The notes below the pieces were generated by a model, which saw only the letters and a list, made by a program, of their open reading frames with translations, did no database searches and had not been told where the DNA came from. A DNA stretch of 62,822 nt, counting the filler. It is 6 parts of 6 records of this genome, joined end to end, with 100 filler letters (N's around TTAATTAATTAA, not from the genome) between each part and the next. Parts side by side here need not be neighbours in the genome. Positions count along the whole stretch, not along the records: positions 1 to 24,665 come from SRR20825015_364; 5 more parts are not named here. The stretch is one strand, 5' to 3'. Every line of letters begins with the position of its first letter. Within the stretch, counting starts at the first letter, position 1. This document shows positions 1 to 62,822 of this stretch, piece after piece. Position numbers and translations under genes: made by a program.

Positions 1-1
1 G

Positions 2-79
2 GCTGTGGAGACGCCTGAAGGGATTGATCCGGGGTTCGCTTACAATGACGGTGTTTCAGGGCTTTGGGCCGGCAGGTGA
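2..79 (+). CDS. 3' end of Mu gpF-like head morphogenesis protein (partial)
   Basis: Manual frame-2 translation AVETPEGIDPGFAYNDGVSGLWAGR* contains the PxGIDPGFxYN motif typical of Mu F C-termini. Position upstream of the protease fits. Confidence 0.7.
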   Translation, partial: AVETPEGIDPGFAYNDGVSGLWAGR

Positions 80-95
80 TTTGACACAAAGCAAA

Positions 96-1592
96 CTAGG
101 CGTCCCTAGATTGCCGCAAGCGACCCGCCATCCTGATGATATCAGGATATTTTGTTATGAGACTCGGCTGAAACTCGTCGGCGCGCTGTTGCCCCCTAAA
201 CCTCACACCATGTTCTATCTTTAAACGTTGGAGTGACCATTCGTCGATTCCTAGGTTCGGAACGCTAGCGGTAACGCTATCCCAAAGACTCCTGTTTGCC
301 TGTTCCCACATTTTTGTGGCAGCGGGGCCAAAACCTACCCTTTTACGATGTCGCCCCATGCCAGAACCATCGTCCTGAAAAGTGTCAATCATCCATGAAC
401 TTGGCTGCTTGTCACGAAGGAAGGGGCCGATGGAGGAATGCTCGGTGAGATCAAGAGTTCCGCTATAGTGTCCATTAAGCAAAGGAAGTAAGAGCAGAAG
501 TTCCAATGGCACCATCTCTGGCCAAGCGGAAGCGATGGTCCTCAGACCGTCATAAATTTGCTCGATGGATCTGAGATCAATCCCTGCGTGCTCAAAATAT
601 TCTGTCACAAATGACTGGTGGTCATCCTTTAGGGGCGAACTCAGCTTCTGGGAATCTATCGGAGCAGTAGCAAATAGGTTGGCCACGAACTCCTTCGTAG
701 AGGGTGTGCCGAACTCGAAGCTGCGGTCGAAAAAGCGTTTTAAATAACGGCCGCCATCGAAGCCAGCGCCATAGACGGCGCCAATCGAGTGCACAAGCTG
801 GGCTCGGTCGGTGGCAACCACGAAGACGATGTTCGGCGTGTCGAACAGATGCTTGACGCGTTCCAGCATGGCGATTGCGTAGGTGGGGCGGCATCGGTCC
901 AGTTCGTCGATGAAGACGAACATCGGCTTCGACTTGCCTGCGTCCTTCTCCATATGGTCAATGAACTTTGCCAGCCCATCACGAAACTCAGAGATCATTT
1001 TTTTTGTGGCGGTGAAATCGCTGACGGCAGACTCCGCTCTCGCGTTCATCACCTTGTCAAATATCTGGGATGCTTCATCACCCACGGATTCAGCAATGCT
1101 TCCGGCCCCCTCAGGCGAGAGTCCCTGCGCATCGTCTGCATCCTCTGAGGTTAGTGTCTTTTGAACCGCGGAAGCTACACCGGTAGTGACGGCAAAGCCG
1201 AGTGCCCGCGTTAGCAGGCCCTTGCCCAACAGGCGTGCAACCTGGACACCCTTTTTGCGTACTACCTCCCAGCGGTTCGCCAGTTTGGATCGGACCTGCT
1301 TCTTTACCGCCTCGTCGATCGCGGCCATGACAGCGATCAGCGGATCGTCGGCAAAATCGTCACGCCAGGCGTCCACGTAGACGGCAAGATGCCCTTTGGC
1401 CTCCACCGACTGTTGGAAACGCTGAAGGAAGAAGGTCTTGCCGTCTCCCCAGCGGGCATTGACGTTCAGGACGTAAGACCGCTCGATCCCCCGTTTGGCG
1501 ATCTCGTTGCTTCGATTGATGAGGAATGCCGCCAGATATTCTGCGTCTTTTTCTCGATCCAGCAGATCGTCTTCCCAGATATTTTCCATCAT
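96..1592 (-). CDS. KAP family P-loop NTPase
   Basis: N-terminal DDLLDRE, Walker A NARWGDGKT, Walker B FVFIDELDRCRP, YLKRFFD motif. Confidence 0.9.
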   Translation of the reverse strand: MMENIWEDDLLDREKDAEYLAAFLINRSNEIAKRGIERSYVLNVNARWGDGKTFFLQRFQQSVEAKGHLAVYVDAWRDDFADDPLIAVMAAIDEAVKKQVRSKLANRWEVVRKKGVQVARLLGKGLLTRALGFAVTTGVASAVQKTLTSEDADDAQGLSPEGAGSIAESVGDEASQIFDKVMNARAESAVSDFTATKKMISEFRDGLAKFIDHMEKDAGKSKPMFVFIDELDRCRPTYAIAMLERVKHLFDTPNIVFVVATDRAQLVHSIGAVYGAGFDGGRYLKRFFDRSFEFGTPSTKEFVANLFATAPIDSQKLSSPLKDDHQSFVTEYFEHAGIDLRSIEQIYDGLRTIASAWPEMVPLELLLLLPLLNGHYSGTLDLTEHSSIGPFLRDKQPSSWMIDTFQDDGSGMGRHRKRVGFGPAATKMWEQANRSLWDSVTASVPNLGIDEWSLQRLKIEHGVRFRGQQRADEFQPSLITKYPDIIRMAGRLRQSRDA

Positions 1593-1731
1593 TCCTCTCA
1601 GCGCTTCAGACAGCGCTTTTCCGTCTAGATTCCTGCATCTATCGCAGGCTGGGCCTATGCGCTCCTACGCCGTTCAAAACCTGATTAACGGGCGCGTTTG
1701 CCTCTCCTCTTGAGGGGGATTGTCACTATCA

Positions 1732-2340
1732 TCACTGCTGTGGTTTCGGGTCCCCAGTGTCCGTGATCCATCCAGAATGGAAATTCAGGATGGGTTTGCC
1801 CGTCTTATCGAAGCCTGTAAGCAGATTTCCACAATTCTTGACGACGGCCACCATATCGAGAAAAGCTGCGACTTCGACTTGCTCGAGAGGCGCTTTCTCG
1901 AAACTAGTATCGCCTTTGATTGCGAAGTATGCGCCCGTTTCGCCCGGCATTGCAGCAGATACTGCGTTGTCGACAAGAGCAACGCTGTTCCAAGCCCCGC
2001 GATAGTCCGAACAGTTGCCTGCCATAGGGTTCGTGTCCGGGGAAGCACTGTCCCCACAATCAAACACCGTCTCTTTGAGATCTTCCTCTTTGTATTTTTT
2101 GATTGGACCGTTGCACGTCACGAACGTCGCTATGCCGTTCTTGACTTCTGTCACCAGACCAATCAGGCCGGTTGCTTCTCTGTGTTCAAAGTGGCGCTTC
2201 ACGACCAACAGCAAGTCCGGTGTGTCCGCTCCTTTTGTAGAATTTTCTGAGGCCATTGCAGCACGACCGCCCTGCGTACAAAATGCAATTATGGCAATTG
2301 CGGCAAACACGCTTAAGCCGGCATCAATCCTCATCGACAT
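1732..2340 (-). CDS. Hypothetical exported protein
   Basis: 202 aa with signal peptide-like N-terminus and four Cys in the mature part. Overlaps the upstream gene. Confidence 0.65.
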   Translation of the reverse strand: MSMRIDAGLSVFAAIAIIAFCTQGGRAAMASENSTKGADTPDLLLVVKRHFEHREATGLIGLVTEVKNGIATFVTCNGPIKKYKEEDLKETVFDCGDSASPDTNPMAGNCSDYRGAWNSVALVDNAVSAAMPGETGAYFAIKGDTSFEKAPLEQVEVAAFLDMVAVVKNCGNLLTGFDKTGKPILNFHSGWITDTGDPKPQQ

Positions 2341-2932
2341 TGTGCTTCCTCTCGGCTGAATAGATGATCTCGCGGTCCTTGTTGATCACAAACATTATTC
2401 CGTGGCCGCGCGGTTCCGGTTTGCTTCGACACAACAGGTAAAGTGTGTCGCCCAGCCCGATAATCTGCCTGACACGCTTCTCCTCAATGCATCTATCGTA
2501 TTCGATACGTCGGGTGCTCGGTTTAGGGTCAGTTTTCAGCTCAGCCATGGTAATAGATTTCTGGCCCTCCCAAACCAAATCGGCTTGGCTTTGTGCGCTC
2601 TGTTTGGCAGCCAATGATAGAAAAAGTAAAAGGGTGATTAGGCAGACTACGGCGACTAAAAATGCGATGGGAAAAGACCAAGGGCGCGGTAACTTTTGCC
2701 AGTGTAGCAAGTACAGGGCGCTGGAGGCAAAGAGCCACACTCCAAATTCATCGGACAGCAACGGTTTTACGGCATAGGTTAGCACCGTCGCTGTCGGCAC
2801 GTTTGCCTGCGTGGCGTCGATGCCGAATTCGGCGAGGTAGCTCGATAGAAACGCCCAGCCGCTGAAATAGACGATCGCGACGGGCAGAACTGCCACAACG
2901 GCGTTTAGAACGGTGTTTCGGATGCTCGACAT
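2324..2932 (-). CDS. Hypothetical membrane protein (about 3 TM helices)
   Basis: Three hydrophobic segments then a soluble C-terminus. SD GAGGGG before ATG. Confidence 0.7.
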   Translation of the reverse strand: MSSIRNTVLNAVVAVLPVAIVYFSGWAFLSSYLAEFGIDATQANVPTATVLTYAVKPLLSDEFGVWLFASSALYLLHWQKLPRPWSFPIAFLVAVVCLITLLLFLSLAAKQSAQSQADLVWEGQKSITMAELKTDPKPSTRRIEYDRCIEEKRVRQIIGLGDTLYLLCRSKPEPRGHGIMFVINKDREIIYSAERKHNVDED

Positions 2933-3107
2933 TTTCCCCTCAAGCGATCTGCGAGCTTCAGCGATCAGCAGACCTTTCCCCTGCGGAAAGTTTAACAGAC
3001 CTACCTAATCGCGCGCAATGAGCGAAGTGTATTGGCGCGCTTGACCGCCTCCTGGTTGCATCTAAAGTGCCGATGGGTAATTCGCGGCAGTGGGCGAGTG
3101 GGAATTC

Positions 3108-4232
3108 ATGTTTAGGGCGAAGACAGTCTTGGTGATCGGAGCAGGAGCAAGCGTCGAGGTTGGCCTCCCAATGGGCGATGCACTCCTGAAACAAATTGCC
3201 GATCTCGTTCATTACAAGTTTGACCTTCGCAAACTGATGAAGGGAGACCCGGTCATTCTTGAGGCGCTTAAGCGCCTTCCCGACGAGTGCGGAATCGAAG
3301 ACCTCAATTCCTATATCACCGCCGGGCGACAGCTCTCCAAGGCTGCCGTCCAAGCCATGTCGGTCGACTACGTCATCGATGCCCTGCAAGACCCGCTGGT
3401 CGAATTGATTGGAAAGCTCGGCATCGTGCGGGCGATTTTGAGGGCGGAGGGTGCAAGCGAAGTATTCAAGACACCCCTCGGTGAACCGCACAATCTGCTT
3501 CTATCCAGCTTCGACAAGACCTGGTATCGGCGACTGACGAACTTGTTTGTCGAGGGCGTGAAGAAGTGTGATGTGGAGTCGATCTTCAGCAACATCGAGA
3601 TCATCAACTTCAACTATGATCGATGCTTGGAGCACTATTTGCGAACTTCGCTAGCGAATGCGTTTGCGATGAAAGTGGATGAGTTTCAAGAGCATATGCC
3701 CTCGCTTATCGTGCACCGGCCCTATGGTGTCGCTGGCCGGCTACCTTGGCAGGACGGCAATGGTCGAGGCGTAGAGTTCGGCGATAGCGACCCGCAGCAC
3801 CTCTATGAGATTGCCCGGCAAATTCGCACCTTCACGGAGCAAATGACCGATGGCCAGCAACTCAACGCTATCAAGCTGGCGATCGCCAACGCCGATCGCA
3901 TCGTGTTTCTGGGTTTCGGCTTTCACCGCCAGAACATCGAGTTGCTTGCCCATCCGGTCCAACCACATACGCAAATTCTTGCGACAGCCTTCGGAATATC
4001 TCAGAGCGACAAGAATGTGATCGCCGAGGAACTATCTACCGCGTTCGAGATCCACGACGCGATTGACATCGGGCGCATTGCACTGGTGGACGCGCCTTGC
4101 GAGCGCTTCTTCCAAGACTATTGGCGCACCCTGACCGCCGAAAGAAGCTACGAAGAGCCGATCGAAGTTCCGCATGCTGCTCTGCAACCAGATTTCAAGA
4201 TCCCTACCTTGCCCTTCAGAAAACAGCGATGA
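3108..4232 (+). CDS. SIR2-like (SIR2_2/AbiH-type) domain protein
   Basis: Motifs KTVLVIGAGAS, GLPMG, IINFNYDRCLE, IVFLGFGF. ATG at 3108 preferred over GTG at 3090. Confidence 0.75.
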   Translation: MFRAKTVLVIGAGASVEVGLPMGDALLKQIADLVHYKFDLRKLMKGDPVILEALKRLPDECGIEDLNSYITAGRQLSKAAVQAMSVDYVIDALQDPLVELIGKLGIVRAILRAEGASEVFKTPLGEPHNLLLSSFDKTWYRRLTNLFVEGVKKCDVESIFSNIEIINFNYDRCLEHYLRTSLANAFAMKVDEFQEHMPSLIVHRPYGVAGRLPWQDGNGRGVEFGDSDPQHLYEIARQIRTFTEQMTDGQQLNAIKLAIANADRIVFLGFGFHRQNIELLAHPVQPHTQILATAFGISQSDKNVIAEELSTAFEIHDAIDIGRIALVDAPCERFFQDYWRTLTAERSYEEPIEVPHAALQPDFKIPTLPFRKQR

Positions 4233-4335
4233 AAGTGCCAGGGAACTTCGGCATCTCTATTGGCTTGGCCCGGCTCCACCCGAATGCTAGCGTCTGCACA
4301 GTTTGGATTGGCACGCCCAGGGTGCCCTGACAATG

Positions 4336-4355
4336 ATGCCCGTAGCCGCGGGCAT
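4336..4355. promoter_or_regulatory. Inverted repeat upstream of head operon (candidate late-activator site)
   Basis: ATGCCCG-N6-CGGGCAT about 35 bp upstream of the protease ATG. Confidence 0.4.
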
Positions 4356-4389
4356 GGTCTGAACCTCGTTCGCCGGCCACTCTGCCGGC

Positions 4390-5523
4390 ATGCTTCTGCC
4401 GTTCGCACTCCTTCCCTCTTTACACGCGGCCACCGCCGGCTCGGACGTTGCGCTTTGCGCAACCGTCGCGCTGCCGGAGGACACTGAGGCGGCGCCCGCA
4501 TGGGTGCACCTGTTACCCGCTGGCCAGATCCTGACCGGTGACGGTCGCGGGCCCTACCGCGTGGCCGACGCTTCCGGACTGGTGACGACCAGCCTCCAGG
4601 AAGGCGAGCGCCTCCCCATCGACGAAAACCATGCAACAGATCTGGCAGCCCCGAAGGGGCAGCCAGCGCCGGCGCGCGGCTGGATCGTCGAGTTGCAGGC
4701 GCGCAGCGATGGGGTGTGGGGCCGCGTCGAATGGACCGATGAAGGCCGCCGTCTGGTGGAAGGGCGCGCCTATCGCGGCATCTCGCCTGTAATTCAGCAT
4801 CTGAAAAACGGTGAGGTCACCGCAATCCTCCGCGCCTCGCTGGTCAATCGCCCCAATCTGCGCGGGCTGACCGCGCTTCACTCGCAAACCAGCCGGGAGA
4901 CCCCGAACATGACCCTGATCGAAAAGCTAGTCGAAGCACTTGGGCTCGATGCCGGAACGACCGAGGAACAGCTCATTGCCCGCGTGACGGCGATGCATGC
5001 CGAAGGAGACACAGGTCCGACGGCCCTCCAGGCGGCGATCACGCCGATCGCCAAGGCAATCGGCCTGGACGAGGATGCAGACGCCGTGGCGGTCCTGGCC
5101 GGTGTGGAAGCCCTGAAGGGGGCAGACAAGGGTGCAGGAGACGATACCAGCGCCGTGACCGCGCTTCAGGCCGAACTCGCCGACGTGACGACGCGCCTCA
5201 ACACGCTTTCCGAAAGCACCAGGCGAGAGAAAGCCGAAGCCTTCGTCGATGCCGAAATCCGGCGCGGCCGCGTCGGGCTCAAGCCGGTGCGTGATCGCTA
5301 TGTCACCATGCATATGAGCGATCCCGACGGTGCACAAACGCTGATCAACGCGATGCCGGTGCTTGGCGCCGGCGGATCGATCGTACCGGCAACGCCACCC
5401 GCAAAAGACGGGGAGATCGCGCTTCAGGCAGAACAGGCGACCGTCGCCCGCATGCTCGGCATCAACCCGAAGGACTATGCCGAAACCCTGAAAGCCGAAC
5501 GCAGCGCACAAACGGCGCTTTGA
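4390..5523 (+). CDS. Mu-like prohead protease I / scaffold
   Basis: WVHLLPAG, DGRGPY, IDENHATD, PARGWI, VEWTDEG, YRGISPV, SLVNRPNL motifs and an Ala-rich coiled C-terminus. Confidence 0.92.
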   Translation: MLLPFALLPSLHAATAGSDVALCATVALPEDTEAAPAWVHLLPAGQILTGDGRGPYRVADASGLVTTSLQEGERLPIDENHATDLAAPKGQPAPARGWIVELQARSDGVWGRVEWTDEGRRLVEGRAYRGISPVIQHLKNGEVTAILRASLVNRPNLRGLTALHSQTSRETPNMTLIEKLVEALGLDAGTTEEQLIARVTAMHAEGDTGPTALQAAITPIAKAIGLDEDADAVAVLAGVEALKGADKGAGDDTSAVTALQAELADVTTRLNTLSESTRREKAEAFVDAEIRRGRVGLKPVRDRYVTMHMSDPDGAQTLINAMPVLGAGGSIVPATPPAKDGEIALQAEQATVARMLGINPKDYAETLKAERSAQTAL

Positions 5524-5566
5524 GCCGCTTCAGGCTGAACCGCAACAGACAAGAAGGATCCTCCCC

Positions 5567-6013
5567 ATGGCAGCCCTGACCGAAGACCGCAACACACCCG
5601 AGGCGCTTGGCGTGATGCGCGAGGGTCTGATGGCAGCCAGCGTCACCATCCATGCCGGCGCCATTGTCATGCGCGATGCTGCAGGCCACCTGACAAAAGG
5701 GGTGACCGCTACGGGGCTGGTGGGGGTTGGCCGGTCTGAACGCAGAGCGGTCAATCAGGGGGCAGCCGGCGACGCGTCTGCAAGATACCGGTCAGGCATC
5801 TTCCGGTTTGCCAATGCGGCCGCCGCCGACGAGATCACGATCTCCGAAATCGGCAAACCGTGCTTTGCCGTCGACGATCAGACGGTTGCAAAGACAGACG
5901 GCACCGGCACGCGATCCATCGCCGGCTTCGTTGACCACATCGACGAGCGCGGCGTCTGGGTGCGCTTCGACGAAACGCTGGTCCAGTCGCATCTGGCCGG
6001 CATCGCGCCCTGA
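5567..6013 (+). CDS. Mu-like head decoration/cement protein
   Basis: MAALTEDRNTP start and VDDQTVAKTDG motif. Lies between protease and capsid. Confidence 0.75.
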   Translation: MAALTEDRNTPEALGVMREGLMAASVTIHAGAIVMRDAAGHLTKGVTATGLVGVGRSERRAVNQGAAGDASARYRSGIFRFANAAAADEITISEIGKPCFAVDDQTVAKTDGTGTRSIAGFVDHIDERGVWVRFDETLVQSHLAGIAP

Positions 6014-6054
6014 TCGATCAGCGCCCGCACCTCCCTTCATCCGAGGATATTTCC

Positions 6055-6948
6055 ATGATCATCAACTCCACCAATCTCGATGCGATCAGGGTCGGTTTCT
6101 CGACTGCCTATCGCCGCGGCCTTGGTCAGGCCGAGACACAGTTCTCGCGGGTTGCCACGACCGTGCCGAGCTCGACCCGTGAAAACAAGTATGGCTGGCT
6201 TGGCAAGCTGCCGAACATGCGGGAGTGGATCGGTCCGCGCGCAATCCACGGCATTGCCGAGCACGATTACGCGATCAAGAACAGGCCTTTCGAGTTGACC
6301 ATCGGCGTCGACCGCGACGACATCGAGGACGACAATCTGGGCGTCTATGAGCCGCTTTTCGTGGAGATGGGGGAAGCGGTTGCGGCCCATCCCGATCTTC
6401 TTGTCTGGGACGCGTTGAAGAATGGCTTCGCAACCGAATGCTATGATGGCCAGTATTTCTTTGACACAGACCATCCGGTGCTCGACGCCAATGGCGATGT
6501 CAGCTCCGTTGCCAACACCGACGGCGGCAGCGGCACACCCTGGTACCTGCTTTCAGTCAGGAAGGCGCTGAAGCCGATCATCTTCCAGGAGCGCCGGAAA
6601 CCCCAGTTCGTCGCCAAGGATCGGGTGTCTGACGACAATGTCTTCGACATCAAGGAATTCCGCTATGGCACCGATGGACGCTGGAATGTCGGCTATGGCT
6701 TCTGGCAGATGGCCTGGGGCTCGAAACAGACGCTCGACAAGGCGCACTACGCCACCGCGCGCCAAAGCATCATGGGCATGAAGGGCGACCATGGCCGGCC
6801 GCTTGGCCTGATGCCCGACCTTCTGGTCGTGCCGCCGTCTCTCGAAGGAGCGGCGCTGGAAGTGCTGAAGGCGGAGCGCGACGCCGCCGGCGCAACCAAT
6901 GTTTACCGCGCGACCGCCGAATTGCTGGTTGTGCCCTGGCTGGCCTGA
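6055..6948 (+). CDS. Mu-like major capsid protein gpT
   Basis: YGWLGKLPNMREWIG, FELTIGVDRDDIEDD, CYDGQYFFDTDHP motifs. Confidence 0.95.
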   Translation: MIINSTNLDAIRVGFSTAYRRGLGQAETQFSRVATTVPSSTRENKYGWLGKLPNMREWIGPRAIHGIAEHDYAIKNRPFELTIGVDRDDIEDDNLGVYEPLFVEMGEAVAAHPDLLVWDALKNGFATECYDGQYFFDTDHPVLDANGDVSSVANTDGGSGTPWYLLSVRKALKPIIFQERRKPQFVAKDRVSDDNVFDIKEFRYGTDGRWNVGYGFWQMAWGSKQTLDKAHYATARQSIMGMKGDHGRPLGLMPDLLVVPPSLEGAALEVLKAERDAAGATNVYRATAELLVVPWLA

Positions 6949-6990
6949 TCCAGGCTGATCACCGCGACGCCCCTTTCATGAGGAACCGAT

Positions 6991-7509
6991 ATGGCCAGAC
7001 AGGCGAAAAAGAAGGCACAGGTCGAGACTGTCGCCGAACAGGAAGCCCGCAAGACATCACGGTCCGGAAGCGCTCCATCGGGAAGCGAGCCGTCCGTCAC
7101 AAACTACCCGGCGGCTACCGGCGAGAACGAGGAACGCGGGGTAGAGGCCTCAGGCAAAAGAGGTCAGCCCACTGCTGCAAGCGGTTCTCCCACCGAGGAC
7201 GAACAGAACCGGACGACCGAGCACTCAGGCACAACAGCATGGCTGGCGCTGCAGGAGCTTGGCGAAGAAGAGGCGCGCAGGCGCTATCCTCGCGTCATGG
7301 AGGCCCTACAGGAGTGGGCGAAAGACGCGGAGAGTCGCGATCTGGTCAAGGCCGGCCCCACCGTTCGCATCGCTGCCAGGCGCGAAGGTTTTCGCCGCTG
7401 CGGCATGGCCCACCCGAAGGCTGAAACGGACTACTCTGGCGAACAGTTCATCCCCGACGAACTGGAACAATTGCTGTCCGAGCCCGGACTGGCGGTGGAG
7501 CTGGTCTGA
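6991..7509 (+). CDS. Mu gp35/HI1506-like protein
   Basis: C-terminal RIAARREGFRRCG...LLSEPGLAVELV domain directly after gpT. Confidence 0.75.
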   Translation: MARQAKKKAQVETVAEQEARKTSRSGSAPSGSEPSVTNYPAATGENEERGVEASGKRGQPTAASGSPTEDEQNRTTEHSGTTAWLALQELGEEEARRRYPRVMEALQEWAKDAESRDLVKAGPTVRIAARREGFRRCGMAHPKAETDYSGEQFIPDELEQLLSEPGLAVELV

Positions 7510-7514
7510 ACGCC

Positions 7515-7943
7515 ATGGCCTATTGCACGCTTCAGGAGCTGACGGATCGCTACTCGCAGCGGATGCTGGTCGAGATTTCCGACCGGGCCGACGCACCTAC
7601 CGGCGCGGTCGACACCGATCTGATCGACCGGGCGATTGCCGATGCCGATGCGCTGATCGACGGCTATCTGAAGGTGCGCTATCGGCTGCCACTGGCGAGC
7701 ATCCCGCGCCTGGTGAAAGACCTGTCGCTGAGGATCTCGATCTACTACGCCCATGCTCATGTTGCCTCCGACAAGATCCGGCGCGACTACGAAGAGGCAC
7801 TCAGCACCCTGAAGCACATTTCACAGGGCCTGATCCGGCTCGACCTCGATGGCGCCGAGCCCGAAGCATCGGGTGCTTCCGAAGTGCGCACGAACAATCC
7901 CGAACGGCCGATCACTGCAACCACCATGAAGGGCTATATCTGA
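7515..7943 (+). CDS. Mu gp36-like head-tail adaptor (DUF1320)
   Basis: MAYCT...AIADADALIDGYL..RY.LPL motif. Confidence 0.9.
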   Translation: MAYCTLQELTDRYSQRMLVEISDRADAPTGAVDTDLIDRAIADADALIDGYLKVRYRLPLASIPRLVKDLSLRISIYYAHAHVASDKIRRDYEEALSTLKHISQGLIRLDLDGAEPEASGASEVRTNNPERPITATTMKGYI

Positions 7944-8473
7944 TGGTCCGTTCGACAGGCTCTGAAGGCGCGCGCATTGACCTTGCCGGCCGGGAGGAAA
8001 CGCTTTCCTTTCTCGCCAGTGCGGTTGATCGGACCGACGACAAGCGTGGGCTGTTCGACGCCATCGGCGCTTCGCTGGTGCTGTCGACGCAACAGCGTTT
8101 CGAGCAGGAGGAAGACCCGGAAGGCGATCCCTGGCCGGCATCGCTGCGCAAGCTTCTGGAAGGGGGCCGGACGCTCACCATGACGGCGCGCCTTCAGACA
8201 TCCATCACTCATCTGGCCACCGAAGGTTCGGTCGCGGTCGGCACCAATGTCATTTACGCCGCCATTCACCAGACCGGTGGCACCATCCGAGCAAAGACTC
8301 CGAGAGGTCTGCGTTTCCGCTCGCCCGGCAATGGCGGATGGGTGACAAGACAGGAGGTCACCATGCCGCGACGCGCCTTTCTCGGACTCGATGAAGACGA
8401 TGCTGCAGAGATCCGGGCGCTATGCGCAGACTGGCTCGAAGCGGAACAGGACGACGGTCATGCTGGTGGCTGA
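7943..8473 (+). CDS. Mu gpG-like virion morphogenesis / tail completion protein
   Basis: RFEQEEDPEGDPW, VGTNVIYAAIHQTGG, MPRRAFLG motifs. Start coupled to gp36 stop (TGATG). Confidence 0.88.
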   Translation: MVRSTGSEGARIDLAGREETLSFLASAVDRTDDKRGLFDAIGASLVLSTQQRFEQEEDPEGDPWPASLRKLLEGGRTLTMTARLQTSITHLATEGSVAVGTNVIYAAIHQTGGTIRAKTPRGLRFRSPGNGGWVTRQEVTMPRRAFLGLDEDDAAEIRALCADWLEAEQDDGHAGG

Positions 8474-8900
8474 TCTGGTTGACCGCATCGAGAGCAGCGT
8501 CGCCGCACTCGCCGGTCGTACGCAAACCGCTGCCGAGCTGTCGGAACTCATTCGCCGAAAAGCCCTGCCGCAGGCATCGCCATTTGCTTTCGTTCTTCCG
8601 CTTGGGCTGGCGGCACAGGGCCACGGCGAGGCCGGCGCGCATCATTTCACGCAGGCGGTCGACGAGACATTCGCCGTGGTTCTCTTCGCTCGTGCCTCGG
8701 GCGATCTGACTGGCGGGAAGGCTCTGCCGGGCATCGATGCGCTTGTCTGGTCGATCATCGGTGCCGTTTGCGGCTGGGGGCCAGAAAACGCAATCGGCGT
8801 CTTCCATCTGCGCCGGGGGCAGCTCCTGTCTGCGGAAGCCGGAGCGGTGATCTACCAACTCGATTTCGGGCTTCGTGAACAGGTGAGGATCGTCGCATGA
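8460..8900 (+). CDS. Tail terminator protein (Mu gp37-like)
   Basis: Position and size. PQASPFAFVLP, GAVCGWGP and YQLDF motifs. Confidence 0.75.
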   Translation: MLVADLVDRIESSVAALAGRTQTAAELSELIRRKALPQASPFAFVLPLGLAAQGHGEAGAHHFTQAVDETFAVVLFARASGDLTGGKALPGIDALVWSIIGAVCGWGPENAIGVFHLRRGQLLSAEAGAVIYQLDFGLREQVRIVA

Positions 8901-9040
8901 ACGATACGTCGAAAACTGCGGATCGTCCTCCGCTTCCCACCGTCGGGGGCAGTTTTGTGCGCCGGAAAGATGGTTCGATCGTGCCTGCGGAAAAAACATC
9001 ACCGGTAGCGACGTCAAAGAGCGCAAAGAAGGAGGATTAA
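8897..9040 (+). CDS. Small hypothetical phage protein (47 aa)
   Basis: Manual translation MNDTSKTADRPPLPTVGGSFVRRKDGSIVPAEK... ATGA overlap upstream, abuts tail tube ATG. Confidence 0.65.
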   Translation: MNDTSKTADRPPLPTVGGSFVRRKDGSIVPAEKTSPVATSKSAKKED

Positions 9041-9973
9041 ATGCCGATCAAATGGCGGTCGAAGATCCTGCTTGCAAAGATCGAGGCATCCTATGGTGTC
9101 GATGCGGCGCCCACCGGAGCTGCGGATGCGATCCTTGCCACCAATATCGTGCTCACACCGATGGAAGGTCAGGACGTTTCAAGGGATCTCGAGCTGCCCT
9201 GGCTTGCCGCCCAGGCGACCATACCTGCAGGTCTGCATGTGCGCATCCAGTTCCGGGTCGAGCTCGTGCCCTCGGGAACTGCTGGAACGGCACCCGCCTG
9301 GGGACCTCTCCTGCGGGCCTGCGCCGTGGCCGAGACGATCACGCCGGCGACCAGCGTGGTCTACAATCCCGTATCCGACAGTCATGAAAGCGTGACCATA
9401 CATTTCTGGATTGGCGGAACTCGGTATGTGGCGCGCGGATCGCGCGGAACGGCCGTCATGCGCTATACCGCACAGGGCATTCCCTATCTCGAGTTTGACT
9501 TTCGCGGTCTCTTTACGCTTCCGACCGAGGAGGCCCGTCCTGCCCCGACGCTGACCGCCTTCCTGAAGCCAGACCTCGTCACGAGTGCAAGGACACCCAC
9601 ATTCGAGATCGGGGCCCAGCCCTTCGTCATGCGCTCCTTTGCACTCGATCTCGGCAATGCGCTTGAAACGCGCTTTCTTGTCGGCTCGGAAACCGTGTTG
9701 ATCACCGACCGGACCGAGAGTGCGTCGGCACAGGTCGAGGCGGTATCACTCTCGACCTTCGATCCCTACGCAGCCGCAAACGATCAGTCATTGCTCGCGG
9801 TCCAGCTCGTGCATGGTACCGATGCCGGGCGCATTGCCACGCTCGATCTCGCGTCTGCGCAACTGCAGCGACCAGCGGGGCTTGAGAATGCCCAGGACGT
9901 TCTCGAATGGCCGCTGCGCCTGGTTCCGCTGCCGAGCGCCGGCAACGATCAATGGGTTTTGACGCTGACCTAA
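9041..9973 (+). CDS. Phage tail tube protein
   Basis: ILLAKIEASYGVDA and GTAGTAPAWGPLLRAC motifs. About 310 aa. No sheath gene present. Confidence 0.82.
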   Translation: MPIKWRSKILLAKIEASYGVDAAPTGAADAILATNIVLTPMEGQDVSRDLELPWLAAQATIPAGLHVRIQFRVELVPSGTAGTAPAWGPLLRACAVAETITPATSVVYNPVSDSHESVTIHFWIGGTRYVARGSRGTAVMRYTAQGIPYLEFDFRGLFTLPTEEARPAPTLTAFLKPDLVTSARTPTFEIGAQPFVMRSFALDLGNALETRFLVGSETVLITDRTESASAQVEAVSLSTFDPYAAANDQSLLAVQLVHGTDAGRIATLDLASAQLQRPAGLENAQDVLEWPLRLVPLPSAGNDQWVLTLT

Positions 9974-10020
9974 CATCACTCAGGGTGCCGGTGCAGCCCG
10001 AACCATCAGACGGAGGACAC

Positions 10021-10350
10021 ATGACCTACAGGCTTGATCCAAGTCCGCAATTCTGGGCTCGCGTTACGGTCCGACGCCCCGGCGAACAGGCGGAGCCTGA
10101 AACCTTTCGTGCAAAATTTCAGGCGTTGGCGATCGATGCATTCAACGAGCACGATCTTTCGACGGAAGAAGGAACACGTGCCTTCCTCGACGAGGCTCTG
10201 CGTGATGTGGATGAGGTCGAGACGATGGACGGTTCACCGCTCTCCTTTACGGATGCGGTGCGCGCGCAAATGATTGGCGCTCCGCATCTCAGAGCCGCCC
10301 TTGTGTCCGCCTATATGGCCGCATTCCGAGAGGCAATAACGGGAAACTGA
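10021..10350 (+). CDS. Tail assembly chaperone (gpG-like)
   Basis: SD GGAGGA, ATG at 10021, ends with slippery G GGA AAC TGA. Confidence 0.8.
   Translation: MTYRLDPSPQFWARVTVRRPGEQAEPETFRAKFQALAIDAFNEHDLSTEEGTRAFLDEALRDVDEVETMDGSPLSFTDAVRAQMIGAPHLRAALVSAYMAAFREAITGN
10341..10347 (+). other. Programmed -1 ribosomal frameshift site GGGAAAC
   Basis: XXXYYYZ heptamer at the chaperone stop. The -1 frame is open from 10341 to 10748. Confidence 0.85.
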
Positions 10351-10748
10351 TTGCCGCCGCGCGCGCATGGGCGAAAGGCGCGCTCGAGGATGGCGGCGAT
10401 GCGGATGCCTGGCGGGAGGCGATTGAAGATGCACGGCGCTGGGGAATGGATGAGCTCGGTATCAGCCGCCTGAAGGCAAGGCTATCGGGCCGGCAGGAAC
10501 CGGAGTTCAACGGCGTCTGGCCCGCAAACCGCGCGGCCATGAATGCATTTCTGGCGGCTGCCTCACAGTGGCGGACCACCGTCTTTCCGGAAGGAGGACA
10601 ATTGAGAACCATGTGGATCGGCCTTGATTATGCCGGCGCGACCGCTGCCTGGGAACGGCTGGGCCTCGACGTCCCGGCCGAGACGTTCGCTGGCGTGCAG
10701 GTGCTGGAGATGGCGGCAAGGACGAGCCTCAACGGTGGAGAGGCCTGA
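10341..10748 (+). CDS. Tail assembly chaperone gpT-like portion (DUF1799-like), expressed as frameshift fusion
   Basis: VWPAN..A...F..AASQWR...GLDYAG motif. In -1 frame relative to the chaperone. Confidence 0.8.
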   Translation, partial: GKLIAAARAWAKGALEDGGDADAWREAIEDARRWGMDELGISRLKARLSGRQEPEFNGVWPANRAAMNAFLAAASQWRTTVFPEGGQLRTMWIGLDYAGATAAWERLGLDVPAETFAGVQVLEMAARTSLNGGEA

Positions 10749-12736
10749 TGTCGCTGCGGCTTTCGCTGGTAATCGAGGGCGATGCCGCCGGAGCCAGAAA
10801 GGCTCTGCAGGAGACCGCCGGCGGGGTTGAGGATCTTGGCAAGAAGGCAGACGAGGCGTCGCGCAAGATCGAACGCGTCGGCCGGATCGAATGGAATGAC
10901 GCGGAGTTTGATCGGGCAAGAAATGGGCTAAAGGCAACGGCCGATGAAGGGGCTCGTGCAGCTGAGAACGTGTCGGATGCGGGCGATGCCGGTGCAAGGG
11001 CAGCTCCTGCATTCGCAGGGGTCGGAGATGCGGCCGGCGCGGCCGGAGAAAAGGTTTCCAACCTGAAAACGGCGCTGATCGGTGCCGCAGGCGGTTTGGC
11101 TGCGGGCGTCGCGATCACGGCTGTCGGTGAAGGTCTCAAACTTGCTGCCGGCGCTGCCGCCGATCTCTTCCGAGAGATCACCTCGAACCAACCGATGATC
11201 GAGCGGGCACTGAAAGGTCATGCAGCGCTCGTTGGCCGCATCAGGGGCGCGTGGGCCGAAGCTGCCGGTGCTGCCTCATCCTATGGCCTCAACGCCGAGC
11301 CAGTTCTCCGGTTCGAAAGCCAGCAGACCATCGGCCGGCTTGAGAACGCAGCCCAGGGATCGCAGCGAGATCTGTTTCAGAAAAGCGATGCGCTCAGGCC
11401 GTCGGACGTACTCGGCAATCCATTCGGCCACTTCGGCCCCATGCGTGAGACCGTTGCAGAGTTCCGCAAGGAACTGCGAGAGGGCCAGGCCGATGTCATC
11501 GCGTTCCGTCGCCAGGTTGGCGAGATTGCAGAGGCGTTGCCGAAGACCTCTCCGTTCCGGCAACTCGCCGAAGAAATACTGGAGGACACCAGAGCCGCAG
11601 CCGAGCTGCAGGCCGAGCTGGAAAGATCCCGCGATCTCCTGAGAGGCTTGAAGGGTGATGCCGAAGCCTCGGCAACAGCGCTTGGTGGCAAGGCGGACAA
11701 GTACAGGACGCTGCAGAGTGACGCCAGCGCCGCCGGCGAAGCGATTGAAACAAGCTCGCAAGACATTCGCGCCTCGGGTGAAGCGGCGGCAGGAGCGGTT
11801 CCTGCCCTTGCCGAGTATGATCGGCTGTTGAAGTCGATTGCCGGCGGTCAAGCAACTCCGGCAGAATTGGCTGGCTCGCCGGCACGTGCAGCGTTGACGC
11901 CTTTGACGGAAGGCCGCTCATTCGCCGGGGGCGGTTTCACCGGTCACATGCCGACGGACCGCATCGCCGGCGTGGTGCATGGGCGCGAATATGTTTTTGA
12001 CGCCGCTGCGACGGCACGGATCGGTGTGGCCAATCTGGATGCCATTCGTGCTGGCGTGTCGGGCTATGCCGGTGGTGGCTTTGTGACGACGCAGGCACGG
12101 ACCTACGGAAGCGCTTCACCCGCCTCGATGAGATCCTCACCCTTCACCGCCATAGCGGAGGACTTCGAGCTTCTGTCCGGATCTCTCCATCAGTTTTTGT
12201 CTGCCATTGCAGAGGGGCAGGATGTCATGTCATCGCTTGCTGGCGTCGTTGACCGGGTCAGCCAACGGTTTCTGGACTTCGCCTTCAGGGCGCTCGATCA
12301 GGCGATGTTCGGCGGCGGTGGTGGTGGCGGACTGATCGGCGCCCTGGTGGGTGTGGCAGGTCAGGCTCTGGGGTTCGGCGGGTTTGGGGCAGGAAGCTTT
12401 CCCCCCGCACCGATGGCGCCCGTTGGTCTCTATCATGGCGGCGGACAGGTTGGCGCGCAGCCGCTCAACACCCGACCCGCACCGGCCTCGCTGTTCATCG
12501 GTGCGCCGCGCATGCATTCAGGCGGATTTCTGAAACCTGGCGAACGGCCGATCATCGCCATGGACGGCGAAGAAATCGGCTGGCCCGATCAGCTTGCTCG
12601 CAAATACGCCTCCGGCCAGACGATCGTCAATCAGTTCCATATCGAGACGCCGAACCCGAAGGCCTTCGCCGAGAGCCGGGCGACGGTCGCCCGCGCAGGT
12701 GCCCGCTTCGCCGGCCGCTTCGCGAGGTACAGCTGA
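10748..12736 (+). CDS. Tail tape measure protein
   Basis: 662 aa, Ala/Gly-rich, FAGGGFTG, AGVVHGREYV and YHGGG motifs. Follows the chaperones. Confidence 0.88.
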   Translation: MSLRLSLVIEGDAAGARKALQETAGGVEDLGKKADEASRKIERVGRIEWNDAEFDRARNGLKATADEGARAAENVSDAGDAGARAAPAFAGVGDAAGAAGEKVSNLKTALIGAAGGLAAGVAITAVGEGLKLAAGAAADLFREITSNQPMIERALKGHAALVGRIRGAWAEAAGAASSYGLNAEPVLRFESQQTIGRLENAAQGSQRDLFQKSDALRPSDVLGNPFGHFGPMRETVAEFRKELREGQADVIAFRRQVGEIAEALPKTSPFRQLAEEILEDTRAAAELQAELERSRDLLRGLKGDAEASATALGGKADKYRTLQSDASAAGEAIETSSQDIRASGEAAAGAVPALAEYDRLLKSIAGGQATPAELAGSPARAALTPLTEGRSFAGGGFTGHMPTDRIAGVVHGREYVFDAAATARIGVANLDAIRAGVSGYAGGGFVTTQARTYGSASPASMRSSPFTAIAEDFELLSGSLHQFLSAIAEGQDVMSSLAGVVDRVSQRFLDFAFRALDQAMFGGGGGGGLIGALVGVAGQALGFGGFGAGSFPPAPMAPVGLYHGGGQVGAQPLNTRPAPASLFIGAPRMHSGGFLKPGERPIIAMDGEEIGWPDQLARKYASGQTIVNQFHIETPNPKAFAESRATVARAGARFAGRFARYS

Positions 12737-13368
12737 TGCCGGCGCCGTTCCTCGATGCCGCGATCTTCCCGGTCCATGTCTCGGCCGGCTCGCCCGGCGG
12801 TCCGGACTGGCCTGCCGAGATCGTCCAGCTCGCGTCTGGACGAGAGGAACGCAACAGCGCCTGGGCTTCACCCCTCAGGAGTTACGATGCCAAATATGGG
12901 GTGCGAACCCCAGCCGAACTGTATGAGGTGCTGTCCCTTTACCATGCCGCCATGGGGCGACTGTCCGGGTTTCGCTTTCTCGACTGGACCGACTACCGTT
13001 CAGCAGCTCCGCACCTCACGCCGACTGCCACCGACCAGCAATTGGGGCTCGGCGACGGGACGGAAACCTCGTTTCAGCTGTCCAAGCGATACTCCTTCGC
13101 CGGAGCACATCACGATCGCAGGATCACCCGGCCCTTTGGCACGATCCTTGTGGCCGTCGATGGTGCGCCGCAGGCAGGAGGTTTCACCATCGACCACACC
13201 ACCGGCGTCATCACCTTTGACGAGGCTCCCGCAAACGGTGCCGTTCTCACCTGGGGTGGACAGTTTCACGTGCCGGTGCGCTTTGACTGCAGGCTCGACC
13301 AGATCTCTCTGCGCACGGCGGCAATCGGCGACATCCCGTCGATATTCCTGAAGGAGCTGCGCGAATGA
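12736..13368 (+). CDS. GTA-like distal tail protein (DUF2460/TIGR02217)
   Basis: SGREERNSAW, GRLSGFRFLDWTDY, FHVPVRFD motifs. Confidence 0.9.
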   Translation: MPAPFLDAAIFPVHVSAGSPGGPDWPAEIVQLASGREERNSAWASPLRSYDAKYGVRTPAELYEVLSLYHAAMGRLSGFRFLDWTDYRSAAPHLTPTATDQQLGLGDGTETSFQLSKRYSFAGAHHDRRITRPFGTILVAVDGAPQAGGFTIDHTTGVITFDEAPANGAVLTWGGQFHVPVRFDCRLDQISLRTAAIGDIPSIFLKELRE

Positions 13369-14261
13369 AGACAATGCCCGCGGGCCTTCAGGACATGCTC
13401 GATACCGGCGTTACAACCCTGTGCAATTGCTGGCGCGTCGAACGGCTCGATGGGGCTGTCTTCGGCTTCACCGATCACGACCGACCGCTTACCTTTGCCG
13501 GTGTCACCCACAAACCGGAAACCGGTCTCACAGCCTCGGAAGTCTCTTCTTCGCTGGGGCTAGCCGTCGATACGATGGAGGTTGAGGGAGCGCTGTCTTC
13601 AGACGAGATCACGGAAGACGACATCGCGCTTGGAGCCTGGGACAACGCAGCGATCGAGCTCTGGCGCGTCGACTGGTCGAACGTCGCCAATCGGGTCATC
13701 CTGCGGCGCGGGTCGATTGGCGAGGTAACGCGTGGCGATTTGGCCTTCATGGCCGAGCTGCGCGGACTGACTCATGAGCTCAATCAGGAGAGTGGCAGGA
13801 AATATCAGCGCGCCTGCGATGCAGTGGTTGGCGACGACCGCTGCCGGGTCAATGTCGACCAATCCGCTTTCCGTGGAAACGGAACCGTCTCGGTGGCGCT
13901 TGATGACCGCCTGATCGCGGCCACCGGTCTAACGGGATTTTCCGACGAATGGTTCGCACAGGGAGTGCTCCAATGGACGTCCGGAGCAAATGTCGGAACC
14001 GTAACCGAGGTGTCGGGACATCTGAAGCAGGCGGATGGCCTGTCGGCATTGACGCTCTGGACCCGGGCGGGACGCACGATCAACGCCGGTGATACGTTCA
14101 CAGTCACAGCCGGTTGTGACAAACGCTTCGCCACCTGCCGACAGAAATTCTCCAATCAGCTCAACTTTCGCGGATTTCCGCATGTGCCGGGCAATGACTT
14201 CGCGCTCTCGACGGCAAAGAGGTCCGGGGACAATGACGGCGGGAGCTTCTTCAATGGTTAG
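13365..14261 (+). CDS. GTA-like baseplate hub protein (DUF2163/BR0599)
   Basis: CWRVERLDG..FGFTDHD and AGCDKRFATCRQKFSNQLNFRGFPHVPGND motifs. Confidence 0.92.
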   Translation: MKTMPAGLQDMLDTGVTTLCNCWRVERLDGAVFGFTDHDRPLTFAGVTHKPETGLTASEVSSSLGLAVDTMEVEGALSSDEITEDDIALGAWDNAAIELWRVDWSNVANRVILRRGSIGEVTRGDLAFMAELRGLTHELNQESGRKYQRACDAVVGDDRCRVNVDQSAFRGNGTVSVALDDRLIAATGLTGFSDEWFAQGVLQWTSGANVGTVTEVSGHLKQADGLSALTLWTRAGRTINAGDTFTVTAGCDKRFATCRQKFSNQLNFRGFPHVPGNDFALSTAKRSGDNDGGSFFNG

Positions 14262-14790
14262 GCCGCGCGCAAGAGATGCGCGGGTCATGGACTGGGATCG
14301 CGCGTTCCGTCGGAAGATCGCAGCCGTGGCGCGCAGCTACGATGGCGTTCCCTATCGTCACCAGGGGGCGGACCGCCGCGGATGCGACTGCCTGGGGCTG
14401 GTGCGCGCGGTCTGGCGCGAGCTCTACGAAGACGAGGCGGAGATCCCGCCAGCCTATGGTCCCGGATGGGCCGATGCCAGCGGCGTTGAAACACTTTTGA
14501 ACGCCGCAGGAAGGCATCTTGAAGCGCGTCCGGTTGCCGCCATGGCACCGGGTGATCTGCTCGTATTTCGCTGGCGCCCGCACCTGGCGGCGAGACATTG
14601 CGGCATTCTGGTTGCAGATGACCGCATGATCCATGCCTATGAGTCCGCCGGCCGTGTCGCAGAAGGGCATCTCGCCGAGGCCTGGCGGAAGCGGATCGCC
14701 GGGGTGTTCGCATTTCTGTACCCGCCGGGGGGCTGTGGCGTTGCGAACAGCTCGCTGAATGGCAGTGCCGGAAACGCGGAGAAAAGCTGA
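14254..14790 (+). CDS. NlpC/P60 phage cell wall peptidase
   Basis: PYRHQG, GCDCLGLVRAVW, ARHCGI, MIHAY motifs. Start may be 14287. Confidence 0.9.
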   Translation: MVRPRARDARVMDWDRAFRRKIAAVARSYDGVPYRHQGADRRGCDCLGLVRAVWRELYEDEAEIPPAYGPGWADASGVETLLNAAGRHLEARPVAAMAPGDLLVFRWRPHLAARHCGILVADDRMIHAYESAGRVAEGHLAEAWRKRIAGVFAFLYPPGGCGVANSSLNGSAGNAEKS

Positions 14791-17700
14791 TGGCCACCAT
14801 CCTTCTCGGCGTGGTGGGCGCTTCCATCGGCGGGACCTTCGGCGTGATTGGCGGTCTGGTCGGACAGGCCGTCGGCGCCCTTGCGGGGTCCTTTGCCGAC
14901 CGCGCCATTGTCTCTGCCCTGACCCCGCCCGTGAAGCGCGAAGGGCCGCGCCTGACCTCTACCGACATCCAGACAGCGACCGAAGGCTCGGACATCGACC
15001 GTGTCTATGGACGCGCCCGTGTGACAGGAGAGGTTTTCTGGGCAACACGGTTCGAAGAGGTTTCGAGAACGGAGCGCTCAGGCGGCAAGGGAATGAAGCC
15101 GAAGGTCGAAGTGACCACCTATCACTACTATGCCAATTTTGCCGTGGGGCTTTGCGAAGGCCCGATTGCCGGGATTGGTCGCATCTGGGCCGATGGCAAG
15201 GAGATCGATCAGACGGAGATCGAGTTTCGTGTGCACAAGGGCTCAGAGTCACAGGCCGTCGATCCTCTGATCGAAGCGAAGGAAGGTTCGGGAAATGCAC
15301 CTGCCTATCGCGGGCTTGCCTATCTCGTCTTCGAACGCCTGCACCTGGAAAACTACGGCAATCGCCTTCCCCAGATTGCCGTTGAGGTCTTTCGACCGAC
15401 CGGTGCTCTGGAGCAGATGGTTCCGGGGGTCGCGGTCATCGGCGCTAATGAAATGGGATTCGAGACAGAAGAAGTTCGCGTTATCGACTTCTTCGCCGGC
15501 GGCATTGCCCTGAACCGGCATACGAGGGTTGACGCCTCCGACTGGCTTGCGTCGATGAACCGGCTGCAGGATCTGGCACCCAATGTCCGGCAGGTGCTGC
15601 TTGTTTTGCCCTGGTTCGGTGACGACCTGAGGTGTGGCTCCTGTAGCTGCCGACCAAAGGTCGACAGTCAGGACAAGGCAACCAATGTTGTGTGGTCGGT
15701 GGCCGGGCTCTTCCGTTCCTTTGCCGATCTCATCTCCCTAGCGCAGGGTATTCCCGCCTATGGCGGCTCGCCATCCGATCAGGCCGTGGTCACGGCAATC
15801 CGCGATCTCAACGCACGTGGAATATCGGTTACTGTCGTGCCCTTTCTCATGATGGATGTGGCGGAGGGCAACGCACTGGCCGATCCCTATTCGGACCATG
15901 CTTCCTCGAGTGGTCAGCCTGCCTACCCGTGGCGCGGCCGCATCACCTGCTCGCCGGCGCCGGGCTTTGCGGGATCGCCCGACAAGACCGCCGGAGCGGC
16001 CGGCCAGGTGTCAGCATTCGTGGGAAGTGCAAGCGCTTCGGATTTCTCATCCAGTGGCGAGGCTGTCGAGTATTCCGGACCGGAGGAATGGTCCTACCGC
16101 CGCTTCATTCTCCATTACGCGAAGCTGGCGGCCATCGCCGGCGGTGTCGAGAGTTTTCTGATCGGCACTGAAATGCGTGGGCTGACACAGGTGCGGTCTG
16201 CGACTGGCGCCTATCCCTTCGTCAACGCGCTGAAAGCGATTGCTGCAGAAGTGCGCTCCCTTCTGGGCGGGAGCGTGAAGATTGGCTATGCGGCCGACTG
16301 GTCGGAATATCACTCCCACCGCCCGGCGGATGGGACCGGAGATGTCTGGTTCAATCTCGATCCGCTATGGTCGGATGCGAACATCGACTTCATCGGGATC
16401 GACAACTACCTGCCAATCGCGGACTGGCGCGACGGCACCGGCCATCTTGATTACAGCCCGACCGGGCCCACCACCATCTATGACCGCACCTATCTGGCCT
16501 CGAACGTCGAGGGCGGCGAATACTACGACTGGTTCTATGCCTCCGATGCGGATCGCAGAGCGCAGACAAGAACGCCGATCACCGATGGCGCTCATGGCAA
16601 GCCCTGGGTATTCCGCCAGAAAGATATCCGCGCATGGTGGGCGAACGCTCATGTCAACCGGCCGGGCGGCAGCGAGAGCGGCGCACCGACCGGATGGGTG
16701 CCTGAAGCAAAGCCGATCCGCTTTACGGAGCTCGGCTGTCCCGCGGTCGACAAGGGGGCAAACCAGCCGAATGTGTTTGTCGACCCGAAATCGTCAGAAA
16801 GCTTCTTTCCGCACTTTTCGAGCCGGGCGCGCGACGATGCGATGCAGCGGGCTTTTCTGGAAACGGTCATCAGCTACTGGTCCGAGAACAACCAGATGTC
16901 TTCTGTCTATGCCGGACCGATGATCGAGACGGAACGGACCTGCATCTGGGCGTGGGATGCGCGGCCGCATCCGTCCTTTCCACAGGATCTGCGCTGGGGC
17001 GATGCGGCGAACTGGGAGCTGGGTCACTGGATCTCGGGTCGTCTGGGCACGGCACCCGGCACGGAAACCGTGCGCACCGTGCTCGAGGATGCGGGGTTTG
17101 CACACCACGAGGTGGCGCCGTTGCCGACCGTGGTCGAGGGTATCACCACGGGCCGCGTGTTGTCGGCGCGTGCGATGCTCGAGGCGCTTCAGACCGTCTA
17201 TCAGTTCGAGGCGGTGGAGACTGGCGGACGACTGAAGGTCTCGGCCCGGTTGGGAGCCCTGCCGGTGGCGACCCTCGACGATGGTGATCTTGCCGTTTCG
17301 GCCGAGAGCGGGGAGCGGCCCGAGCGCTTTCGGCAGACACGGGCACAGGAAACCGAACTGCCTACAGCCATCAAGCTCTCCTATGGCGATCCCGGCCGTG
17401 ATGACCAGCCGGCATCGGCCGAGGCGCGGCGCTCGGCTGGCGGTTCGCGCCGCGTTCTGGAGATCGGCCTGCCGGCGATCATGGCAGAGGGACAGGCAAC
17501 CCGGCTGGCGGAGATCGAGCTCTCGCGGGTCTGGATCGCGCGCGAGCGGGCGGAGTTCGGCCTGCCGCCTTCCATGTTACGGCTCGATCCCGGAGACGTG
17601 GTCGACTTCCTGCCGACCCGCACGACGCTTCGCCTCGCGGAGATCCATGATGCCGGCCTGCGCCGCGCCGAAGCGCACCGCGTGGATCCGCAGGCGGCTG

Positions 17701-18701
17701 CCCCGGTGCCGCGCGCCTCTTCGGCGCCGCCCAGCCCGCCGGTCACGCTTTATCTTGGCGCACAGCTGACGCTAATCGACGGTCCGCTGCTGCGTGATGG
17801 CGATGCCGATGACGCCGCTCATATTGCCGGGGTGATGAAGCCCTGGCGTGCAGGCATGGCAGTCTACCGTTCGGCCGACGATACGGATTTCGCCCTCGAT
17901 ACACTCCTTGTCACGCCCGCCACCGCCGGTGTCACTCTGGAGGACCTCTATGCAGGGCCGGTCTGGCGCTGGGATCGCGGAAACACCCTGAGCGTGCGGC
18001 TTGTCTCAGGCGCGCTCTACTCAGCGACGGAGCGTCAGGTTCTGGACGGCGCAAACGCGGCACTGGTGGAAAACGAGGACGGCGAATGGGAACTTCTCCA
18101 GTTCGCCGAGGTGGCCGCGCTGGGAGACGGCGCCTTTGCACTGACAGGCCTGTTGCGGGGGCAGCGGGGCACGGAACACGCCATGCGCGCGCCGGTTCCT
18201 GCCGGCGCGCGCTTTGTGCTTGTCAATGAGGCGCTGCAGCAATGGACGCTGGATGCCGCTGCCATCGGCCTCTCGCGCAATTGGCGCTTTGGCCCGGCCG
18301 ACCGGGACATCGCTTCGCAGGATTACGATCAAGAGGCGTTCACGTTCAGAGCAAAGGCCCGGCGCCCGCTCTCGCCTGCAAGGTTGAACGGCCACCGGAT
18401 CGCCGCCACTGGCGATTGGCAGCTCACCTGGATCCGGCGCACGCGGATCGGCGGCGATGCCTGGTCGGAAACCGAGGTGCCGCTTGGCGAGGAAGAGGAG
18501 CGCTACCGGCTTGAAATCCTCGACGGACCGGGCGGGAGCGTGCTGCGCGCTGTCGAGCCGACCGAGGCGGGTTTCCTCTACACCGCCGCCCATCAGACCG
18601 ATGATTTCGGTTCACCGCAGACGGGTTTTCACGCCCGCGTTGCCCAGCGCAGCGCCCGCTATGGGCTCGGCATCTGGCGCACCGGATTTGTTTATGACTA
18701 G
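14790..18701 (+). CDS. GTA TIM-barrel baseplate multidomain protein (megatron/host specificity)
   Basis: 1303 aa. YYANFAVGLCEG, YRRFILHYA, YAADWSEY, DFIGIDNY, TELGCPAVDKGANQPN motifs. Confidence 0.93.
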   Translation: MATILLGVVGASIGGTFGVIGGLVGQAVGALAGSFADRAIVSALTPPVKREGPRLTSTDIQTATEGSDIDRVYGRARVTGEVFWATRFEEVSRTERSGGKGMKPKVEVTTYHYYANFAVGLCEGPIAGIGRIWADGKEIDQTEIEFRVHKGSESQAVDPLIEAKEGSGNAPAYRGLAYLVFERLHLENYGNRLPQIAVEVFRPTGALEQMVPGVAVIGANEMGFETEEVRVIDFFAGGIALNRHTRVDASDWLASMNRLQDLAPNVRQVLLVLPWFGDDLRCGSCSCRPKVDSQDKATNVVWSVAGLFRSFADLISLAQGIPAYGGSPSDQAVVTAIRDLNARGISVTVVPFLMMDVAEGNALADPYSDHASSSGQPAYPWRGRITCSPAPGFAGSPDKTAGAAGQVSAFVGSASASDFSSSGEAVEYSGPEEWSYRRFILHYAKLAAIAGGVESFLIGTEMRGLTQVRSATGAYPFVNALKAIAAEVRSLLGGSVKIGYAADWSEYHSHRPADGTGDVWFNLDPLWSDANIDFIGIDNYLPIADWRDGTGHLDYSPTGPTTIYDRTYLASNVEGGEYYDWFYASDADRRAQTRTPITDGAHGKPWVFRQKDIRAWWANAHVNRPGGSESGAPTGWVPEAKPIRFTELGCPAVDKGANQPNVFVDPKSSESFFPHFSSRARDDAMQRAFLETVISYWSENNQMSSVYAGPMIETERTCIWAWDARPHPSFPQDLRWGDAANWELGHWISGRLGTAPGTETVRTVLEDAGFAHHEVAPLPTVVEGITTGRVLSARAMLEALQTVYQFEAVETGGRLKVSARLGALPVATLDDGDLAVSAESGERPERFRQTRAQETELPTAIKLSYGDPGRDDQPASAEARRSAGGSRRVLEIGLPAIMAEGQATRLAEIELSRVWIARERAEFGLPPSMLRLDPGDVVDFLPTRTTLRLAEIHDAGLRRAEAHRVDPQAAAPVPRASSAPPSPPVTLYLGAQLTLIDGPLLRDGDADDAAHIAGVMKPWRAGMAVYRSADDTDFALDTLLVTPATAGVTLEDLYAGPVWRWDRGNTLSVRLVSGALYSATERQVLDGANAALVENEDGEWELLQFAEVAALGDGAFALTGLLRGQRGTEHAMRAPVPAGARFVLVNEALQQWTLDAAAIGLSRNWRFGPADRDIASQDYDQEAFTFRAKARRPLSPARLNGHRIAATGDWQLTWIRRTRIGGDAWSETEVPLGEEEERYRLEILDGPGGSVLRAVEPTEAGFLYTAAHQTDDFGSPQTGFHARVAQRSARYGLGIWRTGFVYD

Positions 18702-18710
18702 GAGGCTCCC

Positions 18711-19454
18711 ATGGTCGATACGACAAAACTCCAACTGCCCCTGATCGCCGCCGACCAGGCCCAGAAACATGTGCCGGTGAATGAGAGCCTGCTGCGCCTC
18801 GACACGCTTGTGCAGATGGCAGTGATGGATCGGGATCTGACGGTGCCACCGGGAAGCCCCGCCGATGGCGATGCGTACATTCCCGCTTCCGGTGCAACCG
18901 GGGCATGGCTCGGGTGGGATCTGAACATCGCCGTCTATAGCGGCGGCGCCTGGGAAAAGCTTGCGCCGCGCGCCGGCTGGCTTGCATGGGCCGAAGATGA
19001 GGCACAGGTGCTGATTTTCGACGGTGCGGACTGGACGTCACTTGCAGATGCGCTCGGCCTGATCACACGCTCTGCCGCAACCACGTTGAGCGAAGGGGCG
19101 GCCGGCAGCGCCAATGCGATCGTCTCGGCCGAAGAACTGCTTTCCGGCCTCTCCGGTGCGAGTGTCGACACGACCATCACCATTCCCAACCGTGCGATCG
19201 TTTTCGGGGTCTCGACAAGGACAGTGACGGAGGTGACCGGTGCCAGCTCATATGATTGTGGCCTCGCAGGTGAAACCTCGAAATTCGGCGGATCGCTGGG
19301 GATTGCAGCCGGCTCAACCAATGCCGGCGTGATCGGCCCTCAGGCCTTCTATGCCGACACGCCCATACGCCTGACCGCCAATGGCAGCGATTTCACCGGC
19401 GGCGCGGTGCGTGTCGCCATCCACTATTTCCTGCCGACGGTGCCGCAATCCTAG
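18711..19454 (+). CDS. DUF2793 tail fibre/adaptor-like protein
   Basis: LPLIAADQAQKHVPVNESLLRLD and PPGSPADGDAYI motifs. Confidence 0.88.
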   Translation: MVDTTKLQLPLIAADQAQKHVPVNESLLRLDTLVQMAVMDRDLTVPPGSPADGDAYIPASGATGAWLGWDLNIAVYSGGAWEKLAPRAGWLAWAEDEAQVLIFDGADWTSLADALGLITRSAATTLSEGAAGSANAIVSAEELLSGLSGASVDTTITIPNRAIVFGVSTRTVTEVTGASSYDCGLAGETSKFGGSLGIAAGSTNAGVIGPQAFYADTPIRLTANGSDFTGGAVRVAIHYFLPTVPQS

Positions 19455-19461
19455 AGGCAGC

Positions 19462-19587
19462 ATCACGGATGGCCAGCGCCCGAAAGCGCCGGCGGCGGGC
19501 CTGTCGCCAAACAAACCCCGCCCGACGATGACCGAAGTTAACCGCCGCACCCGCTGCCCTTTCGGGCGAACGGAGTGTGGCCGTGAT
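19462..19587 (+). promoter_or_regulatory. Structured RNA leader upstream of com
   Basis: Nested complementary segments 19462-68/19581-87, 19477-86/19559-68 and 19491-99/19550-58. Confidence 0.55.
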
Positions 19588-19601
19588 CGGGTTAAATCGA
19601 G

Positions 19602-19805
19602 ATGAAGGATGTTCGCTGTGGCCGATGCCGCGCATTGCTCTTCAGGGCGAACAACGATAGGAGCGAGATTGAGATCAAATGCCGCCGATGCGGCACGATC
19701 AATCATCTGAGGCCGGCCGAGCCCGAACCGGAACGCCAGGAGCGTCCGCCAAGGGAAAGCTCGTGTGGCTCTATCTCCCCCCGGAATGCCTCGACCGCAG
19801 GATGA
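19602..19805 (+). CDS. com: Com family zinc-finger translational regulator
   Basis: DVRCGRCRALLFR...IEIKCRRCGTIN. Sits at the Mu com position and overlaps the downstream modification gene. Confidence 0.9.
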   Translation: MKDVRCGRCRALLFRANNDRSEIEIKCRRCGTINHLRPAEPEPERQERPPRESSCGSISPRNASTAG

Positions 19806-20677
19806 GCTCAAAGGCGTCGCGCTTTGTGCTGGCGTTGGCGGACTGGAGCTCGGCCTCCATGTCGCAGAACCCGGATATCGGACTGTATGTTTCGTCGAGC
19901 GGGAAACCTTCGCTGCGGCCACCCTCGTGGCCCGGATGGAAGACCAGGCCCTGGATCACGCGCCTTTATGGGACGACCTTGCCACCTTCGACGGCCGCCC
20001 ATGGCGCGGCAAGGTTCATATCGTCACTGGAGGTTATCCCTGCCAGCCCTTCTCCTGTGCAGGCCGCAAGCGCGGCGCGCGCGACCCAAGGCACCTGTGG
20101 CCACATATCCGGCGGATTGTCGCGGAAATCGAGCCCGGATGGTGTTTCTTCGAGAATGTCGAAGGACATCTCGACCTGGGATCCGCCAAGGTCATCAGCG
20201 ACCTTCGCAAAATGGGCTACCGCGTCAAAGCGGGCCTGTTCTCGGCGGCTGAGGTCGGCGCTTCACACTATCGCCGGCGGCTCTTCATTGTGGCCCACGC
20301 CAACCCGCAGCCTCTACTGCAACCGGATCGAGGTGGAGCTATCGGAACAGGGATTGAAGCTTCGCCACGATCCGAACCAGACGGGAAGCCAGGTCGCGAT
20401 AGGCAAGGCAGCAAAGCTCTGGACGATGATCTGGCTGATTGTCACGAGTTGCGCGGAGAGGCCGAAATCCTTCAACTTCCGCTCTTCGCACCGGCTCCAT
20501 CTGAGTTTGACCGCTGGGGGGAGATACTCGGCCGGCGACCTGACCTTCAACCCGAACTTCTCGGACTGGCTGATCGGGTGGCCGATCGGATGGACCGCGC
20601 CCAGGCAGCCGGTAACGGAGTGGTCAGCCTGGCTGCAGCATATGCGTGGCGCACTCTCAAGGCTGCCCATTTGTTAG
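19763..20677 (+). CDS. Putative methyltransferase beta subunit in an overlapping frame (motif IX carrier)
   Basis: Frame open across the alpha gene. Contains WPTP and NPNFSDWLIGWPIGWT. GTG at 19763 shares SD AAGGGA. True start may be internal. Confidence 0.7.
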   Translation: MWLYLPPECLDRRMSSKASRFVLALADWSSASMSQNPDIGLYVSSSGKPSLRPPSWPGWKTRPWITRLYGTTLPPSTAAHGAARFISSLEVIPASPSPVQAASAARATQGTCGHISGGLSRKSSPDGVSSRMSKDISTWDPPRSSATFAKWATASKRACSRRLRSALHTIAGGSSLWPTPTRSLYCNRIEVELSEQGLKLRHDPNQTGSQVAIGKAAKLWTMIWLIVTSCAERPKSFNFRSSHRLHLSLTAGGRYSAGDLTFNPNFSDWLIGWPIGWTAPRQPVTEWSAWLQHMRGALSRLPIC

Positions 20678-20715
20678 AATCGGAACTACAGGAAGCTGGA
20701 TATCCTGCAATGTAA
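19765..20715 (+). CDS. C5 DNA cytosine methyltransferase, alpha subunit
   Basis: Motif I LCAGVGG, IV GGYPCQPFS, VI FENV, VIII HYRRRLFIV, X AGNGVV. No motif IX recognisable in this frame. Confidence 0.9.
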   Translation: MALSPPGMPRPQDELKGVALCAGVGGLELGLHVAEPGYRTVCFVERETFAAATLVARMEDQALDHAPLWDDLATFDGRPWRGKVHIVTGGYPCQPFSCAGRKRGARDPRHLWPHIRRIVAEIEPGWCFFENVEGHLDLGSAKVISDLRKMGYRVKAGLFSAAEVGASHYRRRLFIVAHANPQPLLQPDRGGAIGTGIEASPRSEPDGKPGRDRQGSKALDDDLADCHELRGEAEILQLPLFAPAPSEFDRWGEILGRRPDLQPELLGLADRVADRMDRAQAAGNGVVSLAAAYAWRTLKAAHLLESELQEAGYPAM

Positions 20716-20770
20716 ATCTCGGATCGCGAATGATATACTGTCCAAACACGTGATAGTGGGAGGGGAGAAT

Positions 20771-21562
20771 ATGCGTGCTTTGATCATTAGCGTTGTTTTC
20801 GGGTTGACATGGAGCGGTTTGGCAAACGCGCAATGTAGCCATGGAAGTGCATTTTGGACCGCCGAGCACAATAGTGTGCGTCATGTTCTCTATGGTGACA
20901 ACGGCATCAACTATGGCAGCAACATCACTATTGAAGAATGGCGGCAGTCGACCCTTGCATGGACGACCAAGGGGCAGGTCACTTGCTCGAACGGTGCATC
21001 CATCTGTTACGCGCAAATCACGAATGCACGCGAAAACAGCACGTCAGGCGCAGCACCGACAACTACCGATGCTATCATCGAAACTATAGATGAAAACGGC
21101 GATGGGACGGCAGAATGGGTGGTTCTCGCCGCCTTATCGCAGTTGCTTCGGTGGGAGGGTGCGAATGCGACTTGGCATTTGGAACGGGATCCAGGGGAAG
21201 TAGCAAGACCTCCCAACGTTTATAGATTTCAAGGGTGTCGCTCAACTCAAGAACCTACGCAGGAGCTTTCTCGGCAGGTCATTGTCGGGCAGCTCTATGC
21301 AACGCGAGATGTCTGTCAAACCTTCCTAAAGACGGGGGTTCCGGTGCACGCGAACTCCGATGAATTCGACGACGGCTTATGGTGGATGGATGACGAGAAG
21401 GTCGTCGGTTGGGAGCACCACTGTTTGATCGCATCGGCTTACGATGAAACTCTACATTTGGCCTGTGTTGGCGAAGGTGAAGCGCGAACTGAAACGTGGA
21501 GTTATTTGGAGGAAGAAAATCGTCGGCTTGTAAATGGCAAGGAGTTACTTCTTTGTCAGTGA
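20771..21562 (+). CDS. Hypothetical secreted Cys-rich protein
   Basis: Signal peptide MRALIISVVFGLTWSGLANA/Q, SD GGGGAG, multiple Cys. Confidence 0.7.
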   Translation: MRALIISVVFGLTWSGLANAQCSHGSAFWTAEHNSVRHVLYGDNGINYGSNITIEEWRQSTLAWTTKGQVTCSNGASICYAQITNARENSTSGAAPTTTDAIIETIDENGDGTAEWVVLAALSQLLRWEGANATWHLERDPGEVARPPNVYRFQGCRSTQEPTQELSRQVIVGQLYATRDVCQTFLKTGVPVHANSDEFDDGLWWMDDEKVVGWEHHCLIASAYDETLHLACVGEGEARTETWSYLEEENRRLVNGKELLLCQ

Positions 21563-21594
21563 TGCCAGTACGAAATCCAACTCGATTTCGCCGT

Positions 21595-22377
21595 TTAAGA
21601 GTGCTCTCGGTTTGCAATCTGGAAATTACAGTTGCGCCATAATTCTTCAGAACACTTTCTCGCGATTTTTCGAGCACCTTCCCAATCAAATGTTGAGCCG
21701 TTGAGCGATAAATGCAGGTGATCTGCAATCTCTACGGTTTTCTCGAGCAACCAGGTCTCATCGCCGTATTTCACCTTTCGCGGTGCTTCAGCCTTTGGCT
21801 TGGAAGGCAGTTCCAGATTGTGAGCGATGTATCGGTCTCTAAAGTATCGAATAGCGGCAAGCTGTTCTGATTGTCTCACGGAGGCGCATTCATTGATGGC
21901 GCAGCGGAGGCGTTCCAACGCGGTACGGCTTTCTTTTTCAGCTTTCTCCTCGCGGTAGGAGTGCATAAAGCTTCGTTTCGCTTCAATTAAATGTGGGTCA
22001 TCAGTCGGATTAAGATCCGTCACCATTAGGTCGTTCAAATAGTAGTCGCGCACCTCTTCAATCACAGAATCTATGATGCCGGTCTCGTCTATTAGGGCGA
22101 TGATCGTCGGAATGCTCTCTCGATCTGCGCTTGGCGGGTCCCAGAGGGCTGCAAGTCGGATCACCTCAAACAAATACATGCTGGTTTGAAACTGATTAAA
22201 CGCATGTCCGGCGTAGGATCGTGGTATCTGGCTGGCAAGTCGGCCGTCATAGATCGTATAGACGTTAGCTTCATGCATCTCAAATAGACCGGTGATATGG
22301 TCGATCAAACGCTCCGTTCTTGACTTTGCAACCTTCAACCGATCCTCTTTGGACCACGATTGGGGGAAACTGGGCAT
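21595..22377 (-). CDS. HEPN domain protein (AbiU2-like)
   Basis: FEVIRLAALWD and HEPN-type RDRYIAH motif. Confidence 0.75.
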   Translation of the reverse strand: MPSFPQSWSKEDRLKVAKSRTERLIDHITGLFEMHEANVYTIYDGRLASQIPRSYAGHAFNQFQTSMYLFEVIRLAALWDPPSADRESIPTIIALIDETGIIDSVIEEVRDYYLNDLMVTDLNPTDDPHLIEAKRSFMHSYREEKAEKESRTALERLRCAINECASVRQSEQLAAIRYFRDRYIAHNLELPSKPKAEAPRKVKYGDETWLLEKTVEIADHLHLSLNGSTFDWEGARKIARKCSEELWRNCNFQIANREHS

Positions 22378-22396
22378 CAGCTACTCTGATCTTATC

Positions 22397-23056
22397 CTAG
22401 TCACTTGGAACGCTAGGCGCCTCAACCACCATCAGTCCATCATTACGCAGTGGCCGTTGCAGCGTCTTGGCTTCATCCCAAGGTGCTCTTAGCCATGCGT
22501 CCATCTCGTCTTTCGTCGTGAGAATGACGGGCATGGCCTTCTTGTGCACCGGTTCGACGATGGCGTTCGGCTCGGTGGTGAGGAAGCCGTAGAGTTCGTG
22601 GTCGTCCGCCTCCTCCCGCGCCATACGCTTGCCGTGCCATGCCGTCCACAGCCCGGCGAAGGCGAAGAGCGGCCGATCTTCACTCAGGGCAAACCATGCA
22701 TTCGGCGTGCGCTTATCGCCTTCCTTCCGGCTGCCGGGATCGGGCTCGGCAAAACTCGTTGCTGGCACCAGGCAGCGGTATTCAGGCGAAAGCCATTTGC
22801 GCCAGTGCGCGGACCCGGTGTTGCGGATATTCGTGACGCCGCTGTCATGCTGGCCCTTGATGAACATGGGCGGTGTCGGCATGCCCCAGCGCGCACGCAC
22901 CAGTTCGCGCTCGCCATCCTCTCCAATCCGCGCGATCGGGGCATAGCGGTTTGGATAAACCTGCAGGGAGGGCTCGTTGAAGCCATAGTCCCGGAGGGTT
23001 CCGACAAACTGCCGCAACGCCTCGCGCGTGGTGGTCACGTTGTAGAGATTGCACAT
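22397..23056 (-). CDS. SOS response-associated peptidase (SRAP/HMCES/YedK family)
   Basis: MCNLY with catalytic Cys2, RCLVPATSFAE, FAFAGLW, PVHKKAMPVIL. Confidence 0.93.
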   Translation of the reverse strand: MCNLYNVTTTREALRQFVGTLRDYGFNEPSLQVYPNRYAPIARIGEDGERELVRARWGMPTPPMFIKGQHDSGVTNIRNTGSAHWRKWLSPEYRCLVPATSFAEPDPGSRKEGDKRTPNAWFALSEDRPLFAFAGLWTAWHGKRMAREEADDHELYGFLTTEPNAIVEPVHKKAMPVILTTKDEMDAWLRAPWDEAKTLQRPLRNDGLMVVEAPSVPSD

Positions 23057-23079
23057 AGGGCTCCTCCAGATTCACTCAC

Positions 23080-23199
23080 TCATTCATTGTGGCGCCAGCG
23101 GCGCTTGAGATAGCGCCAAAGACCGTACAGGCCGCCCGCCACGATGATGATGTTGGCAGAGTGTTGGAGGACTGTTCCAAGATCAATTGAAATCCACAT
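23080..23199 (-). CDS. Small hydrophobic peptide (39 aa)
   Basis: Manual translation MWISIDLGTVLQHSANIIIVAGGLYGLWRYLKRRWRHNE. SD GGAAGG. Confidence 0.55.
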   Translation of the reverse strand: MWISIDLGTVLQHSANIIIVAGGLYGLWRYLKRRWRHNE

Positions 23200-23437
23200 C
23201 GTTGCCTTCCTGTTGAATGGTAAAGGAAGGTTTAACATCGCCTGAGTTTCCAATCTGTTTACGGAATTTACCGATTCACATCAGATTGTTGTGGAGAGCG
23301 ATGGCGCATTGCAACCTCATGCCAGAGCGGTTCTCGGAATGAGTCGAGTACAGTTGCAACTGTGACACCTTACCAATGGGCTTTGAGCAAAGAGATGCCG
23401 GCGCATCAATCCATCAGGTGCCATCCGACCGTACGCG

Positions 23438-23704
23438 TCACCGCGGCCATTGGTTGATCACCATGATCGTGTTGCCATTTCCGTTCCTGCAGCTTCTGCA
23501 GCGCAGCCGCTTTGACAGATCGCTGGCAGCGGCGTCTCGCCCAAACCGGCGTTCGAGATCCTGCCGGTCGAGCTCCACGATCGATTTGCACCGCCGGCAG
23601 ACGGCGCCGAGAACATAATAATGCTGGATGTCCTTCAGACGGATGAGACCGTCTTGAGTGAAGAAAACGACTTCCGATAAATGCAGTGGCCTGAACTGAC
23701 GCAT
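23438..23704 (-). CDS. Small zinc-ribbon protein
   Basis: CRRC and CRSC pairs. SD AGGAG. Confidence 0.6.
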   Translation of the reverse strand: MRQFRPLHLSEVVFFTQDGLIRLKDIQHYYVLGAVCRRCKSIVELDRQDLERRFGRDAAASDLSKRLRCRSCRNGNGNTIMVINQWPR

Positions 23705-23759
23705 ATGGCGGCTCCTGAAAGGTATGCCGCACCGTGTTGAATTGTCATTTCCTCATGCT

Positions 23760-24008
23760 TTATCGCTGCCCTGTGCCCGCCCGCACATATCCCCAGCTCA
23801 CCACATCTTCGAGGGCGCGGATGCGGCCGGCCAGATAGTCATTCTCGCCCATCAACGCAGCCACCGCCTCGCGAGGATCACCGCCGTACGATTCGATGAA
23901 TGCCTCTGCGGCCGGCCCATAAGGGTCTCGTTTCTTCGCCGGGTCGGCAGAAACCGCTTCGCCCGCTTCTGCTGCGTTGTTCGTTTCGCGGGTCTGCGTC
24001 ATGCCCAT
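23760..24008 (-). CDS. Small hypothetical protein
   Basis: GGDPREAVAAL...SWGYVRAG pattern resembles small Rhizobiales proteins (from recall). Confidence 0.6.
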   Translation of the reverse strand: MGMTQTRETNNAAEAGEAVSADPAKKRDPYGPAAEAFIESYGGDPREAVAALMGENDYLAGRIRALEDVVSWGYVRAGTGQR

Positions 24009-24310
24009 CAGCTTTCTTCTCGCCAATTGTCGTCTTCGGTTTTGCGGGCATCGACCGACATTGGGCCGGGCTTGCCAGTGGTGTAGTTGAAGAAGACTTC
24101 CACTCGACCTCGTGACCGCCCGCAAAGCGGCAGCATGCTCCCTGCTCGCGGAAGCTCAAAGTCGATACACCTACCGCTTTATTCAGCGGCAAGCCGATAG
24201 GGTTCCCCAGGAGCATTCATGCCCCGGGGTTGAGCACCAATCAGGCGGTTGTGGCGATCTTCATCAGTGAGAAGAATTTAATACAGGTGGGCTGGTTGAG
24301 TCTAGCTTTT

Positions 24311-24325
24311 GTTCTCACTGTGTTC
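24311..24325. promoter_or_regulatory. Alphaproteobacterial LexA (SOS) box
   Basis: Exact GTTC-N7-GTTC (GTTCTCACTGTGTTC) in an intergenic region. Confidence 0.7.
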
Positions 24326-24336
24326 TCATTCGCCGT

Positions 24337-24531
24337 ATGGCTGTGACGAATGAGACAATGAGTTTTAAAAGGCGAACGTCCGGAGCAATATGCAGGAAAC
24401 GGCGAGGAATATCCTGTGTGGAGGGATACCGCTGGGACTATGAAACGATCCGCCTGTCCCGCAGCTTCGTTGCTGGAGGGTCGAGAATGTTGAAACTCCG
24501 TTCAACGGATCAAAAAGTCATTTTGAATTGA
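24337..24531 (+). CDS. Possible small hypothetical protein
   Basis: 64-aa ORF just after the LexA box. No motif or clear SD. Confidence 0.25.
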   Translation: MAVTNETMSFKRRTSGAICRKRRGISCVEGYRWDYETIRLSRSFVAGGSRMLKLRSTDQKVILN

Positions 24532-24532
24532 T

Positions 24533-24578
24533 GCCAAGTGAACTTGCGCGTTCGCGCCAACTGAAATTGCGCGCTACA
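24533..24578 (+). repeat. Candidate prophage right end: two tandem transposase-binding sites plus terminal CA
   Basis: GCCAAGTGAACTTGCGCG (24533-50) and GCCAACTGAAATTGCGCG (24556-73) match at 16/18, followed by CTACA. Confidence 0.65.
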
Positions 24579-24625
24579 GGTGCGGTACACGGAAAACAAG
24601 CTGTTGATTTCAATGAGGAAGTGGA

Positions 24626-24665
24626 TGGTGGGCGTGACTGGGATTGAACCAGTGACCCCTACGAT
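24626..24665 (-). tRNA. tRNA 3' half (likely tRNA-Val GAC), truncated by contig end
   Basis: Reverse complement ATCGTAGGGGTCACTGGTTCAATCCCAGTCACGCCCACCA has a T-arm and CCA. Anticodon is not in the contig. Confidence 0.8.
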
Positions 24666-24765
24666 NNNNNNNNNNNNNNNNNNNNNNNNNNNNNNNNNNN
24701 NNNNNNNNNTTAATTAATTAANNNNNNNNNNNNNNNNNNNNNNNNNNNNNNNNNNNNNNNNNNNN
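24666..24765. other. Artificial contig spacer
   Basis: N run with central TTAATTAATTAA (stops in all frames). Confidence 0.97.
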
Positions 24766-24768
24766 ACT

Positions 24769-24795
24769 GGATTCTTCGCTGCGCTCAGAATGACA
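24769..24795. repeat. REP-like intergenic repeat
   Basis: GGATTCTTCGCTGCGCTCAGAATGACA. Inverted copy at 28301-28327 matches 25/27. Confidence 0.65.
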
Positions 24796-24828
24796 GGAGA
24801 GAATGACAATCCGATTGCTTGAATAGGC

Positions 24829-25776
24829 TCAGGACTCTCCGTCCCACTTCCGCAGCCGGTCGGCCCTAATCAGGCACACGCAATCCGAACCATCTTCGGT
24901 TGATAGCCAACGCGGTTTCAACGCCTTGAATTCGCGATCCATCGCCTCACCCAGCCCACCGACTTCGATCAACACGATCCCCGAGGGTTTCAATCGCTCG
25001 CGCGACTGCAGGAGCAGCTTGCGAATGATATCGAGGCCATCATCACCACCATCGAGGGCCAGTCGGGGTTCACGGGTAAACTCCACCGCCAGCGCATCGC
25101 AATGCGCACTCGGTTCGTAGGGCGGATTACTGAGAATCACATCATATTTTACCGGCGGGACCGCATCGAACACATCGCTTTGATGAAGCGTCACCCGATC
25201 AGTGAGTTCGTGATCGCGCACGTTAATCTTGGCGACCTCCAGTGCTTCGGTGGAAAGATCGACGCCATCGACCTGCGCGTTCGGAAAGTGTTTTGCCAGG
25301 AGAATCGCCAGACACCCGGAGCCCGTGCACACATCCACGACATTCGTCACGCTGACTCCTTTCAATTGTAGGGCGGGGTCGCCGAACCCCGCCGCCGCAC
25401 CAAACTGTGGAATCAGTTCGAGAAAATAGCTGCGCGGAATCAACACGCGCTCATCCACGTAAAACCGTTCCTCGTTCAACCACGCCTCACGCGTGAGATA
25501 GGCCGCCGGCGTGTGATCCAACACCCGTTTGCGAAACACTTCGATGAGCGCGTGACGTTGCTTAATCGAAAGGGTCTGCGAGAGGACGCTTTCATCACTA
25601 TCCATCGGAATCTCCAGCGTGTGCAGAATCAGATAGAGCGCCTCGTCATGCGCCGACGTGGTGATCTGCCCCAACGCGAGGTCGTATTTTTCATACAACG
25701 CTTCCGCAAAAAGCAGCCACTCGCCCGGAGTGGTCAGCTCATCCGCCTCGGCCAACGGATCGATTGCCTTACCCAT
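24829..25776 (-). CDS. prmB: Ribosomal protein L3 glutamine methyltransferase
   Basis: FYVDERVLIPRS, DVCTGSGC, SNPPY, AHDEA motifs. Confidence 0.9.
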   Translation of the reverse strand: MGKAIDPLAEADELTTPGEWLLFAEALYEKYDLALGQITTSAHDEALYLILHTLEIPMDSDESVLSQTLSIKQRHALIEVFRKRVLDHTPAAYLTREAWLNEERFYVDERVLIPRSYFLELIPQFGAAAGFGDPALQLKGVSVTNVVDVCTGSGCLAILLAKHFPNAQVDGVDLSTEALEVAKINVRDHELTDRVTLHQSDVFDAVPPVKYDVILSNPPYEPSAHCDALAVEFTREPRLALDGGDDGLDIIRKLLLQSRERLKPSGIVLIEVGGLGEAMDREFKALKPRWLSTEDGSDCVCLIRADRLRKWDGES

Positions 25777-26572
25777 TGTCGGAAACGATGTGAGGGTGAT
25801 CCTTAATATGCTCGGCGCAATAGCACTGGGATCCGGCGCATTTCGAACAGTAACGGAAATCCATCGTGGGATCCGATAAGTCGGTCTTACCACAGACGAC
25901 ACATTTGTGACGGGGTTCCTCTTCATCGACCCGCGCCTGTCTCTGCCGGGTGACATTCCGTCTTTTTTGCTTCGTTCCGCGGATGATATCCTTGGTAAAG
26001 AAAATCAGGAAATTACCCACGGATGCCAAAATCGTCAGTCGCACCGCACCGGTGCCCGTGATGAACGACACCGCGTAAAGAACCCAGGTGAAGATCGCCA
26101 GCCACTTGACCTTAACCGGCAGAATGAAAAACAGCAGAAACTCAAAATTGGGATTCAGAAACGCAAACGCCAGAAAGACCGACCCCGCCAAAAAACTGTT
26201 TGTGACCACCGACATCGGGATGAAAAACGAAAGTCCGGTCGTCAGCACCCACCCGAGTAACAGAAACATATTAAACCGAAACGCCCCCCACGCTTCTTCC
26301 AACGCGCTGCTCATGAGGTAAAAAATATAAAACGCAAAAGCGATCAGCAGATACCCGAGCATCCCCGGAGGAGGCGGCACCAGCATGTAGGTGAAGATCC
26401 GCCACCATTGCCCCTCCAGCACGGCTTGGGGGACCAGGATCAACCAGCCGAGGTTGATCTTACCGAGCATCGACGTCAGCAGCACGAACACCTGCCCGAT
26501 CACAAAATAGATCGCGATATTGTTGATAGCGTAGCGACCCCAACGTCGCTCCATTTTATCCAGCAAAGACAT
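25769..26572 (-). CDS. Conserved membrane protein (rhomboid-like fold) with C-terminal Cys cluster
   Basis: GQWWRIFTY, ALEEAWGAFRFN, HKCVVCG...FRYCSKC motifs. Confidence 0.75.
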   Translation of the reverse strand: MSLLDKMERRWGRYAINNIAIYFVIGQVFVLLTSMLGKINLGWLILVPQAVLEGQWWRIFTYMLVPPPPGMLGYLLIAFAFYIFYLMSSALEEAWGAFRFNMFLLLGWVLTTGLSFFIPMSVVTNSFLAGSVFLAFAFLNPNFEFLLFFILPVKVKWLAIFTWVLYAVSFITGTGAVRLTILASVGNFLIFFTKDIIRGTKQKRRNVTRQRQARVDEEEPRHKCVVCGKTDLSDPTMDFRYCSKCAGSQCYCAEHIKDHPHIVSDNG

Positions 26573-26580
26573 AGTTGGGC

Positions 26581-27420
26581 TCACTCTTCGCTGTCGTCGG
26601 GCAATTGCGCAATCAGCTTTTCTTTCTGAGCGGCCAGAGCGGGTTCGGACACACTCGCGAGCAGGGCCCGCACATGCTCGAATCTCCCCGACTTCAGGCA
26701 AACGTTGGCCGCGTGCAAACGCATCGTCTCCCGCTCCACCGCACTGCGCGCCTGCTCCTCCAACGCGGCCCAGGCCTTCAGGGCCGCATCCCAATCCGGT
26801 TGGGGCATATCGTAAAACGATTCAGCGTAGCGGTAGGTAAACTCAATCCGATCCGGCGCGAGTTCCGCTGCTCGTCGAAAGCCCTCATGCATCGCCGCAT
26901 CGACGGTTTCGGCCGTCCAATCGCTCGACAATATAAAGTCGTCGCGCGCTTCATGGAGTAGCGTGCCAAGTTGGTAGTGGTAGAGCGGTTCGTCCGGAGC
27001 GAGTTTGATCGCCGAAAGAAAATAGTTCACCGCCTCCAACGGGCGCCCCTGCTCCGCCAGATAATTACCAAGCTGGTTTTTCACCATCGGGATATTGGCA
27101 TCATATTGATTGGCCTTCATCAGCATCGTTGCGCTCTCCTTCTCCATCCCGATCTGCCGGAGTAAGAAGCCATAGGCCGCGTAGCCCGCCGCGAATTCCG
27201 GATTTCGTCGCAACAGGCCCTCGTAGCCCAGACACACCTGCTGCATCTGCATCTCAAAATTGGCCTGATCGAAGTTTTCGCCCCCGTTCACCGCCTGTTC
27301 CATCAGCGCCCGTTGCCGCTCCACCAAAGTGCGCAAATCACGTTCCGTCATCGACTCACTTTCCGGAGCTGCCGATCCCCAGGTCGCGAACGCTAAAAAC
27401 AGAATCAATAAATACTTCAT
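26581..27420 (-). CDS. Exported TPR-repeat protein
   Basis: Signal peptide and TPR-like helices (AIKLAPDEPLYHYQLG). Confidence 0.75.
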   Translation of the reverse strand: MKYLLILFLAFATWGSAAPESESMTERDLRTLVERQRALMEQAVNGGENFDQANFEMQMQQVCLGYEGLLRRNPEFAAGYAAYGFLLRQIGMEKESATMLMKANQYDANIPMVKNQLGNYLAEQGRPLEAVNYFLSAIKLAPDEPLYHYQLGTLLHEARDDFILSSDWTAETVDAAMHEGFRRAAELAPDRIEFTYRYAESFYDMPQPDWDAALKAWAALEEQARSAVERETMRLHAANVCLKSGRFEHVRALLASVSEPALAAQKEKLIAQLPDDSEE

Positions 27421-27441
27421 GCTGATACGAGTCTGACCCAC

Positions 27442-28281
27442 TCAATCCACCAAAGTGCCCGCGTAAACATTCATTCGCATCGCTCCGGCCGCACCTTGTT
27501 TGGAGGGACGTAGAAACCCCACCAGCAATTGACCGCTCGCCTGCGCAAATTCCACCGCCGCACTCGTCGGGGCCGAAATCGCCACCACCGCGGAAATCCC
27601 CGCGCCGAGTGCCTTCTGCATGATCTCAAACGAGACGCGTCCGCTCACCAATAGGATCGCATTACTCAGCGGCAGCTCGCCGTCGAAAAATGCGCGCCCC
27701 ACCACCTTATCGAGAGCGTTGTGCCGCCCCACATCCTCGCGCACGGCGCGGAGTTCCCCATCAGTCGTAAACAGCGCGCTCGCATGCAAACCGCCGGTTT
27801 GCGCAAAGGTTTCCTGCGCCGCGCGTAACTTGACGGGGAGCCCCGCCAACACCTCGCGTCTGACCTCTACCGCGTTCCCAATCGGCGGAAACTGCGCCTG
27901 CACTGCCTCGATCGTCGCCTTGCTGCAAATCCCGCAACTCGACGACGTAAACACATGTCGTGTGAGTTTGCTCAAATCGACCTCCGCGCCCGGCGCGAGC
28001 AACACATCGAGCACATTCTCCTGCGGCTTCGCATCATCGCCCCGACAATAAACCATATCGAGCACCTCCTCCACGCGGTGAAGGATTCCTTCAGTCACCA
28101 AAAAACCCGCCGCCAGCTCGCGATCGTGCCCCGGGGTGCGCATGACCACCGCGATACTTTGGCCGTCCACCCGAATCTCCAGCGGCTCTTCCGTCGCCAG
28201 CCAATCTTCGCACTGCTCCGCCGCCAGCTCCCCGTCGAAACGGGTAATCGGGGTCGCGCGGGTGCTGTGGGCCAGTGACAT
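27442..28281 (-). CDS. fdhD: Formate dehydrogenase accessory sulfurtransferase
   Basis: EEPLEI, MRTPG, SSCGICS, TGGLHA, EDVGRHNALDK motifs. Confidence 0.95.
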   Translation of the reverse strand: MSLAHSTRATPITRFDGELAAEQCEDWLATEEPLEIRVDGQSIAVVMRTPGHDRELAAGFLVTEGILHRVEEVLDMVYCRGDDAKPQENVLDVLLAPGAEVDLSKLTRHVFTSSSCGICSKATIEAVQAQFPPIGNAVEVRREVLAGLPVKLRAAQETFAQTGGLHASALFTTDGELRAVREDVGRHNALDKVVGRAFFDGELPLSNAILLVSGRVSFEIMQKALGAGISAVVAISAPTSAAVEFAQASGQLLVGFLRPSKQGAAGAMRMNVYAGTLVD

Positions 28282-28300
28282 CCTCCCAACCTAAACAGAT

Positions 28301-28327
28301 TGTCATTCCGAGCGAAGCGAAGAATCC
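28301..28327. repeat. REP-like intergenic repeat
   Basis: TGTCATTCCGAGCGAAGCGAAGAATCC, inverted copy of 24769-24795. Confidence 0.6.
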
Positions 28328-28475
28328 ACAAAACTGCGCCCTCTCCGGCAGCGAGTCCCCTTCTCATCGCATTGCCGTCAGAATCACGCCTCACGGGAAT
28401 GTGACGCTCCCCCACCCATCAGGATACCGCGCAACTCAACTCCCCCCTCACCCCATTTCCTCACTCCATTGAACC

Positions 28476-28579
28476 TGAATGTTCGTATTACGAATAATAC
28501 AGGTTTCGAACGTCACCAGAGGGAATTTGAACTGATTAAACCCTCATTTCTGCCCCAATGTTCGTAATACGAACATTCA
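28476..28579. promoter_or_regulatory. Pair of palindromic operator-like sites in the divergent fdhD/HAD intergenic region
   Basis: Perfect AATGTTCGTA-A-TACGAACATT at 28557-77 and a near copy at 28478-98. Confidence 0.55.
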
Positions 28580-28680
28580 CTCGTCGCTGTGACTGATGAT
28601 TCGCAGAGAGATTCACTGCCTGTATAGCGGGTAGATTCCGCAGGCTTGCTCCTTGGTCTCGGCCGTATTCTTTAAATTCC

Positions 28681-29401
28681 ATGCCACCACCACGCGTGAT
28701 CGCTTTCGATGCCGACGACACCCTTTGGCACAACGAGACTGTCTTTGCCCAAGCCCACGAACAATATCGTGAGCTGCTCTCGCACTATCACGATACCGAC
28801 ACGGTGGATCGCATCCTCTTCGCCACCGAGATGCGTAATCTCAGTCTCTACGGATACGGAGTTAAAGGTTACACGCTATCAGCCATCGAAACCGCGATTG
28901 AGCTCACCAAGGGCCAGATCAGCACCGAAGAAATCAGCACCCTCCTCCAACGTGGACGAGACATGCTCGATCATCCGGTCGAACTCCTTGATCACGTCAC
29001 CTCCACGCTGGAGACCCTCTCCCCACACTTCGAACTGTGGCTCATCACCAAAGGCGACCTTCATCATCAGCAAAGCAAGCTGACCAAATCAGGGCTCAGC
29101 GAACACTTCTCTGCCGTCGAGATCGTCGCCGAGAAGGACGCCTACGTTTATGCTGAAATCCTGCGCCGGAATAATTGTCCGCCGACCGAATTCTTCATGG
29201 TCGGCAATTCCCTGAAATCGGATATCCTGCCCGTTTTATCCCTCGGAGCCTCCGCCGCCCACGTGCCGTTTCATCTGACATGGGAACACGAACGCACCAC
29301 CGAGCAACCCGACGCCCCCGGCCGTTTCCATGAATTAAGCCATCTCGGCGAACTTCCGGCATTGGTCGGACAACGCGCAGAGGGACCTGCGCGTCCACCT
29401 T
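28681..29401 (+). CDS. HAD family hydrolase (3' end at contig edge)
   Basis: FDADDTLW, ITKGD, MVGNSLKSDI motifs. Confidence 0.9.
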
Positions 29402-29501
29402 NNNNNNNNNNNNNNNNNNNNNNNNNNNNNNNNNNNNNNNNNNNNTTAATTAATTAANNNNNNNNNNNNNNNNNNNNNNNNNNNNNNNNNNNNNNNNNNN
29501 N
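29402..29501. other. Artificial contig spacer
   Basis: N run with TTAATTAATTAA. Confidence 0.97.
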
Positions 29502-30854
29502 CACCGGGATCTGATGCCCCCACCAGAGCTGGCGCGAAATGCACCAGGGCTTGATGTTTTCGAGCCAGGCGAAATAGGTGTTTTCGTATTGCTGGGGCAC
29601 AAATTTGGTGCGGCCTTCGCGTACGGCTGCGAGCGCCGGCTGGGCTAGCACGTCGGCCTTAACCCACCATTGGTCGGTCAGGAAGGGCTCGATGACGACG
29701 AGTTTGCTCTTCTCGTCATGGGGCACCATGATCTTCTTGTTTTCGATATGATCGAGACCGCGCGTCGCATTCTCTTCGGCCAGAGCCGTCAGGTCTGCGA
29801 CGATGGCCTTGCGGGCCTCGAAGCGATCAAGCCCGCGATAGGCCGCCGGAACGAACTCATCGCTGACGATGGTCCCGCGCGTCGTGAAGACATTGATGGG
29901 TTCCAGACCGGCGCGGGCGCCGACCTCGAAGTCGTTAAAATCGTGCGCTGGGGTGATCTTCACCGCGCCGGTGCCCAGGGTGGGATCGGCATAGTCGTCG
30001 GCCACGACGGGGATACGGCGGCCGACCAGTGGCAGCTCGACGAACTTGCCGATCAGGCCCTGATAGCGCTCGTCTTCCGGATGCACGGCCACAGCGACGT
30101 CGCCCAGCATGGTTTCGGGGCGGGTCGTTGCAACGATGATGTAGTCGCGGGTTTCGGTGCCGGTGACATTGCCCTCTTCGTCCGTGACCGGGCACTCATA
30201 GGTTACACCATCGGCGAGTGGATAGCGCAGGTGCCACATGTGGCCCTTGACCTCGATATTCTCCACTTCGAGATCGGAAATGGCGGTTTCGAGGCCCGGG
30301 TGCCAGTTCACCAGGCGCTTGGCCCGATAGATGAGGCCGCGCTTGTGCAGTTCGACAAACACCTTGGTGACGGCGCGCACCATCTGGTCGTCGGGCTGGC
30401 CACGATCGCCCATAGTGAACTTCTCGCGGCTGAAATCGGCCGAAGCACCAAGGCGCTTCAACTGATTCATGATCGTGCCGCCACTCTCGGCCTTCCACTC
30501 CCAGACGCGATCGATAAAGGCGTCGCGGCCCATGGTACGGCGGTCGAGCTGTTTTTCGGCAAGCTGGCGCTCGACGATCATCTGGGTGGCGATGCCGGCA
30601 TGGTCGGTGCCCGGCTGCCAGAGCACATCCTTCTTGAGCATGCGGTTGAAGCGGACAAGAATGTCCTGGATGGTGTTGTTGAGCGCGTGCCCGATATGTA
30701 GTGAACCAGTGACGTTGGGCGGCGGAATGACGATGGTGAAGGTTTCCGCGCCCGGCTTGGCCCCTGCCCCGGCCGCAAAGGACTTGGTGTCCAGCCAGGC
30801 ATCATAGATGCGGCTTTCAACGGCGGCGGGTTCGTAGGTTTTTTCTAGCATCAC
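29502..30854 (-). CDS. valS: Valine--tRNA ligase (N-terminal part)
   Basis: [36 protein letters not shown] motifs. Confidence 0.97.
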
Positions 30855-31018
30855 GTTACTCGCGAACAGCAGCGACCCGCCAGGCGAGGCCTAGGCGGGC
30901 CGGAGAAAGGTTGGCAGACTTCAAGCAAATGCTGCGTGCGGGGTCAACAGCAACCAGCCACCGTCCGATTGCGTTTCGCCCCATGCCCGCTCTCTCGCCC
31001 ACAACGACAGGTTCAGCC

Positions 31019-31306
31019 ATGAAGGACGCCGCAAAGCTAGGAACTGTGATTGCAGGTCTGATGGCAACGCCGACACTCGCTGCCTGCCCACCGCCCATGG
31101 CAGGTGATACGGCCGCAGAAATCAGAGGCAATAGCGAGCGCCTTATCTGCCTGCAAAATGAGTTGGCAACGAACATCGCGCAACGTCGATTGCAAATGCA
31201 AATAGACGCGATCAATACACGCTTGCGAGACTTGGACTTGCAGCGGCGGCTCGACAGTCTGCCGCAGCCACCGGCAAACACGGTCCAACCGCCGATAAGC
31301 CCTTAG
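31019..31306 (+). CDS. Small exported hypothetical protein
   Basis: Signal-like N-terminus and coiled-coil body. Confidence 0.5.
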   Translation: MKDAAKLGTVIAGLMATPTLAACPPPMAGDTAAEIRGNSERLICLQNELATNIAQRRLQMQIDAINTRLRDLDLQRRLDSLPQPPANTVQPPISP

Positions 31307-31308
31307 GG

Positions 31309-32088
31309 TCACTCGCCGCGGGAAACGCGGGTGATTTCCTTTTCCACCATGCGTTCGACAACCGCTGGCAGGTTCTCGTCGAGCCATTCCTTGAGCATCG
31401 GACGAAGCATGTCGCGCATCATTGCTTCAATGGTCAGGCCGGGATTGCCGATGCCAAGAGCGCTGAGCTTGCCGATGGAGCCCCGCACCGCTGCGCGGGT
31501 CGCAGGTTCGAGCAATTGCTCGGCCATATCGGCAGTCAAAGTCGGGTCCGGCAGGGACTCGGCCTGGGCGACAGGCTCTTCCACGGCAGGTTCGGGTTCC
31601 GACACCGCTTCAATCTCGGGCTCAAAAACCGGCTCCGGGTCGGGCTCTGGCTGAAATACGGGCTCAGGCGCCGCCTTGGCCGCTGGCGGTTCTTCCTGCA
31701 GCTCGCGCGAAGGCACAGGATCAAAACTGGGGAGGTCGTCTTCGGCGTCGAAGGTCACATCCTCGGCTTCCACCAGTCCGGGCGCTTCGGACTCCGCGCC
31801 TTCCGTGTCGGCCAGAATGGAATCGAAGCTGAAGCCTTCGGCGTCTTCCCCTTCCTCGACAATCTGCGAGGGTGAAAGGGCCAGCGGCTCGATATCGTCC
31901 AGCATGTCGCTGAGATCGCGATCATCCTGATCCCCCAGCGGCTTGGCCGGTGCCGCCTGCATGGGCGGAGGCGCAGACTGCGCGGATGGACGGCGCGGTG
32001 CACCAGCGGCATCATCATCGGCAATGATCTGTCGGATGGACGACAGAATCTCGTCCATGGACGGTTCTTTGGGTGCCGGCTTGTTCAT
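31309..32088 (-). CDS. popZ: Polar organising protein PopZ (DUF2497)
   Basis: EPSMDEILSSIRQII, acidic Pro-rich linker, LRPMLKEWLDENLP. tolC-popZ-valS synteny. Confidence 0.93.
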   Translation of the reverse strand: MNKPAPKEPSMDEILSSIRQIIADDDAAGAPRRPSAQSAPPPMQAAPAKPLGDQDDRDLSDMLDDIEPLALSPSQIVEEGEDAEGFSFDSILADTEGAESEAPGLVEAEDVTFDAEDDLPSFDPVPSRELQEEPPAAKAAPEPVFQPEPDPEPVFEPEIEAVSEPEPAVEEPVAQAESLPDPTLTADMAEQLLEPATRAAVRGSIGKLSALGIGNPGLTIEAMMRDMLRPMLKEWLDENLPAVVERMVEKEITRVSRGE

Positions 32089-32223
32089 CAGTGCCTCTTA
32101 CTCATGCGCCCGACCGGGTCGGCATCCGCAGCCGCCAACCCTGATTCGTAAGCAATAGCTTAACCACATGGGGGCGACTTAGGAATCATCCCAAGGCTGG
32201 AAGTTATGGTCTTCCACGAAAAG

Positions 32224-32250
32224 TTGTGGCCGGGACAGACCCGGCCACAA
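32224..32250 (-). terminator. Rho-independent terminator after tolC
   Basis: 11-bp stem TTGTGGCCGGG/CCCGGCCACAA followed by a short U tract on the minus strand. Confidence 0.7.
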
Positions 32251-32273
32251 TATTTTGCAATGCCTTATGCGAT

Positions 32274-33638
32274 TTATTCGACGACTGTCCGCAATTCCTG
32301 CCAGACGTCTTCGACCGCCTGGGTATAGGGCACGGCCGTCTTGATCTGTACCGGCAGTCCAAGGTCGCGCGCCGTCAGGCGCCCCATGGCGCTCAGCAGC
32401 GAGAAGGTGGCAACGGTCTTGCCATTGGAGGCATTGATCAGCGCTTCACGTGCGCTGGTCAGATCGGCCTGGGCGTTGAGCACGTCAAGCGTGGTCGCGG
32501 TGCCCAGGTCGCGCTCCTGAATAACGCCGTCGAGCACGGTATTGCTGGAGGTGACGGCGGCCTGTGCGGCGCTGATCTGCGCGTCGGCACTCTGGATACC
32601 GGTCCAGGCGGAAATCACGGCCTCCCTGATCTGGTCATAGGCGCCCATGGCGTCCACTTCTGACTTGATCTGGTTGAGGTTGGCCTGGCGCACACCGGAC
32701 CCGATGGCACCGCCCGAATAGATGGGAATGTTGATCTGGAAACCGAGCGAACCGCGAATACCGTCCTGCGCGCCTCCCGTGGGGCCTGTCCAGCTGGTAC
32801 CAAGCGACCCCGAGACCGTGGCAGTCGGACCAAAGGCGGCTTTTGCAGCATCGCTGCCGGCCTGGGCCGCGCGGATAGCGGCCTTGGAAAGCAGAATGGC
32901 CGGATGGCCAATTTCGGCTTCGGAAATGGCGGCATCAATCGAGCGCGGAATGAGATTGGCATAGCCATGGCTGGTCGAGAGGCCCTGCGGGCGCTGGCCA
33001 ACCAGGCGCTGGAACGTCGCTTCACTCGTCTGCAACGTGCTCACTGCGGCCTGATAGGCTGCTTGCCCCTGGGCCAAGCGTGCTTCGGCCTGCGCCACAT
33101 CAATGCGGGTGCCTTCGCCAACATCGAGCCGGTCCTGTGCGGACTGCAACTGCGCCTGAAAGAAGCTGATGTTCTCCTGGCGCAAGGACAGCAGGTCACG
33201 GCCGCTCAACACCGACATGTAGGCCTGCACGACCTGGAGCAGCACGTTCTGCTCGGTATTGCGGATCTGGTACTCGGCCACTTCGGCAGCGGCCCGTGCG
33301 GCCTCTACCCGTGCGGCGGTGCGGTTATTGTCGTAAATGGTCTGGTTGTAGGAGAGGCCAGTGGACAGGGAGGAACTGTTGCTCCAATTGCCGCCGACAA
33401 GGTTTGCGTTCTGGCTACCGCTGATCGAAGCGCCAATGGTAGGCAGCGCACCCGCTTTTGCCTGAACGATGTCTTCAGACGACGCCTTGGCACTCAAGAG
33501 GGCCGATTGCAGGTCCGGCGCGTAATCGTATGCCGCGGCCAAGGCCTGGCTGATTGATTGCGCGTGCGCAGCGCCCAGCGATGAGCAGGTCAGCAGAAGC
33601 GCACAGGCAGATGCCCGCAAAAAACCAAGACTATTCAT
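32274..33638 (-). CDS. tolC: TolC family outer membrane protein
   Basis: Signal peptide, DVGEGTRIDVAQAEAR, TTLDVLNAQ repeats. Confidence 0.93.
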   Translation of the reverse strand: MNSLGFLRASACALLLTCSSLGAAHAQSISQALAAAYDYAPDLQSALLSAKASSEDIVQAKAGALPTIGASISGSQNANLVGGNWSNSSSLSTGLSYNQTIYDNNRTAARVEAARAAAEVAEYQIRNTEQNVLLQVVQAYMSVLSGRDLLSLRQENISFFQAQLQSAQDRLDVGEGTRIDVAQAEARLAQGQAAYQAAVSTLQTSEATFQRLVGQRPQGLSTSHGYANLIPRSIDAAISEAEIGHPAILLSKAAIRAAQAGSDAAKAAFGPTATVSGSLGTSWTGPTGGAQDGIRGSLGFQINIPIYSGGAIGSGVRQANLNQIKSEVDAMGAYDQIREAVISAWTGIQSADAQISAAQAAVTSSNTVLDGVIQERDLGTATTLDVLNAQADLTSAREALINASNGKTVATFSLLSAMGRLTARDLGLPVQIKTAVPYTQAVEDVWQELRTVVE

Positions 33639-33764
33639 AAACCCGTCTCCTGACCCATTCACCCATACGCGTGGCAAATGGGGTGTACAACCGACTCAGG
33701 CTATCCCTACCAAATTTTAATTGCATCTTCATGCCCGTGCGTGACCCGATAGCAACATAATCCC

Positions 33765-34472
33765 TCAAAAGACGAACTTTTCCGGGACATCGTTCGACAT
33801 TATCGAGGGAAGCATCGCGTTGAAGTGCGCCCGCGGGACGAATCCGTCTGCCGTGCGATTCCATACTGTTGCGACCCCCGTGCGGCCAGCGCCGATCACC
33901 GCCACAAGCCGTCCACCCGGCGCCAGTCGTTCCAGATAGGTGTCCTGAACATTATCAATCGCCCCTTCGAAGACCATGACGTCATATGGGCCCGCATCCA
34001 GAGCGTCCTGCTCATGGGTGAGAACGGATACGTTCGCCGCGCTAATCCGACTCAGATTGTGAACCGCAATCCTTGCCAGGTCTTTATCAACCTCGTAGGC
34101 GACAACCGAGGCGGCGATCATGGACAATATTGCAGACGAGTACCCCGTGGCGCAGGCTACATCCAGAACACGGTCTGTCGGCCCGATTGCGGCCAGTTGA
34201 GCGATGCGGGCAAATTCGACCGGAGAGGACAGCTTTCGGCCATGACCGATATCGTGCTGCGCATCGCTATAGGCGAGTGCTGCGCGATGTTCGGGCACAA
34301 AATCTTCGCGCGGAACCGTCCGCAGCGCAGACAGCAGGCCCGGCTCCACAACCGAACTCACCGCAATCTGACTGTCCACCATGGCCTTGCGTGCCAAAGG
34401 AAAATCGTTCCCGGCCACGTTCGGCCTCCCGCCTGCATATGCCGGACGTGAATATGCCGAGACAGGGCTCAA
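33765..34472 (-). CDS. pcm: Protein-L-isoaspartate O-methyltransferase
   Basis: MVDSQI, VPREDFVP, VLDVACATGYSSAIL, LAPGGRLV. Start may be downstream. Confidence 0.88.
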   Translation of the reverse strand: MSPVSAYSRPAYAGGRPNVAGNDFPLARKAMVDSQIAVSSVVEPGLLSALRTVPREDFVPEHRAALAYSDAQHDIGHGRKLSSPVEFARIAQLAAIGPTDRVLDVACATGYSSAILSMIAASVVAYEVDKDLARIAVHNLSRISAANVSVLTHEQDALDAGPYDVMVFEGAIDNVQDTYLERLAPGGRLVAVIGAGRTGVATVWNRTADGFVPRAHFNAMLPSIMSNDVPEKFVF

Positions 34473-34562
34473 GGCAACCGGCTGTCCGTTATCGCGACGA
34501 ATTAGACGTAGGTGTTGCGGATTGGCTTTTGGCCGGGCAGGACGGCCCCACCAGCAGCAGGC

Positions 34563-34775
34563 CTATTCGCGCCGGCCAGATGGGCTTGGCCGCTTGAACT
34601 GGTCGGTCAAGGCCAGCAGCACCACCATATGCAGGCGCTCCGGCGTCGTCGGGGGTTTGAGGCATTTGACTCGAGAGGACACGGTGTAGCGCGCGCCGTT
34701 TCGTTCACCTGTCGCGGTGTAGACGAGGTACTTGCTCGCTTCGTCATAATAGGACGAGGTGACCTTGAACTGCAT
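34563..34775 (-). CDS. Small hypothetical protein
   Basis: 70-aa ORF with AGGCAGG upstream. No motif. Confidence 0.4.
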   Translation of the reverse strand: MQFKVTSSYYDEASKYLVYTATGERNGARYTVSSRVKCLKPPTTPERLHMVVLLALTDQFKRPSPSGRRE

Positions 34776-34921
34776 AACCTGCCTGCCTGTCCCGACCGGC
34801 TATTCGGACACGCTTGTTTAGAGTGCACAAGCCAGCCGCCGCCGCGCTGGCCAGAAAATTCACAGCGCAACACGCAACCTATTGCATAAGCGATTGTCGT
34901 CCAATAGGTACAGCGCCCAGA

Positions 34922-34958
34922 GGCCGCGTGGCGGAGTGGTTACGCAGCGGATTGCAAA
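34922..34958 (+). tRNA. tRNA-Cys(GCA) 5' half, truncated
   Basis: GGCCGCGTGGCGGAGTGGTTACGCAGCGGATTGCAAA shows D-arm and GCA anticodon loop. Confidence 0.85.
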
Positions 34959-35058
34959 NNNNNNNNNNNNNNNNNNNNNNNNNNNNNNNNNNNNNNNNNN
35001 NNTTAATTAATTAANNNNNNNNNNNNNNNNNNNNNNNNNNNNNNNNNNNNNNNNNNNN
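34959..35058. other. Artificial contig spacer
   Basis: N run with TTAATTAATTAA. Confidence 0.97.
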
Positions 35059-35202
35059 GAAATCATGCGGTTTCGCAATTACCTGATTGCCGAAGGCCTG
35101 ATCATGCTAGCCGATCGCAAGGGACCGCGCGCCATACAGGACAAAATGAATTCGTTCCTTGATCCGGCGATCCATTTCAATATCGACAAGTCCGCAAAAT
35201 AG
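35059..35202 (+). CDS. motA: MotA/PomA-like stator protein C-terminus (partial)
   Basis: LIAEGLIMLADRKGPRAIQDKMNSFL directly upstream of motB. Confidence 0.65.
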   Translation, partial: EIMRFRNYLIAEGLIMLADRKGPRAIQDKMNSFLDPAIHFNIDKSAK

Positions 35203-35236
35203 CGGCCACAGACAATATGCTTGACGACAGGAGGCC

Positions 35237-35932
35237 ATGATGGCCCGACGCAAATCACCGATGGGGCGACGCCAGGAAGAACTGGTCGAAGAAGACTGGA
35301 TCGTAACCTATGCCGATGCGATCACGCTTCTGATGGCGTTCTTTGTGATGCTGGTCAGCTTTTCCAAGGTCGAAATCCCTCTTTTCGAAAAAGTACAATC
35401 AGGTATTGCCGAACAGATTGGCAAACGCGAGATCGTCCGCCCGACGCAGGTTCTCGAAACCGATCTGAAGGATGTTGTGTTCAACACATCAATGGATAGT
35501 GCCGTCAATGTTTCGACCGACGACGAAGGTATTCTGATGGAACTTGGCGGCGGCGCATTTTTCCATCCCGGATCAGCCAATTTGACGCAGGATGCGGTCC
35601 TGTTCCTTAAAGATGTTGGGGACCTGTTAAAAGAACCCCGTTATCTTGGCTTTCAGGTCGAAGTGACCGGGCATACTGACGACAGCCCGATCAACACACC
35701 ACGTTTCCCGTCGAACTGGGAACTGGCGGCCGGGCGATCCATTGCCGTTGTGCGCTTTTTAACCGCGGTCGGGGTTGATCCGGAAAGTGACCGCATGCGG
35801 GCAATTTCCTATGGCGATACCAAGCCGAAATTGCCCAACCGCGGCGATGATGGCAACCCGATCGAAGAAAATCGCGAAGCCAACCGCCGTATCGAAATTC
35901 GCATTTTCCCAAAATATTCGCGCGTATTCTGA
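35237..35932 (+). CDS. motB: Flagellar motor stator MotB/OmpA-domain protein
   Basis: WIVTYADAITLLMAFFV plug/TM, GHTD, SNWELA, NRRIEI motifs. Confidence 0.92.
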   Translation: MMARRKSPMGRRQEELVEEDWIVTYADAITLLMAFFVMLVSFSKVEIPLFEKVQSGIAEQIGKREIVRPTQVLETDLKDVVFNTSMDSAVNVSTDDEGILMELGGGAFFHPGSANLTQDAVLFLKDVGDLLKEPRYLGFQVEVTGHTDDSPINTPRFPSNWELAAGRSIAVVRFLTAVGVDPESDRMRAISYGDTKPKLPNRGDDGNPIEENREANRRIEIRIFPKYSRVF

Positions 35933-35961
35933 TGTTGGTGGTGCGCGTTCTGCCGGGTACC

Positions 35962-36786
35962 CTATTCGATAACGACGACCATTTCATCGCGCGCGGCAAA
36001 GACATTTGACCATTGGCTGCGTGCCTGCTGCTCGATCTCGGCCATTACCACATCATTGTGATCGGGATCATGATGAAACAGGGCAAGCCGTTTGACGTTT
36101 GCCGCCTGACACAGCCGAACTCCCTCCTGCCAGGTCGAATGCCCCCAACCAACTTTGGCCGGGAATTCATCGTCGGTGTAGGTGCTGTCATAAATCACGA
36201 GATCAGCATTCCAGATGAAATCAAGAACCACCTCGTCAGGTTGGCCCAGCATATGTTCGGTATCGGTGACATAACAGACAGACTTGCCGCCATGCTCCAC
36301 ACGATACGCCGTCGCCCCGTTGGGATGACGCAACGGCCCGGTCCGAACGGCAATCCCATCGGCCGGGTATAAAACCGTCCCGACCGTGAAATCTTCGAAT
36401 TTCAGTTTTGACTTCATGGCCGAAAGCGGTACCGGAAAGGTTGGATCGGCCATCTGGGCCGAAAACACGCGCTCGACCCCACCCTGCTCTTTCAAATGTC
36501 CGGCCAGCACGTGAAAACGTGCAGCAGGATTATAGGCCGGGACAAAAAACGGGAACCCGTTGATATGGTCCCAGTGGGTATGCGTCAGATAAATGCTGGC
36601 TTCGGTTACCTTGCGCCGGATCAGATCCTTGCCAAGATTGCGAATACCGGTTCCGGCGTCAAAGATCAGGGTATGATCACCGATCCGCATTTCGACACAA
36701 CTGGTATTGCCGCCATAAACAACATGGTCAGGGGAAGGACAGGCAATGCTCCCACGAACTCCCCAGAACTTTACATCAATTGCCAT
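35962..36786 (-). CDS. MBL-fold metallo-hydrolase
   Basis: FWGVRGSI, GGNTSC, THTHWDHING, GWGHS, FHHDP motifs. Confidence 0.92.
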   Translation of the reverse strand: MAIDVKFWGVRGSIACPSPDHVVYGGNTSCVEMRIGDHTLIFDAGTGIRNLGKDLIRRKVTEASIYLTHTHWDHINGFPFFVPAYNPAARFHVLAGHLKEQGGVERVFSAQMADPTFPVPLSAMKSKLKFEDFTVGTVLYPADGIAVRTGPLRHPNGATAYRVEHGGKSVCYVTDTEHMLGQPDEVVLDFIWNADLVIYDSTYTDDEFPAKVGWGHSTWQEGVRLCQAANVKRLALFHHDPDHNDVVMAEIEQQARSQWSNVFAARDEMVVVIE

Positions 36787-36889
36787 TCGCTGCCCTTCAC
36801 ATATGTCTGTGGCTGTCGTCCGCGACAGACGAATGCATCAATCCCGTTGAAATATAACACTCATTTCGCAAAAGAAAATTACCCGTGTT

Positions 36890-37636
36890 CTAATTCTGCG
36901 GCTTGATAAACACCGCTGTACCGATCTCTGCCCCGAACGCCTGATCGGCACGTCCACAGTTTACGGCAACCTCACAAAGTCCGATTGAATTTCGGTAATG
37001 AAAGCCCTGCCCCAGCGCGACATCGGAGAATGTCCGGGCAGGCGAAAGAGACTGTCCGTTGATCAAAAGCTTCAGATTGCGGTTCTGCCACCCCGGTGCG
37101 GCAAGAAGACCGGTCATCAGATTGCCATAGCTGTCGATATAAATGATTTCTGAAAGCTCATCCGGCCAGCTCTGGGGCGGGACATAACGCAACCCGACAT
37201 CGATATCGCCAAGTGCCACCGGTTCACCCTTGGCAATCATGCAGGCCACCGGGGCGAAAATATCGCGCCCGTGAAAGCTTGCCGATGCATTTTCGGGATG
37301 CCAGTTGATCACTCTCACCCGGCATGTTTTCGACCACCGGATCAGTATTTCGAACAATCCGTTGTCGGGACCGACGTAAAAAACGCCGCCGCATTCAACA
37401 ACAATGCCGCGACGCTGGCTGCCGACACCCGGATCAACGACGCAAAGCACGACATCACCCGGTTGAAATTCGCGCGACAATGCGGCCAGAAGATAGGCTG
37501 ATGCACGAGGATTGCGATCCGGCGCATCGACCATCAGATCGCAAACCGTAATGTCGGGGGCATTACGATGAACAACCGCACGCATCGCCCCACTATAAGG
37601 GCCGATTACGCCAAAATCGCTGAAAATCAGGATCAT
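36890..37636 (-). CDS. SAM hydroxide adenosyltransferase / chlorinase-fluorinase family (DUF62)
   Basis: SDFG, VVDPGVGS, GPDNG, FHGRDIFAP, YIDSYGN motifs. Confidence 0.92.
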   Translation of the reverse strand: MILIFSDFGVIGPYSGAMRAVVHRNAPDITVCDLMVDAPDRNPRASAYLLAALSREFQPGDVVLCVVDPGVGSQRRGIVVECGGVFYVGPDNGLFEILIRWSKTCRVRVINWHPENASASFHGRDIFAPVACMIAKGEPVALGDIDVGLRYVPPQSWPDELSEIIYIDSYGNLMTGLLAAPGWQNRNLKLLINGQSLSPARTFSDVALGQGFHYRNSIGLCEVAVNCGRADQAFGAEIGTAVFIKPQN

Positions 37637-37698
37637 GTCGGACATCCGGATCGTCGGCAAACCTGCCTGATTTCAGTCAGGTTGCACGCAAAGCGCTG

Positions 37699-38734
37699 TT
37701 ACTTGACCTCGCAGAACTGACCGCGACGTTTAAGCTCAGCACAGATTGCACTGGCAGAACTGTCACTAAGCCCGGTCGCCATCAAACGGAAATAGGTCCC
37801 CTTGCCAGGAATGTTTGCCTGCGTGACACCGTGCTGAAGTGGCGCAAGCTCGGCATAACGTTGTGTCAGGATTTGCCAACCGCGTTCGGCCTGTGCCTGA
37901 TTGCGATAAGATGCCAGATGAAGGCTTTTGCCCCCGGCTGTTGCAGCAACCGGATTTGCCGTCCCCATGGTCGGGGCCGCTGCCATTTCGCTACCCGACT
38001 GAACCGCACGGCTTTCGCCGGTGGCGACACGACGAACAGGCTCGCCCGCGCTTAAGGTCGTTACATTGGCCTTTGCCGGTTCGACAATGGCGGCTTCGAT
38101 TGCATCACGCTCTCGTTTGAATTCGTCGGGCGTCACCAATTTCATCTGCGAAAAATCTTCGATACGCGCGATCTGGCGTGCGGCATCCATCAAGCCTTGT
38201 GGTGCCGGCGGCGGGGTTGCGCGCTGGCGCGGTTGGGCCGGTAAAAGCGCATCCAGAATAGCGGTACGTTCATTGACATGTTCCTGCACCGTGATCGCCC
38301 CGATCTGAAGGGCACGGTTCAACTGGTTCAGGCGCTGCTCGATTTGCGTGCTGTCCGGTGGCGGATTATCCAGAAATGCCGCCGGTGCTGACTGGCTCAT
38401 GGGCAGCAATGCCCCCAGATTGGCAGACCGGCGCGCTGAAAATTCCTCCGGCGTGACAAGGCCAGCGGCCTGTAAATCACGCAGAATCGCAAACCGCTTT
38501 GCGATGGCTTCGTCACCGGTGCTCAATGCTGCACCGGCAGGCATATCGGCACTTCGCGCACGCGGTTGACTGCTGGCGACCATCGGGGGTGCGACCATGG
38601 CATTCGACGGTGCCATGACGGATTGATTTGCCGTCCCCAACCCGGCCGGAGCCGTCGCAATCTGGTCATTGATGCTAAGCGATCCCGGAAGACCGCGCTG
38701 CAAACGCATCAGGTTGAATTCAGCCGCATCGCGC
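37699..38734 (-). CDS. SPOR domain protein (C-terminal part)
   Basis: LHLASYR...A..GW..L and GTYFRL..CAELK..GQFC. SHOCT-like LVTPEEF repeats. Confidence 0.85.
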
Positions 38735-38834
38735 NNNNNNNNNNNNNNNNNNNNNNNNNNNNNNNNNNNNNNNNNNNNTTAATTAATTAANNNNNNNNNN
38801 NNNNNNNNNNNNNNNNNNNNNNNNNNNNNNNNNN
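38735..38834. other. Artificial contig spacer
   Basis: N run with TTAATTAATTAA. Confidence 0.97.
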
Positions 38835-38864
38835 CCGACGAGCTACCTACTGCTCTACCCCGCG
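38835..38864 (-). tRNA. Initiator tRNA-fMet 5' part, truncated
   Basis: Reverse complement CGCGGGGTAGAGCAGTAGGTAGCTCGTCGG. Bacteroidota -7 element TATATTTG upstream at 38875-82. Confidence 0.8.
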
Positions 38865-38978
38865 ATGTGGACGGCAAATATACAACCCTTTTTTTATCAT
38901 TTCCAAACTTAAACCTAATATTCCTTTTTACTTAACGTCTATCCCGCTCAAAATCCATAAATTGGCCGTTTTTACCTT

Positions 38979-40343
38979 ATGGACGCAATCAACGATTTTA
39001 TATCTTCACTTTTGCCATATACCGAGTGGCCTATGTTCATTCTGCTTATTGGTGGCGGGCTCTTTCTGGCTTTTTACTCCAAATTTGCACCCTTCCGCCA
39101 TTTTGGTCATGCCATTGCCGTGGTCTCGGGAAAGTACGATGACAAGAATGCAAAAGGAGATGTAAGTTCGTTTCAAGCATTATCGGCAGCAGTAGCGGCA
39201 ACGGTAGGATTGGGAAACATATCAGGAGTGGCCATTGCCATTCATGATGGTGGACCGGGCGTTGTCTTCTGGATTTGGATGACCGCACTCTTGGGCATGG
39301 GCATCAAATTTTATTCAGGGAGCTTGGCCATTATGTACCGTGGAACAGATTCTGATGGACATATGCAAGGAGGGCCCATGTTTTATATTACACAAGGAAT
39401 GGGGAAATGGGCAAAACCCATGGCCATATTTTTTAGTATTTGTGGATTGTTTGGTTTTTTGGGGGTGTTTACAGCCAATCAATTTACCGAGGCCTTTATG
39501 GGGGTAGTGCAACCGCACGAGACCCTTTTGGCCACTAGTGAATACAATTGGAAATTGGGAATAGGCTTTTTTCTGGCTATCATCACATCTATCGTAATTT
39601 TTGGCGGACTGAACAAAATTGCCAAAGTAGCTTCTGCCATTGTGCCTTTTATGGTGGGAATTTATCTGTTGGCGGTCATTTTTGTGATGGCTAGCCATGC
39701 AGGGGAAGTTTGGCCTGCCCTTAAAATGATTTTGGTCGAAGCATGGAACTTCGATACCGCCGTTACCGGCGGATTCTGGGGCCTCGTAATCGTGGGAGTC
39801 CGTAGGGCCATGTTCTCCAACGAAGCAGGTTTGGGTAGTGCACCCATGTACCACGGGCAGTCCCGAAACGACGAACCCGCAAAAGAAGGCCTCGTTGCCA
39901 TGTTGGGTCCATTTATAGATACCATTTTAGTATGTACCTTTACCGCGGTGGTCATTATTTTGAGTGGAGCCTATCTTGAGGATGGCAGTGGGATAACCAT
40001 GACGATGTCCGCCTTTGAAACGACGTTGTACGGAATCGGGGATGTGCTCTTGATGGTTATCGTAGCAGCTTTTGCATTGTCGACCCTATTTACGTATTCG
40101 TATTATGGTGTGAAAAGTTTGTCATTTTTGACGAATGCCAAAATCGGAAAGTGGTACAATGTATTTTTTATAGTGATGATTGTTTTTGCCGCAGTGGCAT
40201 CATTGAAATTGGTAAAAAACTTGATTGACCTATCATATGCATTGATGGTCATTCCAAATATGATCGCTGTGTTGTACCTTTCACCAAAGGTGAACGCAGC
40301 ATCCAAACAATATTTTGAAAAAAGAAAGAACGGTGGCGCATAA
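38979..40343 (+). CDS. Alanine/glycine:cation symporter (AGCS family)
   Basis: SSFQAL, VGLGNISGVA, GGPGVVFWIW, FSNEAGLGS motifs. Confidence 0.93.
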   Translation: MDAINDFISSLLPYTEWPMFILLIGGGLFLAFYSKFAPFRHFGHAIAVVSGKYDDKNAKGDVSSFQALSAAVAATVGLGNISGVAIAIHDGGPGVVFWIWMTALLGMGIKFYSGSLAIMYRGTDSDGHMQGGPMFYITQGMGKWAKPMAIFFSICGLFGFLGVFTANQFTEAFMGVVQPHETLLATSEYNWKLGIGFFLAIITSIVIFGGLNKIAKVASAIVPFMVGIYLLAVIFVMASHAGEVWPALKMILVEAWNFDTAVTGGFWGLVIVGVRRAMFSNEAGLGSAPMYHGQSRNDEPAKEGLVAMLGPFIDTILVCTFTAVVIILSGAYLEDGSGITMTMSAFETTLYGIGDVLLMVIVAAFALSTLFTYSYYGVKSLSFLTNAKIGKWYNVFFIVMIVFAAVASLKLVKNLIDLSYALMVIPNMIAVLYLSPKVNAASKQYFEKRKNGGA

Positions 40344-41214
40344 AGCAGGATTTGTAAATATTATAGGGAACCCCAATGTGGGCAAGTCAACATTGATGAA
40401 TGCCTTTGTTGGGGAGAAACTGTCCATTATCACCTCCAAGGCTCAGACCACCCGTCATCGTATTTTGGGGATTGTCAACGGAGATGATTTCCAAGTGATT
40501 TTGTCCGATACCCCAGGCATCATCAAACCGGCCTATGAGCTGCAAACCTCCATGATGGATTTCGTTAAATCCGCCTTTGAGGATGCTGATGTGCTGCTCT
40601 ATATGGTTGAAATAGGAGAGAAAGCGCTCAAAGACGAAAATTTCTTCAAAAAATTGCAGAACAGCAAAATCCCAGTCTTGCTCCTTCTCAACAAAATTGA
40701 TAAATCCGACCAACAAATATTGGAAGAGCAGATGCAGTATTGGCAGGAACAATTGCCCAGCGCAGAAATTCATCCCATATCCGCTTTGGAAAACTTTAAT
40801 GTTACCGAAGTATTCAATCGTATTTTGGAACTTTTGCCCGAAGCACCGCCGTATTATCCCAAGGATCAAATGACGGACAAACCAGAGCGTTTTTTCGTGA
40901 ACGAGACCATCCGTGAGAAAATCTTACTTCACTATAAAAAGGAGATTCCCTATTCAGTAGAGGTGGAGACCGAGGAGTTTTTGGAAGATGAAGATATTAT
41001 CCGAATCCGTTCAGTAATTATGGTGGAACGTGATACCCAAAAAGGAATTATTATCGGGCATAAGGGTGCCGCCATTAAAAAAGTAGGGGTGGAAGCCAGA
41101 AAAGACCTCGAAAAGTTTTTTGCCAAACAAGTTCATATCGAACTATATGTAAAAGTGAACAAGAACTGGCGAAGCAGCTCCCAGCAGCTTAAGAGATTTG
41201 GGTACAATGGCTAG
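40333..41214 (+). CDS. era: GTPase Era
   Basis: GNPNVGKSTL, QTTR, DTPG, NKID, KH motif IIIGHKG. Confidence 0.97.
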   Translation: MAHKAGFVNIIGNPNVGKSTLMNAFVGEKLSIITSKAQTTRHRILGIVNGDDFQVILSDTPGIIKPAYELQTSMMDFVKSAFEDADVLLYMVEIGEKALKDENFFKKLQNSKIPVLLLLNKIDKSDQQILEEQMQYWQEQLPSAEIHPISALENFNVTEVFNRILELLPEAPPYYPKDQMTDKPERFFVNETIREKILLHYKKEIPYSVEVETEEFLEDEDIIRIRSVIMVERDTQKGIIIGHKGAAIKKVGVEARKDLEKFFAKQVHIELYVKVNKNWRSSSQQLKRFGYNG

Positions 41215-41726
41215 GCATGGCTATTGATTCGTTCAAAAGGGGCGATGGTATTCCGGACAAATTGTTTCAACTGCTCCATTTGGTCTTTTCCTTTCGATTT
41301 TCCCAAACGGCCGAAGGCATAGAGGGCAAACCAAATCACTACTAATAAGAACATGCCCACCAACCAGAAGGTAACATCCTTGTCCAAAGAATAATTGGAA
41401 TAGGCAAAAATTCCCATGATGATAAAAATGGTGCCTACACCAAAATGCAGGAACATAAAAAAGGTCCAAAGCGTGGGATTGGGGCCAAAAACGCCACGAA
41501 TATTGCTGACACCTTCCTCGAACGACGACAGTTCCAAATGAAGTTGGGGTGTCCAAAAGGTAGTTTCCGCCTTTCTGAACTTGACAAAAATATGTTCATC
41601 CAGTCTTTTGATCAATAAGGAATCAGCTGAAGCCGCATCAAAAATAGATTCCAATTGTTCTAAATTTACTCTTAGGGACACGCGAAAACGGGGCCGTAAA
41701 ACTATCTCGTTGGTCAAGTCGCTCAT
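41211..41726 (-). CDS. Hypothetical membrane protein
   Basis: LRPRF, FWTPQLHLE, GVFGPNP and two TM helices. Confidence 0.75.
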   Translation of the reverse strand: MSDLTNEIVLRPRFRVSLRVNLEQLESIFDAASADSLLIKRLDEHIFVKFRKAETTFWTPQLHLELSSFEEGVSNIRGVFGPNPTLWTFFMFLHFGVGTIFIIMGIFAYSNYSLDKDVTFWLVGMFLLVVIWFALYAFGRLGKSKGKDQMEQLKQFVRNTIAPFERINSHA

Positions 41727-41802
41727 AATCATTTGAAAATGATGAAAAAAGGTATCATTTTTTCTTCATAATAAATGGTACTTTTGCCAAAAATTAAACC
41801 TG

Positions 41803-43104
41803 ATGGGAGCTATTGTAGCCATTGTAGGAAGACCCAATGTTGGGAAGTCCACTTTTTTCAACCGACTTATTCAACGCCGTGAGGCGATTGTGGACGCCGT
41901 AAGCGGTGTAACACGCGACCGTCATTACGGCAAAAGTGACTGGAACGGCAAAGAGTTTTCCGTGATCGATACCGGTGGTTACGTCTTGGGCAGCGACGAT
42001 GTTTTCGAAAAGGAAATCGATAAACAAGTAGAGTTGGCCATTGATGAGGCCGACGCCATCATTTTTATGGTGGACGTGGAGTCCGGCGTAACCGGAATGG
42101 ATGAAGATGTGGCCAAGCTCCTTCGCAGGGTGGACAAACCCACATTTTTGGCAGTAAATAAGGTGGACAATACGCAACGTATGGCCGATGCCGTAGAGTT
42201 CTATTCTTTGGGATTGGGTGAATATTATACCCTTTCTAGTATCAACGGTAGTGGTACCGGGGAATTATTGGATGCCCTTGTTGAGGTATTGCCCGATGAA
42301 AAGGAAGAAGAAAGCGAGCTCCCTCGCTTTGCGGTAGTGGGAAGACCCAATGCAGGTAAGTCATCCTTTATCAATGCGTTGATAGGTGAGGATAGATACA
42401 TTGTGACCGATATTGCTGGTACTACCCGCGATAGTATCGATACCAAATACAATCGTTTTGGATTTGAGTTTAATTTGGTGGACACGGCCGGTATCCGAAG
42501 AAAGTCCAAAGTAAAGGAAGACTTGGAGTTTTACTCTGTAATGCGTTCCGTGAGGGCCATTGAATACTGTGATGTATGTATTTTGATGATGGATGCCACC
42601 AGAGGTTTTGATGGGCAAGTACAGAACATATTTTGGCTCGCTCAGCGCAATAATAAAGGTATCGTGATCTTGGTGAACAAATGGGACCTAGTGGAAAAAG
42701 AGACCAATAGCGTAAAGGAATACACAAAGGCCATTCACGAAATAATTTCACCATTTGAAGATGTTCCTATTCTTTTTATCTCGGTGTTGAACAAGCAGCG
42801 AATCTATAAGGCCATTGAAACTGCGGTGGATGTTTATAAAAACCGTTCCAAAAAAATACCAACGCGTAAATTGAACGATATCATGCTTCCCATTATTGAA
42901 AAAACGCCGCCGCCGGCGACTAAGGGGAAGTACGTAAAAATCAAATTCTGCACGCAATTGCCTACACCATATCCGCAATTTGCCTTTTTCTGCAACCTGC
43001 CGCAATATGTAAAGGATCCCTATAAACGATTTTTGGAGAACAAAATCAGGGAGAATTTCGATTTTACCGGTGTTCCGATGACCATTTTTATGCGGAAGAA
43101 ATAA
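41803..43104 (+). CDS. der: Ribosome biogenesis GTPase Der
   Basis: Two G domains ([16 protein letters not shown]) plus KH-like C-terminus. Confidence 0.97.
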
Positions 43105-45477
43105 TTATTCGCCCGAAGCTGAGCGTACTTTCACCAATTGCTGAATTCGATTGCCCTGATTGTCCACGACTGTGAGCATATACTCACCGGCTTCGATGGG
43201 TAGAATCAGCTCATGGAAATTCTCTGTCTTGCCAATAAATAATTCATCCAAATACCAATAAATGATAGCGTTGGATTGTTGGTGTGCCAGTTTTAGAATG
43301 ATTTCCATACTTTTTTCGCCCAAATCCTTTGGGAGTAGCACGGTTTCATTTCTTTTAGGGTAGATGAATTCCATTAAATTATTTTCCAATGCAGAACAAC
43401 CTTCCAAATAAGGCGGTAGAGGTTTGTAATTTGGATTCGAAGAAGCGTAATAATATTCCAAAATAGGAGGGAGCACCAACCAATTCTTGGCGACCATATT
43501 TTCCAGAGGGTAACATTCGGAGTTTACTCTATACTGTTCCGAAGCATCTAAAAAAACCTGCTGATGATAGGGGCACGGACCACTTCGTGTTCCGTGTGTA
43601 GGCACCCATTCTTTTTTAACATCATCACAATAAACGGACGCACGATATCCACTTTGAACACAAATCTCCAACTCCACAAGGTCATCAAATGGTTCTTTAA
43701 ACCATCCGCTTTGTGGCAATGCATCAAGTACATCAAATAGTAAGGGAGCTGCGGCGGTGATGCCGGTAAGCCCGGGTCTGCCCTCGCCATCGGCATTGCC
43801 CGCCCAAACTCCAATGGCATATTTTGGCGTTACCCCAATGGCCCAAGCATCCTTAAAACCAAAACTGGTACCAGTTTTCCATGCAATGGGCTGCGAGGAA
43901 TCAAAAAACTGCCAATTTTCGTCACCTTCAGGTCTGTTGACCTCGTACATGGACTGAAATGTGCTGTAAATGGAACCTGCTCCAAAAACCAAAGGGTCAA
44001 ATTGTTCGTTGCCGAAGTTCTTCGTCTCGTTTTGTAAATACGTAGCTTCTGTAAACTCTTTATTGCGGTACGTGCTGGAATGGGTCAAAAAATAATTCAG
44101 ACTGGAAGCTGTAGAGGCATAGGTCGAAGTCACTTCCCAAAGGGAACTTTCCGCACCACCAAGAATCAAGGATAGCCCATAATAGGAAGCGGGTTTGTCC
44201 AACGGTTCCATCTTCATTTTGTGGAGTTTGTTATAGAACTTTTGAAGTCCATATTCCCGTAGCAAGCGGACAGCAGGGACATTCAACGAGCGGGATAATG
44301 CTTTGCTTGCAGGTACAGCCCCCACGTGTTTCAAATCAAAGTTTTGGGGATTGTATCCGTTGATTACCGTTGGAACATCCTCCACTAAGCTATGGGGCAG
44401 CAATTGACCTTCATCCAACAAAGAAGCGAACAGAAAGGGCTTCAAGGTGCTTCCAGTGCTTCTTTTTTTGGTAATGATGTCGACATAGTTGGCGTGTGTT
44501 TCATCCGAAGGAGAATTCCCTACATATCCCAAAACTTTTCGGGTTTCCACATCAAGCACTAAAATGGCCAAGTTGTGTATTTCGTTGCCCTGCAATTGCC
44601 GATAATGTCGTTCTGCCAAAAGATTCAATCGTTGCTGTAAGGGTCTTTGAATCGAAGTGGTCACACGTTCGCCCGGATGCTCATTTCGGATACGCTCGGT
44701 AAGATGAGGTGCCACATCGGGCAGGGGAAAAGGTTTTTGCGGAAGCGGTTCTGCTATGGCCAATTCGTAGGTGGTTTCATCAATGACTCCTTTCTCCCAT
44801 AATTTTTTCAATAATCGGTTTCGCTTGTCCAAAAAGGCCTGTTCGTTTCGTCCCGGGAAAATAAGTGCCGGGGCATTGGGCAAAACGGCCAAGGCAGCAG
44901 ATTGCCCCCAGCTCAGTTCATGGGCAGGAATCCCAAAGTAACGCCAAGCTGCCGTTTCCAATCCCACTACATTGCCCCCGTAAGGTGTGTGGGAGGCATA
45001 AAGTTTCAAAATTTCTTCTTTGGAGTAACGTAGCTCCAATCGAGTGGCCATAAATATTTCGATGATTTTTTCCCAATACGTTCTGCTTTGATTTTTACGG
45101 CTGAGGCGGATAACCTGTTGTGTGATGGTACTTCCGCCTCTTCGCGTTTCTTTGGTTAGATTGTGTCCGATGGCTTTAATAATGGAAATGGGGTTGAAGC
45201 CGGGGTGCTGATAAAAATACTCATCTTCAAAAAGTAAAATACTCTGTCTGAAGCGTTCGGGAACAGAATCAATCTGAGGAAACCGCCATTGGCCATCATC
45301 GGCAATACGTGCCCCGATGAGCGAACCCTCCGAACTGTCAACAACTGTTGATGTTGGGGCTTCGAACAGATTTTTGGGCAGGCAAAACAACCATAAAATC
45401 AGAGTAATGAAAAATACACCAAACGTGATTTTATGGTTGGCAATATATTTTTTTACAGGCGAAAAAAACTCAAACAT
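43105..45477 (-). CDS. pbpC: Penicillin-binding protein 1C
   Basis: Transglycosylase (FEDEYF, GGSTITQQ), STLK, SLN, KTGT motifs. Adjacent to alpha-2-macroglobulin. Confidence 0.95.
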   Translation of the reverse strand: MFEFFSPVKKYIANHKITFGVFFITLILWLFCLPKNLFEAPTSTVVDSSEGSLIGARIADDGQWRFPQIDSVPERFRQSILLFEDEYFYQHPGFNPISIIKAIGHNLTKETRRGGSTITQQVIRLSRKNQSRTYWEKIIEIFMATRLELRYSKEEILKLYASHTPYGGNVVGLETAAWRYFGIPAHELSWGQSAALAVLPNAPALIFPGRNEQAFLDKRNRLLKKLWEKGVIDETTYELAIAEPLPQKPFPLPDVAPHLTERIRNEHPGERVTTSIQRPLQQRLNLLAERHYRQLQGNEIHNLAILVLDVETRKVLGYVGNSPSDETHANYVDIITKKRSTGSTLKPFLFASLLDEGQLLPHSLVEDVPTVINGYNPQNFDLKHVGAVPASKALSRSLNVPAVRLLREYGLQKFYNKLHKMKMEPLDKPASYYGLSLILGGAESSLWEVTSTYASTASSLNYFLTHSSTYRNKEFTEATYLQNETKNFGNEQFDPLVFGAGSIYSTFQSMYEVNRPEGDENWQFFDSSQPIAWKTGTSFGFKDAWAIGVTPKYAIGVWAGNADGEGRPGLTGITAAAPLLFDVLDALPQSGWFKEPFDDLVELEICVQSGYRASVYCDDVKKEWVPTHGTRSGPCPYHQQVFLDASEQYRVNSECYPLENMVAKNWLVLPPILEYYYASSNPNYKPLPPYLEGCSALENNLMEFIYPKRNETVLLPKDLGEKSMEIILKLAHQQSNAIIYWYLDELFIGKTENFHELILPIEAGEYMLTVVDNQGNRIQQLVKVRSASGE

Positions 45478-45486
45478 TCATTAACA

Positions 45487-48400
45487 TTACTGAACTATTT
45501 TTACCCATTGGCCTTTGTTTCGGGCTTGGTAGTTGTTGTCATACATCGCTTCGACTTGGGCCCCGGGCAAATAATAATCGCCCAAGAACGATGCATTCAA
45601 TTTGATGGTAAAGACTTTTGATTTTTTGGCGTCCAAATCAAAATATAGGTGCGTTCGGTCGTCCCGTGTATCCACATAATCCGCTTTGGACGCATTTTCA
45701 TTGTCCCCGCTTACAAAAGAGGTGTCCACGATTTCCCATCCGCTGGGTACGATATGGGTCAGTGCCACATTGTCAATATAATCATCGGAACTGTTGAAGA
45801 TGGTCACTTTTGCTTCAAATTCTGTTCCTTGTCTCAGTTCATTTATATTGACGGAATTGCCCAATGGATCTTGATAGTTCACGGACAACCTTAGGTTTTG
45901 CTGCTGTGTCAATTCCTCGCCGACCGGCAACTTTCCAGTTTGGGTAAGGGTCGCGTAAATGATGTTTCCTTGATTATTTTTCACTTCGATGTCTTCTTTG
46001 AACGAAGTGACGGAAAGTTCCCGCTGCGCTATGGCCCTGTCGGTTTTAACATTAATGTTTTTTCTATTATTGGTAAAAGTAAGGTCGATGGACCTTCCTC
46101 CATTCTTCATAACCATTTTGGACATTGCCAAGAGAGCAAAAGCTGTTTCTTGGGTGCTGTACCATTGCTGGGATGATAAATTTTTGGCCAAGGAAACGGC
46201 CAGTTCCCTTTGTTGCGTGTCGCCCAAAATCACCATAGTCTCTAAGGCCATTGCACGGTTTCGGAATACCGAACCATAGGTTCTGTAATTGTAGTTATTG
46301 GGTTTAAAGTTGATGTTTGCCTTTTGGGCGATGGCCTCAGCCACCTCTTTTTTCCCGACCAAGGCATAAGCAGCCGCCAATCTCCATTTGGCCTCGTTGC
46401 TGAGGTTTGCGGTTTCCCGTAAACGGTTCATTGCGGCCAGTTCGGGCTGTTGGGCCAAGGCCAAGGAGTACAAACGGTATGCTTGTGATACATCGTCGTT
46501 GTAGTAAGTACTTTGGTTGCTCCATTGGCGTGCGGCATTTTTCTGGTAGCGCAGCCAATTGCTCAAGAAGTTCAACGGTAATTGATACCCCTGCTGTTTG
46601 GCTTCCAGCATAAAATGACCTGCGTAGGAGGTTCCCCAATCATCCGCATTGCCATAACCGGGCCAGTAACTCAATCCCCCATTGGGAACTTGGAAATCGC
46701 CAAGTCGTTCAATGGCAGCTTTTATGTTTTTCTCAATCTCCTTCTTTTTATCAAAAGTGATGTCCAATACATCCGCCAAGAACAATTGAGGGAATGCTGC
46801 GGAAGTGGTTTGCTCCACGCATCCATGGGGATAGCGTAGCAGATAATCCATCCGTTTGGAAAAATCCATCGGCGGAAGTGTAGAGAACTCTATAAATGCT
46901 GTATTGGTTCCCGAAGTGCCAAAAGTTTCCATTGAGATGGTCTGTGACGCGTTGGGGTCGAGCGTGTACAATTCGCTTTTGGTGGTCACGGGATTCGGAT
47001 TTTCCACATCGATTTCTGTCTCGTTGGATGCGCTTTCGCCAGCGCCCGTAGCGATCACTTTTATGGTTTGAAATGATGATGTTGGATTGACTTTAAAATC
47101 AAAGTTGACGATTTGTTCCCCAACTGCATTGAACGTAATGCTCTTGGAAGTTCCATTAATGGGCTCCAATGCTTTTCCTGCATCAATATTGACCTTTACA
47201 TTTTTCACTTTGGGTTCCATGGCAAATACGGTAACCGGGATGGTCACGGTTTCGCCGGGTGATAATTTTCGAGGAATGGAGGTCAGTACCATCAAAGGTT
47301 TGCGTACAGGCGTAGTTTTTTCGGAATTGCCATAAGCGCTGTTCAGGTTCCCGGCAACTACCATGGTGCGTACGGAACCTACGTAGTTCGGCATATCGAT
47401 GGTGTGCGATGCTTTTTCGCCTGCCTTTAGGGTAAACGGACCCAGATACGTAACGACGGGTTTAAAACGTTGTGCCTTTCGGTTTTTGGCGCCAGCTCCA
47501 ATGCCACCACCTCCTATGGCGTAGATGTTATCCACACTTACGGAGTAGGCTCCCATCACATCATCAAAAATGTCAAAAGTCTTTACTCCCAAGGCCTGTC
47601 TGGCATAGAACGCACTGTGAATATCTGGAGTGGTAAAGCGTGTCAAGTCTAAAAGACCATCATCTACCACGGCCAACGAATAGGTCATTGGTTTTTTATT
47701 GGCCTCGGAAATGGTCACCTTGTACGATGTTTCCGGTTGCAGCACATCCGGCATGCTGATTTGCGGCTCCAAGAATGTGGCTGGATTTTCCACTAACAGC
47801 GGAACCACACCGTACAAACGAATGGGCAAATCGTTTTTAACCTGACTGTGTGGTTGCAACAAGGAAATGTTCACGTAGGCATTCGGAGCCATTTCTGCCG
47901 TAATCGGAATGGTGGCCCGAGTTTCTTTGGCTGAAGTTTCTATCCATTGTTGGGAGAGTACCTCTGTACCGTTTTCGATGCTAATTAAAGCGCGACCGCC
48001 TTTATCTGAAGGAAAAGTTACAGTCGCTTTTTCCCCAAGGGTATATTTTTCCTTATCGGTGGAGAAAATCAAAATTTTTGAGCTTTCGGCATCTGCAGAT
48101 GAAGGTCTTCGCCACCAATTACGATAAAAATAAGCCGTACGTCCCGTTGCATGACCGGAAACTTCATCAATCACACGGATGAGGTAACGTCCGCCTTGCT
48201 CATCGGGAACATTGATGTTGAAATTGGCCTTGCCCTCGCTTCCCGTAGTTACATTCATTTCTTTGAACGGTCGGTGCACGGTGGCATTTTCATATCGTGA
48301 TAAGTTATCGTAACCACGGTTCCACCACCAGCGCCATTCAATTTTGAACACTTGCACTTTTAATTTTCGGTTGCCCGATGGATTTCCTTGTGCATCCACG

Positions 48401-51045
48401 GTAACCACATCAAACGTATTGTTGTCATCCGTTAAGAAAGAACCGTACTGTTTAGCTTCCGGTGAACGAAGGCCGACAAAGTTGGAAAATGGGGCCAAAT
48501 TTTTGGAGAATACATCTATTGAAAAGTCGCCGCCTCCTTCAAACACTTTTGTTGTAAAAGTTGCTTGCAGCATTCCCGGTGCGTTGCCGTTCACGTCGAT
48601 TTTTTTGTTGATGTCGAGTACTCCATTAGCATCCAAGTTTGATGATATCCATTGCAATTCAGTTTGGTTGAATGTGCGTACAGGGTCTTGGAAAACATAA
48701 CCTTTGTACTTAGGAAATGCTGTGGAGGTCTCGCTCAACGTAGCATTTATATCGATTTTTAAGTTACGTGCTGGAGCGCCATGCAGCCATTTTACTTCGG
48801 CTTTTCCCCTGTTGGTGGAATTGGCTTCCAGTACTTCATCATCAAAAGTAAAATCCACTTTTAATCGATTCGGTTTTACAGTGGCTACCTTTAAAGTTTT
48901 AGTGAACTGTGCCCCTCCCACAATCACTTTGGCAGACCAGTTTCCAGTGGGGGCGGTAGCTTCAGTCGGAATGGGGAAGTAGTAGAAATTCTTTTCTTTT
49001 TTTGCGTACAGACCATCGGCAACGGGAATACTGCCTTCTTTTAAAACATGACGTTGCACCAGTTTACCACGTGCATCACTGACTTCCAAAGCCACGGGGT
49101 GCCCTTTAGGCAAGGGGTTGGCATTGTCATCCAAAACAAAGGTCAAATGAATGATATCGCCGGGTCGGTGTACTCCTCTTTCGGCATACAAATAACCTTG
49201 CAATCCTTTTTGGAGCTGCTCTCCGGAAACATCAAATTTACTCAGGGACAATGCATTTCCGTCCGTAAGTTTGGCATAGGCAAAATTGTTGTTATGTTCT
49301 GCCACCGCAAAGGCAGTGCCCTTGTCGCTATCGTAAACGGAAAGACCTTGTGGATCGGTTGTAACCTCGCCGATATATTGCTGTTGATAGTTGTAGAGTT
49401 TTATTCTGGCTCCTGACACGGGTTGTGTGGTGAGCAAGTTGGTTACGGCAAAATGATGGGAGCGGTTGCTTCCTTTTTTCACGATGAGCCCTAAATCGCT
49501 TCCCAATAGATTTGTTGCTGCTATCCTATCGTAGTTGTAGTAGGCGGAATGGCAAGGGTTGTCCTGCTCTTCCCAATTGTAATCATAATTTCTGTAGTTG
49601 TAGATTTCGTTGTTCCAGTAGCGCTCTTCTTCGGAGGCTTCATCCGAGCTTTGCTCTAAAGCATATTCGGTGTTGGATTCTTCGGTTTCGGCACTATCTC
49701 CACAATCGTAAGTGGTGTGTTCTTTCTTAAAACTGAACTCCACCCGATACAGTGAACCGGGATTTATTTTTATCAACTCCGACAAATCGAGACCATGGGC
49801 CTGCCAGTAGCTGGAATTTTGGTTGCCGTCTTCTGTGAGTGGGAGCACTTTGTAGGCCACCCTGCGACCAACTGGTCTAAAATCGGGACTATAGCTTTCG
49901 GTAAGGTCATAGTTTTGTAGGTATTGGAGCATATTGTCTTGATACACTTGAATGACGCGCACTTCGACGGCAGCAAGGTTGACGGTTTCAAAATAAATTG
50001 GGGTCGATGCGGCATTGGGGAGAATGGTTCCTTTGGAAATCAATCGCACAGCAGGTTTTAGCTGCTCAAAAGATACCAGTTCGGAAAAGTCGTTTTTCAA
50101 GGTAAACCCATATTCACTTTTGATACCTTGAAATACATTGACGCGTACTTCGCCCAAAATGCGATTGGATGGGTAGACGCTTAATACGTTGCCGTTGATT
50201 TCATATCGAACGCTTTCCGAATTTTCAATGGTGACCAAACCATTTAGGTTTTGATCCTGTTTTAATGGTTCAGAGAAATTTAGGGTAAGCACAGCATTGG
50301 GTGATGATGTGGTCTTGGCATCAACAATCACAAATTTGTTTTTACCAGGAATCGTATAATTTTCCGAGCCTTTATTGTCAATATTGAATGCATCGCCTGT
50401 CCAATTGATAATAAGTTCGCTATCGTCCGTTTTTCTGGAAATGCTGTCAATTTTAAAACTGAAGTATTGCGCGTTTTCCGAAATATTGTCCCATTTCACG
50501 GGGATAGTTTTATCTCCCTGTGTAACGGTTAAGACCGATTTTATTTTAGAGGCATCCAATACGTCCGAAGCATCCAAAGTACCCGTTAGGTATTGCCAAT
50601 CTTTGCTATACGACTGTAAATCTCCTAGGTTGACCCTAAAATTAGGGGCAATGGTCTTAAAACTAAAAGTGTACGTCTTAAACTCACTTTTTATATCCTC
50701 GAAGAGTTTGTTGAGTTTCAGGCTAACGGTGTATTCCGTATTTGGTTTTAAATATTCTGTGGGTTGAAAGGTGATTTCCCTTCCATTGTCAATGATCAGT
50801 TGGCCATCCACCTTGGGCGAGATGTCCAAATATTCCTTGGGAAGTTCCTGCGTCAGTTCAAACTGTTCCAACTGTTGGGCCAAGGCTATGGTAATAGGGG
50901 TGGAAATGCTTTGGTTGCCATTGGTATGATAACTAATATAATCCTTGAACTTGAAAAGATTATCGGTTTCGGAGCTGTTCTTTTTTTTACAGGATGCAGC
51001 TAAGATAAGTAGGGTGATAAGAATCGTTTTGTAGGATCGAGACAT
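45487..51045 (-). CDS. Bacterial alpha-2-macroglobulin lipoprotein
   Basis: Lipobox LAASC, MG domains, thioester motif GCVEQ. Confidence 0.95.
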   Translation of the reverse strand: MSRSYKTILITLLILAASCKKKNSSETDNLFKFKDYISYHTNGNQSISTPITIALAQQLEQFELTQELPKEYLDISPKVDGQLIIDNGREITFQPTEYLKPNTEYTVSLKLNKLFEDIKSEFKTYTFSFKTIAPNFRVNLGDLQSYSKDWQYLTGTLDASDVLDASKIKSVLTVTQGDKTIPVKWDNISENAQYFSFKIDSISRKTDDSELIINWTGDAFNIDNKGSENYTIPGKNKFVIVDAKTTSSPNAVLTLNFSEPLKQDQNLNGLVTIENSESVRYEINGNVLSVYPSNRILGEVRVNVFQGIKSEYGFTLKNDFSELVSFEQLKPAVRLISKGTILPNAASTPIYFETVNLAAVEVRVIQVYQDNMLQYLQNYDLTESYSPDFRPVGRRVAYKVLPLTEDGNQNSSYWQAHGLDLSELIKINPGSLYRVEFSFKKEHTTYDCGDSAETEESNTEYALEQSSDEASEEERYWNNEIYNYRNYDYNWEEQDNPCHSAYYNYDRIAATNLLGSDLGLIVKKGSNRSHHFAVTNLLTTQPVSGARIKLYNYQQQYIGEVTTDPQGLSVYDSDKGTAFAVAEHNNNFAYAKLTDGNALSLSKFDVSGEQLQKGLQGYLYAERGVHRPGDIIHLTFVLDDNANPLPKGHPVALEVSDARGKLVQRHVLKEGSIPVADGLYAKKEKNFYYFPIPTEATAPTGNWSAKVIVGGAQFTKTLKVATVKPNRLKVDFTFDDEVLEANSTNRGKAEVKWLHGAPARNLKIDINATLSETSTAFPKYKGYVFQDPVRTFNQTELQWISSNLDANGVLDINKKIDVNGNAPGMLQATFTTKVFEGGGDFSIDVFSKNLAPFSNFVGLRSPEAKQYGSFLTDDNNTFDVVTVDAQGNPSGNRKLKVQVFKIEWRWWWNRGYDNLSRYENATVHRPFKEMNVTTGSEGKANFNINVPDEQGGRYLIRVIDEVSGHATGRTAYFYRNWWRRPSSADAESSKILIFSTDKEKYTLGEKATVTFPSDKGGRALISIENGTEVLSQQWIETSAKETRATIPITAEMAPNAYVNISLLQPHSQVKNDLPIRLYGVVPLLVENPATFLEPQISMPDVLQPETSYKVTISEANKKPMTYSLAVVDDGLLDLTRFTTPDIHSAFYARQALGVKTFDIFDDVMGAYSVSVDNIYAIGGGGIGAGAKNRKAQRFKPVVTYLGPFTLKAGEKASHTIDMPNYVGSVRTMVVAGNLNSAYGNSEKTTPVRKPLMVLTSIPRKLSPGETVTIPVTVFAMEPKVKNVKVNIDAGKALEPINGTSKSITFNAVGEQIVNFDFKVNPTSSFQTIKVIATGAGESASNETEIDVENPNPVTTKSELYTLDPNASQTISMETFGTSGTNTAFIEFSTLPPMDFSKRMDYLLRYPHGCVEQTTSAAFPQLFLADVLDITFDKKKEIEKNIKAAIERLGDFQVPNGGLSYWPGYGNADDWGTSYAGHFMLEAKQQGYQLPLNFLSNWLRYQKNAARQWSNQSTYYNDDVSQAYRLYSLALAQQPELAAMNRLRETANLSNEAKWRLAAAYALVGKKEVAEAIAQKANINFKPNNYNYRTYGSVFRNRAMALETMVILGDTQQRELAVSLAKNLSSQQWYSTQETAFALLAMSKMVMKNGGRSIDLTFTNNRKNINVKTDRAIAQRELSVTSFKEDIEVKNNQGNIIYATLTQTGKLPVGEELTQQQNLRLSVNYQDPLGNSVNINELRQGTEFEAKVTIFNSSDDYIDNVALTHIVPSGWEIVDTSFVSGDNENASKADYVDTRDDRTHLYFDLDAKKSKVFTIKLNASFLGDYYLPGAQVEAMYDNNYQARNKGQWVKIVQ

Positions 51046-51263
51046 GAGAAAGCTAGTGTTTTTATTCAAAAGTTAATCTGAAAGCAAGATACTTAAAATT
51101 GAAAAGCGGCATAGCATAAGTTTACGGATGGTGCTTTTGAGTTTACGTATGAAGGTCGGGGGATAATTTTCTCAAAGTTTCGTTAAAAGTGCTTTCACTT
51201 AATTTACCAATCCGATATTTAGCAGTCTAAACACCATAAGTAACCATACAAGACAGATTCAAA

Positions 51264-54050
51264 TTGGGAAAAAATTACCTTCACTACGCTTTAATTCTAT
51301 TATTTTTTTCGTTTTCCACTGCACAAAGCCAAGACTTTTTGGTCAAGGGAAAAATTGTTGATGCAGCCACAGGATTACCAATCGAAGCCGCTACCATTTA
51401 CGCGGAGACCTTAAGGGACAGTACTTTAATTACCTACACGATAACCAATTCAGAAGGAATTTTTGCCTTGGAGGGAAAAACGGCTTATAAAAAAGCGAGA
51501 TTGGCATTTTCCAGCAATGGCTTTACACCCCAAATACGTGAAGTGACCTTGGAACCTGTGATGGAGATTGGGACAATCAAAATGGAGGAGCGGGTGCAAC
51601 AATTGGACGGTATTGATCTAGTGGGAGAACGCGTTCCAATAACGGTAAAGAAGGATACGCTGGAATTTAATGCAGATTCCTTTAAGACAAGACCAGACGC
51701 AACCGTGGAAGATGTGTTGAAAAAACTCCCCGGTGTGGAAGTGGCCAGTAATGGTACCATAACTGTTAACGGAAAAGAGGTTAATCAAGTGCTCGTAAAC
51801 GGTCAAGTGTTTTTTAGCACCGACCCAAAAGTCGCCACAAAATCTTTGTCCAAGGATGTTATTAGCAAAATACAGATTACGGACACCAAGACCAAGGAAC
51901 AGGAATTTATCGGAGAATCAGGCAACGGAGAGACCAAAACCATCAATCTTACTTTAAAGGAGGATAAGAACAAAGGATATATGGGTAGGTTGTCCGGAGG
52001 TTATGGTACGGATGATAGATACCAGGCAAACGGCCTTCTAAACTATTTCAACGATACGGAACGCATCAGTGTTCTTGGGAGTAGTAATAATATCAACAAC
52101 CCTGGATTTTCATTTGATGAAATCTATGAAATGGTCGGGAATTCAAGGGGTGGAGGTATCAATTTCAATAGAAATGGTTCCTTTTCCATTGGAAACATGT
52201 CGTTCGGTTTTGGCGAAGGTATCGTTACATCTTCTACCATTGGAGGGAATTATGCCAATCAGGATAAAGGGAAATATAAGGCTGATGGAAATTATTTTTA
52301 TGCCTATAGCGATTCTTATAATGATGAGCGGACATCCAGGGAAAATATTTTGCCCGATGGAAGTTTTTTTACCGATACCGAGACCAATTTTGTGGGCGGG
52401 ACCATATCCAACCAAGCTGCGGCCAATTTAGAGTTTGATGTGAACAAGACTACAAGGATTACCATACAGCCGAATTTTAATGTGAACAATACCAACTCAT
52501 CCAATCTTGAGAACACAGTTTCCACAGATGGGGATGGTAATTTGATCAACGATAATACATCTTTACAGGTAACCGATGGTTTCCAGCGAAATTTTGGCAA
52601 TAGGTTGGAGATTATGAAACGCTTGGATACGTTGGGCAAATATGTGCGTGTATATTTCAACAATGATAATCGGGTAAGCGATTCTGAAACCTCACTGAAT
52701 TCTGAAAGAAATATTTATGGCGACGACCCTAGTCAAGTACTTTTGGACCAAAGAACTTTGGTGGATAACTCCAATGATAATTATGAGTTGGGTGGCTCCT
52801 ACCGACAGCCGCTTAACAAGGAGCTGTATTTGGATTTTAGATATAGTTACGAGAAAAACGAACAGCAGAACCAAAGAACGGTTTCTGATTTTGATGAGCT
52901 CACGGGTGAATATATTTACAACATGGAACTAAGTTCCGATTTTGATTTTAAGGTGAACAAGCATGTACCGGAGGTGGGCGTTGGCTCCAATGGTAAAAAA
53001 CTAAGATTCAACCTTAGGGCGCGTTTGGAGAGCAATAGGTTGGAAAACGAGGATTTTATACAGGAAACCTCCTTTTCCAAGGATTATAACAACTTGCTTT
53101 TAAGTTCTTACGCCAACTATGACCTTGGCAATAACAAACGGATGAGTTTTAACTATCGTTCCCAATTGCAGGTACCGTCTATAAACCAAATGCAGCCAGT
53201 TCCCAATGTGAGCAATCCATTGAACATTGTTCAAGGTAACCCCAACTTGGACCCTCAGATTAACCATAATTTTTATTTGAATTTCAATAACTACAATTGG
53301 AGGGAAAGAACGGGAGTATTCTTTTGGGCCAATTTGGGTATAGATGAGGACAGGATAGTATCCAGCACTACAACGGATGAAGACTTCATCAGAACGACGA
53401 CTTACCAAAATGTAAAGGGCAATTACAATGCGGCGATGGGCATCAATTACTCAAAACAGATTAAAAAGGATAGTCTTTATACCTTAAAATTCACCCTGAG
53501 GCCCAATGCGAGCATTAACAAGCAGGTGGGTTTCACCAATGGGTCCCAACTAGAATCCAACACTTTTGCGATCAGGCCCAGCGCGGGACTTTTGTTCAAC
53601 TATAAGGAAATGCTGGAGATTGAACCCGAGTACACTTTGGCCGTAAATGCTACGCGATATAATTTGGACAATGTGGAAGATGTTGATTTTACGACACACA
53701 ATCTATCTTTTAAGCTCACCTCTTATTGGCCAGAAAACTTGGTGTGGGGCAATGACATCACCTATAGTTACAATGGTAACCTTGGTGCGGGGTTTGATAA
53801 GGACGCCATATTTTGGAACATGAGTTTAGGCGTGCAAATGTTCAAAAAGAAAGCAACGTTAAAGGTGTTGGCCTACGACCTTCTCAATCAGAACATCAAC
53901 ACCAGAAGGACCACTGGACAGGATTTTATCCAGGATTTTCAGGGTACCGCACTTAAACGTTACTTTATGGGCAGCTTGACCATAAAATTTGATTCTTTTG
54001 GTGGTGGGGGAGCACCGGAAAAAAGAGGTGGACGGTTTATCAGATTGTAA
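51264..54050 (+). CDS. Outer membrane beta-barrel protein (TonB-receptor-like, carboxypeptidase-regulatory-like N-domain)
   Basis: Signal peptide, KKDTLEFNADSF, LKKLPGVEV motifs, barrel-like C-terminus. Confidence 0.88.
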   Translation: MGKNYLHYALILLFFSFSTAQSQDFLVKGKIVDAATGLPIEAATIYAETLRDSTLITYTITNSEGIFALEGKTAYKKARLAFSSNGFTPQIREVTLEPVMEIGTIKMEERVQQLDGIDLVGERVPITVKKDTLEFNADSFKTRPDATVEDVLKKLPGVEVASNGTITVNGKEVNQVLVNGQVFFSTDPKVATKSLSKDVISKIQITDTKTKEQEFIGESGNGETKTINLTLKEDKNKGYMGRLSGGYGTDDRYQANGLLNYFNDTERISVLGSSNNINNPGFSFDEIYEMVGNSRGGGINFNRNGSFSIGNMSFGFGEGIVTSSTIGGNYANQDKGKYKADGNYFYAYSDSYNDERTSRENILPDGSFFTDTETNFVGGTISNQAAANLEFDVNKTTRITIQPNFNVNNTNSSNLENTVSTDGDGNLINDNTSLQVTDGFQRNFGNRLEIMKRLDTLGKYVRVYFNNDNRVSDSETSLNSERNIYGDDPSQVLLDQRTLVDNSNDNYELGGSYRQPLNKELYLDFRYSYEKNEQQNQRTVSDFDELTGEYIYNMELSSDFDFKVNKHVPEVGVGSNGKKLRFNLRARLESNRLENEDFIQETSFSKDYNNLLLSSYANYDLGNNKRMSFNYRSQLQVPSINQMQPVPNVSNPLNIVQGNPNLDPQINHNFYLNFNNYNWRERTGVFFWANLGIDEDRIVSSTTTDEDFIRTTTYQNVKGNYNAAMGINYSKQIKKDSLYTLKFTLRPNASINKQVGFTNGSQLESNTFAIRPSAGLLFNYKEMLEIEPEYTLAVNATRYNLDNVEDVDFTTHNLSFKLTSYWPENLVWGNDITYSYNGNLGAGFDKDAIFWNMSLGVQMFKKKATLKVLAYDLLNQNINTRRTTGQDFIQDFQGTALKRYFMGSLTIKFDSFGGGGAPEKRGGRFIRL

Positions 54051-54065
54051 AAAAAAGGAGTTTGG

Positions 54066-54854
54066 TTACCATCCGCCGGAGGCACCGCCCCCGCCAAATC
54101 CACCTCCTCCGAAGCCTCCACTGAATCCACCGCCGCTGAATCCTCCTCCGCTACCAAATCCTCCTGAAGATCCAGAGCTACGTCCCATGTTGCTCAGAAT
54201 GATCATATCCCAAATGCTTGGGCCTCGACCTCCACGGCCACCATTGCCACCTCCACCTTTATTTTTTCGGCTCCAAAGAATAATGATGATGACAAAAAAG
54301 ATGATTATCGGAAAAAGTGCATCTATCGGGAATTTTTTACCGTTGCCAAAAGTCCGGTCCTCGGTAAACTCGCCCGTCAATACTTTAAAAATTGCATCAG
54401 AACCTTTGTCAAGACCACTATAATAATCTCCTTTCTTAAATTCGGGAATGATCACTGTTTCTATAATACGTCTCGACATTAGGTCGGTGAGTCTGCCTTC
54501 TACACCATATCCCGTGTTGATGGCAATTCTGCGGTCGTCCCTTGCCAGCAGTACCAATACACCATTGTCCTTGTCCGCTTGCCCGATGCCCCATTTTTGG
54601 CCCCATTGCGCTCCCAAAAAGTTGATTTCCTCACCTTCTGTGGAACTGATTATGGCCACAACGATCTGTGTGGAGGTGCTGTCCGAATACCGAACGAGCT
54701 TTTGTTCCAATGCACTATACTGAGCGGGGGACAATAGGTCCACGTAGTCGTAAACGCTCGTCTGTTTTTTGGGTTTAGCTGGTATGGTGAACTGCCCCCA
54801 AGTTAGGGAAACACATAAAAAAGCCAGTAAAAAACTACCCTTTGGATATCGCAT
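54066..54854 (-). CDS. TPM domain protein with Gly-rich tail
   Basis: WGIGQADKDNGVL, GYGVEGRLTD, GGGFGGGGASGGW. Confidence 0.92.
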   Translation of the reverse strand: MRYPKGSFLLAFLCVSLTWGQFTIPAKPKKQTSVYDYVDLLSPAQYSALEQKLVRYSDSTSTQIVVAIISSTEGEEINFLGAQWGQKWGIGQADKDNGVLVLLARDDRRIAINTGYGVEGRLTDLMSRRIIETVIIPEFKKGDYYSGLDKGSDAIFKVLTGEFTEDRTFGNGKKFPIDALFPIIIFFVIIIILWSRKNKGGGGNGGRGGRGPSIWDMIILSNMGRSSGSSGGFGSGGGFSGGGFSGGFGGGGFGGGGASGGW

Positions 54855-55272
54855 CGTTGAGTTCATTGATATCATTTTGTTGCCATGGAAAATGGGTCTG
54901 TAGCTCTTTGCCGGCCATCAGAACACCTTCAATGATACCTTGTTTAAAATTTCCTTTTTTAAAGTGCGAAGCGATCACATCCTTGGTAGTATCCCAAAAT
55001 CCTTTGGGAACGGCCCTATCAATACCCTCACCGCCATAGATTACAAATTTTCTATCGTCCACGGCCACATATAAAAGCACCCCATTGCCCTCCTTGGTAT
55101 TGTCCATTTTCAGGAAATGAAATATTTGCTGGGCCCTGCTAAAGTGGTCTATTTTGGAAGTGGATTCAATATGTACGCGGATTTCTCCGGAAGTATTTTT
55201 TTCGGCTTCTACAATGGCGTTTACAATATCGTTCTCTTCCTCGGCAGTTAAAAATTCTTCTACGTGCGACAT
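54835..55272 (-). CDS. TPM domain protein
   Basis: AEKNTSGEIRVHIE, NGVLLY, DINEL motifs. Confidence 0.9.
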   Translation of the reverse strand: MSHVEEFLTAEEENDIVNAIVEAEKNTSGEIRVHIESTSKIDHFSRAQQIFHFLKMDNTKEGNGVLLYVAVDDRKFVIYGGEGIDRAVPKGFWDTTKDVIASHFKKGNFKQGIIEGVLMAGKELQTHFPWQQNDINELNDAISKG

Positions 55273-55275
55273 TGG

Positions 55276-55875
55276 CTAGTTGAATTCAAAGTTCACATCG
55301 GGGGCTTTTTCGGAACCCGCATCAGATTTAAACAATGGCATGGAGTCAAAGTTTCCGATACTGGCAACAATATTGGTTGGAATTTGTTGGATTTTGATGT
55401 TGTACTCACCGGCAAGATCATTGAAACGGTTACGTTCCACATTGATTCTGTTCTCGGTGCCTTCCAACTGCGATTGAAGCTCCAAAAAATTCTGGCTTGC
55501 TTTCAGGTCGGGATAGCGTTCCACTGTTACCAATAATCTGGAAAGTGCAGAGGATAATCCCGTTTGGGCCTGTTGGAACTCAGCCAACTGTTCCGGTGTA
55601 AGGTTGTTTGCATCAATATTGGTGGATGTGGCCTTTGCCCTTGCTTCGATTACGTCCGAAAGGGTTTCACGTTCAAAATCCGCGGCACCCTGAACTGTTT
55701 TTACAAGGTTTCCGATCAAGTCGCTTCTGCGCTGGTACGAGCTCTCCACATTGGCCCACTGTTTCGTGGCCTGTCCTTTCATGTTGATGAGGTTGTTGTT
55801 GGTCCTAACGTACCAACCCACGACGATTACGCCAATCAACCCGAGGACAATAATGGCTATGATACCTTTTTTCAT
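55276..55875 (-). CDS. lemA: LemA family protein
   Basis: YQRRSDLI, ERYPDLKA, LEGTENRI motifs. Confidence 0.95.
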   Translation of the reverse strand: MKKGIIAIIVLGLIGVIVVGWYVRTNNNLINMKGQATKQWANVESSYQRRSDLIGNLVKTVQGAADFERETLSDVIEARAKATSTNIDANNLTPEQLAEFQQAQTGLSSALSRLLVTVERYPDLKASQNFLELQSQLEGTENRINVERNRFNDLAGEYNIKIQQIPTNIVASIGNFDSMPLFKSDAGSEKAPDVNFEFN

Positions 55876-55894
55876 TTTCTATTGGTTAAAGTTT

Positions 55895-56224
55895 TTATAG
55901 TTGTTCTTTGATCTTTAGCAGTTCCGCTTTCACCTTTTGTAGTTTTTGAATCACTTCAAAATTGGAAAGCGCCTTTTGCTTTTCTTCCTTCAAATGCGTT
56001 TTGGCCCCTTCCAAGGTAAACCCACGTTCCTTGACCAAATGATAGATCAGTTGAAGGTTTTGGATATCCTGTGGCGTGAATTTGCGATTGCCCTTGGCAT
56101 TCTTTTTGGGTTGCAATACGTCGAACTCTTTCTCCCAAAAACGGATTAGAGAGGTATTTACCCCAAAGGCCTTGGCCACTTCGCCAATGCCATAATATCG
56201 TTTTTCGGGTAGATCTACGTGCAT
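55895..56224 (-). CDS. MerR family HTH protein
   Basis: YYGIGEVA..F.VNTSLIRFWE motif. Confidence 0.92.
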   Translation of the reverse strand: MHVDLPEKRYYGIGEVAKAFGVNTSLIRFWEKEFDVLQPKKNAKGNRKFTPQDIQNLQLIYHLVKERGFTLEGAKTHLKEEKQKALSNFEVIQKLQKVKAELLKIKEQL

Positions 56225-57201
56225 TAATCCAGCGATTGGTTCTCTTGGTTTGCCAATCGGAGCATGTTATCAAACTCTTCGGCAGATAAACTTCCATAGT
56301 AGAAGTTGATCGGGTTGATACGCTCACCATCTTTAAATACTTCGTAATGAACGTGTGGTGCTTCGGAACGTCCCGTGCTGCCAACAAAGCCGATAAGGTC
56401 TCCCCTTTTGACTTTTTGACCGACCGTTACATTGTATTTGCTCATGTGGCCATATAGCGAGATATAACCGTAGCCATGATCGATACGGACGTGTTTTCCA
56501 TAACCTGAGGACCTGTTGTCGGCCCGAACTACTTTTCCGTCACCGGTGGCATAAATTGGTGAACCCCTGGGCGCGGTAAAATCCATTCCCCAGTGCATTT
56601 TGCGGGCTTTTGTAAACGGGTCGGAACGCCAACCGTAACCTGAGGCCATTCGTGTAAGATCTTCGTTGCTTACGGGTTGAATTGCAGGAATGGAAGCCAA
56701 TAGTTTTTCTTTCTCCTCTGCCAATTTGGCTATTTCATCCAAGGATTTGGATTGTATGACCATTCCTTTTTGAATGATGTCCAACCGCTTTGTGGCATCA
56801 ATAATAATCTCGGAATTGTTGAAACCTTCAAGGTCTTTATAGCGGTTTATACCACCAAAACCAGCTCTTCGCTGTTCCTCAGGTATCGGATTTGCTTCAA
56901 AATATAAACGGTAGATGTTATTGTCCCTTTCCTCGATATTACCCAAAACTTGTTCCATTTGGTCCATTTTACGGTTGAGGATATCAAATTGGAGCTCGTA
57001 GTTCCGTACTTCCCTTTCCAGAGAAAGTTCTTTGGGCGTATTTACCCATCGGGTGTTCAAAAGAATGATCAGTCCAAGGAAACCGAACAATGCTGAACCC
57101 AGCAAGAATAGGAAAATATTCCTATATTTTTTCGATTTTTTCGGCTCGATCTTTCTGTACGAAAGGGTATCCGGATCGTAATAGTACTTTACTTTAGACA
57201 T
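56224..57201 (-). CDS. M23 family metallopeptidase
   Basis: HWGMD, YGHMS, PHVHYEV motifs. Confidence 0.93.
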   Translation of the reverse strand: MSKVKYYYDPDTLSYRKIEPKKSKKYRNIFLFLLGSALFGFLGLIILLNTRWVNTPKELSLEREVRNYELQFDILNRKMDQMEQVLGNIEERDNNIYRLYFEANPIPEEQRRAGFGGINRYKDLEGFNNSEIIIDATKRLDIIQKGMVIQSKSLDEIAKLAEEKEKLLASIPAIQPVSNEDLTRMASGYGWRSDPFTKARKMHWGMDFTAPRGSPIYATGDGKVVRADNRSSGYGKHVRIDHGYGYISLYGHMSKYNVTVGQKVKRGDLIGFVGSTGRSEAPHVHYEVFKDGERINPINFYYGSLSAEEFDNMLRLANQENQSLD

Positions 57202-57305
57202 GAATGGATTTTATCCTATTTTTGCTCACTCATTTTAATCAGAACAAACAAATATAAAAATTGTTTTGCTTAAACTGTTAAATTTAAGAAAACCCTAGGA
57301 ATTCA

Positions 57306-59918
57306 ATGACATCCCAAGAAGTTAGAAACCAGTTTTTAAACTTTTTCAAAGAAAAGAACCACAAGATTGTGCCATCTGCACCCATGGTAATGAAGGACGA
57401 CCCTACCCTGATGTTCACCAATGCCGGTATGAACCAGTTCAAGGAGTACTTTTTGGGGAATTCCGTTCCTAAGAGCAAACGATTGACAGATACCCAAAAG
57501 TGTTTGAGGGTAAGTGGGAAACACAATGATCTCGAAGAGGTCGGGAAAGATACCTATCACCATACCATGTTCGAGATGTTGGGGAACTGGAGCATCGGGG
57601 ATTACTTTAAAAAGGAAGCCATTGCGTGGGCATGGGAATTGCTTACCGAGGTATATAAAATTGATAAGGACAGTCTTTACGTTTCCGTTTTTGAAGGAAG
57701 TGAGGATGATAATCTCCCGCTCGATCAAGAAGCCTATAATCTGTGGAAGGCCATTGTGCCCGAGAACAGAATCATCAAAGGCAATAAAAAGGACAACTTT
57801 TGGGAGATGGGCGATCAAGGTCCCTGCGGACCCTGTTCGGAAATCCATGTGGATATTCGTTCCAAAGAGGAGAAGGCCAAAGTCGATGGCGCTTCCTTGG
57901 TAAACCAAGATCATCCGCAAGTGGTGGAAATCTGGAACTTGGTGTTTATGCAGTTCAACCGTAAGGCTAACGGCAGTTTGGAGCCACTTCCCGAAAAACA
58001 TATAGATACCGGAATGGGCTTCGAGCGCTTGTGTATGGTGCTTCAAAACAAACAGTCCAATTACGATACAGACGTTTTTACCCCGTTGATTCGCGAGGTG
58101 GAAACCATTACTGGAAAAAAGTACGGGAAAGACGAAGAAACCGATATTGCTATCCGTGTTATTTCCGATCACGTGCGAGCGGTTGCCTTTTCCATTGCTG
58201 ATGGGCAATTGCCCAGTAATACGGGGGCAGGATATGTAATCCGAAGAATTCTGCGCCGTGCCATTCGCTACGGATTTACTTTTCTGGACACTAACAAACC
58301 ATTTATTTACAGACTGGTAAAGGTGTTGAGCGAACAGATGGGCAAGGCTTTTCCTGAGTTGAAAGAACAACACCAGTTGATAGAAAACGTCATCAAAGAA
58401 GAGGAAAGCTCTTTCTTGAGCACCTTGGAGCAAGGTTTGGTACTGTTGGATTCCGTGATCAAGTCTTCCAAAGACAAAACCATTGCGGGCGACAAGGCCT
58501 TTGAACTCTACGATACTTTCGGTTTTCCGATAGACTTGACCTCCTTGATTGTGGAAGAGAAGGGGTATCAATTGGATACCGAAGGATTCGAAAAAGCATT
58601 GAAGGCCCAAAAAGACCGTTCACGAGCAGCATCCGAAGTGTCCAAGGATGATTGGAACATTTTAATGGCCGATACCGAACAGGAGTTTATTGGTTACGAT
58701 AGTTTGGAAGCGCAGGTAAAGCTGGTAAAATATCGAAAGGTGACCAGCAAAAAAGAAGGAGACCAATACCAACTGGTTTTCAATCTGACTCCATTTTACG
58801 CCGAAGGCGGTGGACAGGTAGGGGATAAGGGCTATTTGGAAGCATCTAACGGTGATGTTACCTATATTGTGGACACCAAACGAGAGAACAACGAGATTGT
58901 TCACTTCGCGAAATCCTTGCCCAAAGAGGTTTCGGGAACTTTTAAAGCGGTGGTCGACGAAAAACAGCGTTGGAGAACGGAGTGCAACCATACGGCCACG
59001 CACTTGTTGCATCAGGCACTGCGTGAGGTTTTGGGCACCCACGTGGAACAGAAAGGTTCTGCGGTACATTCCAAATATTTGCGTTTTGATTTTTCCCACT
59101 TTTCAAGATTGACGACCGAGCAACTTCGGGAAGTTGAAAACTTTGTCAACGCCCGTATTGATGGACACCTTCCCTTGGAAGAAAGTCGCAATGTGCCTAT
59201 GCAAGAAGCCATGGGGCAAGGAGCTATGGCCCTCTTTGGAGAAAAATATGGCGATACCGTGAGAACCGTTCGTTTTGGGCAATCCATTGAACTTTGTGGG
59301 GGTACCCACGTGAAGAACACGGCCGACATCTGGCACTTTAAAATTGTTTCCGAAGGAGCGGTTGCTGCCGGAATTCGAAGGATAGAGGCCATTACTTCCG
59401 ATGCCGTTAAGGAATTTTACTTTAACAATAACCGTATGCTCTTCGAGATCAAGGATATGTTGAAAAACTCCCAAGACCCGGTAAAATCGGTGGCCAGTTT
59501 GCAAGAAGAGAACCTTGCCCTTAAAAAGCAGGTGGAGCAATTATTGAAGGATAAGGCGAAGGGACTCAAAAATGAGTTGATTGCGGAATTGGAAGATATA
59601 AACGGAATGAGGTTTTTGGCTCAAAAAGTGGATTTGGATGCGGGCGGCATAAAGGATTTGGCATTTGAAATGGGCGGGCAGGTAGATAACTTGTTCCTGT
59701 TGCTGGCTTCGGAAAAAGATGGGAAAGCTGTATTGTCCTGCTACATTTCCAAGGATTTGGTTGCCGAAAAAGACCTGAATGCTGGAACCATTGTCCGTGA
59801 ACTGGGCAAATACATTCAAGGCGGTGGAGGCGGACAACCGTTCTTTGCCACTGCAGGAGGTAAAAATCCTGCTGGGATTCCCGAAGCCTTAGAGAAAGTA
59901 AAGGATTATCTAAAATGA
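57306..59918 (+). CDS. alaS: Alanine--tRNA ligase
   Basis: [38 protein letters not shown] motifs. Confidence 0.97.
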
Positions 59919-59937
59919 TTTTCTTAGATTAACATTT

Positions 59938-59965
59938 GTCACATCGAGCGCAGTCGAGATGTGAT
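59938..59965. repeat. Flavobacterial REP-like palindrome
   Basis: GTCACATCGAGCGCAGTCGAGATGTGAT imperfect hairpin after alaS at the contig break. Confidence 0.55.
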
Positions 59966-59980
59966 GCTATGTCGTTCTCG

Positions 59981-60080
59981 NNNNNNNNNNNNNNNNNNNN
60001 NNNNNNNNNNNNNNNNNNNNNNNNTTAATTAATTAANNNNNNNNNNNNNNNNNNNNNNNNNNNNNNNNNNNNNNNNNNNN
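59981..60080. other. Artificial contig spacer
   Basis: N run with TTAATTAATTAA. Confidence 0.97.
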
Positions 60081-60105
60081 GATGTTTGTGTATTTGTAGC
60101 TCAAT
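60081..60105 (+). repeat. 25-bp direct terminal repeat (left copy)
   Basis: GATGTTTGTGTATTTGTAGCTCAAT, identical at 62798-62822. Confidence 0.9.
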
Positions 60106-60215
60106 TCTGATTTTCACCTAGAATATCAGTGTTCCAAGTTTTCCTACCTTACTTCTTCCAACCAACTGACAATACTCTACGTTAATGTGATGAACCTTAA
60201 TCAGTATTGAGCACT

Positions 60216-62720
60216 ATGAACGAAATTGAAAAATGGAAAGTCTTTTTAAAGACATTCACATTCCTGCTTATAGGTATAGTCACTTATGGGCAACAGATTC
60301 CTATTCAGAATTACTCCACAAATGTTAATGGACAAGTGCGATTGGAGGTTAATTCGAGCGATGACAAATACTATATTCTTCGTGTTAAACATCATCCAGA
60401 TTCGACATTTATTGGAGCGACTTCAATGACTTTGGGGAAAGCAGGAACAACCATTTTAACAGAATCTTTAGAGGCATATCCGATTGATCAATATGAAGTG
60501 TTGGAATACTCGATTAATGCTCCGTTTGACACAGATGGTGATGGTCTAGACGACATTTCAGAGTACAATAACATGCCTTTACAAAATCCCTTGAATGCCG
60601 CAGAGTCCATTGACCTAACAAACGGTTTGGTGGCATTGAATATGGTTTCAGCATTTAATGAGATTTCCATTTCTCAAAATAATACACCTTGGGTACCTTA
60701 TTTGGATGGTAAGGAATTTGTGAAATTTATCATTTTCCAGTTTGATTCAGCGCAACCGCAACTTTATTTTATAAATAGTAATACGCACAATCTTCATGTG
60801 GATTTCACGACTGCTTTAGGTTTGAATATTGTTTCACCGTCCGTAAAAAAGGGACACCTGATTTATCATCCAACGGTTCTTTCAAGCAATGGAACGTTGG
60901 GAACATACACATTTAATTACAGTAATAGCGAGAGCCAAGATTTTGAAACAGTGCAACGGACACAAGAGCTGATTTCAGTTAGCATGCCCTTTTTAACAAA
61001 TAATCTTGCGTATTTCATCACTGAAAACAACGAGTCAGATTACCAGGATGAAATTGACCTTTATCAGAATTCGCGCGTTCCAGTTTTGTTCGAGTCAAAT
61101 GTTTATGCAGGGATTAATTATTGGGGATTGCATCAGGCAGAGGGATATGGCTTTTTTCGGTTGATGGAACTTGGGGAGACGCCAAGCCCAAAAGACATTG
61201 TTCTATATGAATCATTGCCAAATATCCTTCCTCGCGTAGGTGGAATTATTACCTCTGTTATCCAAACACCACTTTCTCACGTAAATCTGAGGGCTATTGG
61301 TGACAATGTTCCTAATGCTTTTATTCGTGATCCTTTGGAGATTGATACCATTGCTGATTTGTTAAATAATTATATCTATTTCAAAGTAAATCAAAGTGAT
61401 TATGAAATAAGAGAAGCAACGCTGGACGAGGTAAATCAATGGTATGAAAAAACGCGACCAACATCGCCGCAAATACCTCCACTGAACTTAGATTATGTTT
61501 CCATCTTTCCGTTGGACAATATCACCTTTGATATGTACGATGGCTTTGGAGCAAAATCGGCGAATATTGCGACAATGAGAACTTTTGATTTTCCAGAAGG
61601 GACAGTTCCCAACGGTTTTGGTATTCCGTTCTATTATTATCAGGAGTTCATGAAGTTTAATCATTTTTTTGAAGAGATAGAAGAGCTTTTGAAGAATCCA
61701 GATTTTATTTCTGACAGAGATGTTCGTGAGATTAAATTAGAAGAACTTAGGTTTAGAATTGAAATGGCCAGTATACCTGCATGGATGTATGAGGATCTTC
61801 AGAAAATGCAAGAATCTTTCCCGAACGGAACTCCCATCCGCTGTCGATCGAGTACGAATAACGAAGATTTACCTGGATTCAGTGGGGCTGGTTTATACGA
61901 TTCTAAAACACAACACCCAGACGAAGGACACATTGCAAAATCAATAAAGCAGGTGTATGCCAGTTTGTGGAATTTGCGTGCATTTGAAGAAAGAGAATTC
62001 TACCGCATAAATCATTTTTACACATCGATGGGTGTTTTGTGTCATCCAAACTACTCAAACGAAAAAGTCAATGGTGTAGGTGTAAGCGCTGACCCGATTT
62101 ACAATACTCATGATGCGTTTTATGTGAATTCACAAGTAGGAGAAGAATTGATCACCAATCCTGGCGAAAGTGTTTATCCAGAAGAGTTACTGATCAAACG
62201 TGATCCAAGTGGTGAGTTAAATTATTCTGTGATACAATATTCGAGCCTCGTAACTGGAGATTCTTTATTGATGACGGATCAACAATTGGATCTATTGCGT
62301 ACGTATCTGAGAGTAATTCATGATAAATTTGCGGCTTTGTATCATGCTGGAAACAACACAACTTTCGCGATGGATATTGAATATAAAATCGATGCGAATG
62401 ATCAACTAGTAATAAAGCAAGCACGGCCTTGGGTTTCTTATGTAGGAGAGTCGATGAATAAAGAAGTTTCTGAAAACTGTAGCTTTTTCCTGTTTCCTAA
62501 TCCAGGCAGGGATTACATAAATGTTAAATGCGATGATTGCGGTATAACAAGCTTACGAGTTATTGATATGAGTGGGAGAGTGATGCTGGAAAAAATAATG
62601 AATCCAAATGGGACCGCAAATACACATGTTTTAATTGATCATCTTCCAGATGGGGTGTACTTCATCGGTGGATATTTTGGTAATTCGATGTGTAACTCAG
62701 TTCAGTTTATTAAACGATAA
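60216..62720 (+). CDS. T9SS-secreted PPDK/PEP-synthase-family dikinase-like protein
   Basis: Signal peptide, DTDGDGLDD, TPLSHVNLRA, GAKSAN, RSSTNNEDLPGFSGAGLYDS, MDIEYK, KQARP. C-terminal FPNP...GVYFI sorting domain. Confidence 0.85.
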   Translation: MNEIEKWKVFLKTFTFLLIGIVTYGQQIPIQNYSTNVNGQVRLEVNSSDDKYYILRVKHHPDSTFIGATSMTLGKAGTTILTESLEAYPIDQYEVLEYSINAPFDTDGDGLDDISEYNNMPLQNPLNAAESIDLTNGLVALNMVSAFNEISISQNNTPWVPYLDGKEFVKFIIFQFDSAQPQLYFINSNTHNLHVDFTTALGLNIVSPSVKKGHLIYHPTVLSSNGTLGTYTFNYSNSESQDFETVQRTQELISVSMPFLTNNLAYFITENNESDYQDEIDLYQNSRVPVLFESNVYAGINYWGLHQAEGYGFFRLMELGETPSPKDIVLYESLPNILPRVGGIITSVIQTPLSHVNLRAIGDNVPNAFIRDPLEIDTIADLLNNYIYFKVNQSDYEIREATLDEVNQWYEKTRPTSPQIPPLNLDYVSIFPLDNITFDMYDGFGAKSANIATMRTFDFPEGTVPNGFGIPFYYYQEFMKFNHFFEEIEELLKNPDFISDRDVREIKLEELRFRIEMASIPAWMYEDLQKMQESFPNGTPIRCRSSTNNEDLPGFSGAGLYDSKTQHPDEGHIAKSIKQVYASLWNLRAFEEREFYRINHFYTSMGVLCHPNYSNEKVNGVGVSADPIYNTHDAFYVNSQVGEELITNPGESVYPEELLIKRDPSGELNYSVIQYSSLVTGDSLLMTDQQLDLLRTYLRVIHDKFAALYHAGNNTTFAMDIEYKIDANDQLVIKQARPWVSYVGESMNKEVSENCSFFLFPNPGRDYINVKCDDCGITSLRVIDMSGRVMLEKIMNPNGTANTHVLIDHLPDGVYFIGGYFGNSMCNSVQFIKR

Positions 62721-62797
62721 TTCACAATGATTTTTTGTAATCCGTTGAAGTAAATCAAACTCACTTTTCCTCTTTAAGAGACGTTGAACAAATGGAT

Positions 62798-62822
62798 GAT
62801 GTTTGTGTATTTGTAGCTCAAT
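62798..62822 (+). repeat. 25-bp direct terminal repeat (right copy)
   Basis: Identical to 60081-60105. Confidence 0.9.

What the first reader, a model, noticed from the sequence alone, without database searches (positions are those of the whole stretch)
19763..20715. Two-subunit C5 methyltransferase encoded in fully overlapping frames with interleaved GTGTG starts
Seen: frame A (19765-20715) has C5-MTase motifs I, IV, VI, VIII and X but no recognisable motif IX. A second same-strand frame stays open for over 300 codons across the gene and carries WPTP and NPNFSDWLIGWPIGWT, a motif-IX-like block. Both frames have a GTG within GTGTG (19763 gives MWLYLP, 19765 gives MALSPP), behind one SD (AAGGGA). 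Known: M.EcoHK31I supplies motif IX on a beta polypeptide encoded in an alternative frame inside the alpha gene. Inference: one ribosome-binding site may launch both subunits of a heterodimeric phage anti-restriction MTase. Standard annotation would miss the beta gene.
Basis: partly seen in the sequence, partly recalled or inferred. Interest (0 to 1): 0.85.

Follow-up and report, generated by a model that had tools for sequence, protein, structure and literature searches.

The report
Two methylase subunits, one overlapping gene
A prophage DNA cytosine methylase gene is read in two frames over its whole length, apparently giving a catalytic protein and a DNA-recognition partner that gene finders usually miss.

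Summary
Frame A (19765-20715, "alpha") is a C5 cytosine methyltransferase. Pfam matches only its first half. Its AlphaFold model has a disordered stretch where the target-recognition domain should be. Frame B (+1; 19763-20677, "beta") is open throughout, and this is not a GC artefact.

- **Stops:** across 73 homologous loci plus the window, frame B has 0 stops over alpha's N-terminal part. Shuffling synonymous codons within each gene predicts 128.
- **Starts:** 72 of 73 have a frame-B start codon within a few bases of alpha's start.
- **Frozen sites:** alpha's four-fold sites are fixed exactly where beta has conserved W, S, G, R or P.
- **Central region:** there only the beta frame is conserved as protein.
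- **Distant phages:** the same +1 overlap occurs in a 42% GC Acinetobacter phage, a Salmonella phage and Paenibacillus phages. Only the Paenibacillus record annotates both genes.
- **Split relative:** in mycobacteriophage Corndog the beta block sits in one chain with motif X.

The best reading is a heterodimeric methyltransferase like M.EcoHK31I. It differs in having complete overlap and near-coincident starts behind one Shine-Dalgarno site. It probably sits under a Mu Com-like translational switch.

I rate it a new variant of a known kind.

The parts
19602..19805 (+). com-like zinc-ribbon gene (third frame). It overlaps both methylase starts by about 40 nt.
   Evidence: PF10122 Zn_ribbon_Com, E 1.2e-12, 47.6 bits against a cut-off of 22.9. 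A homologue lies directly upstream in 36 of 78 loci.
19733..19745 (+). Small RNA hairpin ACGC-CAGGA-GCGU just 5' of the Shine-Dalgarno site. Candidate Com target.
   Evidence: Found at the same distance in 26 of 33 loci. 24 double-changed cells against 5.3 in shuffles (the loci were picked by a hairpin search). CC(N)2-3GAG is present in 9 of 26 including the window. That motif comes from passages of PMC6483171.
19751..19756 (+). Shine-Dalgarno-like AAGGGA serving both starts.
   Evidence: Read from the sequence. An AGGAG/AAGGA-like run lies at the same place in the aligned loci.
19763..20677 (+). beta ORF (frame +1 of alpha), 304 codons from GTG 19763.
   Evidence: Stop-free in 74 of 74 (0 against 128 expected in the N part, 2 against 47 in the C part). 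Conserved start. Profile hits in 9988 clusters. phrog_1008.
19765..20715 (+). alpha ORF: C5 cytosine methyltransferase catalytic subunit, 316 codons.
   Evidence: PF00145 E 1e-30. phrog_363 E 2.5e-55. More than 3900 homologues, the 120 best listed covering 82-97% of the query. The AlphaFold model matches M.HaeIII and M.HhaI over about 170 columns.
20305..20475 (+). Stretch where alpha is a variable, disordered linker (aa 181-237) and beta encodes the TRD-like region.
   Evidence: Alpha pLDDT is below 50 over most of 184-233 (184-187, 189-197, 200-233). Beta-frame BLOSUM scores are 144-170 against 8-43 for alpha in L001, L002 and L004. WPTP-type repeat insertions are in frame B.
20291..20302 (+). 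beta WPTP, overlapping alpha's RRRLFIVA end.
   Evidence: Invariant W1 P2 T3 P4 in A2.
20549..20596 (+). beta NPNFSDWLIGWPIGWT (motif-IX-like block).
   Evidence: Invariant N, P, F, G, W, W in 39 sequences. Aligns to Corndog gp6 121-154, just before its IIGNGVCP (prob 96%). Alpha four-fold sites P263, G271 and A273 are frozen.
20611..20625 (+). alpha GNGVV (motif X).
   Evidence: Invariant G283 N284 G285 V286 in 116 sequences. The motif name is recalled.

Best explanation
The locus encodes a two-subunit C5 cytosine methyltransferase in two completely overlapping same-strand frames.

**Alpha (19765-20715)** is the AdoMet-binding catalytic domain. It carries motifs I-VIII, then a junk-like linker, then a conserved C-terminal block with motif X.

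**Beta (19763-20677, +1 frame)** has three parts.
- A loosely constrained N-terminal half that simply reads across alpha's catalytic domain.
- A variable WPTP-repeat region that most likely recognises the target sequence.
- The NP.F.E.LMGWP.GWT block, which stands where motif IX stands.

**Initiation (inferred).** One Shine-Dalgarno site places ribosomes on either of two start codons 2 nt apart (GTGTG). Both chains would then be made from one mRNA in a fixed ratio.

**Function (inferred).** The chains associate to rebuild a complete enzyme, as shown experimentally for M.EcoHK31I.

**Control (inferred).** The pair sits at the end of a prophage, behind a Mu Com-like zinc-ribbon gene and a small Com-type RNA hairpin. 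Translation is probably switched on late, as for Mu mom, and the enzyme probably methylates phage DNA as an orphan protective methylase.

**Shown versus inferred.** Shown here: purifying selection on both frames, on the paired starts and on the hairpin. Inferred: translation of beta, heterodimer formation, dependence of alpha on beta, Com control and the biological role.
For: **Frame B kept open**
- 0 stops over alpha's N part in 74 of 74 (73 loci plus the window) against 128.4 expected (lowest of 200 shuffles: 106). 2 against 47.1 in the C part.
- Frame +2 has 5-24 stops per full-length locus.

**Start**
- A frame-B ATG, GTG or TTG lies within -11..+7 of alpha's start in 72 of 73, against 8 of 73 for frame +2. 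Positions are -2 (40), -5 (28) and +4 (14).
- In several loci a frame-B stop lies just upstream: L012, L040, L058, L009.
- Alpha uses the codons GCT-CTA so that beta reads W-L-Y. That these codons are rare in high-GC genomes is general knowledge, not tested here.

**Frozen synonymous sites in alpha where beta is conserved**
- V55 G 69/70 (beta W).
- L63 G 52/54 (W).
- A161 G 73/74 (R).
- G271 G 71/71.
- A294 G 73/73.

**Central region**
- The beta frame is conserved and alpha is not: WIN-L002 scores 170 against 8.
- WPTP-repeat insertions are in frame B.

**Alpha lacks a small domain**
- Pfam covers profile positions 2-166 of 324.
- Most of residues 184-233 have pLDDT below 50.
- Foldseek aligns about 170 columns to 1dct and M.HhaI entries.

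**Beta is a widespread protein family**
- 9988 clusters at E<=1e-3.
- phrog_1008, E 2.8e-15.

**The same +1 overlap at low GC and in distant phages**
- Acinetobacter phage ABMM1, 42% GC.
- Salmonella phage ABTNLsp11242.
- Paenibacillus phage Jacopo gp56/gp57.

**Split relative**
- Corndog gp7 carries motifs I-VIII. Its gp6 carries the beta block and then GNGV in one chain.

**Precedent**
- M.EcoHK31I alpha and beta are both needed for activity (passages of PMC2836561).

**Com module**.
Against: - There is no direct evidence of translation in either frame. No usable RNA or ribosome data were found.
- Beta alone folds poorly in AlphaFold: mean pLDDT 44, with residues 22-143 below 50.
- Over alpha codons 16-180 the most variable position is beta's second codon position. 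Most of beta's N-terminal half therefore evolves with little amino-acid constraint.
- Four-fold-site divergence in that part (0.188) is only slightly below flanking genes (0.215). That comparison used 208 non-independent pairs from one subgroup.
- The beta profile finds nothing among PDB sequences, no Pfam family and no match to E. coli Dcm. 'Motif IX' is therefore positional.
- Some relatives have a shorter beta with stops in the 5' part of the frame: Jacopo, C72C1 and Stenotrophomonas phage S72. A full-length beta is not required in every lineage.
- L024 and L050 have an interrupted beta, and L003 an interrupted alpha.
Confidence: 0.72

Rival explanations
1. Beta is real, but it is made only from an internal start, as in M.EcoHK31I (for example ATG 20156, giving 173 aa). 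The 5' half of frame B would be untranslated and the start at 19763 unused.
For: - ATG 20156 exists in the window, and in about half of the 22 relatives shown.
- Gene callers predict such a form (P0132, 176 aa).
- Beta's N-terminal half shows little amino-acid constraint and low pLDDT.
- Jacopo, C72C1 and S72 have short nested betas.
- In M.EcoHK31I, internal Met codons of beta can serve as starts (passages of PMC2836561).
Against: - This reading does not explain 0 against 128 expected stops in the 5' half.
- It does not explain the frame-B start codon beside alpha's in 72 of 73.
- It does not explain the conserved MWLY.P, or the frozen alpha synonymous sites at beta W56, G58 and W64.
- The internal ATG is not conserved. 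It depends on alpha's Asn codon in ENV.
- No Shine-Dalgarno-like run precedes it (read).
Confidence: 0.14
2. Beta is a translated overlapping gene, but its function is independent of the methylase. It could be another DNA-binding or anti-defence protein, with alpha active on its own.
For: - Beta has no Pfam family and no match to solved structures.
- Its nearest atlas clusters are unnamed.
- Binding could not be tested.
Against: - In every case examined here beta is co-encoded with an alpha-type gene.
- In Corndog the beta block is in one chain with motif X, while gp7 carries only motifs I-VIII.
- Alpha lacks any structured region between motif VIII and the C-terminal block.
- M.EcoHK31I alpha without beta is inactive (passages of PMC2836561).
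Confidence: 0.06
3. A single chain is made by programmed ribosomal frameshifting: frame A through motif VIII, +1 into frame B for the TRD and motif IX, then back to frame A for motif X.
For: Along the DNA the motifs lie in the canonical order I-VIII, variable region, IX-like, X, in frames A, B, A.
Against: - It needs two shifts.
- The junctions overlap: alpha's FIVA and beta's WPTP share bases at 20287-20302, so residues would be lost.
- No slippery or stop-stimulated site is visible (read).
- It does not explain why frame B is open and has its own start at the 5' end.
- It does not explain why alpha is conserved at full length in the 120 best-listed homologues.
- Jacopo and Corndog relatives have separate starts for beta.
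Confidence: 0.04
4. Frame B is an untranslated shadow ORF produced by base composition, or the gene is a frameshifted pseudogene.
For: - The prophage part of the window is fairly GC-rich, and long alternative-frame ORFs do occur there.
- In the window alone the shuffle expects only about 4.6 stops.
Against: - The shuffle keeps codon usage and still expects 128 + 47 stops across 74, against 0 + 2 seen.
- The overlap persists at 42% GC.
- Beta shows protein-like conservation, with 1661 clusters at E<=1e-10.
- Alpha is intact and conserved end to end.
Confidence: 0.03

Closest known systems
M.EcoHK31I (and M.EaeI), the heterodimeric C5 methyltransferase of E. coli HK31 (Lee, Kam and Shaw 1995; seen only through passages of PMC2836561 and PMC3404938)
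   Same: - Alpha carries motifs I-VIII and X.
- A second polypeptide, read in another frame of the same DNA, supplies motif IX.
- In that enzyme both polypeptides are needed for activity.
   Different: - Here beta spans the whole alpha gene and starts 2 nt before it. In M.EcoHK31I it starts inside alpha. The lengths of 309 and 176 aa are recalled, not seen.
- Here the variable, TRD-like region is in beta. The papers place the predicted TRD of M.EcoHK31I in alpha.
- Here no restriction enzyme is adjacent. The gene is prophage-borne, behind a com-like gene.
- Sequence homology to M.EcoHK31I could not be tested, because its sequence is in none of the tools.
Nested methylase gene pair of Paenibacillus larvae phages (e.g. 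Jacopo gp56/gp57), both annotated 'DNA cytosine methyltransferase'
   Same: - Beta lies in the +1 frame of alpha.
- It has WPTP-type repeats and an LNP.WVE.LMGFP.GWT end.
- The ABMM1 beta query, a phage relative of the window's beta, matches it by tblastn.
   Different: - Beta there is 234 aa and starts at an internal ATG, after several frame-B stops.
- Both genes are annotated in that record.
- The passages found by my term search of PMC6070908 list the genes but do not comment on the overlap.
Split methylases: mycobacteriophage Corndog gp7/gp6, and M.AquI (alpha motifs I-VIII, beta IX-X; passage of PMC3404938)
   Same: - Two polypeptides.
- Corndog gp6 carries the same LPTP...NPAFAEWMMGWPDGW block (E 1.4e-9).
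   Different: - Motif X (IIGNGVCP) is in the beta chain there.
- Alpha ends after motif VIII.
- The genes overlap by only about 200 nt.
- In the window, motif X has moved to alpha's frame.
Phage Mu com-mom translational control, and Mu-like prophages that carry a methyltransferase in place of mom (abstract of PMC3299994; passages of PMC6483171)
   Same: - A Com zinc-ribbon gene lies directly upstream of, and overlaps, a DNA-modification gene that starts with GUG, at the end of a prophage.
- A short hairpin with CC(N)2-3GAG lies 5' of the start.
   Different: - The regulated gene is a C5 methylase pair, not Mom or an N6-adenine methylase.
- No conserved translation-inhibition hairpin was found.
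- Com binding is untested.

Membership tests
C-5 cytosine DNA methylase (Pfam PF00145): alpha | Profile match above the gathering score | tested here: met
   E 1e-30, 107.8 bits against a cut-off of 22. Only profile positions 2-166 of 324 are matched.
C-5 cytosine DNA methylase (PF00145): alpha | Catalytic PCQ, ENV and AdoMet-binding G.G motifs | tested here: met
   Invariant Y91 P92 C93 Q94, E130 N131 V132 and G23/G26 in 116 sequences. Motif names are recalled.
C-5 cytosine DNA methylase (PF00145): alpha | Own small domain (TRD plus motif IX) between motifs VIII and X | tested here: not met
   No profile match past residue 183. Most of residues 184-233 have pLDDT below 50. Foldseek aligns only about 170 columns to monomeric enzymes of 324-327 aa.
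M.EcoHK31I-type heterodimeric C5 methylase | Second polypeptide encoded in another frame of the alpha gene | tested here: met
   The +1 ORF is conserved and stop-free. It extends 2 nt beyond alpha's start rather than lying wholly inside.
M.EcoHK31I-type heterodimeric C5 methylase | Beta supplies motif IX | tested here: inconclusive
   The block lies just before motif X on the DNA, and in one chain with motif X in Corndog gp6. There is no profile match to Dcm, Pfam or the PDB.
M.EcoHK31I-type heterodimeric C5 methylase | Both chains required for methylation; chains associate | not testable with these tools
   Complex prediction returned 'not folded'.
M.EcoHK31I-type heterodimeric C5 methylase | Sequence homology to M.EcoHK31I alpha and beta | not tested
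   The sequence is in no tool used. The 1995 paper (PMC306636) is not held.
M.EcoHK31I-type heterodimeric C5 methylase | Part of a restriction-modification pair | tested here: not met
   Neighbours are Com and DUF2793 upstream, and an unknown ORF, HEPN AbiU2 and SRAP downstream. Only the immediate neighbours were scanned.
M.AquI / Corndog-type split methylase | Motifs IX and X together on the second chain; alpha ends after motif VIII | tested here: not met
   In the window GNGVV is in alpha's frame, and alpha runs on to 20715.
Mu com-type translational control | Com zinc-ribbon protein encoded directly upstream | tested here: met
   PF10122, E 1.2e-12, 47.6 bits against 22.9. Present in 36 of 78 loci.
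Mu com-type translational control | Short hairpin with the Com target motif 5' of the start | tested here: met
   The window has the hairpin and CC-AG-GAG. Covariation is reported. The motif is present in 9 of 26 loci, and a CC(N)4GAG variant in 9 more.
Mu com-type translational control | Translation-inhibition structure holding the SD or start | tested here: not met
   z-score 0.77. No consensus structure. An alternative pairing is found in only 5 of 26.

The most novel reading that the evidence does not exclude
The phage and prophage clade of 'small' C5 methylases may as a rule consist of two-chain enzymes whose subunits are written over each other. In this lineage the overlap is total: about 300 codons, two proteins, one ribosome-binding site, and interleaved start codons that fix the subunit ratio.

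Beta's first 170 codons would be largely a translated leader. Its only job would be to carry ribosomes from the shared start to the out-of-frame recognition module. That would be a relic of frameshifts that moved the TRD and motif IX (and, relative to Corndog, motif X) between frames.

Two-subunit C5 methylases would then be common rather than the two textbook exceptions. Synthetic genes for these enzymes that are codon-optimised for alpha would be dead.
Probability: 0.45. Interest if true: 0.85.

Novelty: new variant of a known kind. Interest (0 to 1): 0.7.

Why it matters
**1. Annotation and use.** Thousands of prophage and phage cytosine methylases may have an unannotated second subunit. 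Expressing alpha alone, or a version recoded for alpha, would destroy beta and probably the activity. This affects methylome assignment, REBASE-type characterisation and plasmid pre-methylation tools.

**2. Enzymology.** The literature I could read calls two-chain C5 methylases exceptions, naming M.AquI and M.EcoHK31I (PMC3404938). The beta profile hits 9988 sequence clusters.

**3. Overlapping genes.** Long same-strand overlaps in bacteria and phages are rarely this well supported. This is a complete overlap of about 300 codons, conserved from Bacillota phages to alphaproteobacterial prophages. It forms a visible mosaic of which frame is under selection.

**4. Translation.** Two out-of-frame start codons 2-5 nt apart behind one Shine-Dalgarno site would be a simple device for setting stoichiometry. 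A Com-type switch appears to sit on top of it.

Tried and rejected
- **Complex prediction.** Complex prediction on alpha (A1) with beta residues 131-304 (A3) came back 'NOT FOLDED' on a likeness rule and was counted.
- **Beta structure.** AlphaFold on beta alone gave mean pLDDT 44. That is too poor for a fold search, so none was run on it.
- **Beta profile against known families.** PDB sequences gave 0 hits at E<=10. E. coli Dcm by hhalign gave prob 0.2%. Pfam on beta, P0127, P0201, ABMM1 beta, Jacopo gp57 and Corndog gp6 gave nothing relevant. NCBIfam gave nothing for beta.
- **Protein atlas.** Only unnamed 'hypothetical protein' clusters of 114-143 aa were returned.
- **tblastn in phages.** The window's own beta found one record. 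The composition filter probably hides the rest. The ABMM1 beta found 123.
- **RNA structure at the start.** z-score 0.77. RNAalifold gave 0 pairs. A Mu-like inhibitory pairing of GAGC with the 4 nt before the start is present in only 5 of 26. Rfam gave only a chance mir-199 match below threshold.
- **Closer relatives for a dN/dS-type test.**
  - The window's assembly is not held.
  - G001 lacks the locus.
  - 0 of 151 genomes of G001's family match.
  - Plasmids hold only distant matches.
- **Four-fold-site divergence.** In 208 close pairs, all from one Rhodobacterales-like subgroup: N part 0.188, C part 0.125, flanking genes 0.215. The flanks are very uneven, from 0.01 to 0.63. This is weak for the N part.
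- **Sequencing runs.**
  - One RNA run held 5% of the words, as contigs covering only 20560-20673. This is no evidence of expression.
  - Thirteen substitutions from two related contigs split into 4 silent in alpha, 3 silent in beta and 6 changing both. That is too few to test anything.
- **First central-segment comparison.** One search used a faulty anchor, a WATA match upstream. It was replaced.
- **Literature.**
  - Searches found no paper describing a full-length or widespread overlap in C5 methylases.
  - The 1995 M.EcoHK31I paper is not held.
  - Supplements were not consulted.
Full report
**What is in the window.**
- GTGTG lies at 19763-19767, 6-8 nt downstream of AAGGGA (19751-19756).
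- GTG 19765 opens frame A ("alpha", 316 codons, to 20715).
- GTG 19763 lies in frame B (alpha +1), which is open for 334 codons stop to stop and ends at 20677 ("beta", 304 codons from 19763).
- The third frame has 11 stops over the same stretch.
- Alpha matches Pfam PF00145 (E 1e-30), but only over residues 16-183, against profile positions 2-166 of 324.
- Beta matches no Pfam or NCBIfam model.
- The gene directly upstream (19602-19805, third frame) is a Mu Com-type zinc ribbon (PF10122, E 1.2e-12). It overlaps both starts.
- Further upstream lie prophage head and tail genes and a DUF2793 protein.
- Downstream lie an unknown ORF, a HEPN AbiU2 gene and an SRAP gene.
- No restriction enzyme was seen among these neighbours.

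**Alpha is a real, full-length, conserved protein.**
- A word-indexed search found 3901 relatives among 8000 scored candidates. The best 120 are 277-340 aa long, 56-97% identical, and cover 82-97% of the query.
- Alignments of 20 and 116 sequences show three zones: a strongly conserved N-terminal domain (to residue 180), an unalignable stretch (181-237), and a conserved C-terminal block (LPLFAPAP...W..IL..RPDLQPE...DR..AAGNGVV.LAAA.A).
- This rules out my first suspicion, a pseudogene broken by two frameshifts.
- AlphaFold with 116 sequences gives mean pLDDT 72. Most of 184-233 is below 50 (segments 184-187, 189-197, 200-233).
- Foldseek's best matches are M.HaeIII (1dct, E 7e-13) and many M.HhaI entries, aligned over only about 170 columns of enzymes 324-327 residues long.
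- Alpha therefore has the catalytic domain and a C-terminal helix. It has nothing structured where monomeric enzymes have the small, DNA-recognising domain.

**Frame B is kept open by selection.**
- I fetched 80 homologous loci (alpha 43-72% identical, mostly Alphaproteobacteria).
- Over the alpha match, frame B has no stop before the last 25 or so codons in all but L024 and L050. L003 has a truncated alpha. Frame +2 has 5-24 stops per full-length locus.
- For the formal test I dropped seven loci. L003 has a truncated alpha. L016 and L044 are cut by a contig end. For L037, L051, L073 and L076 my automatic choice of alpha's start was wrong, and those four show no frame-B stop.
- In the remaining 73 loci plus the window, I shuffled synonymous codons within each gene, which keeps codon usage.
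  - N-terminal part: 128.4 frame-B stops expected (lowest of 200 shuffles 106), 0 observed.
  - C-terminal part: 47.1 expected (lowest 33), 2 observed, namely L024 and L050.
- The loci are related, but at this divergence four-fold sites are largely randomised.

**Both starts are conserved together.**
- In 72 of 73 sequences (72 loci plus the window) there is an ATG, GTG or TTG in frame B within -11..+7 of alpha's start. Frame +2 has one in 8 of 73.
- Three layouts recur.
  - NTGTG, with beta's codon at -2: 40 cases (23 TTG, 11 GTG, 6 ATG). The window belongs here.
  - ATG or GTG at -5: 28 cases.
  - ATG at +4: 14 cases. This is also the layout in the Acinetobacter and Salmonella phages.
- In L012, L040, L058 and L009 a frame-B stop lies just upstream, so this codon is the first possible start.
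- The bases after it are conserved as G-TGG-CTC-TA. Alpha thus begins GTG-GCT-CTA, and beta reads W-L-Y. That these alpha codons are unusual in such genomes is general knowledge, not tested here.

**Which frame is selected, where.**
- Codon-position entropies show alpha's pattern (third position most variable) over codons 16-180, 241-255 and 286-300. Around the NP.F...GWT block (271-285) they show beta's pattern or a mixed one.
- In the central stretch (alpha 181-237) the beta-frame translations of L001, L002 and L004 score 144-170 against 8-43 for alpha. All eight nearest relatives compared score higher in the beta frame. Over all 2556 pairs the means are 26.5 (beta), 0.6 (alpha) and 7.5 (third frame), and beta wins in 1516 pairs.
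- Length differences between lineages are insertions of extra WPTP..A.D-type repeats in frame B.
- At four-fold sites of invariant alpha residues, most are free (1.2-1.9 bits), but a subset is frozen, always where beta has a conserved residue.
  - V55 G 69/70 (beta W).
  - L54 C 66/72 (S).
  - R57 G 65/70 (G).
  - L63 G 52/54 (W).
  - A161 G 73/74 (R).
  - A177 C 64/68 (the first P of WPTP).
  - P263 C 72/73, G271 G 71/71 and A273 C 72/74 (the NP...GWP block).
  - A294 G 73/73 (R).
- So even the N-terminal half of beta has selected residues (SW.GW.TRPW), although most of it drifts.
- A pairwise test on 208 close pairs gave four-fold divergence of 0.188 (N part), 0.125 (C part) and 0.215 (flanking genes). 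The flanks are heterogeneous and the pairs are not independent.

**Beta is a widespread protein.**
- A profile of the C-terminal 128-193 residues of beta (39 sequences) hit 9988 clusters at E<=1e-3 and 1661 at E<=1e-10 among 1.84 billion representatives.
- The nine hits I read are all beta-frame ORFs of various lengths. Examples are P0127 (302 aa, starting MWLFIPP) and P0132 (176 aa, starting at the internal Met).
- A word-indexed search with the full beta found 86 clusters. Where named, nearly all are 'hypothetical protein'. One, P0292, is named 'recombinase family protein'.
- PHROGs places beta in phrog_1008, labelled 'DNA methyltransferase' (E 2.8e-15), and alpha in phrog_363 (E 2.5e-55).

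**The same overlap in distant phages.**
- Acinetobacter phage vB_AbaM_ABMM1: the locus is 42% GC. The whole +1 frame of the annotated methylase is open and ends in KLNPNWVEWLMGWPIGWT. Only alpha is annotated.
- Salmonella phage ABTNLsp11242: the same arrangement. The four near-full-length E. coli RefSeq homologues (H87-H90) carry a 'DNA cytosine methyltransferase' annotation and no beta; H89 and H90 also touch an unrelated ead/Ea22-like gene.
- Paenibacillus phage Jacopo: gp57 (234 aa) is nested in the +1 frame of gp56 (351 aa), and both are annotated as cytosine methyltransferases.
- Phage C72C1 and Stenotrophomonas phage S72 have shorter betas with stops in the 5' part of the frame.
- Mycobacteriophage Corndog: gp7 is motifs I-VIII only (PF00145 positions 3-162). 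The partly overlapping gp6 carries LPTP, NPAFAEWMMGWPDGW and then IIGNGVCP in one chain. The beta profile aligns to gp6 residues 121-154 with probability 96%.
- The Corndog result is the best evidence here that the beta block is the piece that precedes motif X in these enzymes, which is the place of motif IX. A direct profile comparison with E. coli Dcm, Pfam or PDB sequences gave nothing, so the label remains positional.

**Mechanism proposed.**
- Alpha is the catalytic subunit. Beta supplies the recognition region and motif IX. The two assemble as in M.EcoHK31I.
- For M.EcoHK31I the papers I read state three things (passages of PMC2836561 and PMC3404938).
  - Beta lies wholly in another frame of alpha.
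  - Silencing beta's start codons abolishes methylation.
  - Supplying beta in trans restores it.
- Here one Shine-Dalgarno site would serve two start codons 2 nt apart.
- The N-terminal half of beta looks like a translated leader with a few selected residues. AlphaFold gives it pLDDT below 50.
- All of this beyond the selection signals is inference.

**Likely control by Com.**
- A Com homologue lies directly upstream in 36 of 78 loci, nearly all of the NTGTG group.
- Just 5' of the Shine-Dalgarno site there is a 4-6 bp hairpin at a fixed distance in 26 of 33 loci. Its stems covary: 24 double-changed cells against 5.3 in shuffles, and 1-6 in slid controls.
- The loci were chosen by a hairpin search, and the hairpin lies in Com's own coding sequence. 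Even so, the covarying bases are third codon positions of Arg and Glu/Asp codons.
- The window's hairpin reads CGCC-AG-GAG-CG. This fits the CC(N)2-3GAG motif that Mu Com recognises in a hairpin loop next to the mom start (passages of PMC6483171). 9 of 26 loci fit, and 9 more have a 4-nt spacer.
- A Mu-like inhibitory second hairpin was not found.
- Mu-like prophages with a methyltransferase in place of mom are known, but those are N6-adenine enzymes (abstract of PMC3299994).

**Novelty.**
- Two-chain C5 methylases and the alternate-frame beta are known (M.EcoHK31I, M.AquI). The Paenibacillus pair is annotated in GenBank.
- What I could not find in print:
  - The complete overlap with paired start codons.
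  - Its conservation across many prophages and phages.
  - The placement of the variable region in beta.
  - The link to a Com module.
- PMC3404938 calls two-chain enzymes exceptions among monomers.
- The library lacks most subscription journals and the 1995 paper itself. REBASE could not be consulted.

**Limits.**
- There are no expression or translation data.
- The window's own genome is not held.
- No relative closer than about 72% was available as a locus. One related contig with 15 differences was too similar to be informative.

Noticed in passing
window 19602-19805 and 19733-19745: A Com-type zinc-ribbon gene in the third frame overlaps both methylase starts, so three frames are coding over 19763-19805. 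Inside its 3' end lies a covarying 4-bp hairpin with the Mu Com target motif CC(N)2GAG, just 5' of the Shine-Dalgarno site.
   Followed up: partly
window 20667-20677: Contigs of three public runs (X1, X4, X5) match the window up to 20667-20673 and then continue with a different, shared sequence (table 7). The window's last 14 or so alpha codons (LLESELQEAGYPAM) are therefore not shared with its nearest relatives. The break coincides with beta's stop. It may be a prophage or recombination junction.
   Followed up: no
window 21595-22377 (-) and 22397-23056 (-): A HEPN AbiU2 abortive-infection-type gene (E 5e-25) and an SRAP gene (E 8e-24) lie just beyond the methylase. An unknown ORF with a signal-peptide-like start lies at 20750-21562.
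   Followed up: no
window 20567-20578: One low-depth contig (run X5, depth 5.4) lacks 12 nt inside the beta NPNFSDWLIGWPIGWT block, between two similar GGnnGATCGG runs. The deletion is in frame for both alpha and beta. It may be an assembly error (table 4).
   Followed up: no
L085 (mycobacteriophage Corndog) 398-1343: gp7 and gp6 form a split methylase in which the beta-type chain also carries motif X. Together with the nested and fully overlapping forms, this suggests a series linked by frameshifts that moved motif X between frames.
   Followed up: partly
window 14790-18701 and 12736-14261: The tail module is of the gene-transfer-agent type: GTA TIM-barrel host-specificity protein, glycoside hydrolase and tail assembly protein. 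Head genes are phrog_328 and phrog_371. The window's GC content drops in its other parts.
   Followed up: no
P0331 and P0292: Two database proteins mix frames or genes. P0331 is a 270-aa PF00145 protein that matches 28% of beta at 62% identity. P0292 is a 'recombinase family protein' that matches 75% of beta. They are probably frameshifted or run-on gene calls.
   Followed up: no

Follow-up and report, generated by a model that had tools for sequence, protein, structure and literature searches.

In a Mu-like prophage remnant we found, at its right end, a gene for a Com zinc-ribbon protein, which runs over the beginning of a C5 cytosine methyltransferase gene that, judging from its homologues, encodes two chains in two reading frames. 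A small hairpin in the com tail, which covaries among homologous loci and carries the published Com motif, stands just before a Shine-Dalgarno (SD) sequence as well as a double start, GUGUG. The reading that we hold to be probable, with some reserve, is that Com acts as a switch as in Mu and, bound to this hairpin, turns on the alpha and beta chains of the methyltransferase together from GUGUG.

The analyzed stretch of DNA (the window) was 62,822 nucleotides long, filler included, with a G+C content of 62%. The features of the locus are as follows:

4390..19454, + strand: late genes of the Mu-like prophage remnant (Mu head, GTA-like tail), ending just 5' of com
19602..19805, + strand: com, encoding a 67-aa Com zinc-ribbon protein with a variable C-terminal tail (PF10122, phrog_6417)
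19711..19723, + strand: HP1, putative first hairpin for Com, GGC / loop of 7 nt CGGCCGA / GCC (RNAalifold pairing)
19733..19745, + strand: HP2, hairpin ACGC / loop CAGGA / GCGU, with the Com motif at 19736-19742 (covariation)
19751..19756, + strand: SD sequence AAGGGA, common to both methyltransferase frames (read from the sequence)
19763..19767, + strand: GUGUG double start, beta GTG at 19763 and alpha GTG at 19765 (sequence, conservation)
19763..19805, + strand: stretch read in three frames, those of the Com tail, beta, and alpha (ORF coordinates)
19763..20677, + strand: ORF of the putative beta chain, 304 aa, the +1 frame of the methyltransferase gene (open frame, phrog_1008, phrog_27243)
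19765..20715, + strand: ORF of the alpha chain, starting with GTG, 316 aa, C5 methyltransferase (PF00145, phrog_363)

The open frames lie at 19602-19805 (com), 19765-20715 (alpha), and 19679-20677 (a third frame), and the geometry of the overlaps given in the sequence-only reading of the window holds. The description in that reading of 19765-19805 as coding in all three + frames is also borne out at the level of open frames, and the stretch extends to 19763-19805 when the conserved beta start is counted.

The late genes upstream, on the + strand, encode a Mu-like I protease (Mu-like_Pro), a major head protein (Mu-like_gpT), tail tube and tape measure proteins, a GTA-type tail protein of 1303 aa (GTA_TIM), and proteins with DUF2460 and DUF2793. 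The tail genes stop at 19454, with a gap of 147 nt between the last of them and com, and the com-methylase pair occupies the Mu-like prophage's right end, after the late genes. This gene position suggests that the methylase would be expressed late in the lytic phase. No promoter-like site was predicted in a scan of 19300-21000, including the interval between the tail genes and com, and the only terminator-like site found in the same scan was located inside com, at chance level. A search of sequencing runs gave no usable RNA run, none of them containing more than 0.05 of the words. On the right side of the methylase gene, the G+C content declines past 20700. No phage genes were recognized in the window left of 4390, and the G+C content is lower there. 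Therefore, the prophage appears truncated on the left, and the com-methylase module may be out of use now.

The com product matched Zn_ribbon_Com (PF10122; E=1.2e-12, 47.6 bits against a cut-off of 22.9) and phrog_6417, annotated as a translational regulator (E=7e-14). The cysteines of its CxxC...CxxC pattern (C6, C9, C27, and C30) were invariant in an alignment with the Com proteins of Mu and B3, and the gene ends with the stop codon TGA at 19803-19805. To our knowledge, Com is among the few bacterial proteins known as mRNA-binding activators of translation, and the work on it has concerned almost entirely mom of Mu. A Pfam census of 401 genomes of the phylum returned three Com matches only, too few for use. 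In 38 of 45 com-linked loci, com, which always lies on the same strand, ends 20–38 nt beyond the alpha start, whereas it ends 5' of that start in six (13–66 nt short) and reads on in one; the overlap of com with alpha in the window, 41 nt, was the longest. The com-methylase overlap is typical in this set yet not fixed.

Hairpins in the com tail

The arms of HP2 (19733-19736 with 19742-19745) form only 4 bp in the RNAalifold structure. Among 41 homologous sequences, the pairing was kept in 98.2% of cells, with changes on both sides in 30 cells; the closing pair was AU in 11 sequences, CG in 11, UA in 10, GC in 4, GU in 2, UG in 1, and other combinations in 2. The covariation score was 0.441 versus 0.115 in shuffles and was reached by none of the 500 shuffles, while slid controls were 15%–55% paired. 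The covariation falls on third positions of com codons, at synonymous sites. The family form of the hairpin, NCGC-CNNGA-GCGN', corresponds to CC(N)2GAG closed by a C-G pair, and the window has CC-AG-GAG. According to the published SELEX account (PMC6483171), the motif of Com is CC(N)2-3GAG, placed in the loop of a hairpin that a C-G pair closes. The end of HP2 is 5 nt from the SD sequence and 17 and 19 nt from the beta and alpha starts, respectively. As a predicted Com target, HP2 is well supported by the match to the motif and by this spacing, which is like that in Mu and B3. At the SD position itself, AAGGA/GGAG is conserved among the homologues.

The motif at the candidate hairpin HP1 has the form CC(N)4GAG in the window, and the canonical CC(N)2-3GAG is found at HP1 in B3 and in more distant loci. 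In HP1, the blocks GAGGCC and GAGCCC, which include an AGG arginine codon, show little or no variation and are kept across cargo classes. HP1 lies in these blocks and leaves no room for covariation. These blocks could also form long-range helices with UGGCUC (GGCCA:UGGCU and GAGCC:GGCUC), which were possible in 96% of cells and showed no covariation, the bases being invariant. Pairing with UGGCUC was rejected as the cause of HP1 conservation because the blocks are equally kept before cargo genes whose start lacks UGGCUC.

The proposed working of the locus would involve two modules. The first would be a portable Com cassette composed of com, HP1 and HP2 inside its 3' tail, and the SD sequence at 19751-19756. 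The second would be a two-chain C5 methyltransferase in two overlapping frames, the beta chain of which would contribute WPTP and a motif-IX-like end. Com would bind the CC-AG-GAG loop of HP2, 5 nt 5' of the SD sequence, and let ribosomes initiate. Because the two starts lie 2 nt apart behind one SD sequence, a single Com event would serve both chains and would switch them on at the end of the late operon, where Mu has mom. Binding of Com at HP2, activation rather than repression, the way in which it acts, and its timing are what we infer for this locus. A Mu-type Com switch set before a DNA-modifying enzyme other than Mom, possibly serving both subunits together, had already been suggested by the sequence-only reading, and the suggestion is partly supported: HP2, the cassette, the double start, and the position of the genes speak for such a switch, but the occlusion of the start that was proposed along with it does not stand.

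Where com runs over the start of its cargo, as it does on the same strand in 38 of the 45 loci, the ribosomes translating com could themselves pass through the SD sequence and the starts and open the mRNA. Translation of the methylase would then be coupled to that of com without any action of the Com protein, and the hairpins would serve the com mRNA or be relics. Such coupling agrees with the finding that no occluding structure is demonstrable for Com to melt. However, the cassette is kept in the six of 45 loci where com stops 13–66 nt before the start, HP2 covaries at synonymous sites of com and bears the exact Com motif, and the Com of Mu is described as a hairpin-binding activator of mom (PMC6483171). 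We consider coupling without Com unlikely and a Com switch at HP2 the better account of the locus.

The com cassette before other genes

A scan of viral contigs with the Com alignment revealed 422 relatives. We retained the best 80 and grouped them according to the gene that follows com; for this purpose, 119 ORFs located just after com, each 150 aa or longer, were scanned against Pfam. This sample is biased toward relatives of the Com of the window, and the counts refer to such relatives. The genes after com in the best 80 of the 422 loci were as follows:

C5 methylase (PF00145): 43 loci
N6_N4 methylase (PF01555): 12 loci
D12 adenine methylase (PF02086): 4 loci
GNAT acetyltransferase matches: 4 loci
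Mom (PF25680): 1 locus
Methyltransf_23: 1 locus
No recognized family or too little DNA: the rest

DNA-modifying enzymes were the cargo in 65 of these best 80 of 422 loci. A strict Com-motif hairpin at the same place in the com tail was present in 48 of the 80 versus 52 of 1,990 control windows taken from the same loci, and was absent in 32. It was found before C5 methylases (26 of 43), N6_N4 methylases (8 of 12), D12 methylases (2 of 4), the GNAT group (3 of 6), and Methyltransf_23 (1 of 1), as well as in 8 of the 13 loci with no ORF or a short one. The nucleotide homology of the cassette, UGAGGCC..GAGCCC..NCGCC-NN-GAGCGN'..SD, runs up to the SD sequence and ends at the cargo start.

These findings are compatible with a broader proposal, which we advance tentatively and rate at slightly short of an even chance. 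Com, the hairpins, and the SD sequence would constitute a portable and self-contained "late translation gate" that recombination has placed, precisely at the start codon, before at least five unrelated classes of DNA modifiers (two-frame C5, N6/N4, Dam-like, Mom, and P-loop/GNAT). In the C5 case, one Com-RNA event would license GUGUG and determine when the two chains of the heterodimer are made and in what ratio.

The two hairpins are contained in the com ORF and accompany com irrespective of the cargo, and among the 13 of the 80 Com loci without a long ORF or enough DNA after com, 8 keep the hairpin. From this side, the hairpins could be a site of Com autoregulation or of mRNA stability, and the methylase could be translated constitutively from its own SD sequence. 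This explanation appears distinctly improbable, given that the spacing of hairpin, SD sequence, and start matches that of Mu, whose regulated gene is the cargo, and that a DNA-modifying enzyme is the cargo in 65 of the 80 loci, which fits a gate acting on the cargo.

Two chains, probably from one double start

The sequence-only reading had the start region hidden by two helices, GGGA (19753-56) with UCCC (19776-79) and AGCUCGU (19758-64) with AUGAGCU (19802-08), which Com would open. Both pairings do occur in the window, and the two inner G-C pairs of GGGA/UCCC are kept in 39 and 33 of the 41 homologues. However, across these 41 homologues GGGA/UCCC was 71% paired and showed no covariation, and AGCUCGU/AUGAGCU was 38%–63% paired, likewise with no covariation. 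Moreover, the two helices cross, and thus both cannot form in one nested fold. The proposed structure as a whole was 59.4% paired in the 41 homologues versus 56.9% in shuffles, and it is not conserved. The fold of 19700-19830 had an energy of -41.6 kcal/mol versus a shuffle mean of -46.2 (z=+1.17), and 177 of 200 shuffles folded at least as stably. A start hidden by these helices and opened by Com is highly improbable.

Other pairings around the start fared similarly. A Mu-like local stem, GCCA/UGGC, was 62.5% paired, which equals the shuffles, and is not conserved. The helix of the SD sequence with an anti-SD, CCC/GGG, was 66% paired, again equal to shuffles and with no covariation, in a part of the alignment that is gappy. 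For GUGUG, the predicted accessibility was below that in dinucleotide shuffles in 40 of the 41 homologues (means of 0.23 and 0.48, respectively, the shuffles not holding the GUGUG start sequence fixed). The window was the exception, with 0.47 versus 0.40 in shuffles. The idea that Com locks the hairpins and the start thereby opens was rejected: in models, forcing HP1 and HP2 left the start unopened (0.28 to 0.22), with a more open start in 10 of 29 cases. In all, folding, conservation, covariation, and forced-hairpin models demonstrated no occluding structure.

The double start itself is strongly conserved. The pattern [AGT]TGTG was present in 57 of the 60 methyltransferase-anchored loci, and an independent Com-anchored scan found the NUGUG double start in all 43 Com-linked C5 loci. 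In [A/G/U]UGUGG, a start codon of the beta frame precedes the GUG of the alpha frame by 2 nt, and in most loci this GUG is the only start codon that the alpha frame offers from the upstream stop to motif I. In 41 distinct sequences, the first six codons of beta specify the start, W (41/41), L (41/41, by four codons), Y/F/H, I/L/V (by eight codons), and P (41/41, by all four codons). Read in the alpha or Com frame, the same nucleotides give radical changes, for example H/S/R/Y/P/C. This pattern shows purifying selection on the first six codons of beta, and the amino-acid constraint at the triple overlap lies on beta. Amino-acid selection on beta codons at the overlap implies that beta is translated from the GUGUG start, and both starts are probably in use. 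In the terms of Kohl et al., the SD-to-start spacing reads as 13/15, inside the published ambiguous range; in the E. coli reporters described there, both frames were expressed from GUGUG when the spacing was 12/14 to 14/16 (PMC9841429).

The product encoded downstream of com in the window is not Mom (PF25680). The alpha chain matched the C5 methyltransferase family PF00145 instead (E=1e-30, residues 16-183), as well as phrog_363 (E=2.5e-55, residues 10-303), and a tblastn search of phages with it returned 1,591 records. The methylase set used for comparison consisted of 60 loci with 38%–81% identity and 41%–68% G+C. Alpha is composed of motifs I-VIII, a poorly conserved linker, and a conserved C-terminal block ending in GNGVV; the motif names (I-VIII, X) are those that we take to apply. 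PCQ, ENV, and RxR were invariant in the alignment, as were G283, N284, G285, and V286.

In the window, the frame of beta is open from 19679 to 20677. In all 60 homologues, the +1 frame was open along essentially the full length of the gene, with 0–3 stops per locus versus 3–13 in codon-order and synonymous shuffles. One locus (L028), whose sequence holds a run of N, was an exception with six stops; the stops were near the 3' end, except in L028 and for a single mid-gene stop in L060. The number of stops in the +2 frame of the 60 loci matched the shuffle expectation. The +1 frame was open also in the homologues of 41%–46% G+C, where 7–13 stops would be expected. The putative chain consists of an N-terminal VWLYLP, a "shadow" of the catalytic domain, WPTPT, and then NPNFSDWLIGWPIGWT. 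It is conserved exactly where the middle of alpha is poor, namely at WPTP and NPxFSDWxMGWPIGWT, the latter of which resembles motif IX and may correspond to it. Beta matched phrog_1008, annotated as DNA methyltransferase (E=3.6e-15), and phrog_27243 (E=7.9e-11), and had no match in Pfam, NCBIfam, or, as a profile compared with solved structures, the PDB. A tblastn search of phages with the frame-2 product gave one record, which is the alternative frame of a homologous gene. We rejected programmed frameshifting as the source of beta, given that every homologue has the +1 frame open right from its beginning and that selection acts on the N-terminal peptide of this frame.

On this comparative evidence, we regard the third frame as a real second chain of the methylase; alpha and beta presumably assemble and form the active enzyme. 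It is scarcely credible that the third frame is an untranslated accident of G+C-rich DNA and that only Com and a single-chain methylase are made: such an accident would suit the 62% G+C of the window and a frame-2 product without matches in Pfam, NCBIfam, or solved structures, but all 60 homologues, those of 41%–46% G+C included, keep this frame open, its first six codons change synonymously or conservatively, it has PHROG matches, it is conserved where the middle of alpha is poorly conserved, and M.EcoHK31I, as described, is a precedent.

The locus family represents many natural variants of one cassette, with covariation in the predicted binding hairpin and exchange of the cargo; where the cargo is C5, two proteins would come from one GUGUG. 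It opens the questions of what Com recognizes and how binding next to the SD sequence aids initiation without an obvious inhibitory stem, as well as that of the natural use of ambiguous GUGUG initiation for co-expressing two chains of one enzyme. For annotation, genes following com-like prophage ORFs are likely to be anti-restriction DNA modifiers, and C5 genes of the family found in the window deserve annotation in two frames.

Comparison with known systems

In Mu, Com binds a hairpin and activates translation of mom, according to Nowacka et al. (2019; PMC6483171). The locus in the window is like com-mom in that, at a Mu-like right end, a gene for a zinc-ribbon Com extends over the 5' end of a gene for DNA modification. 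The Mu hairpin, AUGC-CUGCGA-GCAU, is located 5 nt from the SD sequence and 16 nt from the GUG of mom, compared with 5 nt and 17/19 nt in the window. Unlike in Mu, the cargo is a C5 cytosine methyltransferase with two frames beginning at GUGUG, and the Mu stem CCCAC/GUGGG, which holds the start, has no conserved counterpart at this locus.

Com genes that precede and overlap adenine methyltransferases other than Mom are described by Drozdz et al. (2012; PMC3299994) for B3 (ORF47/ORF48), FluMu (HI1522.1/HI1523), Pnm1, and Hia5. The B3 hairpin, GCGC-CAUCGA-GCGC, lies 15 nt from the ATG of a Dam-like gene, and B3 has in common with the window the blocks CAUCUGAGG..GAG..CC and both hairpins. The cargo genes of B3, FluMu, Pnm1, and Hia5 encode single-frame N6-adenine enzymes, whereas that in the window encodes a C5 enzyme that is probably read in two frames. 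Our literature searches, in which several older subscription papers were known through citations, turned up no paper in which Com is connected with a cytosine methyltransferase.

Two-chain C5 enzymes are likewise on record. M.EcoHK31I is described as an alpha/beta C5 methyltransferase that needs two chains, with beta encoded in another frame within the alpha gene (PMC2836561, citing Lee, Kam, and Shaw 1995). In that description, the beta of M.EcoHK31I is an internal ORF of short length, and the TRD is said to be in alpha. By comparison with the enzyme so described, the beta frame in the window is co-extensive with alpha, begins 2 nt earlier at the common GUGUG, and holds WPTP. The AUGUG and GUGUG sites presented by Kohl et al. 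(2022; PMC9841429) resemble the start region in the window in having two starts 2 nt apart behind one SD sequence. They differ in that the sites described there are mostly single-gene starts with short alternative frames, whereas the frames in the window are long and conserved and would belong to one enzyme. Com with methylases other than Mom and methylases encoded in two frames have each already been published, and the locus in the window combines these two with a third oddity, probable ambiguous GUGUG initiation.

Products of the beta frame and their relatives

The family phrog_1008, annotated as 'DNA methyltransferase', and phrog_27243, of unknown function, both matched the product of the beta frame (window 19679-20677, + strand), which is the +1 frame overlapping the C5 methylase frame alpha, and not the alpha frame. 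By these matches, the two families seem to be made up of beta chains.

What looks like a single-frame arrangement occurs in Mycobacterium phage A1SD1 (L061:613-1479), where an annotated methylase carries both EWLMGLPRGW (motif-IX-like, as at the beta end) and the GNGVVP block (as in the alpha C-terminal part) in one frame, and only a 40-codon stretch of the +1 frame is open (LLPTPLARDSKG...). Comparison of the reading frames suggests that two-frame and single-frame methylase relatives coexist.

The start regions of two homologous loci, L024 and L048, contained NTGAATG in place of NTGTG. Here the alpha start precedes the beta ATG by 4 nt; the starts are still adjacent, and their order is reversed. 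At L015:2101-2916 the com frame lacks its usual stop and stays open over 271 codons. The alpha ORF in this locus is only 110 codons long, being cut short. This locus may be a damaged copy.

Surroundings of the prophage

Three genes flank the prophage, two of them immediately right of its end and one on the left:

window 21595-22377, (-), AbiU2-type HEPN protein
window 22397-23056, (-), SRAP peptidase
window 96-1592, (-), KAP-family NTPase

The AbiU2 gene is also present downstream in L001, the closest relative locus. Window 1-4390, left of the Mu-like protease gene, yielded no recognisable gene for a transposase, a terminase or a portal protein, and its G+C content falls to 52-55%. The left side of the prophage appears truncated. 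Elsewhere, window 39000-62822 has a G+C content of 34-47% and contains very long ORFs, for example:

window 45487-51069, (-), ORF of 1860 aa

Other cargo behind the Com cassette

Several viral loci encode, after the Com cassette (com, two RNA hairpins in its 3' tail, and a Shine-Dalgarno sequence), a group of proteins about 360-380 aa long. The Pfam matches in this group, to a P-loop domain (ABC_tran) and to GNAT acetyltransferases, are weak:

L095:1919-3061
L102:1922-3043
L103:1952-3049
L118:1943-3028

The same type of protein was found downstream of the cassette in L135 and L112. These P-loop/GNAT proteins may represent one more class of DNA-modifying enzymes gated by Com.
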